Part shown: piece by piece, positions 1 through 32,000 of the stretch
How positions within the stretch are numbered: the stretch's first letter is position 1
How the letters are laid out: every line of letters begins with the position of its first letter
DNA from: Fidelibacterota bacterium
GTDB lineage: Bacteria; Fidelibacterota; UBA2242
Direction: 5' to 3'
NCBI GenBank assembly: GCA_030665885.1
Contig: DAOUYY010000002.1
Span: 5,537 to 37,536 of the forward strand
Length of the DNA: 32,000 nucleotides
Notes under the pieces: model-generated
The model's input: the letters and a program-made list of their open reading frames with translations, nothing else
What the model was told of the DNA's origin: nothing
Database searches by the model: none
Program-made: the position numbers and the translations under genes

Positions 1-247
1 ACCTGAATAGTGTAACGACTAAAAGCAAACCCGGAAAAACAGAAAAATCAAGTGGACTAAGGACATATAACCCCACAAACATCATTACCAGAGCGCCAGT
101 GATACTCATCACTAAAAAGACGTCCAGCAAAAATGTTGGCAATGGCACGATCATCATACCAATAATCAGCACAATAGCTACCGCCAGTATGATATTACTA
201 CTGTTAGAAAATTTAGATTGTATTAATGTGTTTTTCTTTTCAGTCAT
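1..247 (-). CDS. flhA: Flagellar export gate protein FlhA, N-terminal 82 codons; the gene runs off the window start
   Basis: The reverse complement of 247..1 reads MTEKKNTLIQSKFSNSSNIILAVAIVLIIGMMIVPLPTFLLDVFLVMSITGALVMMFVGLYVLSPLDFSVFPGLLLVVTLFR. This matches the conserved FlhA N-terminal TM region (PLP..LLD, PLDFSVFP, TLFR). It lies directly after flhB. It is absent from the ORF track because the window edge truncates it. Confidence 0.85.
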   Translation of the reverse strand, partial: MTEKKNTLIQSKFSNSSNIILAVAIVLIIGMMIVPLPTFLLDVFLVMSITGALVMMFVGLYVLSPLDFSVFPGLLLVVTLFR

Positions 248-257
248 GCAAACAGTA

Positions 258-1349
258 CTAAGTTATCGGGATTAATTTTTGGTTTATCTTATAGACCTGC
301 GCTAAAATTTCCGCCACTGCTTGATAAAGTGCCATAGATATTTCCATACCAACTTCTGTTGTATCAAAAAGACTTTTTGCAAGAGGTTTATTCTCTATGA
401 TAGGAATATTATTTAGTGAAGCAATTTCTCTGATCTTTTCGGCAATTTTTCTCTTGCCTTTTGCAACTACAACCGGCGCATCGGTATTTTTCATTGGCTC
501 ATATTTAATGGCAACAGCGATGAAAATTGGGTTAGTTACAACAACCGTAGCATCGGGAACAGCAGACATCATGCGTCTTCTGGCAACCTGAAGTTGAATG
601 GATCTAATCCTTCCTTTTAATTCGGGACTTCCCTCATACTGCTTCCGTTCGTCCTTTACCTCCTGTTTGCTCATTTTTATTTTCTTTTCATGCTGCCATT
701 TTTGATAAGCAAAGTCTGCAATTCCAAGAACAAGAAGAACTGCACCGACTTTGACACTGAGTTCAAAGAGTAGCTTACCAAAAAAAACCAACGTTTCTGC
801 TACAGTAACATTATATAGTATCCAAAATTCATTAAGCTCAAGATGTTTCTTTAACACTGAATATGCGATAAAACCCACAATGATAAATTTTAATATTCCT
901 TTTACTAACTCAACAAGTGAGCTAAGAGAAAATATCTTTTTAATTCCTTGAATTGGATTGAGTGCACTAAATTTTGGTTTGAGAGCCTTTTTTGCGAATA
1001 TAATCTTAAAATTATCCTGAGCAAGGTTTATTACAATGCTGGCGGACATTATGAAAAGCGGAATAGGAGCCAATATTGGTATAATATATTTTATCGTGAA
1101 ACTAATTTGCATGGGAAGTGAAGTTGTAGATATTGAAATAAACGATGCCTCACTGTAAACATGGATAATAAACTTGGTTATATTTCCCATAATATTATCT
1201 GAATTAAAATAAAATGCTAAAACTCCGGCAAATAAAACTGTGACAGAAATAAGATCCTGACTTTTTGGGATCTGTCCTTTTTCTCTCTCTTTCTCCCGCC
1301 GCCTTGGAGTCGCTTTTTCAGTTCTATCCTGTGCTGATTGCTCCGCCAC
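258..1349 (-). CDS. flhB: Flagellar export switch protein FlhB
   Basis: 363 aa. The N-terminus MAEQSAQDRTEKATPRRREKEREKGQIPKSQDL is the classic FlhB/YscU start. It has four TM segments and a C-terminal domain with the autocleavage-site region VVVTNPIFIAVAIKY. It sits between fliR and flhA. Confidence 0.95.
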   Translation of the reverse strand: MAEQSAQDRTEKATPRRREKEREKGQIPKSQDLISVTVLFAGVLAFYFNSDNIMGNITKFIIHVYSEASFISISTTSLPMQISFTIKYIIPILAPIPLFIMSASIVINLAQDNFKIIFAKKALKPKFSALNPIQGIKKIFSLSSLVELVKGILKFIIVGFIAYSVLKKHLELNEFWILYNVTVAETLVFFGKLLFELSVKVGAVLLVLGIADFAYQKWQHEKKIKMSKQEVKDERKQYEGSPELKGRIRSIQLQVARRRMMSAVPDATVVVTNPIFIAVAIKYEPMKNTDAPVVVAKGKRKIAEKIREIASLNNIPIIENKPLAKSLFDTTEVGMEISMALYQAVAEILAQVYKINQKLIPIT

Positions 1350-1352
1350 TTT

Positions 1353-2138
1353 TTAAGCACCCTTTAGTTGTAATACGATCCTACCTAAAAAATTCACAAG
1401 ATCACTATAAACAGAATCGAATAATAGTTGAAAAATATTTAACGAAGCTATTAGGGCAAAAATACCGCAGCCTATTCTAAGAGGAAGTGACACGAAAAAC
1501 GCATTCATCTGCGGCATCACACGAACAGTAAGTGCAACAGCTGCCTCGACCAATAGTAAAAATATCATTGTAGGAACAGCAAAACGAAATGCTATATTGA
1601 AAGCCATTGAACCACTATAGGCAATACTCTGTCCTAATTCCGGCGTAAATGTCCCTCCTCCTAATGGGATCAATTTGAAATTCTTAAACAAAGTCTCAAT
1701 AAATAAGTGATGCCCATCGGCAACAACAAAATAGGTAACCATTAGAAACATCCAAAACTGACCGACAATCGGCACCTGTTGAAAACTATTTGGATCCATT
1801 ACGTTTGCCATAGCGAGTCCCATTTGCCTTCCAACAAAACCACCCGCCATAATAAATGCTTCAAAAATAACTTGTGCACCAAACCCAATTATCAAACCAA
1901 TAAGTAGCTCTCTGGAAACATCGAATATAAGTTCGGGAAAAGAATTTATAGACAATGAATAAGTATCTACCATAGGAAAAATAATGAGAGTAAGAATGAA
2001 AATAAATAGGACACGAACTTTCGGATTGATTACAGGAGACCCAATAATCGGTAAAGTTAAAATCATTCCAGAGATTCGAACGAAGACCAGCATATACCCG
2101 GGTACATTTTTACTCAATATATCAATAAATTCAAACAT
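1353..2138 (-). CDS. fliR: Flagellar export apparatus protein FliR
   Basis: 261-aa polytopic membrane ORF with the FliR-type motif AGGFVGRQMGLAMANVMDP. Canonical position between fliQ and flhB. Confidence 0.9.
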   Translation of the reverse strand: MFEFIDILSKNVPGYMLVFVRISGMILTLPIIGSPVINPKVRVLFIFILTLIIFPMVDTYSLSINSFPELIFDVSRELLIGLIIGFGAQVIFEAFIMAGGFVGRQMGLAMANVMDPNSFQQVPIVGQFWMFLMVTYFVVADGHHLFIETLFKNFKLIPLGGGTFTPELGQSIAYSGSMAFNIAFRFAVPTMIFLLLVEAAVALTVRVMPQMNAFFVSLPLRIGCGIFALIASLNIFQLLFDSVYSDLVNFLGRIVLQLKGA

Positions 2139-2140
2139 GT

Positions 2141-2410
2141 TTATTTACCTACCATCAGTATCTGGTCAAAGATTTCATAAGTGAAACTTGTCAGTATATC
2201 CAGAAACCATGGAATTAGCAATATTATCACAAGACCGACAAAAGCCATTTTAGGAATAAACGTCAGGGTCATTTCACGGATTGAAGTAATCGTCTGAAAA
2301 AGTGACACAGCTATTCCAACAATAAGTCCAGTCCCCAAAATAGGCACAAGAATGAATGCAGCTGTCTTTAACGCTTCTCTGCTAATAAATATAACGTAAT
2401 CAACATTCAT
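2141..2410 (-). CDS. fliQ: Flagellar export apparatus protein FliQ
   Basis: 89 aa with two TM segments. VSLFQTITSIREMTLTFIPKM matches the FliQ signature (FQa.TqiqEqTL.fvPK). It lies between fliP and fliR. Confidence 0.92.
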   Translation of the reverse strand: MNVDYVIFISREALKTAAFILVPILGTGLIVGIAVSLFQTITSIREMTLTFIPKMAFVGLVIILLIPWFLDILTSFTYEIFDQILMVGK

Positions 2411-2412
2411 AG

Positions 2413-3165
2413 TTACATAAATCCCTTTACTAATGATTCAACGATGAGATACCATCCGTCTACTAAAACAAATAGCAAAATTTTGAGCGGCATTGAGATC
2501 ATAATTGGTGGTAACATCATCATTCCCATTGAAAGAAGAACACTAGCCACAATTATATCAATAACTAACATTGGAAGATAGAGAAGAAACCCAATCTGAA
2601 ATGCAGTCTTGAATTCACTAATAATGAAAGATGGAATAACTGTAGATAAAGGAAGATCATTAACAGATATCGGCTTTTCTGACCCGCTTAAATCAATAAA
2701 CAGTTGCAGATCCTTTTCACGGGTCTGCTTTAGCAGAAATGCTTTAATGGGTTTACCCGCTCTCTCTAAAGCCTCGGTTTGCTCAATTTCTTCATGAATA
2801 TAAGGTTGTAATGCGTCCTCGTTGATATTATTAAATACAGGTCTCATAATGAAAAAGGTTATAAATAAAGATAATCCCACTAAGATTTGATTTGATGGTA
2901 CGGACTGTGTTGCAAGAGCCGATCTTAAAAAGTGAAAAACAATCACCAGCCTCGTAAATGAAGTCATCATTATCAATATAGAAGGGGCTAAAGACAATGT
3001 CGTGAGGAGGAAAACGATTTTCATTGTTAAAACAAAATCCGAAGGATCACTAGATTTTTCAAGCCCTAATGAGATCTTCGGAAATTGAGACTGTGCCGAA
3101 GCAAGATTAGGTATCAGCACCAGTAATAATACTATAAAGGGTAATATTTTCTTTATATTTTTCAC
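2413..3165 (-). CDS. fliP: Flagellar export apparatus protein FliP
   Basis: 250 aa with a signal peptide. FTRLVIVFHFLRSALATQSVPSNQILVGLSLFITFFIMRPV and FKTAFQIGFLLYLPMLVIDIIVASVLLSMGMMMLPP are FliP signature blocks. Confidence 0.95.
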   Translation of the reverse strand: MKNIKKILPFIVLLLVLIPNLASAQSQFPKISLGLEKSSDPSDFVLTMKIVFLLTTLSLAPSILIMMTSFTRLVIVFHFLRSALATQSVPSNQILVGLSLFITFFIMRPVFNNINEDALQPYIHEEIEQTEALERAGKPIKAFLLKQTREKDLQLFIDLSGSEKPISVNDLPLSTVIPSFIISEFKTAFQIGFLLYLPMLVIDIIVASVLLSMGMMMLPPIMISMPLKILLFVLVDGWYLIVESLVKGFM

Positions 3166-3175
3166 TTAATCTTAT

Positions 3176-3718
3176 TTATCTCTTTTTTTGATCCTTATTT
3201 TTGACCTTTACCCTTTTCAATATTCTCGAAAATTGATCGTCCGTTTGCGATGTGTTTGCTTCATCAAAATTTTCATTAGAATTACCGTCTTCATATTCTG
3301 CAATCAGATTGACTGAATTATCTGAAACACCCAAAAGAAGCCTCTGTCCGCACACACTCACCATCAGTAAATAATGTTTGGAATCGATATATTTCCTGCC
3401 AACGATATCCATTTTTATTCTACCAGATATTTCCGATCTATGTCGCCTTTTATACAATTTTGCACCTAAAACGAACAGAATGATAATGGCACATGTTATT
3501 ATAATAGTCTTGATGACAAACCTGGGATAGTTAGATTCAAAAGTCGTTTCTACTTTCTTCTCTTTTGAATCAGGCGGATTTCCTTGATTCGGTTCCGAAA
3601 TTCTGGAAAAAGAAGAAATCGTCATTATTATACCCATCACCGCAATAAATACGAAGACTAACGCTAATACGTATGATTTCCTTGATGGTACTAAAGGAGA
3701 ATTTTGTTTAAAGATCAT
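3176..3718 (-). CDS. fliO: FliO/FliZ-type flagellar biosynthesis protein
   Basis: 180 aa with two hydrophobic segments. The C-terminal block IVGRKYIDSKHYLLMVSVCGQRLLLGVSDNSVNLI resembles the FliO domain. Canonical position between fliN and fliP. Its start overlaps the fliN stop by 4 nt. Confidence 0.75.
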   Translation of the reverse strand: MIFKQNSPLVPSRKSYVLALVFVFIAVMGIIMTISSFSRISEPNQGNPPDSKEKKVETTFESNYPRFVIKTIIITCAIIILFVLGAKLYKRRHRSEISGRIKMDIVGRKYIDSKHYLLMVSVCGQRLLLGVSDNSVNLIAEYEDGNSNENFDEANTSQTDDQFSRILKRVKVKNKDQKKR

Positions 3719-4644
3719 TGCAAACTTTTTATTCTTTCCTTCGGCCCTATTAATTGTGTAATCCTGATTCCAAAGTGATCGTCTATTACTACTACTTCTC
3801 CTTCGGCAAACTTACGTCCACTGATAAAAATTTCTAGATTCTCACCTGCAGCCTTATCAAGTTCAATAATCGATCCTTTCCCCAGCTTTAAAATATCCCT
3901 AATCTGCATCCTCTTTCTTCCCAACTCAGCAATGGATTCCAGCTCTACATCCATTAATAAATTCATATTCCGGGGACCACCATTTCCTTTTACATTATGA
4001 CTATCTGTGAAAGATTGAATTTCAGCTGGATGGACATCTACCAGATTATCTTCCCTGTCTTCGTTTTCGACAGTAGAAACAATTTCTTGATTTCCCTCAT
4101 CGGATAACTCATTCTCTGAAGCTGTGTACCACAAATAATGCTGTACTTGAAAAGACTCTTTCTTTACAGTAACAGAATAAATAACGTACAATCCTTCCTG
4201 AGACTGAAAAGTAGATACCGCATCTTTCTCCGATTCTATAAGTACAATTTTCATCTCTTCAACATTGAAATGGGTACTTTCACTATCGAGACTTGCCTGC
4301 AATTGACCAAATATCTGATTTGCTCCCTCCTGGAGACCTTTCATTTGTTCTTCACTGAAACTTTCTTCCGGCTCAGCACCTATCATCCACGCATATAGAT
4401 TCCTTGCTAGTTCAATTGGTAGAGATATTATGTGTTTATATTCCCCATTTCCAGTTGTTAAAAATTGTATGTGAACACGTGGATATTGATCTCCCGAAAT
4501 GAGAGATATTGCATCTGTTTCTTCGGAAATCTCCATTTTCACAATGAATTTTCTTCCAAAGAGTTGTTTTAGTGCCTCATTAACTGGGGGAAGCAATTCC
4601 TCAAATTTCGTTGTAAACTGTGATTTTAATTGTTCAATTTTCAT
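3715..4644 (-). CDS. fliN: Flagellar motor switch protein FliN with a long FliY-like N-terminal extension
   Basis: 309 aa. The C-terminal SpoA/FliN domain reads LLMDVELESIAELGRKRMQIRDILKLGKGSIIELDKAAGENLEIFISGRKFAEGEVVVIDDHFGIRITQLI. The roughly 200-aa N-terminal part looks CheC/FliM-middle-like but lacks an intact phosphatase motif. The gene overlaps the fliM stop. Confidence 0.9.
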   Translation of the reverse strand: MKIEQLKSQFTTKFEELLPPVNEALKQLFGRKFIVKMEISEETDAISLISGDQYPRVHIQFLTTGNGEYKHIISLPIELARNLYAWMIGAEPEESFSEEQMKGLQEGANQIFGQLQASLDSESTHFNVEEMKIVLIESEKDAVSTFQSQEGLYVIYSVTVKKESFQVQHYLWYTASENELSDEGNQEIVSTVENEDREDNLVDVHPAEIQSFTDSHNVKGNGGPRNMNLLMDVELESIAELGRKRMQIRDILKLGKGSIIELDKAAGENLEIFISGRKFAEGEVVVIDDHFGIRITQLIGPKERIKSLQ

Positions 4645-5626
4645 TACCTTCTTCTCCTTTTATAGCCGAAACAATCTTAAATGCATAATTTTCCCCCTTA
4701 CTGCCAAGCATTGCATTGAACAAACGGCGATTATTAGCGTATATAGATATCTTACTATTAGTTTTTGTGTTTAATCGAATAACATCACCCACCTTCAGAT
4801 TAATAAAGTCTTTAACTGGAATAAAACTCTTGCCTAAAACAGCACGAAGTTCAACTGGAATTAATTCCATATTCATTTCAATAAGATTTTTCTCATCTTT
4901 TGACATCTTTTGTGCCCCAAATAAAATTCTCTCCTGTATTTCCGGATTTGAAATAACATCGGATATCCATATATATGGATAACAAATGTTCATTATTGAG
5001 GTGCGCCCACGAATATTAATCTCAATTGATACCACAATTACCGGCTCTGAAGTTGAAACGATCTGCACAAACTCGGGATTACTCTCAAACCGTGTAAACG
5101 AACACTTAAAGTCCTTCACCGATGCCCAATTTTGGGATATTTCTTCCGCAATTCGATCTACCACCCGCTTCATTATTTTTCGTTCTATAATTGAAACCGG
5201 TCTATTACTAGATATAAAATCACCCTTACCACCGAAAAGCTTTTCGACGACCATTATAACAAGTTGTGGGTTAATCTCGAGGATGATCTGAGAATAAGGG
5301 TTATCAATACTTCCAACATATATTGCCCCAGGCGAAGTAATTGACATTACGAATTCCGAGTACATAATTTGATCAACCGCGAGTAAGTGCATATCTACAA
5401 TCATTCGCAATTGGGCAGAGAGAAAAACTCCAAATTTCCTCGCCAAGCCTTCATGAATATTTTCCAAAAGACGCATTTGCTCTTTTGAAATAAGATTTGG
5501 TCGCCTGAAATCATACAACAATACCTTCTTTTGGGACTTCTCCAGAGTCTCGGATTCAGACTCTTTACCTGTGACGACACTCGTTAATAAAGCATCGATT
5601 TCTTCTTGGGATAATACCTTACTCAT
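4634..5626 (-). CDS. fliM: Flagellar motor switch protein FliM
   Basis: 330 aa. The N-terminal MSKVLSQEEIDALL is the CheY-P binding LSQxEIDALL motif. The middle CheC-like domain and C-terminal SpoA-like region (VGDVIRLNTK) are present. Confidence 0.95.
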   Translation of the reverse strand: MSKVLSQEEIDALLTSVVTGKESESETLEKSQKKVLLYDFRRPNLISKEQMRLLENIHEGLARKFGVFLSAQLRMIVDMHLLAVDQIMYSEFVMSITSPGAIYVGSIDNPYSQIILEINPQLVIMVVEKLFGGKGDFISSNRPVSIIERKIMKRVVDRIAEEISQNWASVKDFKCSFTRFESNPEFVQIVSTSEPVIVVSIEINIRGRTSIMNICYPYIWISDVISNPEIQERILFGAQKMSKDEKNLIEMNMELIPVELRAVLGKSFIPVKDFINLKVGDVIRLNTKTNSKISIYANNRRLFNAMLGSKGENYAFKIVSAIKGEEGNEN

Positions 5627-5664
5627 AATAAATACTCTTCCCGACTTTCAGATACTTATTTTAT

Positions 5665-6210
5665 CTATTGAAGAATAAGTCTTACATAATAGAGACTGTC
5701 AATTACACCGCTATTAAGATGCTCATTTACAATTTTAATAAGCTCTGATCTCGACTCTTCTTGAAATGAAATATTTGATATTTCATTAGCAGTGTGAGAT
5801 CGGAAATACTCGATAAACATATCCCTAAATTGTGGTTCCCTTGCCTCTATTTCTTTAATGACATCCTTTTCCTTAGATTCAAGTGTTAACTCAGCTGCAA
5901 CAATTCGATATCCACTCGAGCTAAGTGTATTGACTGTCAGATCATCTATTACGTAAACTAAGCCCATTTCCGGTATTTTGTCTTCTTCAGCTAATACCTT
6001 CTCCTTAATCTGTTTGTTAATCTGATACTTTCGAGATAATGGTAAAAGAACGTATTTTGTCAATCCAAACGCTCCTAATAAAATGACAACAAATACTACA
6101 GGAAATATCGATATAAGTTTGATGGGATTTTTTTTTCTAACCGTGCCATCATCTTTTTTAACCTCTTTCTCTTTAGTTTTTTCTTCTTCATTTTCTTTTT
6201 TATCTGCCAT
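5665..6210 (-). CDS. fliL: Flagellar basal-body-associated protein FliL
   Basis: 181 aa. It has a charged K/E-rich N-terminus, a single TM segment and a C-terminal FliL-like domain. It lies immediately upstream of fliM. An AAGGGG Shine-Dalgarno sits 4-5 nt before the ATG. Confidence 0.85.
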   Translation of the reverse strand: MADKKENEEEKTKEKEVKKDDGTVRKKNPIKLISIFPVVFVVILLGAFGLTKYVLLPLSRKYQINKQIKEKVLAEEDKIPEMGLVYVIDDLTVNTLSSSGYRIVAAELTLESKEKDVIKEIEAREPQFRDMFIEYFRSHTANEISNISFQEESRSELIKIVNEHLNSGVIDSLYYVRLILQ

Positions 6211-6307
6211 TTTTCCCCTTTTAAGTAAAAAGTTGATTTCCTAAATATGACATTTTCTTATTTATACGGTAATATGGTACATTCAAACTCAATTTTACCT
6301 GTATAAT

Positions 6308-6323
6308 CTCAAAATTTATGCCA
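6308..6323 (-). promoter_or_regulatory. Sigma-54-like -24/-12 promoter element upstream of fliL
   Basis: The minus strand reads TGGCATAAATTTTGAG (TGGCAT-N5-TTGA), 98 nt upstream of the fliL ATG. The same TGGCAT-N5-TTGA architecture occurs at 20505..20520 and 27656..27671. The -12 reads TTGA rather than the consensus TTGC. Confidence 0.55.
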
Positions 6324-6646
6324 TAAGTACACTTCAATAACAAAACTATATGCTTAATATTTTTAAAGTAAAAATCGTGAATGAATTGAAGACTCAAATA
6401 ATAAAAATTCTACCAAATTAAGGTATTGAAACTAATATAAAACTTATAGGTTCATTCTGAATGATTTTAAAATATAAACATCTGATTTTCAATAAGTTAT
6501 GAAAATACAATATGAAAAATATTTTATTGGTTCTTAATAAACAATGTAAGGTGTTAAACAGACAAACAATTTTTTAGAAGTGGTGAATATTTTAAAGATT
6601 TCTAATAAAATTGCTCATCTTTTATAATAGACACAAATAACAGACA

Positions 6647-6659
6647 GGAAATAATTTCC
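6647..6659. promoter_or_regulatory. Perfect 13-bp palindrome GGAAATAATTTCC; candidate enhancer (UAS) for the fliL promoter
   Basis: GGAAAT-A-ATTTCC is perfectly dyad-symmetric. It lies 323 nt upstream of the sigma-54-like element. Near-identical palindromes occur at 20670..20682 and 27816..27828, all in intergenic DNA. A 1-nt centre rules out an RNA hairpin, so a dimeric protein site is more likely. Confidence 0.55.
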
Positions 6660-6991
6660 ACTACTTTCTCTCTTTTTCCTATTTAGTCGTTTTTCGTAAT
6701 GATATTTGCTCATTTACTACTAATCTGTTCTTGCACTTCTCAGGTTCTTTATGACACAGACAAAATACATAAAATTCCTTGTCTATTTAATTAGAGCCTG
6801 TCTATAATGTCGGTTTTTTCGATAAATGGAAACTTGACTTATCCAGCAGTTGCCGGATGGGTTAAGTTGATTTATTTCAATGAGTTAGAAACTTTAAGTC
6901 AAGTCAGCTAAAGCAAACTTAACTCAAAGTTTCATAGTTTATAGACAGACACTAATTAATATTAAAAGAGTGAAATGTGTCTAATTTGGAA

Positions 6992-7684
6992 TCATTTCCA
7001 AGTAACTAAAAATTCAACCCGTCTATTTTTTTGTCTGTTTTCCATAGAATTATTTGGAACAAGAGGTCTATATTCAGAATATCCTACAGCAACAAAAACC
7101 TCAGGTGAAATATTTACAACATCAATTAGGTACTTGATGACACTAAGAGCTCTCGCTGTGGATAGCTCCCAGTTGGATTGGAATTTCCCTGAAGTGATAG
7201 GCAGGTCATCCGTATTTCCACAAACTAACACCTCATCAACATTTTGTTCTATGGTTTTTCCCACAATATCTAACAGAGGCATTGCCTCCGGTTTCAAATC
7301 TGCCTTCCCCAAGTTGAAAAGAACTCTATTACCCATCCGAACCAGCATTCCACTTTCTGTTTGCTCGATAGATATATCTTCCTCATATCCTAATTCTTCT
7401 GCGATTTGTTGCATTTCCATAAGCTTCTTTTGGATATCCAACCTCCTAAGCTTGTTATAATTAGATATACCCACTGATTTCTGACTTATAACAGACACAT
7501 TTTTATCGAAAACACTCAATGCCCCCTTCATAGAATATAGAGCCGCGTTAAACTTTACTTCATCAATTACGGAATACGATAATAACAGTATAAAAAAAGT
7601 TAACAGCAATGTAACCATGTCTCCATAAGTTGTCATCCATCCCGGAGATGATGGCATTTCAAGATCTTCTTTTTTTCTCTTCAT
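6992..7684 (-). CDS. motB: Flagellar stator protein MotB
   Basis: 230 aa. SSPGWMTTYGDMVTLLLTFFILLLS contains the conserved TM and channel Asp (YGDMVTLL). The C-terminal OmpA-like peptidoglycan-binding domain ends in NRQKNRRVEFLV. Confidence 0.93.
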   Translation of the reverse strand: MKRKKEDLEMPSSPGWMTTYGDMVTLLLTFFILLLSYSVIDEVKFNAALYSMKGALSVFDKNVSVISQKSVGISNYNKLRRLDIQKKLMEMQQIAEELGYEEDISIEQTESGMLVRMGNRVLFNLGKADLKPEAMPLLDIVGKTIEQNVDEVLVCGNTDDLPITSGKFQSNWELSTARALSVIKYLIDVVNISPEVFVAVGYSEYRPLVPNNSMENRQKNRRVEFLVTWK

Positions 7685-7707
7685 TTATAATTCACTATTC
7701 AGGATGT

Positions 7708-8481
7708 TTATTCTTCATTTGATTTATAAGAATTCCGCGTTTTCGGAGGAATAAAGTTTAAAAGCTTCCGGCTAATATTCTTAGGATGTTCACCATATTG
7801 TATTGCCAATACACCATCGATCATCATTTCCTTTATAGTAATCTCATGATCCGAGCGGTTTTTCAGTTTCCCGGCAATTGGGAGAAATAAGAGATTTGCG
7901 AGAACTGATCCATAAAACGTTGTAATCAACGCTACTGCCATCCCCGCACCAATATTTGAAGGATCATCAAGGGTTCTCAACATTGCAATAAGCCCCATTA
8001 ACGTTCCGATCATACCAAAGGCGGGAGAAAAAGTCCCCAGTGATAAAAATATTTGTTGACCTTTTTTATGGCGTTCAATTAGGTAGTTTAGTTCAACTTC
8101 CATTACATTCTTAATAGATTCTGGTTCAGCGCCATCCACTGCCATCTCAAGCCCTATCCGCATAAAATCATCATCTATTTTGTGTAGTTCTTTGTCTATA
8201 GCCAAGATTCCATCACGCCTCGATTTCATAGCTAAATTGATAAAAAGATCAATAATATTTGTTGCATCTATCTCATCACTCATAAATGCTTTTTTCACTA
8301 TACCTAAAACACTGATTACTTCTTTCAGTGGAAAATTCACTAAAATAGCGGCCATTGATCCACCTCCAACAATCATCATAGAAGGAATGTGGATGAAAAT
8401 TTCTAAATTGCCACCGCTTATTATGGTGTATAATATCAGTCCTAACCCGGACAGTATCCCAATAATTGTCGCAACATCCAT
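7708..8481 (-). CDS. motA: Flagellar stator protein MotA
   Basis: 257 aa with four TM segments. FSPAFGMIGTLMGLI and ALITTFYGSVLANLLFLPIAGKL are MotA/TolQ/ExbB signature blocks. It lies directly upstream of motB. Confidence 0.93.
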   Translation of the reverse strand: MDVATIIGILSGLGLILYTIISGGNLEIFIHIPSMMIVGGGSMAAILVNFPLKEVISVLGIVKKAFMSDEIDATNIIDLFINLAMKSRRDGILAIDKELHKIDDDFMRIGLEMAVDGAEPESIKNVMEVELNYLIERHKKGQQIFLSLGTFSPAFGMIGTLMGLIAMLRTLDDPSNIGAGMAVALITTFYGSVLANLLFLPIAGKLKNRSDHEITIKEMMIDGVLAIQYGEHPKNISRKLLNFIPPKTRNSYKSNEE

Positions 8482-8561
8482 TCTGCGATCCTATACTCGA
8501 TATGCGCTGTGGAGGTTAAAAACAGTGCAAGTGGTTGATGAACAGTTAAAATTGAATCCGA

Positions 8562-8835
8562 CTATTCACCATTCACGAACACAAACTTTGCAAAAGCTAC
8601 CTAAAAGAAATCCATAACATTTACCTGTATCTTTCACGTTACCGGAAGCGAACTTTCGCAAAGATTCCTTCACCATCAACCATTCACTATTCACCATTTA
8701 CGAACACAAACTTTGCAAAAGCTACCTAAAAGAAACCCGCAGCATTTACCTGTATCTTCTGCGCTACCGGAAGCAAACTTTCGCAAAGATTCCTTCACTA
8801 TTCACCATCAACCATTCACCATTTATCTTTACTGA
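8562..8835. repeat. Tandem direct repeat, about 2.2 copies of a 121-125-bp unit, in the flgE-motA intergenic region
   Basis: Copy 1 is 8562..8686, copy 2 is 8687..8807 and the partial copy 3 starts at 8808. Each begins CTATTCACCATT and is near-identical over ..ACGAACACAAACTTTGCAAAAGCTACCTAAAAGAAA.. and ..ACCGGAAGCRAACTTTCGCAAAGATTCCTTCA... Each unit carries two related boxes, AACTTTGCAAAAG and AACTTTCGCAAAG. Confidence 0.9.
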
Positions 8836-8843
8836 AAGGCGTT

Positions 8844-8871
8844 GTCCTGCCGGCATCTGGCCCGACAGGAC
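8844..8871 (-). other. GC-rich stem-loop about 45 nt downstream of the flgE stop; weak terminator or mRNA-stabilising hairpin
   Basis: GTCCTG(8844..8849) pairs with CAGGAC(8866..8871), and inner CGG/CCG pairs add to the stem. No convincing U-tract follows on the minus strand (AACGCCTTTCAG). The stem sequence CCTG-Y-CGG...GACAGG resembles the hairpins at 31320..31335 and 31593..31608. Confidence 0.35.
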
Positions 8872-8914
8872 TATTCTCACAAGATTAATAAATTGATACA
8901 AACAAATTATCACT

Positions 8915-10456
8915 TTATCTCTTCAATCTTGTCGTTTCCTCAAGTATTTGATCAAATGTTGTTATAACCCGAGCAGCAGCCTGGAACGCCCTTTGTGCTT
9001 CAATCATCTTCGTAAATTGATCTGCCATATCAACAGTTGACACTTCAAGAGAACCTGATTCAATAGTAGCTCCTAGGCTACTGGCAGCATCGATCTGGGG
9101 AATTCCACTTTTGGAAGTAGCTATGAAATTACCGCCATTGGCTTTTATCAATCCGCCGGAATTGGCGAACTGAGCCAATGCCACTTGAGCAAGCGTTTGG
9201 TTTTCGCCATTAGTAAACAATCCGATAACGGCACCCGCAGTATCAATATAAAAATCTTTCAATGACCCTGATCCTCTACCATCCTGTTTTCTTACAAGCA
9301 GTGTCGAAACTGAATCATATTGAGAAATCCCGTTGTATCCATCATCGCTGGATCCAAGACGAATAGTAATATTCATTTCGTCAGCTCCGCCCGCTGGAGC
9401 GAAAATTAATGGAATAACACCACTACCTTCAAGTTCTCCAAGCTCATTGAAGCTAATTTCACCAGTTTGGTTACTTAAAATGGCTCCATCAGAGCAGGCA
9501 ACTCTCCATTCCCATTCTCCCGGATTTGCTGTCCTTATAAATTCCATTGTCACAGTGTGACTATTACCTAAACTATCATAGGCAACTACTGACGTTGTTA
9601 CCTCTCCTGATCCAGGCACTGTATTTACAAAGCTCAGGTTGGATAATTCTCCCACATTGCCATCGTCGGCAGTTATCCTGATAGTCGTTTGACTTTTACC
9701 GGTCTCATCATCTGTCAGAACAATTTTTCCGTCTACGTCCAACGTTGCGGTAGCATTACCAACAAATGCAGCATTAATAGCTGTCAATAAATCATCTAAG
9801 TCATCAGCAGCAGCAGCATAAGTATATGTACCAGATACAGCGTTACCATCAGGATCTGTTCCTGAAATTGTAAATTTATCGCCGACAGTCAAATTAGTCG
9901 CCTGCGATAGGGCACTTAGTTTTGTTCCGACAACTGCAGGAGTGCCATTTGCACTCAATGTAAATGCGCCTCCACTGGACCATACTTCTGCAACAGGTAC
10001 TTCTGATGCATTCAAATTTCCGTTAAGCCATAAGTTATTGGTTGCTTTTGCGGGTACAACGAGGTTATTGTCAATAATTATGTCTTCCAGCGACGATGCA
10101 CCACTAACTGATTCTCCCATCCAGCCCTGGAGTGCAAAGCCATCGCTGTTTACTAACTTTCCATTAGCATCGATCGAAAACGCTCCAGCTCTTGTGTAAA
10201 ATCGTTCTTCGCCATTCCGTATCACAAAAAAACCATTGCCCTGAATAGCAAGATCCGTGGCATTACCGGTAAATTCTAATGCGCCCTGTTTGAATATCGT
10301 TCTGGAAACACCGGTAACTGTTCCCAAAGTTTCAACAAATGTCATTCTGCTCGCTTTATATCCGGCTGTGTTGATATTGGCAATATTAGTACCAAGCAAT
10401 TCAAGCCTTTGTTGCTGTCTCCTCAAAGCAGATACTGGAATATAAAATGAACTCAT
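8915..10456 (-). CDS. flgE: Flagellar hook protein FlgE
   Basis: 513 aa. The N-terminal rod/hook motif is LELLGTNIANINTAGYKASR. The C-terminal motif is LEVSTVDMADQFTKMIEAQRAFQAAARVITTFDQILEETTRLKR. A long variable central domain separates them. AAGGGAG lies before the ATG. Confidence 0.93.
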   Translation of the reverse strand: MSSFYIPVSALRRQQQRLELLGTNIANINTAGYKASRMTFVETLGTVTGVSRTIFKQGALEFTGNATDLAIQGNGFFVIRNGEERFYTRAGAFSIDANGKLVNSDGFALQGWMGESVSGASSLEDIIIDNNLVVPAKATNNLWLNGNLNASEVPVAEVWSSGGAFTLSANGTPAVVGTKLSALSQATNLTVGDKFTISGTDPDGNAVSGTYTYAAAADDLDDLLTAINAAFVGNATATLDVDGKIVLTDDETGKSQTTIRITADDGNVGELSNLSFVNTVPGSGEVTTSVVAYDSLGNSHTVTMEFIRTANPGEWEWRVACSDGAILSNQTGEISFNELGELEGSGVIPLIFAPAGGADEMNITIRLGSSDDGYNGISQYDSVSTLLVRKQDGRGSGSLKDFYIDTAGAVIGLFTNGENQTLAQVALAQFANSGGLIKANGGNFIATSKSGIPQIDAASSLGATIESGSLEVSTVDMADQFTKMIEAQRAFQAAARVITTFDQILEETTRLKR

Positions 10457-10476
10457 TTTAATCTCCCTTCATTTTT

Positions 10477-10540
10477 ATCCGCATCATTCGGTCAGCGGAT
10501 AGAGGGCTTCCCTAAACGGGACCAGCCCTTTTGTTTGTTA
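10477..10540 (+). other. Two adjacent stem-loops between the TIGR02530-like gene and flgE; the second looks like an intrinsic terminator only on the non-coding (plus) strand
   Basis: In hairpin 1, ATCCGC(10477..10482) pairs with GCGGAT(10495..10500). In hairpin 2, AGGGCT+TCCC(10503..10512) pairs with GGGA..AGCCCT(10518..10529), followed on the plus strand by TTTGTTTGTTATT. On the minus (gene) strand the T-run becomes an upstream A-run. Confidence 0.4.
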
Positions 10541-10954
10541 TTATACAATTGCGACACTATCGATGTTAGTAAATACATTACCAAGTGTTGCCTCCTCTGT
10601 CAGTGCTGTGACCACTGTTCTGTTTTTTACGCTAACAATATATGCCTTTTTGTCCACCATGATCAGTGAACTTCTGGCACCCTTTTCCTCTGCTAATTTT
10701 AATCCACTATTTAACCGCGATAAATCCATCGATGTCAAATTAATCTGACGATCACTCAATCTTCGCATTGCATGGGCAGAAAATTTAAGATCATCTTTAT
10801 TATTGACTTTTTCTCCAAGTATATCGGAGAAATTTTTCCCAACTGATTCTGTTTTTTCCGCAAAGGTCTTTTCTGAAGTGTGTTCAAGAGATGAAATCTT
10901 ATTCGGTCTAATAGGGACTAAATTATGTCCTACTTGTAATTCTGCTATTTTCAT
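10541..10954 (-). CDS. Small flagellar operon protein (TIGR02530-like family found between flgD and flgE)
   Basis: 137 aa. KFSAHAMRRLSDRQINLTSMDLSRLNSGLKLAEEKGARSSLIMVDKKAYIVSVKNRTVVTAL matches my recollection of the conserved 'flagellar operon protein' family seen in Firmicutes and Spirochaetes. Its position between flgD and flgE is typical of that family. Confidence 0.7.
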   Translation of the reverse strand: MKIAELQVGHNLVPIRPNKISSLEHTSEKTFAEKTESVGKNFSDILGEKVNNKDDLKFSAHAMRRLSDRQINLTSMDLSRLNSGLKLAEEKGARSSLIMVDKKAYIVSVKNRTVVTALTEEATLGNVFTNIDSVAIV

Positions 10955-10963
10955 TCAAACCTC

Positions 10964-11650
10964 CTAACCATTACTTGCCATTCCTATTTCAACTACAGAT
11001 GAAAATGGAACCTCCTGTCCGCCAATTAAAAGGAAAGATCTTCCATTTTCATACTTAATTCCCGCGGCATTGCCAACAATTAAAGGGGTTACAGATATGA
11101 CATTTCCCCCAATATCGGTTGCCTCGACTGTAAAGTGATATGTGCCTTCCTGAACTGTTTGTCCCTCGGTATTTTTCCCATCCCAACTTATGTTATGTTC
11201 GCCATTAGACAAATTTTTAGCAGTAAGTACATTTACAGTATTACCATTACTGTCGGTGATTGTAATTTTCACATCCTGTGCAAATCCATTTAATCGAAAT
11301 GTAAGGTCAGCTCCACCATAAGCGTCAATCACTACGGTATCTCCAATAGCCTTCGCATACTTTCCTATAAGAGAAGCAGCCATCGTGTTATTGATCGTTT
11401 GAGCAAGAATAAGATCAACCTCAATACCTTGTTCGATATTAGAATTTATATTCTGTAGTTGCTCAACCGAACTAAATTGTGCCAGCTGTGCCGCAAAATC
11501 TTGACTTTCAAGGGGAGACATAGGATCCTGATTACTTAATTGTGCAATTAACAACTTAAGAAAATCATTTTTTGCCATATCTACCTTCCCGAAAGAATTG
11601 GTCGACTCTTGAGAATATATACCACTTTTAATAGCATCGGTTTCAAACAT
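10964..11650 (-). CDS. flgD: Flagellar hook assembly/capping protein FlgD
   Basis: 228 aa. DFLKLLIAQLSNQDPMSPLESQDFAAQLAQFSSVEQ is the FlgD N-terminal signature. The C-terminal Ig-like/FlgD_ig region includes GEHNISWDGKNTEGQTVQEGTYHF. AAAGGAGG lies before the ATG. Confidence 0.93.
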   Translation of the reverse strand: MFETDAIKSGIYSQESTNSFGKVDMAKNDFLKLLIAQLSNQDPMSPLESQDFAAQLAQFSSVEQLQNINSNIEQGIEVDLILAQTINNTMAASLIGKYAKAIGDTVVIDAYGGADLTFRLNGFAQDVKITITDSNGNTVNVLTAKNLSNGEHNISWDGKNTEGQTVQEGTYHFTVEATDIGGNVISVTPLIVGNAAGIKYENGRSFLLIGGQEVPFSSVVEIGMASNG

Positions 11651-11670
11651 AATTCACCTCCTTTCACCTG

Positions 11671-13275
11671 TTATGCAAGGACTTCAATGGTGTTATACCC
11701 ATAGTCCCGAATTGCAATGATTTGATTAATTTTGTCTTCAATTTCATCCTTTATATTAGATTCACGATACTTTTCCGAATATCGTTTATGCTTTTCATTT
11801 TGCATTTTAGATTTACCAAAATCACCAACCTGAACTTCAAGTGAATTCAGCGCCATTCCTTTTTGAGATAAATTTTCATTTATTATCGGTAAGACTTTTT
11901 CTATTAAATTGCGAATAGTTTCCGATTCTACAATGATAGTTGCCTGATTTCCTATGGAATCCTGTGTAAATTTAATTTCAAGAGAACCTAGTTGTTTCCC
12001 ATCAATAATAAAACTCATCTCAGATATCTGCTTTTCATGTGATTGAAAAATAATCTGAGTAATTTTTTGAACCACCATCGCAGGCAAAAATCCTGTACCA
12101 GTGATTGCCTCATGTGAAATACTATCGTTGAGTTCTACTTGCTGAAGTCCTGAAGAAGGTATAAACCGGGTAGTTCCCGAAATATTTTTATGCGTTCCAA
12201 CAGTAGAAATTTCGTCCCCACTATAAAAGTGTTTCTTATAGATAAAAAATTTCTGGTCGTTTTCAGTACTTCCGATATCTCCTTCAAAATATTTATCATT
12301 ATAGTAATTCTTAACAGTCGATTGTACTTTATTAACACTACACGATTTATTCTGGCTGGTTTTATTCAGTAAATGACCTTTCAAATTTCTAATACTTGAG
12401 ACTAAACCCTTAGTATCTTTTAAATTCTTTGAAAATTTTAATTTTGTGAATTTACTCTTTTCAGACTCGCCCTCTCCGGTTTTTACTACTTTATTAACGA
12501 CTTTTACACCCTTCATTGAATCCTTCGATAAATCTTTTACTGGTTCTCCTAATACACTCTTGACTCTATTCGAGTTACTATAATTATCAATGCATTTACC
12601 TTCTTTGCTGGTTACTGTTGAAATCAGTTTATCATTTTCATCTTTTACAATGAATTTATCACTCTGAATACTTTTAGGAACACCAGATTGAGCGCTTTTA
12701 ATCCTATTCGCCAGGTTATGTTCAGTTGTAGAAATCCGGTTTATAACCTTCGACTCATTTCCCAATCTACTCTTTAAAACATTCTGAGTGCCAGTTTTGA
12801 GCTCATTTACATTATTTCTATTATCTAATCGTATTCCTTTTCTCAATTCTATTTCCGAAACCTGTTTGCTCTTAACATCAGAGATAATTCCTGAATTGTC
12901 AACTTTCACTCTACTGTTATTCACTGTCTGATTATTAAGTGCTTTCAGTTTCGATGGTAATTTTTCACTCAATCCCTGATGAATTAGGTGATCTTTTTTC
13001 GGTTCTTTTCTGTCGAGCATAGATATTTTTTGGTCACTTTTTGATTTCGGTGATCCGGTTAATATCGAATCATTATCCACAATCTCCTGTGATTCACTCA
13101 AAGACGTATTCAGTCTTTCGGAAGGTTCGTGTAAATCAGAGGTTGACTCACCATTAGATTTTATAAGAAAGTCAGCAAAAGGCTTTTCCGTATTTGGCAT
13201 CTGAGCCCCTCCGGAAACTACTAATGCATCAGATTCAATAATTGATACAAATTCAATTTGGGTTTCAGCTTTCAT
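11671..13275 (-). CDS. fliK: Hook-length control protein FliK
   Basis: 534 aa. It has a long low-complexity S/N/K-rich N-terminal ruler region. The C-terminal Flg_hook-like domain is LGSLEIKFTQDSIGNQATIIVESETIRNLIEKVLPIINENLSQKGMALNSLEVQVGDFG. Canonical position before flgD. Confidence 0.8.
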   Translation of the reverse strand: MKAETQIEFVSIIESDALVVSGGAQMPNTEKPFADFLIKSNGESTSDLHEPSERLNTSLSESQEIVDNDSILTGSPKSKSDQKISMLDRKEPKKDHLIHQGLSEKLPSKLKALNNQTVNNSRVKVDNSGIISDVKSKQVSEIELRKGIRLDNRNNVNELKTGTQNVLKSRLGNESKVINRISTTEHNLANRIKSAQSGVPKSIQSDKFIVKDENDKLISTVTSKEGKCIDNYSNSNRVKSVLGEPVKDLSKDSMKGVKVVNKVVKTGEGESEKSKFTKLKFSKNLKDTKGLVSSIRNLKGHLLNKTSQNKSCSVNKVQSTVKNYYNDKYFEGDIGSTENDQKFFIYKKHFYSGDEISTVGTHKNISGTTRFIPSSGLQQVELNDSISHEAITGTGFLPAMVVQKITQIIFQSHEKQISEMSFIIDGKQLGSLEIKFTQDSIGNQATIIVESETIRNLIEKVLPIINENLSQKGMALNSLEVQVGDFGKSKMQNEKHKRYSEKYRESNIKDEIEDKINQIIAIRDYGYNTIEVLA

Positions 13276-13280
13276 TATCC

Positions 13281-13823
13281 CTATCGTGCTCCCGCTAACC
13301 GTTGCGTGATAGCAGCGGCTCTCTCACTTGGAAGTGCTTTAAAAATATCTTTACGTTTTCGGCTATTCATATTTTTATAAATAGCAATTATGGTTCTGTC
13401 ATTAACATTTTTTAATATGGGACGCATTTCATCTGATTTCATAGTTTCATAAGTCTTTGCCAATTCCTGGATACTAACTTTAGTTTTAGTAGCTGCTAAA
13501 ATATCTTTATTGAGCTTATTAATATTCTGCTTATATTGTTCAATCAGACGATTATTAAATCCTATCTGTTCTCTCAAACTGTCATCGGTCAAATTTGAAA
13601 AGAATAGATCACTCTTAAGTTTATTAATTTTATTATTTAAACTATCTATTTCAGTTTGCTTCAGTACTAACATATTTTTTGATATTGTATTACTACTTGC
13701 CGCAACATCAATTTGCATATTATCATCCATTGGTTCTAAAAAGTTTAGTAATAAGAAAATACCTACAATTAAAACAGCAAAGGTACCAAGACCAATACAA
13801 ACCCATGTAACGACTTTTTTCAC
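13281..13823 (-). CDS. YlxF/FlbB-like flagellar protein (TM + coiled coil + MgtE_N-like C-terminus)
   Basis: 180 aa. It has an N-terminal TM segment, a coiled-coil middle and a C-terminus MRPILKNVNDRTIIAIYKNMNSRKRKDIFKALPSERAAAITQRL that resembles the MgtE intracellular N-domain repeat. Same position, between fliJ and fliK, as ylxF in Bacillus-type operons. Confidence 0.65.
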   Translation of the reverse strand: MKKVVTWVCIGLGTFAVLIVGIFLLLNFLEPMDDNMQIDVAASSNTISKNMLVLKQTEIDSLNNKINKLKSDLFFSNLTDDSLREQIGFNNRLIEQYKQNINKLNKDILAATKTKVSIQELAKTYETMKSDEMRPILKNVNDRTIIAIYKNMNSRKRKDIFKALPSERAAAITQRLAGAR

Positions 13824-14296
13824 TGATTATTTCCATTATCTTTATTCTTTAAAATCACACGCAATGCTATCTCACTTTCCTCTTTCATCATCTTCTTTCG
13901 ATAATTGTCTTTATAATTTGTTAGTTGACGTTCGCGTAATTTTTCGACAATTTTCTTCTCTTTAGACGCTTCTATTAGATCATCTCTCTCTTTTTCCACC
14001 TTTCCATTTGACTTTTCCACTACTTGAATTTGGTTGGTAATCCTATTATTTAACTGTGAAATATAATCTACTGTTACTTGAAGTTCATTTAAGGAAAGAT
14101 TAACATCATCAACGTTATCATATTCATCTTCATCGACTTTTAACTGAGCGTCTTTTTTTTGCGCTAAATTTTCTAATTGCTCCTTTTCCTTGTTTAAAGA
14201 CATTTGAGAATTTTTCAATGAAATTGCCTGTCTGTCCTCAGTTATCTGTCTTACATCTAAAACCTTCTGAAGTGGAAAATGAAAGGATTTTGCCAT
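13820..14296 (-). CDS. fliJ: Flagellar export chaperone-like protein FliJ
   Basis: Coiled-coil protein with MAKSFHFPLQKVLDVRQITEDRQAISL, typical of the FliJ N-terminus, directly after fliI. The ORF track extends to a TTG at 14317. I prefer the ATG at 14296 because GGAG (14307..14310) sits about 10 nt upstream of it. Confidence 0.8.
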   Translation of the reverse strand: MAKSFHFPLQKVLDVRQITEDRQAISLKNSQMSLNKEKEQLENLAQKKDAQLKVDEDEYDNVDDVNLSLNELQVTVDYISQLNNRITNQIQVVEKSNGKVEKERDDLIEASKEKKIVEKLRERQLTNYKDNYRKKMMKEESEIALRVILKNKDNGNNQ

Positions 14297-14303
14297 AATT
14301 ATT

Positions 14304-15629
14304 TCACTCCGCATCAACTGCTATCTTTTTTAAATCGGACAACGTTGCTTCAAAACTGGACGATTCATTCATATCCTGTAGAAGAAATTGATTGATCGCA
14401 TCAATATTCTTAATAGCAAGATCAACCTTCGGATTGCTACCTGAGACATAAGCGCCAATATTGATTAAATCTTCAGAGTCCTGGTAATTAGCCAGCATCT
14501 CCAAGATCTTCTGTGTATATTTATTCTGCTCTACAGAGGTAACTTCATTCTTTAATCGACTAATGCTCTCAAGAACGTCAATAGCAGGGTAATGTCCCTT
14601 TGTTGACATTTTTCGTGAAAGGACAATATGACCGTCAAGTGTTGCTCTCGATGCATCGCTAATAGGTTCATCCATATCATCGCTTTCTACTAAAACTGCA
14701 TACAAACCCGTGATACTTCCAACCTGATTTGTTCCAGCTCTCTCGAGCATTCTTGGTAACATAGCAAAAACTGATGGTGTATAACCCTTAGTTGTTGGTG
14801 GCTCTCCAGATGCCAATCCAATCTCTCGTTGCGCCATTGCCACTCTGGTCAGGGAATCCATTAGCAGCATTACATCCTTTCCCTGATCTCTAAAATATTC
14901 TGCAATAGATGTGGCAATCAGAGTTCCCTTAATCCGAACCATAGCCGCCTGGTCTGATGTAGCAACTATAACAATAGAATGTTTTAACCCTTCTTCTCCC
15001 AAATCTCGCTCTATGAACTCCCGAACTTCACGACCTCGTTCACCAATAAGCGCGATAACATTGACATCAGCATTTGTATATCGTGCTATCATACCAAGCA
15101 AAACACTTTTTCCTACCCCACTTCCGGAAAAAATTCCCACTCGTTGACCTTTGCCAACTGTAACCAATCCGTCAATAGCTCTAATTCCCGTCGTGAGAAC
15201 CTCTCTGATTCGCTGACGTTTAAGAGGATGAGGTGGAGCATTATAGACATGGCATCTATTTTTAGCATGGATCGGTCCCTTGCCGTCAATCGGATTTCCC
15301 AATCCATCTAAAATCCTACCAAGAAGTTCTGGACCCACTAGAACTGATAATGGTAAAGGACTTCTACTAACCCGGTTGCCAGGCGAAATCCCGACCGTTT
15401 CATCCAATGGCATTAAAAGAACTTTATCTCCACGAAATCCAACAATCTCTGCCCTGATCACATCTCCGGACCTTGTATAGATTTCACACAGTTCCCCAAG
15501 TGTGCCATCCGGTAAATTAGCCTCGATAACAAGCCCCACAACCTGAGATACTCTGCCATCTATCCTGGTGGGATTCAAGAGTCCCACTTGATTCGTATAA
15601 GATTCAAATCTTTGAGTTAGTGCATTCAA
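14304..15629 (-). CDS. fliI: Flagellum-specific ATPase FliI
   Basis: 441 aa. Walker A is GIFSGSGVGKS and the Walker B region is DVMLLMDSLTRVAMAQREI. There is strong FliI/YscN-family similarity throughout. Confidence 0.97.
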   Translation of the reverse strand: MNALTQRFESYTNQVGLLNPTRIDGRVSQVVGLVIEANLPDGTLGELCEIYTRSGDVIRAEIVGFRGDKVLLMPLDETVGISPGNRVSRSPLPLSVLVGPELLGRILDGLGNPIDGKGPIHAKNRCHVYNAPPHPLKRQRIREVLTTGIRAIDGLVTVGKGQRVGIFSGSGVGKSVLLGMIARYTNADVNVIALIGERGREVREFIERDLGEEGLKHSIVIVATSDQAAMVRIKGTLIATSIAEYFRDQGKDVMLLMDSLTRVAMAQREIGLASGEPPTTKGYTPSVFAMLPRMLERAGTNQVGSITGLYAVLVESDDMDEPISDASRATLDGHIVLSRKMSTKGHYPAIDVLESISRLKNEVTSVEQNKYTQKILEMLANYQDSEDLINIGAYVSGSNPKVDLAIKNIDAINQFLLQDMNESSSFEATLSDLKKIAVDAE

Positions 15630-16342
15630 TTCGATCCAATCTCTAAAATCTGTTTTTCAAGGTTATCCAACTGTCTTGATAAAACCCCTTCTTCAATAAA
15701 ATTTTCTGTCTCAAGTACACATTCTCCAGGCTTCAATTTGCTATTTCCAACAAAACCTACACTGGCTTTCGATGCCGAGCTCATTTCCTTAAGAATATCC
15801 ACTTTGGAAATCCAATCTACCTGATTTGGATTCATGTAAATAGTTATTTTGCTCTGATCTACTGCTTCCTTTAAAAATTGTTTGATCTGCCCAATAAGGA
15901 ATCCATTACATTTTTTCGTGTTGTGAAGTTCCATACCAAGAATCTTCTCGGCAACCTTCATCGCAAATTTTAGCAACGGCTTGTCCATTCTCTCCAAAGT
16001 TTGATCATATTGTACCTTCAATGATTGAATAATAGAGCCGAAATCATCAGAGACACTTTTCAGCTCCTTTTTTGCTTCTATTTGGGCAACTTCTTTCCCC
16101 TCTTCGAAACCAGCTTGAAAAGCTTCTTCCCTTGCGCTCTGTAAAGCGGATTCAAGCTCATGAATCTGTTTCTCAAGAATAATAACTTTCTGATTATTAT
16201 CAATCGGAATAGATATATCAGTTCTACCCCCATTCCCATCTTGTCCTTGAACTCTATCATCTAAAATATTCATACTTGATGCCATTATAGAGCTCTGGAA
16301 TCCAACTACTTTCTTCTTGAGATGTAATATAGCCGCTGTCAT
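15626..16342 (-). CDS. fliH: Flagellar assembly protein FliH
   Basis: 238 aa. It has a coiled-coil N-terminal half with the EEAFQAGFEEGKEV motif and a C-terminal FliH-like domain. It overlaps the fliG stop and the fliI start by 4 nt each. Confidence 0.8.
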   Translation of the reverse strand: MTAAILHLKKKVVGFQSSIMASSMNILDDRVQGQDGNGGRTDISIPIDNNQKVIILEKQIHELESALQSAREEAFQAGFEEGKEVAQIEAKKELKSVSDDFGSIIQSLKVQYDQTLERMDKPLLKFAMKVAEKILGMELHNTKKCNGFLIGQIKQFLKEAVDQSKITIYMNPNQVDWISKVDILKEMSSASKASVGFVGNSKLKPGECVLETENFIEEGVLSRQLDNLEKQILEIGSN

Positions 16343-17355
16343 TCTATGATTTCCTCTTCTTCACCGTGACTGATAACAATTTGTCCGGAATCTTCCAGAC
16401 TGTGTACTACATCTAGGATTTGCTTTTGAGCGGCTTCCACTTCCCGCACCCTGACGGGTCCAAGATACTGTAATTCGTCTTCCAACATTTCCGCTGCTCG
16501 TTCTGTCATATTCTTTAAAATCTTGTCTTTCAATTCCTTACTTGTTGCCTTAAGAGATAATGCCAAAGTCTTTGAATCGATTTCCTTAACAATCTGTTGA
16601 ATTGCCTCATTATCAAGTTTTACAATATCTTCAAACAGAAACATCAGGCTGTTGATTTCATTCGATAATTCGGAATCCCTTTCTTTCAAACTTTTTAAAA
16701 TATTTTTCTCCGCAGTGCGACTTGTAGAGTTTAAAATTTCTGCTAACGCTTCAGTTCCACCTGCCTTACTGAGATTACCACCTAATACCGTCCCGATCTG
16801 ATCGTGCAATGCCAATTCAATGTCCCGGATCAACTCAGGGGATGTTTTTTCCATCGTTGCAATCCTAAAGGCTATCTCACTTTGAGATTCTTCGGGAAGT
16901 TCTGACAAAATTGCAGCAGCCTGGGGAGGTTTCAGATTTGCGAGGATCAGAGCAACTGTCTGTGGATGCTCATTCTGTAAAAAATTGAGGAACTGCTTGT
17001 CATCTACTGTCTGTAGAAGATGAAATGCGCTAACTTCAGTTACCGCTTCTACATGTTTAATAATTTCTTCAGCCCTCTTATGCCCCCACGCATTCTCGAG
17101 AACTTGCTTTGCGTAATCAAGCCCGCCCCTAACAATATATTGATTTGCCTGCATCATTTGGTAAAACTCATCAATGGCCTCTCCCAGAACCTCAGCAGGA
17201 ATATCTTTCAACCTGGCAATTTCTATTGTTACCTTCTCGATTTCATGCTCTGTAAAATTTTTCATTATATCTGCTGCATTTTGCGTTCCCATAGCGATTA
17301 AAACCAATGCAGCCTTTTGAATTTGAGAAATCTTTTTAACTTTTTCTTCTGCCAT
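16339..17355 (-). CDS. fliG: Flagellar motor switch protein FliG
   Basis: 338 aa. QKAALVLIAMG is the N-terminal motif, and MFLFEDIVKLD is the M-F-x-F-E-D motif. The C-terminal torque-helix domain is present. Confidence 0.96.
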   Translation of the reverse strand: MAEEKVKKISQIQKAALVLIAMGTQNAADIMKNFTEHEIEKVTIEIARLKDIPAEVLGEAIDEFYQMMQANQYIVRGGLDYAKQVLENAWGHKRAEEIIKHVEAVTEVSAFHLLQTVDDKQFLNFLQNEHPQTVALILANLKPPQAAAILSELPEESQSEIAFRIATMEKTSPELIRDIELALHDQIGTVLGGNLSKAGGTEALAEILNSTSRTAEKNILKSLKERDSELSNEINSLMFLFEDIVKLDNEAIQQIVKEIDSKTLALSLKATSKELKDKILKNMTERAAEMLEDELQYLGPVRVREVEAAQKQILDVVHSLEDSGQIVISHGEEEEIIE

Positions 17356-17358
17356 TTC

Positions 17359-18939
17359 TTAACTACTATTTTTCATTAACCAAGAACGAATTAACTTAGC
17401 TGCATCTTCGGAATTTGATTTAGCATAATCTATTACTTCGCTTGTCATCTTATTTTTTGCTTTCAATTTCGCTCTGGCTTCGGCACTGAGTTTCTTGATA
17501 TACAAATCTTCTGAAATGTATTCCTCTTCTTCTGAATCTATTGTTTTTTGATTTTGAGTTTTCCCGATCATCTTTTTCTTTTCCACACCAGGCAGATTTA
17601 ATATAACGTTAGAAGTCTTTAGCAATTTTTTCAAAAGAAAAAATACCACCAAAACTCCAATACCAACAATTCCCTTATTTATAATACCTGCCCACATTGC
17701 GTTTTTTTCTGCCTTGATAAAATACTGCTCATCGGTTTTTAAATCACTTTTATCAAATTTCATATTTTTTACCTCAACGATATCTCCTCGTTCCTCGCTA
17801 TATCCAACAGCACTCTTTATAAGTGCTGTAATCTGCTCCAGATCTCTATTACTCCAGGGAACATATTGTTCAACTTTCTTCCCATTCTCATCCTGAGCTA
17901 CCTTATATGTCCCATTAACTATAGCTGCCACCGAGATTTCATCTATTGTCCCCGTATTGCCCACATAATGTTCTACCGTCTTATTTAATTCATAGTTAGT
18001 AATGATATTTTCTCTATCATGTCTCTCTCTAGTAGAAGTCGTGTCCATATTCGTAGATGATTCCGTGTGTGACTCTTCACTAATTATCGCCACATTATCC
18101 GGATCAATTGATTCTGTTGTTCTATCAATCTGCTCGAAATTAAGTCCTACAGACACTTCAACAATAGCATTATTATTACCGACAATACTTTCAATGATAC
18201 CCATAACTTTTTTCTGGAGCTTTGCCTCAATTCTATGACGGAGGTCCCATCGATTTCCTACTGAACCGAGGACGATATCTTCATTCTGATTCTCAGATAG
18301 AAGTTTTCCATCAGAATCCACAACTACCACGTTCTGTGGCTCAATACCTTCTACACTATTGGAGATCAAAGCAGAAATCCCTTTCACTTGATCTGTACCG
18401 AGGTATCTGCCTTGCTGGAGATATAATACAACGGCGGCAGAACCTTTCTTTTTCTCTCCAAAAAGTCTCTCCCCAGGAAGCACAAGATGAACACGGCTAT
18501 TTTTTATTTCAGAAAACTGATTGAGTGTTCTGGTTAATTCTCCTTCAAGCGCCCTTTGCATATTCAATTGCTGCATATATGTGGTCATTCCGATTTTTGC
18601 ATTATCAAATATTTCATAACCTAATATTGCCTTACCAACATAACCAGATTCAGCAAATTGCAACCTCAGCTCTGCCACTTTCTCACCGGGAACTTTGATT
18701 GTCGTGCCATTATGTTCGAGCTTATATTTTATCTTCTTCCCCCTCAGATCGCTGACGATTTTTCCTGCGGTTGAAGGATCCAAATCTGTATATAATATCT
18801 CATACTCAGGACGGTTTGCCCAAACTACGAGAGCAATAATAGACGAAAGTATCCCGATAAACACTATGATAATGACTATTTTCTGTCCTAAAGAATACCG
18901 TTCAAGCAATTTCCCGATTTGCTTAAAAGCTTGATTCAT
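17359..18939 (-). CDS. fliF: Flagellar MS-ring protein FliF
   Basis: 526 aa with an N-terminal TM segment. The YscJ/FliF ring-building region is LYTDLDPSTAGKIVSDLRGKKIKYKLEHNGTTIKVP. It also has a second TM segment and a C-terminal FliG-binding tail. Confidence 0.95.
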   Translation of the reverse strand: MNQAFKQIGKLLERYSLGQKIVIIIVFIGILSSIIALVVWANRPEYEILYTDLDPSTAGKIVSDLRGKKIKYKLEHNGTTIKVPGEKVAELRLQFAESGYVGKAILGYEIFDNAKIGMTTYMQQLNMQRALEGELTRTLNQFSEIKNSRVHLVLPGERLFGEKKKGSAAVVLYLQQGRYLGTDQVKGISALISNSVEGIEPQNVVVVDSDGKLLSENQNEDIVLGSVGNRWDLRHRIEAKLQKKVMGIIESIVGNNNAIVEVSVGLNFEQIDRTTESIDPDNVAIISEESHTESSTNMDTTSTRERHDRENIITNYELNKTVEHYVGNTGTIDEISVAAIVNGTYKVAQDENGKKVEQYVPWSNRDLEQITALIKSAVGYSEERGDIVEVKNMKFDKSDLKTDEQYFIKAEKNAMWAGIINKGIVGIGVLVVFFLLKKLLKTSNVILNLPGVEKKKMIGKTQNQKTIDSEEEEYISEDLYIKKLSAEARAKLKAKNKMTSEVIDYAKSNSEDAAKLIRSWLMKNSS

Positions 18940-18967
18940 CGAACCATTTCCTTATATGTTGCCAAGA

Positions 18968-19285
18968 TTATACCGGCATCCGTTTTATTTCGTTATATGA
19001 CTCTACTAATTTATTTCTGATTTCCAACATCAATTGGAAGCTTAGGTGTGATTCTTCCAGACATACCATTGCCTCAGCAAGGTTTTCTGATCTTCCCTGA
19101 ATAATATCCGCAACTTTTTCAGTTGCTTCTTTCTGACTATTATTCACTGCTGTGAGAAAATTTTTTATCGTATCGCCAAAATTTACTGATGCAGTTTCCT
19201 TTTGATCTTTACTGATCTTTTTAAATTGATCTCTCTCTAATCCTACCAGCTGATTTATTTGAGATAATTCACCTACTTTTGACAT
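18968..19285 (-). CDS. fliE: Flagellar hook-basal body complex protein FliE
   Basis: 105 aa. FGDTIKNFLTAVNNSQKEA ... LEESHLSFQLMLEIRNKLVESYNEIKRMPV matches the FliE consensus (..vRNKlveAYqEImrMqv). GGAGGAAC lies before the ATG. Confidence 0.93.
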   Translation of the reverse strand: MSKVGELSQINQLVGLERDQFKKISKDQKETASVNFGDTIKNFLTAVNNSQKEATEKVADIIQGRSENLAEAMVCLEESHLSFQLMLEIRNKLVESYNEIKRMPV

Positions 19286-19293
19286 AGTTCCTC

Positions 19294-19584
19294 CTATCCA
19301 ATTAGATCCAGAAAACGCCCTTTGTGTATCTGATGAGTTTTACTCTGGCCATAAAACATTAACTCTCCTGGCTTCTCAAATCCAAAAAGCACCTTTAAAG
19401 TCACCATCTCTGTGGAAGATAGTACTTTGCTGGCAGGTACTGATTCCTTTGCTTTCAGATTAATCTGATTCTCTGCTCTGGTGGACTGTATATCAGTACT
19501 GTACCAACCTTTTATCTGAGTATCTAATTGTTTATATGATTTCTCTGTTATATGATTATTCTGAACAGGTGTAAAAATTTCCAT
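19294..19584 (-). CDS. Hypothetical 96-aa protein inserted between flgC and fliE
   Basis: Complete ORF with an AGGGAAGA Shine-Dalgarno directly upstream. It has 8-11-nt gaps to both neighbours and is co-oriented with them. I recognise no family. No TM segment or signal peptide is evident. Confidence 0.6.
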   Translation of the reverse strand: MEIFTPVQNNHITEKSYKQLDTQIKGWYSTDIQSTRAENQINLKAKESVPASKVLSSTEMVTLKVLFGFEKPGELMFYGQSKTHQIHKGRFLDLIG

Positions 19585-19595
19585 TCTTCCCTATC

Positions 19596-20093
19596 CTATA
19601 TCTTTAATGTATTCTTGGCTATCTGTTTTGCAGCAGTCATTACACTGACATTTGCCTCATAGGCACGGCTTACTGAAATCATCTCAACCATTTCTTCCAA
19701 AATATTTACATTTGACATATTCACATATCCATTTTCATCTGCTTGAGGATTAGACGGATCATAGATTCTCTTTACACCTTCGATCTCTACTACTTTTAAC
19801 TGCTGTTCTTCATTATTAGAATTAGATATAGAAAATCCAGGTTGCTTTATCCCTGATAAATGGCTTGAATTTGATTTCCGGAGACTTAAAGTCATATGAT
19901 CTCCAAACTCTCTGGGAGATCGAACAGATGGATTTAATTGTTTAACCACTTTTCGTTGATAGACATTTCCTTTATTATCAGCCACTCTCTCGGCATTTGC
20001 AATATTTTCAGAAATAACCTCAAGCTTCTTCATCTGAGTAAGCAGCCCCGAGAAACTGGTTTTAAGTGTTGAAAAAATTCCTTCTACATTCAT
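19596..20093 (-). CDS. flgC: Flagellar proximal rod protein FlgC
   Basis: 165 aa. The N-terminal motif is LEVISENIANAERV and the C-terminal motif is GYVNMSNVNILEEMVEMISVSRAYEANVSVM. It is roughly 20-25 aa longer than a typical FlgC because of a central S/N-rich insertion. Confidence 0.92.
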   Translation of the reverse strand: MNVEGIFSTLKTSFSGLLTQMKKLEVISENIANAERVADNKGNVYQRKVVKQLNPSVRSPREFGDHMTLSLRKSNSSHLSGIKQPGFSISNSNNEEQQLKVVEIEGVKRIYDPSNPQADENGYVNMSNVNILEEMVEMISVSRAYEANVSVMTAAKQIAKNTLKI

Positions 20094-20106
20094 ATTATAT
20101 TACCCC

Positions 20107-20487
20107 CTATCGATTTTTACCGATTATACTCGTCTGCAAAGCCCTGTAGTATCTACCAAGTACCCGGGAAACGAATTCGTGTCTAATCTGATTCTCTGCT
20201 AATTCTGCCATTTCTCTTGTGATGTCAACTTTTCCTCCATCTTTCTTTTCACCAGTACCTCCCCTATCAAATTTGGAAAACGCTATATGCTTTTCACTAG
20301 TAACTTTTAAATTTGACTGAGATGAAACGGATTTTAACACATTGGAAAAATCGGTATTAGTTCTATTGTAATCAGGGTTATTTGAATTAGCTACATTTTG
20401 AGCAATAGCCTTGTTCTGCTTTTGATAAGTTTCAAGAGCCTTTTTCATTAACTCTGCTTTTTCTGTATTAAATAGATCAATCTTCAT
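20107..20487 (-). CDS. flgB: Flagellar proximal rod protein FlgB
   Basis: 126 aa. The rod N-terminal motif is AIAQNVANSNNPDYNR and the C-terminal motif is DITREMAELAENQIRHEFVSRVL. It is the first gene of the structural block. It has no Shine-Dalgarno, which is consistent with a very short leader. Confidence 0.9.
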   Translation of the reverse strand: MKIDLFNTEKAELMKKALETYQKQNKAIAQNVANSNNPDYNRTNTDFSNVLKSVSSQSNLKVTSEKHIAFSKFDRGGTGEKKDGGKVDITREMAELAENQIRHEFVSRVLGRYYRALQTSIIGKNR

Positions 20488-20504
20488 TTTTCTGTATTGA
20501 CTTT

Positions 20505-20520
20505 CTCAATTACTATGCCA
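20505..20520 (-). promoter_or_regulatory. Sigma-54-like -24/-12 promoter element upstream of flgB
   Basis: The minus strand reads TGGCATAGTAATTGAG (TGGCAT-N5-TTGA). The -12 element ends 17 nt before the flgB ATG. Positions 1-6 and 12-15 are identical to the elements at 6308..6323 and 27656..27671. Confidence 0.55.
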
Positions 20521-20669
20521 TATGCTCACATTTGTTCAATCGGGATTCAATTCAACAATTCAACAACAACCGTAAATTCTTTATTACCAATATGCTATTG
20601 ATATATAAATGAATAAATTATAGCCAAAAAAAATTGATAATCTCTCTTAATGAATGCCGTATTGTGACA

Positions 20670-20682
20670 GGAAATTATTTCC
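20670..20682. promoter_or_regulatory. Perfect 13-bp palindrome GGAAATTATTTCC; candidate enhancer (UAS) for the flgB promoter
   Basis: Perfect dyad GGAAAT-T-ATTTCC, 149 nt upstream of the sigma-54-like element. The left flank ACA-GGAAAT is shared with the 6647 copy. It sits in the intergenic region next to the sigma-54 EBP gene. Confidence 0.55.
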
Positions 20683-20713
20683 AATCTGTGGTGAAATTGT
20701 CCACCACTAATAA

Positions 20714-20959
20714 TGCTATGAACAAAGATTTAAGTGGGTTAAATCCGTTGCACTATAAAAATATTACAAGGATGGTCTGTCTATATTCTATTACAAAACG
20801 GGACAACTAAAATCGGAAATTCCTTATAAAAATGGATTTCTGAACGGTACTGAGAAAATCTACTTCAAATTGGGAACTTTACTTTCGGAAACTCTATATC
20901 GAAAAAATGTAAAAGAAGAACCAACGAAATTTTTTAGTCCTGACGGAAAGTTGCAGTAA
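20714..20959 (+). pseudogene. Remnant of a MORN-variant (YwqK-like) repeat protein on the opposite strand, with an in-frame stop and no start
   Basis: The plus-strand frame reads CYEQRFKWVKSVAL*KYYKDGLSIFYYKTGQLKSEIPYKNGFLNGTEKIYFKLGTLLSETLYRKNVKEEPTKFFSPDGKLQ*. It shows the Y-x-NG-x-L...E-x-x-YKNG-x-x-x-G periodicity of MORN/YwqK repeats. A TAA lies at 20756..20758. There is no in-frame ATG, GTG or TTG, and an ATG at 20718 is in a different frame. Confidence 0.5.
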
Positions 20960-21023
20960 TAAAGACATTGTTTATTGTTTATTGTCTATTTTTAACCGTG
21001 TTTAAGGCGAGAGAGAAATCACG

Positions 21024-21055
21024 AATAAAACCGATTCAATTTTCCAGTGATTCGG
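21024..21055 (-). terminator. Probable intrinsic terminator after the sigma-54 EBP gene
   Basis: The minus strand reads CCGAATCA-ctggaaaat-TGAATCGG, an 8-bp stem with one A.A mismatch, followed by TTTTATT. It starts about 27 nt after the stop codon. Confidence 0.45.
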
Positions 21056-21081
21056 CGAATCTTTAGCATCACTTTGAAATA

Positions 21082-22452
21082 TTAAGTGTTTCCATTAGGC
21101 TGTGTATTTTCCTTTTCATATTGATGAAGCTTGTTCCTTAGTGTCCGTACACTAATATCCAATATATTAGCTGCCTGAGTACGATTATTTTTGGTACTTT
21201 TCAAGGTATTATAAATCAGCCTTTTTTCCATTTCCGCAATCGAAATTAGCTTTTCTTCAAAATCATTACCTTCGACTTGAACCTGATCCTGCTCTATACA
21301 AAAATGCTCAAGTGTAAGCGTTTCCTCCTTACCAGAATATAAAATTGCCCTTTCCACTATATTCTCCAGTTGGCGAATATTCCCTACCCAATCCTGACGG
21401 ATTAAAAAATCGAGAGTCTCCTTACTTACTATTTTATTTTCATATTGATATTCTTTACGAAATTTCTCGATAAAGTGGTTTAATAATACCGGTATATCCT
21501 CTCTCTTTGACTTGAGGGGTGCCACTTTGATAGGAAATACATTCAATCTAAAAAAGAGATCCGATCTAAATTTTTGTTCCTTGATCAATTTTTTGATATT
21601 TCTGTTCGTCGTAGCAATTATCCGAACATCAATAGGAATCTCTTTAACGCTACCCACTCTCGTGATCTTACCTTCTTGAAGTACACGTAATAATTTTGCC
21701 TGCATAGAAATAGGTATTTCGCTGATCTCATCAAGAAGAAATGTTCCACCATCTGCTTCTTCAAAAAAACCTTTATACGTTTTAATGGCATTGGTAAAAG
21801 ATCCCTTTTCATGCCCAAATAGAGTGCTTGCAAATAACGTCTCAGGAATTGCAGAACAATTAACCTTTACGAAAGGTCCTTTAGCTCGTTCACTATTGTA
21901 GTGAATTGCCTCTGCAATAAGTTCTTTCCCTGTTCCGCTTTCCCCCAGAATAAATACTGGTGCATCACTCCCGGCTACAATATCAATCTGATGAAAGATA
22001 TGCTGCATTGACTTGCTCTTACCCACCAATTTATTAAATCTATCATTATACGATAGTTTACTTTTTAGTATCTTATTTTCTTCTCTAAGATTCTCATAGT
22101 CAAAAAATCGTTTCACTCTCGATTCAATATGAGACAAAGAAAATGGTTTTGTTATAAAATCAAAAGCACCCTTGTGTAGTGCTTCAACGGCTGTTTTAAT
22201 AGTACCATAAGCAGTGATGATTAAAAAAGCAATATCGGGATCACTTTTTTTAACAAATTCCATCAGCTCAATACCATTCATTCCTGTCATCATCAAATCT
22301 GTAATCACTAGATCATATTTTTCTGCCTTCAGGATCTCTATAGCAGACTTTGCAGATTCAACAGACTTCGCTTCATACCCATTTTTATTAAAATATTCCT
22401 GTAAAATCGATCGGATACTGTAATCGTCATCAACCACAAGCAGTCGCTTCAT
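21082..22452 (-). CDS. Sigma-54-dependent response regulator (REC + AAA+ sigma-54 activator + Fis-type HTH; NtrC/FlrC/FlgR class)
   Basis: 456 aa. The REC domain has DDD at 8-10 and the acceptor region YDLVITDLMM. The AAA+ domain has Walker A GESGTGKE, Walker B FLLDEI and a sigma-54 contact loop GSFTNA in place of GAFTGA. The C-terminal HTH is RTQAANILDISVRTLRNKL. Confidence 0.93.
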   Translation of the reverse strand: MKRLLVVDDDYSIRSILQEYFNKNGYEAKSVESAKSAIEILKAEKYDLVITDLMMTGMNGIELMEFVKKSDPDIAFLIITAYGTIKTAVEALHKGAFDFITKPFSLSHIESRVKRFFDYENLREENKILKSKLSYNDRFNKLVGKSKSMQHIFHQIDIVAGSDAPVFILGESGTGKELIAEAIHYNSERAKGPFVKVNCSAIPETLFASTLFGHEKGSFTNAIKTYKGFFEEADGGTFLLDEISEIPISMQAKLLRVLQEGKITRVGSVKEIPIDVRIIATTNRNIKKLIKEQKFRSDLFFRLNVFPIKVAPLKSKREDIPVLLNHFIEKFRKEYQYENKIVSKETLDFLIRQDWVGNIRQLENIVERAILYSGKEETLTLEHFCIEQDQVQVEGNDFEEKLISIAEMEKRLIYNTLKSTKNNRTQAANILDISVRTLRNKLHQYEKENTQPNGNT

Positions 22453-22597
22453 AAGTTACTTTTTTCCTCTACTTCTTAAAGAGTGCTGATTGAGAAAATA
22501 TTTCCTAATACTCAAATCTCTTGTTTCTAAATTAACTTAACGAAACATCATATCCAAAAAAATTATGATCGTTCAATCAGAACAAACTATAGCATAT

Positions 22598-23221
22598 TTA
22601 ATCTTTTCGATCACTAATTTTATCCTTCTTCTCAGATACATTATCGAGTAGATTTTTCTGATAAGAACGGAGAACTGCTTCCTTATTAACCTGTAAGCTA
22701 TTATATTTATCGGACTTTACATGAATTCTGTTTTCGGCTGGAATTAAATCTTCAAGCATTCCTTTCAATTGTTTGTTCTCTTCTTTAAGCTTCTGAATGA
22801 TCTCTAAACTGCTTTGACTCTCGTATCTCAATTGAAGTTCTTTCCTGGCTCTCTCTATTATTGTAACTATCTGTATGATCTTAAAAGGTTTTATCAAGTA
22901 ATCATAAGCGTGATGTCTCAAAGCTTCTATCGAACTTTTAATCCCGGGATAACCCGTAATAAAGATAACAATAACTCCGGGATTATATTTTCTAATTTCC
23001 ACACTGAGATCGATTCCATTCATATCCGGTAAACAGATATCAATTAATGCGAACTGAAATTTTTTCTTATTTGCAATATTTAAGGCTTTCCCGGCATTTA
23101 CTGCAGCTAGAATCTTATATCCATATTCCCTTAAACCCATCTCGAGAACCCGTAGAATTGGCTCATTGTCATCAACAACCAGTAATGTTCTGTTTCCGGT
23201 GTCCATGTCACTCCTTACCAT
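22598..23221 (-). CDS. Response regulator receiver protein with a C-terminal coiled-coil tail (no recognisable output domain)
   Basis: 207 aa. The REC domain shows LLVVDDNEPIL, ALIDICLPDMNG and IKPF. A heptad-like K/E/L-rich tail follows. It abuts the upstream REC-GAF gene with a 1-nt gap. Confidence 0.85.
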   Translation of the reverse strand: MVRSDMDTGNRTLLVVDDNEPILRVLEMGLREYGYKILAAVNAGKALNIANKKKFQFALIDICLPDMNGIDLSVEIRKYNPGVIVIFITGYPGIKSSIEALRHHAYDYLIKPFKIIQIVTIIERARKELQLRYESQSSLEIIQKLKEENKQLKGMLEDLIPAENRIHVKSDKYNSLQVNKEAVLRSYQKNLLDNVSEKKDKISDRKD

Positions 23222-23222
23222 A

Positions 23223-24617
23223 TCATTTAATTTTTCCTCTGTGCATATCGGATGAAATTTTATCCAATTTATTAAATAGGCTACTACCCAATCCGTTTAT
23301 AATATCCTCAGCAGAATTCGCATCAAGTGGATAGGACATGATGACATATCTCACTGATAGTATTGGACTGCCTTTCTCCCCTATAAATAATTCTTCAATC
23401 TTTGTCCTGACACTCGCACAAGACAGTTCAATAGTTACCGGATTCCCCCCGAATACAATAATGAAGATTGAATCAAAGTTCTGCCATATTATCTCCGAAG
23501 TCGAGTCAAATTCATCCTCAACGATTTTCTTGTAGGATTTTTTCAATTCCTCAAGTGATGGAAAATTTTCACTTTCAAAACTATAAACCAACCTGATTGA
23601 CGCAAATGTAACTGATTTTTGCATTCTTTTTGCATACATCATTTTATCACTGATCATGTTATAAAATGCTCGCCCATAAGAATCACTAGTCAGTAATAAT
23701 TTTTCTCCGTATTGCTTTTCCGACTGGAAAATCGGTGCAATTTGAGTAGTCATAATGTTCAGTAGTTTTATTTCATCCTCTCTCGAAAAAATATCTTGTT
23801 CAACTTTAAATATTCCCATATATCCGAGTAACTTCCCAAGATACCGAATGGGAGCCAATACACATTGGTTTAAACGATTATCCCATTCAAGATTATTATT
23901 ATCAATTATTATCCCATTTTCAATATTAAAAAAAGTAGTTGTCTCTATTGATGAAATTTTTACATCATTTATTTTACTCTCAACCTGGAATATAAATTGG
24001 TCAACAAATCTATCGGAAAGTCCCCTCTTTTTAATTATTCTAAAAGTACCGGATGATTCATCACATAAAAACACTCCCGCTTTCTCAATTTTCATACCTT
24101 CTGCAAGCGTATCCAAAATCATATCAACTACCATATCAAAATCGGATACCTGATACAAAATGGTACTTATATCATACAACATTGTGATATTTGTCAACAT
24201 TTGTTGAATTTTATTATTAAGTGCAATATTTTCCCGTTTTAGATAAATCTTTTCGGCAGCTCGGTCTAATATGATTTTAATTTCTTGAAATTTGAAAGGC
24301 TTGCGAACATAATCGTAAACTCCGTACTGTATTGCCTCAATGGCTGAATCTATTGTAGCAAAACCAGTCATGACGACAATCTCTGTATCACGACCTTTTT
24401 CATTTACTGCTTTGATGATGTCCAACCCGGAGACATCTGGCATTTTCAAATCTGTAAGAACAATATCGTATGCATTTTTATTTATATATTCAAGTGCCTT
24501 TTTTGAGTCCGATAATCCGGTAATTTCATATCCAAATTCACTAAGAAAAAACGAAAGTTGATCAACAATCATTTGCTCATCATCTATTATTAATACCGAA
24601 GAATTATTTGATTTCAT
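23223..24617 (-). CDS. Response regulator with REC + GAF-like + degenerate GGDEF-like domains
   Basis: 464 aa. The REC domain shows VLIIDDEQ, IVLTDLKMPDVSG and RKPF. The GAF-like middle covers about aa 140-300. The C-terminal region aligns by eye to the GGDEF fold, but QNFDS replaces the GGDEF/GGEEF motif (..IIWQNFDSIFIIVFGG..). Confidence 0.7.
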   Translation of the reverse strand: MKSNNSSVLIIDDEQMIVDQLSFFLSEFGYEITGLSDSKKALEYINKNAYDIVLTDLKMPDVSGLDIIKAVNEKGRDTEIVVMTGFATIDSAIEAIQYGVYDYVRKPFKFQEIKIILDRAAEKIYLKRENIALNNKIQQMLTNITMLYDISTILYQVSDFDMVVDMILDTLAEGMKIEKAGVFLCDESSGTFRIIKKRGLSDRFVDQFIFQVESKINDVKISSIETTTFFNIENGIIIDNNNLEWDNRLNQCVLAPIRYLGKLLGYMGIFKVEQDIFSREDEIKLLNIMTTQIAPIFQSEKQYGEKLLLTSDSYGRAFYNMISDKMMYAKRMQKSVTFASIRLVYSFESENFPSLEELKKSYKKIVEDEFDSTSEIIWQNFDSIFIIVFGGNPVTIELSCASVRTKIEELFIGEKGSPILSVRYVIMSYPLDANSAEDIINGLGSSLFNKLDKISSDMHRGKIK

Positions 24618-24622
24618 ATAAT

Positions 24623-26020
24623 CTAACCTTTCGTCTCAAGCATTTTTTCAATCAAGATCTCTTCTTCCTTTCTATAAATTTCAACCCCTTGAAACATGTT
24701 CTCAATGTAGTATTGTGCGTGGCCAATAGATATAGTAACACCCTTGTATAATTTACCTCTAACTTTAATAGACCTGTCATGATCGAAGCTATTTATACTA
24801 ACATCAACACTTTTTTTCTGACTTTCTAATTTCTGAAAATGCGTTTTCAAGTTCTTAATTTTTTCCCCGATTTCCTCAAGTTCTTTACATTTTTCAGCAG
24901 ATAATGATATAACACGTTCCCGTAAAAGCTTTAGAAACGCTTCTCTTTTATTTAGCAGTGAAAGCCTTGATTCAAGATCTTCGATCTCCTTGATATTCAA
25001 TTTTTGCGAATCCACTTTATAATAGTTATTTCCCCCGATTCCAAGCTCTGTGGGTATATTGTTTGTAGAACCAACTTCAAGCACTTCAATTCCCTGATCC
25101 CCAAAAGTTTTGCCTCCGCGAATCAGCCCTTCATTCTGCAAGAGAATCACTTTCTCACCAGAAAAAATACTACTGTTGATTAAATAATGTTTAATAACAA
25201 CATCTTTCTTTACACTAACTGTTGCATCCTGAATAAATCCAGCACGAAGACCTCCTCCGGCTAATATTTTTGCTCTTCCCTTTCCCAGAATTCCCAATTG
25301 AACAATTACATCACCCCTTTGAGAATAAATATCCGACGCTCCAACGTTCCCTTTAATATATATTGAATCTGTCGCTTCAACTCTAAAACCTGATCGGACA
25401 TCTCCTTCAATTAGAATTTTTCCAGCAAATTTCACATTCCCCGTGCTAAAATCGACATCCCCTTTGATGTGATAAACGTTATCTACATGTACTTTACCAG
25501 ATTTTAAAAAAACATATCCATCTATTTTAGAACAAAGTGTCAATCCATCAGCAGAAATTATAGCGTTATTACCAGATGGAAGGATTATATCTTCGCCAGC
25601 TGAGAATATCGTTTCTCCCATCACATTTTTCCCATCTTCTCCATCAGTTGGAGGTAGCTTCGATACGATACTCTGACCTTTTTTAACACGAGTGAATTGT
25701 CTTATCTGTTTGAAATCTGCTTTCCCATGCTCTGTAATCATTGGTTTAGAGGAAGAACTCAGATTCAAATACCAAACCAACTTTGCGTTTTCACCCTTAA
25801 TTGGGGGTTTTCCGCTTGCAAAAATCATCTCATTAACGGGATGTCTATCAGAAATGATTTTAGTAATTACCTGTTTATTTTCACCATAAAGAACTCCGGC
25901 TTTACGGATAGTGTTGTAAATTTCCTTATCGGAAGGGAATTCCTCTTCTCCCTCTGCGATCGAGATTTTCGCCTCCAATTTGTCCTCAGAAATGGTGATT
26001 TTAATATCTTTCATTACCAC
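24623..26020 (-). CDS. FapA/DUF342-family protein (flagellar assembly protein A-like)
   Basis: 465 aa. The N-terminus is IKITISEDKLEAKISI...KEIYNTIRKAGVLYG. The central beta-helix repeats are GDVDFSTGNVKFAGKILIEGDVRSGFRVEATDSIYIKGNVGASDIYSQRGDVIV. The C-terminal coiled coil is typical of DUF342. Confidence 0.85.
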   Translation of the reverse strand: MVMKDIKITISEDKLEAKISIAEGEEEFPSDKEIYNTIRKAGVLYGENKQVITKIISDRHPVNEMIFASGKPPIKGENAKLVWYLNLSSSSKPMITEHGKADFKQIRQFTRVKKGQSIVSKLPPTDGEDGKNVMGETIFSAGEDIILPSGNNAIISADGLTLCSKIDGYVFLKSGKVHVDNVYHIKGDVDFSTGNVKFAGKILIEGDVRSGFRVEATDSIYIKGNVGASDIYSQRGDVIVQLGILGKGRAKILAGGGLRAGFIQDATVSVKKDVVIKHYLINSSIFSGEKVILLQNEGLIRGGKTFGDQGIEVLEVGSTNNIPTELGIGGNNYYKVDSQKLNIKEIEDLESRLSLLNKREAFLKLLRERVISLSAEKCKELEEIGEKIKNLKTHFQKLESQKKSVDVSINSFDHDRSIKVRGKLYKGVTISIGHAQYYIENMFQGVEIYRKEEEILIEKMLETKG

Positions 26021-26068
26021 TGTTAGATTTGGGAATAAATCTCTTGAAAAAATAGTCCATTCAAATAA

Positions 26069-26365
26069 TCATGAGCCTTTTATTTTCTTAGAGGATTCCC
26101 GAGTTTTCATATATTCAAATCGAATCTTTGCAACTTTTCCACACGAACACTTGTGAACTACTCCTATTATTTCTCCGTCCTCAACAATTGGCTTAATTGA
26201 TTCATTTTCCTCATCTTCAAAATCAGATTCATCAATTTCAACTTTTAACGGAGACTGCATATTGACTAATTGAGTTTTAATAACTGTATGTTTTGGAGAA
26301 GATTTATGTTTTATTCCGGAAATTCTATCATCTAAGAAAGGTTTAAATTCTTTATCCATTTCCAT
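26069..26365 (-). CDS. Hypothetical 98-aa protein (acidic centre, C-terminal CxC beta-hairpin-like tail)
   Basis: ORF in frame with upstream decayed sequence. It has an acidic run EIDESDFEDEENES and then IIGVVHKCSCGKVAKIRFEY. I recognise no family. No clear Shine-Dalgarno is present. Its coding status is uncertain. Confidence 0.4.
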   Translation of the reverse strand: MEMDKEFKPFLDDRISGIKHKSSPKHTVIKTQLVNMQSPLKVEIDESDFEDEENESIKPIVEDGEIIGVVHKCSCGKVAKIRFEYMKTRESSKKIKGS

Positions 26366-26510
26366 ACTATTAATATCTTCTTTTTTTAGGAGAGACCATA
26401 ATGAACTGTTCCATCTCCGACATTACATATCATAGAGAATAATATTCTTAAAAAAATTATGAAATTTATCCCCTAAATATATATCCTTTCCGTTTAGATA
26501 AATCAAATTA

Positions 26511-26654
26511 TCACTTTTCTTCCATTTTCTTCAAAACGTCCAGACCACTCTCAGCCTCAGTAATATTACTAAATCCAATTTTCTTAAGTGAATTCATTAT
26601 AATTCGTCTAATTGTTGGTGAATCATCGACAAAAAGCACTTTTTTATCCAGCAT
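26511..26654 (-). pseudogene. Truncated CheY-like receiver fragment (47 codons); likely a decayed REC gene
   Basis: The minus strand reads MLDKKVLFVDDSPTIRRIIMNSLKKIGFSNITEAESGLDVLKKMEEK*, which covers beta1-alpha1-beta2-alpha2 of a REC domain only. AGAGGAAAGAA lies before the ATG. Downstream, REC-like pieces appear in other frames (IILYD, then MSEMEQF, then SLLKKED). It is below the ORF-track size cutoff. Confidence 0.55.
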
Positions 26655-26720
26655 TTCTTTCCTCTTTCTTTTTCAAAACTACGATGTTTATCTCAATCTT
26701 TCACAAACCAAACTCTTTTC

Positions 26721-27623
26721 TTAAGTCTGCAACAGATCGACCATTTTCTTGATTGTCTCCAATTCATCCTCGAGTCCAGATACAAAGCTCTCAAAATCTA
26801 CTCCATCTAATCTCTTAAATTCATTTTGTAGAATTTTCCACCCATCTTCGCTTTGAGGAATTGAACTATCATACTCAGTCCCAAAATTAATAGATTTGAA
26901 ATTGCACACCATATCCGCTATTTGCAGCAAAGACACACATACCTTAAATCTGTAATCAGAAATCTTCTCCGGGTGATGATGATATCCGATAGCATTTATT
27001 ACTTCTTCAGTCATTTTCCACCTCTCAGCAATCCACATACCCACATCTGAATGGGTAACACCAAACACCTCTTTCTCAGCAACAAAACTGGAACACCTTT
27101 TGTTGTTTGCCAGTTCAAAGGATTCAATATAACATTCCGGGTCAATACGATAGAGAACTAATTTTCCAATATCATGCAAAAGACCAAGAGTATAAAAACT
27201 AGTCTGTGTGGGATATTCCAACCCTTCAACCACTAATTGAGCAACATACCCACATGCGACCGAGTGTTTCCAGAATTGCTTCCAATTGAGATTATAACCT
27301 CCAATATCGTGACTTAATTCCTTGATAACCGAAAAACTGAAAGCGATGTTGCTAAGTTCTCGCATACCAATAATAACAATGGCATGCCGTAATGACTTTA
27401 CATCTGTTCTCATACCATAATAGGCAGAATTAGCAATTTTCAAAACTTTCATCGCAAGGGGTGGATCTTTTTCCATAATAGGTAATAATTGGCTTACAGA
27501 AAGATTGTCCTCACGTGAAGCTCGAAGTATTTCTGTCGCTATTATAGGCAAAGTCGGCAAAGTCGTTAAAGAAAAGATCTGATCCCTATAATATTCAGGA
27601 GAACGGTTTTTCTTAATAGTCAT
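26721..27623 (-). CDS. HDOD domain protein (paralog 2)
   Basis: 300 aa. LPTLPIIATEILRASREDNLSVSQLLPIMEKDPPLAMKVLKIANSAYYGMRTDVKSLRHAIVIIGMRE is the HDOD signature. It is followed by HD-like GLLHDIGKLVL and HH residues. Confidence 0.88.
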   Translation of the reverse strand: MTIKKNRSPEYYRDQIFSLTTLPTLPIIATEILRASREDNLSVSQLLPIMEKDPPLAMKVLKIANSAYYGMRTDVKSLRHAIVIIGMRELSNIAFSFSVIKELSHDIGGYNLNWKQFWKHSVACGYVAQLVVEGLEYPTQTSFYTLGLLHDIGKLVLYRIDPECYIESFELANNKRCSSFVAEKEVFGVTHSDVGMWIAERWKMTEEVINAIGYHHHPEKISDYRFKVCVSLLQIADMVCNFKSINFGTEYDSSIPQSEDGWKILQNEFKRLDGVDFESFVSGLEDELETIKKMVDLLQT

Positions 27624-27655
27624 CTATTGTTCCATTCCATTCATAATTTACTTGA

Positions 27656-27671
27656 GTCAAATAACATGCCA
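27656..27671 (-). promoter_or_regulatory. Sigma-54-like -24/-12 promoter element upstream of the HDOD gene 26721..27623
   Basis: The minus strand reads TGGCATGTTATTTGAC (TGGCAT-N5-TTGA). It ends 32 nt before the ATG. This is the third copy of the same architecture. Confidence 0.5.
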
Positions 27672-27815
27672 AAAATCGTAGATCATAGTTTCCACATTCA
27701 TATTAAATCAAAGTTACCAAAACATTAAAAATCTCTTTTATTGATCCATCCATTCAAATATTTCTTATATTGAAAATTCTACTTTTGATATGGGAATATT
27801 TTACCACCCCAGCCC

Positions 27816-27828
27816 GGAAATAATTTCC
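27816..27828. promoter_or_regulatory. Perfect palindrome GGAAATAATTTCC (15 bp with its C/G flanks); candidate enhancer (UAS)
   Basis: CGGAAATAATTTCCG lies 144 nt upstream of the sigma-54-like element at 27656..27671. The 13-bp core is identical to the copy at 6647..6659. Confidence 0.5.
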
Positions 27829-27919
27829 GTCATTATAACGGTTAATTTATCTTGCCTTTCGTTTTTACTAACTTTTTCCATGTGGATGAGACCTCAGATT
27901 TAAGAATATTTTGAAAATC

Positions 27920-28381
27920 TCACTCATTAAACGAAAAAAACAGCAGCATGGGATATTCGTCAACGAAAAATCCAATTGTTTCGGTTTTATTAAGTATTTC
28001 CGTCCAGCCGGATGCACCAAGCTCTGAAACCTCCGGTATTGATAGGTTAAAAAGAGCCTTTTCACCAGCAATTGCAGTTAAGACCTGACCACAGGTAACA
28101 TTTAAAACCTCTTTAAAAGAATCTATTCCAAGATTCATTGCTTGTTCATCATCAGGATTTACGCCAAGGATATTGGCAGCGATCTCAATACACATTTCCT
28201 CCGAAACCGTAATAGAAATTTCTCCAGTCATTTCACCTGTAAATGTCATACTGGCACTTACATACTTATTATCAATAGGAGATAAAACATCTCTCTCAGC
28301 CGGTTCGCTAAACATAAACGCAAGTTTCTCCATTGCATCACAGAAAACATTGTATAAAAGTTCCTTTTGTTCAGCTTTCAT
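27920..28381 (-). CDS. cheX: CheX-type CheY-P phosphatase (CheC/CheX/FliY family)
   Basis: 153 aa. It has one intact family active-site motif, D-x3-E-x2-N (IDSFKEVLNVTCG), with a Pro about 22 residues downstream. Its size and single site fit CheX rather than CheC. It overlaps the cheY stop by 11 nt. Confidence 0.8.
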   Translation of the reverse strand: MKAEQKELLYNVFCDAMEKLAFMFSEPAERDVLSPIDNKYVSASMTFTGEMTGEISITVSEEMCIEIAANILGVNPDDEQAMNLGIDSFKEVLNVTCGQVLTAIAGEKALFNLSIPEVSELGASGWTEILNKTETIGFFVDEYPMLLFFSFNE

Positions 28382-28760
28382 CTAGACCTCCAACAATATC
28401 ATCAACAACCTTTCGCACCAACTCCGGTGTAAAAGGCTTTCTGATATAAGCACTAATCCCTTTTGATTTGAGCTGTTCGATACGCGTGGTACTCCCCTCA
28501 GTAGAGACAACCACCACCGGAATAGTTTTAAGAAGTCCATCATCAGACATCTTTTCGATCATCTCAACGCCCCCCATAACAGGCATATTAATATCTGAAA
28601 AAACCAAATCCACCCGATTTTCATTAAGTATCTCAAGAGCTTCTTTACCATTGGCTGCTTGATATAGTTCACCAACGGGAATTCCTACCAGTTTAAACGT
28701 TTTGGAAAACACTGCCCGTACTACAGCAGAATCATCAACGACGAGAATATTAAGAGCTAT
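28371..28760 (-). CDS. cheY: CheY-like single-domain response regulator; proposed non-canonical ATA start
   Basis: The frame is open from 28775 and reads (ATA)ALNILVVDDSAVVRAVFSKTF...DLVFSDINMPVMGG...VVSTEG...IRKPF. The acidic pocket DD, the acceptor D, the T/S and the K are all present. The only ATG, GTG or TTG is the GTG at 28712, which would delete beta1 and the DD pair. GAGAGGGG lies 7 nt upstream of the ATA at 28758..28760. Confidence 0.75.
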   Translation of the reverse strand: MALNILVVDDSAVVRAVFSKTFKLVGIPVGELYQAANGKEALEILNENRVDLVFSDINMPVMGGVEMIEKMSDDGLLKTIPVVVVSTEGSTTRIEQLKSKGISAYIRKPFTPELVRKVVDDIVGGLDES

Positions 28761-29625
28761 TTCTATTCCCCTCTCTTATTCCTGAACTGAACAAGCTGCT
28801 AAGTTCCTTCATCCCGCTCATAATTTTACATACCACGGTCTCCGTAATCTTAGCTGTAAGTTTCAACCGTGACGCCACTTCGGAAGATGAATGGTAGTTA
28901 AGTCCATCCTTCCCTATACCCAATCCGCCCATCATAGAAAGCACATCAGCAACATGAACCAAATCAAGTACGAGCGTATCTCCCTGGAACATATCTGGCT
29001 GATGGTGCCATCGATCAACATCCACAATACACTCCGGCAGATTCCATTTCTCAAGTAAAATCGCTCCTACCTCAGCATGATTAATTCCGAGCACCTGTTT
29101 TTCTGCCTGGTCAAATGAAACCCCCTTTTGAAATGCCAGTGTCATTATGGGAGCAGCATCCACTTCTACAAAAGTCCCCAATACAATCTTTCCAATATCA
29201 TGCAATAAACCAGCGGTAAATGTATAATCTGGCGCCTTTAAACTAAGGACTGACGCCAATTGTTCAGCCCCAATGGCTACAGCAACAGAATGTTCCCACA
29301 ACTTACCTGGAAGTAAATCATAGCCTTTAACTGCTTTTTGGGTCATGGGAGCGATGGCAGCTGCCACCGCAAGTTCATAGGTGCGTTTCATGCCCAATCG
29401 AACAATCGCATGCTGAATGGAATTCACCGATCTTGAAAATCCGAAGTAGGCAGAGTTAGCAAGACGAAGGATATTACTAGTCAACCCCGGATCATATTTG
29501 ATAGTCTGTGCCAGCTCCTTAAAATTGACATCAGGATTGCTAAGAAGTTTGCGGATCTTAACAATGACAGTAGGCATCGCAGGAATCAAACCAATTTTCG
29601 ATAAAATTTCATCTCTAAGGCTCAC
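28750..29625 (-). CDS. HDOD domain protein (paralog 1)
   Basis: 291 aa. IPAMPTVIVKIRKLLSNPDVNFKELAQTIKYDPGLTSNILRLANSAYFGFSRSVNSIQHAIVRLGMK is the HDOD signature. It also has GLLHDIGKIVL and HH residues. It overlaps the cheD stop by 4 nt. Confidence 0.88.
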   Translation of the reverse strand: MSLRDEILSKIGLIPAMPTVIVKIRKLLSNPDVNFKELAQTIKYDPGLTSNILRLANSAYFGFSRSVNSIQHAIVRLGMKRTYELAVAAAIAPMTQKAVKGYDLLPGKLWEHSVAVAIGAEQLASVLSLKAPDYTFTAGLLHDIGKIVLGTFVEVDAAPIMTLAFQKGVSFDQAEKQVLGINHAEVGAILLEKWNLPECIVDVDRWHHQPDMFQGDTLVLDLVHVADVLSMMGGLGIGKDGLNYHSSSEVASRLKLTAKITETVVCKIMSGMKELSSLFSSGIREGNRNSS

Positions 29626-30098
29626 AATTCCACCTCCTTACCCCCTGACTTTATTGTAGTCTTTCCCGTATCCATATATAGGTAAACGGTTCGAGCAATC
29701 GTTCCCCTAACATCTTCAGAGGTAATTAATATATTATTTTTCCAGAGTACTTTCCTCAGCACAGTATAGTTGCGCTCTCCAATTCTGAATAAATTATTTG
29801 AATCAAGTAATCTAGCTCCTCCCGCCACTTTGGTCACAAGATTTTCCCTCTTTGCTCCCATATCGAAAACAGCTTGCAACAATGCCTGCACTCCAGTGTC
29901 AGTAAACATATATGGATTTGCCCTTGCTTTAACAGGGTCGATTTTCGACAGCGGTAACATACAGTGAATAAGTCCACCAACACCAACAACAGGATCATAT
30001 AGGGACAGAGCAACACAAGAACCAAGTGAATAGGTGACAAGAATGTCATCACTCCTTTTTGAAACTTTCATGTCTGATATATCAACGGTTACCAACAT
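29622..30098 (-). CDS. cheD: Chemoreceptor glutamine deamidase / CheC-activator CheD
   Basis: 158 aa. LGSCVALSLYDPVVGVGGLIHCMLP contains the CheD catalytic Cys...His region. The remainder reads (..GAKRENLVTKVAGGA..FRIGERN..), which is typical of CheD. Confidence 0.9.
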   Translation of the reverse strand: MLVTVDISDMKVSKRSDDILVTYSLGSCVALSLYDPVVGVGGLIHCMLPLSKIDPVKARANPYMFTDTGVQALLQAVFDMGAKRENLVTKVAGGARLLDSNNLFRIGERNYTVLRKVLWKNNILITSEDVRGTIARTVYLYMDTGKTTIKSGGKEVEL

Positions 30099-30143
30099 TT
30101 AAATACCCAAAAGTTCTTATTTTGATTGATCTTTGGTATTGTA

Positions 30144-31235
30144 TTAGTCTTTCTTGTCGTTTTGATCAATATCAACAATCTTAATATCCCCAATATAATC
30201 TCTCGTTTCATATCTGGTAATATTGCCCAATTTCCCTGTAATTTTAGCCATTATATTTACTTGCTCTATAATTATTCTTATTGGATTCCATAGCGGACTA
30301 TCCTCTGATACATGCTTTAACATAAATTCGGAATATCCGGAAATCACCTGAAAAGGTTGATTTAATTCATGGCATGTAGTTCCGGCTATTTCAAGAATAG
30401 CCTGTAGTTTTTGCCTTTCTATTCGATCATCTTCTATCCGCTTCCTCTTTGTAACATCATCAATAATACCATCAAAGTATTTTACATCTCCTTTTTCATC
30501 TTTTACCACTACTCCAGATAGAGAACCGATGAAGGGAGTTCCATCCTTTCTCTTTAATTGTATCTCCTCACCTCTTAAAAATCCATCTCTCAACATTTTG
30601 GCATTTAACTTCATTAAAATGTCCGGATTTTGAAATAACTCAGCAAAATTTATTTTAAATAATTCCTCTTTATTCTTAAAGTCAAACATTTTAACAATCG
30701 CTGGATTTACATCGATGAATTTACCTTTTCCCCCATCGGAATTTCTAAATATCCCAACATTAATATTCTCTATAAAATTCCTGTATTTCTCCTCGCCCTC
30801 TATAAGAGCCTTCGTTCTTTCTTCCAAAATCTCTTCCAGATACTCCCGATATCCTTGGTTTTCATCTTTAAGTGTCTTTATAGCCGCAGCATTTGCTACT
30901 ACCTTTTTAAGCGCTTCTTTCGATGTTGGTTTTGATATATAATCAAACGCACCCGACCTTACCGCCTCTGCTGCAGTTTCAACCGTGGGCTCACCCGTTA
31001 TCATTATCACTTGAATATCTGCTGAGATCTCACGAATTTGCTTAAGAAGTCTCATCCCGCTAGTTTGCGGCAAAATTATATCACTTAAGATCACATCAAA
31101 GTCATATTTTTCCATAAGTCGGAGCGCTCCCTCAGCATTTTCTGCCATGTGAACCTCGTGATGATCTTCTTCAAGAAATTCTCTAAGTGTAACTCTAACA
31201 CCCCACTCATCATCAACTATTAGAACACTTGCCAT
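30144..31235 (-). CDS. REC-PAS protein ending in a DHp/HisKA-like H-box helix pair but with no HATPase domain
   Basis: 363 aa. The REC domain shows VLIVDDEWG, VILSDIILPQTSG and SKP. The PAS domain shows EEKYRNFIENINVGIF...DGTPFIGSLSGVVVKDEKGDVKYFDGIIDDVTKRK. The H-box is AGTTCHELNQPFQVISGYSEFML. The protein stops about 60 aa later, with no N/G1/F/G2 boxes. Confidence 0.85.
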   Translation of the reverse strand: MASVLIVDDEWGVRVTLREFLEEDHHEVHMAENAEGALRLMEKYDFDVILSDIILPQTSGMRLLKQIREISADIQVIMITGEPTVETAAEAVRSGAFDYISKPTSKEALKKVVANAAAIKTLKDENQGYREYLEEILEERTKALIEGEEKYRNFIENINVGIFRNSDGGKGKFIDVNPAIVKMFDFKNKEELFKINFAELFQNPDILMKLNAKMLRDGFLRGEEIQLKRKDGTPFIGSLSGVVVKDEKGDVKYFDGIIDDVTKRKRIEDDRIERQKLQAILEIAGTTCHELNQPFQVISGYSEFMLKHVSEDSPLWNPIRIIIEQVNIMAKITGKLGNITRYETRDYIGDIKIVDIDQNDKKD

Positions 31236-31306
31236 TATATTCCTAATTATAAACTGTCAATTTTCCCGACGGAATGCCTTCGGTATATATTGCAGATTTT
31301 TGATTT

Positions 31307-31740
31307 TAGATTTCGCCTGCCTGTCGGAAGACAGGGATTTTGGATTTAAACATTTCAACCTTTTGCATCAAATCCGTATTACGAATTCCACATTCCATAT
31401 TTGACATTTGACCTTCATCTTTCGATATTCAACATTCCGAATTCCGAATTCCAAAATCGACCTTTGACCTTCGACTTTCCGCATTCCGAATTCAGCAATA
31501 ATCATTCCAAATTTACAATTTAAAACTTTAGATTTCGCCTGCCTGTCGCCCACCTGCTGACGGACAGGCAGGGCTGACAGAGATTTCGCCTGCCTGTCGG
31601 CAGACAGGGACTTTGGATTTAAACATTTCAATCTTTTGCATCAAATCCGCATTACGAATTCCACATTTGACATTTGACTTTCGACTTTCGATATTCAACA
31701 TTCCGAATTACGAATTCCAAAATCAACATTAGACTTTCAA
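31307..31740. repeat. Intergenic repeat region: two copies of an approximately 165-bp unit (period about 273 bp) plus a third hairpin module
   Basis: GATTTCGCCTGCCTGTCG occurs at 31309, 31531 and 31582. Units 31307..31478 and 31580..31740 align at roughly 90% identity by eye. Hairpins are CCTGTC-GGAA-GACAGG (31320..31335), CCTGCCTGTC/GACAGGCAGG (31538..31572) and CCTGTC-GGCA-GACAGG (31593..31608). Short internal tandems such as TTCCGAATTCCGAATTCC and TCGACTTTCGACTTTCG are also present. Confidence 0.9.
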
Positions 31741-32000
31741 TCATCATTTCCTACCTGCCACCCATTATTAACGGGGAGGTCTGTATGGAACCGTGAGTAC
31801 TTCCCCGGCTCACTCTCCACCGAAAGTTCTCCTCCATGCTCTTTTATTAGTCCGTAACTAACCGAAAGCCCCAGTCCCGTGCCAATATCTCTTGGTTTTG
31901 TTGTAAAGAACGGATCAAATATTCGTTCAATTACATCCTCTTGCATACCAACGCCATGGTCTTCTATGGTAGTTCTTATCCAATCTACACCATCCTTCTC
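31737..32000 (-). CDS. Sensor histidine kinase, C-terminal HATPase_c portion; the gene starts beyond the window end
   Basis: The frame is open to the window edge and reads EKDGVDWIRTTIEDHGVGMQEDVIERIFDPFFTTKPRDIGTGLGLSVSYGLIKEHGGELSVESEPGKYSRF. This covers the G1 (DxGxG), F and G2 (GTGLGL) boxes. Confidence 0.9.
   Translation of the reverse strand, partial: EKDGVDWIRTTIEDHGVGMQEDVIERIFDPFFTTKPRDIGTGLGLSVSYGLIKEHGGELSVESEPGKYSRFHTDLPVNNGWQVGNDD

Follow-up and report, generated by a model that had tools for sequence, protein, structure and literature searches.

Flagellar operons of the fliE-fliF, flgB and flhA types are controlled in Vibrio (FlrA/FlrC) and Pseudomonas (FleQ/FleR) by σ54 together with NtrC-family enhancer-binding proteins (EBPs), which act from upstream sites. 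These cascades contain two tiered EBPs, and the master regulator (FleQ or FlrA) lacks the phospho-acceptor aspartate. In the FlgS/FlgR system of Campylobacter and Helicobacter, a response-regulator EBP and σ54 drive flgB-type basal-body/hook operons, while the early genes (fliF, fliG, export apparatus) lie outside the FlgR regulon. FlgR does not need its DNA-binding domain (H. pylori FlgR has none) and acts without a defined enhancer, and epsilonproteobacterial promoters retain TTGC at −12. FlbD of Caulobacter crescentus is a REC-AAA+-HTH EBP on palindromic ftr enhancers, which are located about 100 bp upstream of σ54 flagellar promoters; it governs middle and late genes below CtrA. NtrC-type enhancers typically come as tandem sites at a variable distance from the promoter. 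Among characterised σ54 promoters, a C at −12 is nearly invariant. The flgB promoter of Pseudomonas putida reads TTGGCA/TTGCTA (PMC11997794). In the literature that was searched, nothing was found on gene regulation, including σ54 or flagellar regulation, in Marinimicrobia (SAR406) or Calditrichota.

The locus described here belongs to the same general kind. A flagellar and chemotaxis cluster fills the window (i.e., the whole 32,000-nt stretch of Fidelibacterota DNA that was analysed), which has 36% G+C and carries all its genes on the minus strand; other non-coding repeats are present in it as well. Three operons are of interest (Table 1). The regulatory operon is situated upstream of flgB, begins with an HDOD gene and ends with the gene for a REC-AAA+-HTH_8 activator. 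Here, an NtrC-family response regulator and σ54 would act on the operons from upstream sites: flgB-motB, fliL-flhB and HDOD-FapA-REC/GAF-REC-EBP probably form one regulon of three σ54-dependent promoters, each with an upstream activating sequence (UAS).

Table 1. Operons, predicted regulatory elements and candidate regulator in the window.
Feature	Position	Strand	Description
flgB operon	6992..20487	-	flgB, flgC, orf96, fliE, fliF, fliG, fliH, fliI, fliJ, orf180, fliK, flgD, TIGR02530 gene, flgE, motA, motB
flgB promoter, −24/−12 type	20506..20520	-	TGGCATAGTAATTGA; predicted +1 near 20494; flgB ATG 20487
flgB enhancer (UAS), perfect 13-bp dyad	20670..20682	.	GGAAATAATTTCC; 162 nt upstream of promoter (start to start)
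flgB auxiliary box	20690..20702	-	GGACAATTTCACC; starts 20 nt upstream of dyad
fliL operon	258..6210	-	fliL, fliM, fliN, fliO, fliP, fliQ, fliR, flhB; runs past window edge
fliL promoter	6309..6323	-	TGGCATAAATTTTGA; predicted +1 near 6297
fliL enhancer dyad	6647..6659	.	GGAAATTATTTCC (gene strand); 336 nt upstream of promoter
fliL upstream half-site	6668..6679	-	GGAAAAAGAGAG; starts 20 nt upstream of fliL dyad
Regulatory (HDOD) operon	21082..27623	-	HDOD, (truncated cheY), orf98, FapA, REC-GAF, REC, EBP
HDOD operon promoter	27657..27671	-	TGGCATGTTATTTGA; predicted +1 near 27645; HDOD ATG 27623
HDOD operon enhancer dyad	27816..27828	.	GGAAATTATTTCC (gene strand); 157 nt upstream of promoter
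HDOD second degenerate site	27793..27805	-	GGTAAAATATTCC; starts 23 nt downstream of dyad start, promoter side
NtrC-family EBP	21082..22452	-	REC, Sigma54_activat, AAA_lid, HTH_8; last gene of HDOD operon; proposed dyad binder

The first-pass annotation of this DNA had described three intergenic pairs of a TGGCAT-N5-TTGA element and a palindrome, and all six elements were recovered at their positions. The promoter element, TGGCATNNNNNTTGA (TGGCAT-N5-TTGA), is found three times in the window, always on the gene strand and between genes, and so is the palindrome, GGAAATNATTTCC (GGAAAT-N-ATTTCC), again exclusively in intergenic sequence. That three copies would not arise by chance was confirmed with shuffled sequences, which gave an expectation of 0.09 for the promoter element (0 of 100 shuffles reached three) and of 0.01 for the palindrome. 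The one variant noted before, a TGGCAG site within motA, is indeed the sole further TGGCA-N6-TTG in the window (TGGCAGTAGCGTTGA at 7940-7926). The TGGCAT block with the GG doublet at −24 is present at all three promoters, and TTG starts 11 nt past the T of TGGCA, placing the two blocks one helical turn apart. The −13/−12 doublet is GA, not GC, at all three.

Conservation was assessed in about 90 related loci from Marinimicrobia, Calditrichota and Hatepunaea, which comprised loci fetched around activator orthologs (L001-L007 and L088-L091), 80 species-level genome loci fetched around FliM, and three close loci from a metagenome scan with FlgC. The conserved regulatory operon consists of HDOD, CheY, CheZ-like, a small protein, FapA, REC-GAF, REC and EBP, and the window shares its gene order with L001, L004, L005, L006, L088, L090 and L091; the equivalent operon of the Calditrichaceae (L090, L091) reads cheY, cheZ-like, small gene, FapA, REC, REC and EBP. 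A hybrid histidine kinase gene and a REC gene are inserted between EBP and flgB in L004, and a PAS histidine kinase is encoded nearby in both L090 and L091.

Comparison of orthologous loci had been proposed as a check, and both promoter and palindrome turned out to be conserved in related genomes. In 1.45 Mb, 60 pairs of dyad and promoter were found, and 57 of these are correctly oriented before fliL (39), fliP (6), HDOD (4), flgB (4) or fliK (4); the genomes share ancestry, and the counts are not independent events. Since dozens of related genomes contain this pair, it can be taken as a real switch, i.e., on comparative grounds it is a real, conserved two-part control module. The proposal that flgB, fliL and the HDOD gene form one σ54 regulon is thereby strengthened, and the predicted regulon extends to fliK and fliP in other lineages. 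Another explanation is that both motifs are conserved because they belong to a repetitive or mobile sequence, or to a leader RNA element, and play no role at the transcription start. The other non-coding repeats in the window would fit this idea, but nothing is conserved besides the 13-mer and the 15-mer, with free divergence of the intervening and flanking sequence. Moreover, the distance from 13-mer to 15-mer ranges from 97 to 409 nt across related pairs, and any plausible flgB transcript would begin downstream of the 15-mer. This explanation is hardly credible; an RNA element in particular was rejected, as no Rfam family matched in the window.

The reading of the 15-mer as a σ54 promoter gains from its variation among relatives. 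At flgB, it is identical in L004 and L092 and reads TGGCATAACAATTGA in L005, TGGCACATGGCTTGA in L088 and TGGCACAATAATTGA in L093; before the HDOD gene, it reads TGGCATAATATTTGT (L001), TGGCATATTATTTGT (L004) or TGGCATATCATTTGA (L006). Upstream of fliL, [TC]GGCA[CT]-N5-TTG[AGT] is present in 42 of the 80 species loci (41 once the doubtful L062 is dropped), and in loci without a match fliL mostly abuts motB with no intergenic gap. The search covered N5 spacing only, and N5 matches occur at the same fliL position in 41 species. The matrix of 59 non-redundant sites, TGGCA[T38/C21][A33/G23][A25/G20][A/T][A/T]T-TTG-[A39 T9 G6 C5], can be summarised as TGGCA(T/C)-RRWW-TTTG-N, where TGGCA and TTG were preset by the search pattern, and the purine pair and the T before TTG were free. 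Purines occupy the two positions after TGGCAY in 56 and 45 of the 59 sites, and T precedes TTG in 46. The canonical σ54 promoter (YTGGCACGrNNNTTGCW) has the same TGGCA block with purines after it, the same TTTG run and the same spacing, and the 59-site promoter matches the published extended consensus at every informative position but −12. There, the canonical promoter has C and the window sites have A; of the 59 related sites, only 5 have C, and the other 54 have A, T or G.

The absence of the GC doublet from the window promoters leaves room for the view that TGGCAT-N5-TTGA is not a σ54 element at all, and instead represents a Bacteroidota-type −33/−7 σA promoter, a σ28 or ECF sigma site, or an operator. 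The T-rich TTTG is reminiscent of the last bases of the Bacteroidota −7 motif (consensus TAnnTTTG), Marinimicrobia belong to the FCB group, and rpoN was not found in the fetched loci: six-frame translations of these loci yielded neither the RpoN box nor rpoN. Against this, two blocks one helical turn apart within 15 bp are incompatible with −35/−10 or −33/−7 promoters, 56 of the 59 sites carry a purine where TAnnTTTG demands T, the σ28 consensus is absent, and σ70-type matches are not enriched over shuffles. Moreover, a σ54 activator gene is syntenic, and canonical TTGC follows the same dyad in sister lineages. Bacteroidota −33/−7, σ28 and σ70 promoters were accordingly rejected, the first by the mismatch between the logo and TAnnTTTG, and a non-σ54 identity of the element is very unlikely.

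With the σ54 reading preferred, the −12 base itself can be considered. In the regulatory operon of the Calditrichaceae (L090, L091), the same dyad is followed after 110-154 nt by TGGCATAACGCTTGC or TGGTATATGAATTGC, both with the canonical GC. The fliP promoter is TGGCAY-N5-TTGT in Calditrichota versus TGGCACGGAGTTTGC, with canonical TTGC, in five Fidelibacterota genomes. In L042, from the cultivable Caldithrix abyssi, fliP is preceded by TGGCATAATATTTGT. In L030, the fliP promoter is TGGCACGCTATTTGT, and since L030 and L091 come from one assembly, a single genome uses both C and T at −12. The exclusion of C at −12 across the lineage was therefore rejected. Because canonical TTGC stands behind the same dyad in sister lineages, and C and T coexist within one assembly, the position is relaxed in this regulon rather than re-specified, with no new specificity. 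This agrees with the in vitro library of P. putida σ54, from which TTGAAT and TTGCAT were recovered as core −12 motifs, so that TTGA works at −12 (PMC11997794). The non-C base behind the unusual GA noted in the first-pass annotation is real and lineage-wide, but not a specificity of its own.

The palindrome shows the hallmarks of an enhancer. Dyads are present with at most one mismatch to GGAAA-N3-TTTCC, the enhancer consensus across relatives, 138-409 nt upstream of 39 of the 42 fliL promoters from other species, whereas the background density (0.15 sites per kb) would give about 0.07 for each upstream region, which argues for the proposed role of the palindrome as an enhancer. The flgB dyad also occurs in L004, L093, L005 (GGAAAAATTTTCC, with matching changes in both arms, so that the dyad is retained) and L088 (GGAAATATTTTCC), and dyads related to the HDOD enhancer are found in L001, L004 (two sites), L006, L090 and L091. 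The inner bases vary symmetrically between species (GGAAAT.ATTTCC versus GGAAAA.TTTTCC), as expected for a site that is read by a dimer, and the variable distance between dyad and promoter is as expected for an enhancer. The distance of 100-150 nt cited earlier for such dyad sites holds approximately at flgB and HDOD (162 and 157 nt), but not at fliL (336 nt).

Additional sites accompany the dyads. In a logo of 57 sites, an additional and weaker half-site, GGAAAAW, stands at −20 to −14, i.e., 20 nt upstream of the dyad. The auxiliary box at flgB, which is kept in the window, L005 and L093 and has two changes in L004, is probably a second, weaker activator site, and the AAAATATTCCC part of the degenerate HDOD site is conserved in L001. 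Helical phasing of the enhancer-promoter distances was not evident, as a Rayleigh test gave no convincing peak near 10.5 bp, and inspection by eye for the IHF consensus between enhancer and promoter revealed no exact WATCAANNNNTTR. A one-mismatch dyad just upstream of the EBP gene (22493-22505) was considered as an internal operator and rejected, since it is not conserved in relatives.

The obvious candidate for binding the dyad is the EBP encoded at the end of the HDOD operon. Its assignment as a REC-AAA+-HTH σ54 activator is borne out by domain matches: a receiver domain (PF00072) with DD at residues 8-9, the acceptor D52 in LVITDL and K in ITKPF, a Sigma54_activat domain (PF00158, E = 5e-69), an AAA_lid and a C-terminal HTH_8 domain (PF02954). 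Walker A (GESGTGKE) and Walker B (LLDEISE) are visible in the translation. Its closest homologs are annotated as Candidatus Marinimicrobia/Neomarinimicrobiota, followed at greater distance by Hatepunaea, Calditrichota and ‘FCB group’ MAGs. None of the equivalog models AtoC, NtrC, ZraR, FlgR and FlbD is matched at cutoff (scores versus NCBIfam cutoffs: AtoC, 438.3 versus 714; NtrC, 413.7 versus 558.6; FlgR, 348.8 versus 750; FlbD, 345.2 versus 750), which makes the protein an unnamed NtrC-family response regulator.

We infer that the EBP binds the dyad. An alternative assignment is that the promoters do depend on σ54, while the palindrome is bound by some other protein, either a different EBP from another locus or an ordinary repressor or activator. 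At 8 bp from centre to centre, the spacing of the dyad half-sites is judged tighter than in classical NtrC sites, and it is short for a Fis-type HTH dimer. Furthermore, the canonical σ54 promoter of Fidelibacterota fliP has no such dyad within 450 nt, which implies that promoter and dyad can occur apart. Yet among the proteins encoded in the conserved operon with the module, none but the EBP has a DNA-binding domain, the dyad adjoins an EBP ortholog in every fetched EBP locus (seven species), and no second EBP gene was found in the 1.45 Mb of related loci. Binding by another protein is thus improbable, though less so than the alternatives discussed above, and the EBP remains the preferred binder.

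The L1 loop, which contacts σ54 and is GAFTGA in its standard form, reads GSFTNA in the window EBP and retains F3 and T4. Among 120 orthologs, G[AS]FT[NSH]A is found in 100, G[AS]FSGA in 18 (Calditrichaceae), and GAFTGA and GSFTTA in one each. According to Francke et al. (PMC3162934), A2S (in LevR) and T4S (in BkdR) are functional, and changes of G5 to N, S or H are putatively functional. Because function is known or predicted for the classes to which its substitutions belong, the GSFTNA loop is unusual but would lie within the expected tolerance. Covariation between the L1 loop and the −12 base was rejected: the sole GAFTGA ortholog (P0036, L088) keeps TTGA, and TTGC and TTGT occur side by side in a single assembly of the GAFSGA lineage.

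Comparison with the known flagellar regulators reveals several differences. FlgR is similar in that the alignment between the window EBP and the FlgR model runs from end to end, and G5 of the GAFTGA loop is substituted in both proteins, by D in the flagellar activator FlgR and by N in the window EBP (PMC3162934). The score of 348.8 bits is far below the FlgR cutoff, so that the EBP is not a FlgR ortholog, and unlike FlgR it has an HTH_8 domain and a strongly conserved dyad. The early genes, which FlgR does not control, are inside the predicted regulon here. In contrast to the FlrA and FleQ cascades, just one EBP, which can be phosphorylated, appears to act on all the operons, its own among them, and GGAAA-N3-TTTCC is unrelated to FleQ boxes. 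FlbD shares the REC-AAA+-HTH layout, but the window EBP scores below the FlbD model cutoff as well; the ftr sequence differs from the dyad, and Caulobacter promoters are canonical, unlike those in the window. Taken together, the proposed σ54/NtrC-type flagellar regulon is of a well-known kind and new to these phyla as far as the searched literature goes; distinctive are the new enhancer consensus, the relaxed −12 base and the short flgB leader.

This leader is predicted from the position of the flgB promoter. With the A of TTGA at −12, the flgB ATG falls at about +8, in agreement with the earlier estimate of about 8 nt from the predicted start site. The gap between TTGA and ATG is 18 nt in the window, L004, L092 and L093, 15 nt in L005 and 16 nt in L088. 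Transcription would start about 12 nt past TTGA, leaving a leader of 3-7 nt, and given 15-18 nt between TTGA and ATG in five species, a nearly leaderless flgB mRNA is predicted. As stated before, flgB lacks a Shine-Dalgarno sequence, unlike the majority of genes in the window; fliL, for instance, has one in a predicted leader of 87 nt (ATG at 6210). The predicted short flgB leader without such a sequence is common to five species. An upstream extension of the flgB ORF is precluded by the in-frame stop TGA contained in TTGA, and the N-terminus is about as long as that of E. coli FlgB.

The comparative data support each inference of the first-pass annotation, and σ54 dependence, the identity of the binder, autoregulation and the start sites are all deduced from them. 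The points that speak against this model are the absence of rpoN from the fetched loci, the missing C at −12 in the three window promoters, the GSFTNA loop in place of GAFTGA, the 8-bp half-site spacing and the lack of helical phasing. The proposed mechanism is as follows. σ54 RNA polymerase would wait in a closed complex on TGGCAY-N5-TTGA. Upon phosphorylation of the EBP on Asp52 by a kinase, EBP dimers would bind GGAAA-N3-TTTCC and the weaker site about two helical turns away and assemble into an AAA+ ring, which might contact the polymerase via DNA looping and use ATP to open the promoter. Autoregulation of the HDOD operon is likely, since the operon headed by the HDOD promoter encodes no DNA-binding protein other than the EBP; with the EBP as the last gene of a target operon, a positive feedback circuit is the natural reading. 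The 145-nt gap before the EBP gene offers room for a basal promoter. As the targets comprise rod, MS ring, C ring, export apparatus, hook and stator, the EBP would be a top-level flagellar regulator and not one of a middle tier.

A more far-reaching idea concerns the lineage as a whole. In both Marinimicrobia and Calditrichota, flagellar control might be headed by one NtrC-type EBP that can be phosphorylated and activates its own expression, and the σ54 control centre might have drifted on both sides, the −12 base being free (mostly A) and almost all members of the EBP family having another residue at Gly5 of GAFTGA. A flgB mRNA with hardly any leader, made from a σ54 promoter, would be coupled to this. 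This combination is doubtful at present. If true, the drifted −12 base and loop could mean a weakened fork-junction lock, i.e., leaky or differently gated initiation; alternatively, a dedicated flagellar σ54 paralog might be involved, as in Rhodobacter.

The accepted view of how σ54 systems work is left unchanged by these observations. What they add is a concrete, testable regulon for abundant, mostly uncultured phyla of sea and sediment, Marinimicrobia (SAR406) and Calditrichota, comprising a promoter logo, an enhancer logo, a candidate regulator and target operons, as well as the prediction of a near-leaderless σ54 transcript. The motif pair could be used to mark flagellar operon boundaries in metagenome-assembled genomes. 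Moreover, the lineage provides a natural series of σ54 promoters with every −12 base behind one enhancer, which may be useful for studying how the −12 base tunes the dependence on the activator.

The loop through which enhancer-binding proteins contact sigma-54 (L1) departs from the GAFTGA form in almost the whole family of the activator (EBP) encoded by the last gene of the HDOD operon. GAFTGA itself is nearly absent, being found in 1 of 120 EBP orthologs, while G[AS]FT[NSH]A occurs in 100 and G[AS]FSGA in 18 (two loci with the latter were checked, L090 and L091, and both group with Calditrichaceae). One close relative (L004) has a hybrid histidine kinase (PAS-HisKA-HATPase-REC-Hpt), together with a single-domain REC gene, inserted between the EBP gene and flgB; this kinase is a candidate partner of the EBP.

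Between HDOD and orf98, the window carries the remnant of a cheY-type receiver gene. In relatives this gap holds a complete cheY of about 125 aa and a CheZ-like gene of 207–223 aa, so deletion has removed both from the window genome. The flgC–fliE interval holds a conserved gene in every relative examined (96–101 codons), which is without a Pfam or NCBIfam match.

Coordinates of the features discussed
Feature	Locus	Position	Remark
L1 loop of EBP	window	21800-21820	EBP residues about 212-217
cheY-type remnant (MLDKKVLFVDDSPTIRR...)	window	26511-26654	minus strand; 47 codons
flgC-fliE gene	window	19294-19584	
flgC-fliE gene	L004	17360-17650	
flgC-fliE gene	L005	12805-13110	
flgC-fliE gene	L088	7094-7387	
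Hybrid kinase and REC gene	L004	12693-16020	
One-mismatch dyad GGAAATATTTTCT (gene strand)	window	22493-22505	41 nt upstream of EBP start codon
Terminator-like hairpin CCGTTATAATGACGG	window	27827-27841	directly adjoins HDOD enhancer dyad
flgE-motA repeat	window	8561-8825	125-bp unit x2.1, 88% identity
Two-copy repeat	window	31290-31760	about 240 bp
Listed ORF	window	31368-31631	probably spurious

The additional copy of the putative enhancer dyad (GGAAA-N3-TTTCC) ahead of the EBP gene shows no clear conservation in L001, L004, L005, L006 and L088, and the hairpin beside the HDOD dyad may mark the end of the upstream cheD-HDOD-cheY-cheX operon. Non-coding repeats lie in the 433-nt flgE–motA gap and in the stretch between a histidine-kinase 3' end and a REC-PAS gene; the two copies in the latter contain GC-rich hairpins (CCTGTCTGCCGACAGGCAGG), and the listed ORF falls in this stretch.

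In five Fidelibacterota loci fetched around FliM (L072-L075, L079), a canonical TGGCACGGAGTTTGC lies 24 nt upstream of a fliP-like gene (about +2600 from the fliM start). Since no GGAAA-N3-TTTCC dyad was found within 450 nt of this promoter, a different activator or enhancer is suggested for their lineage.
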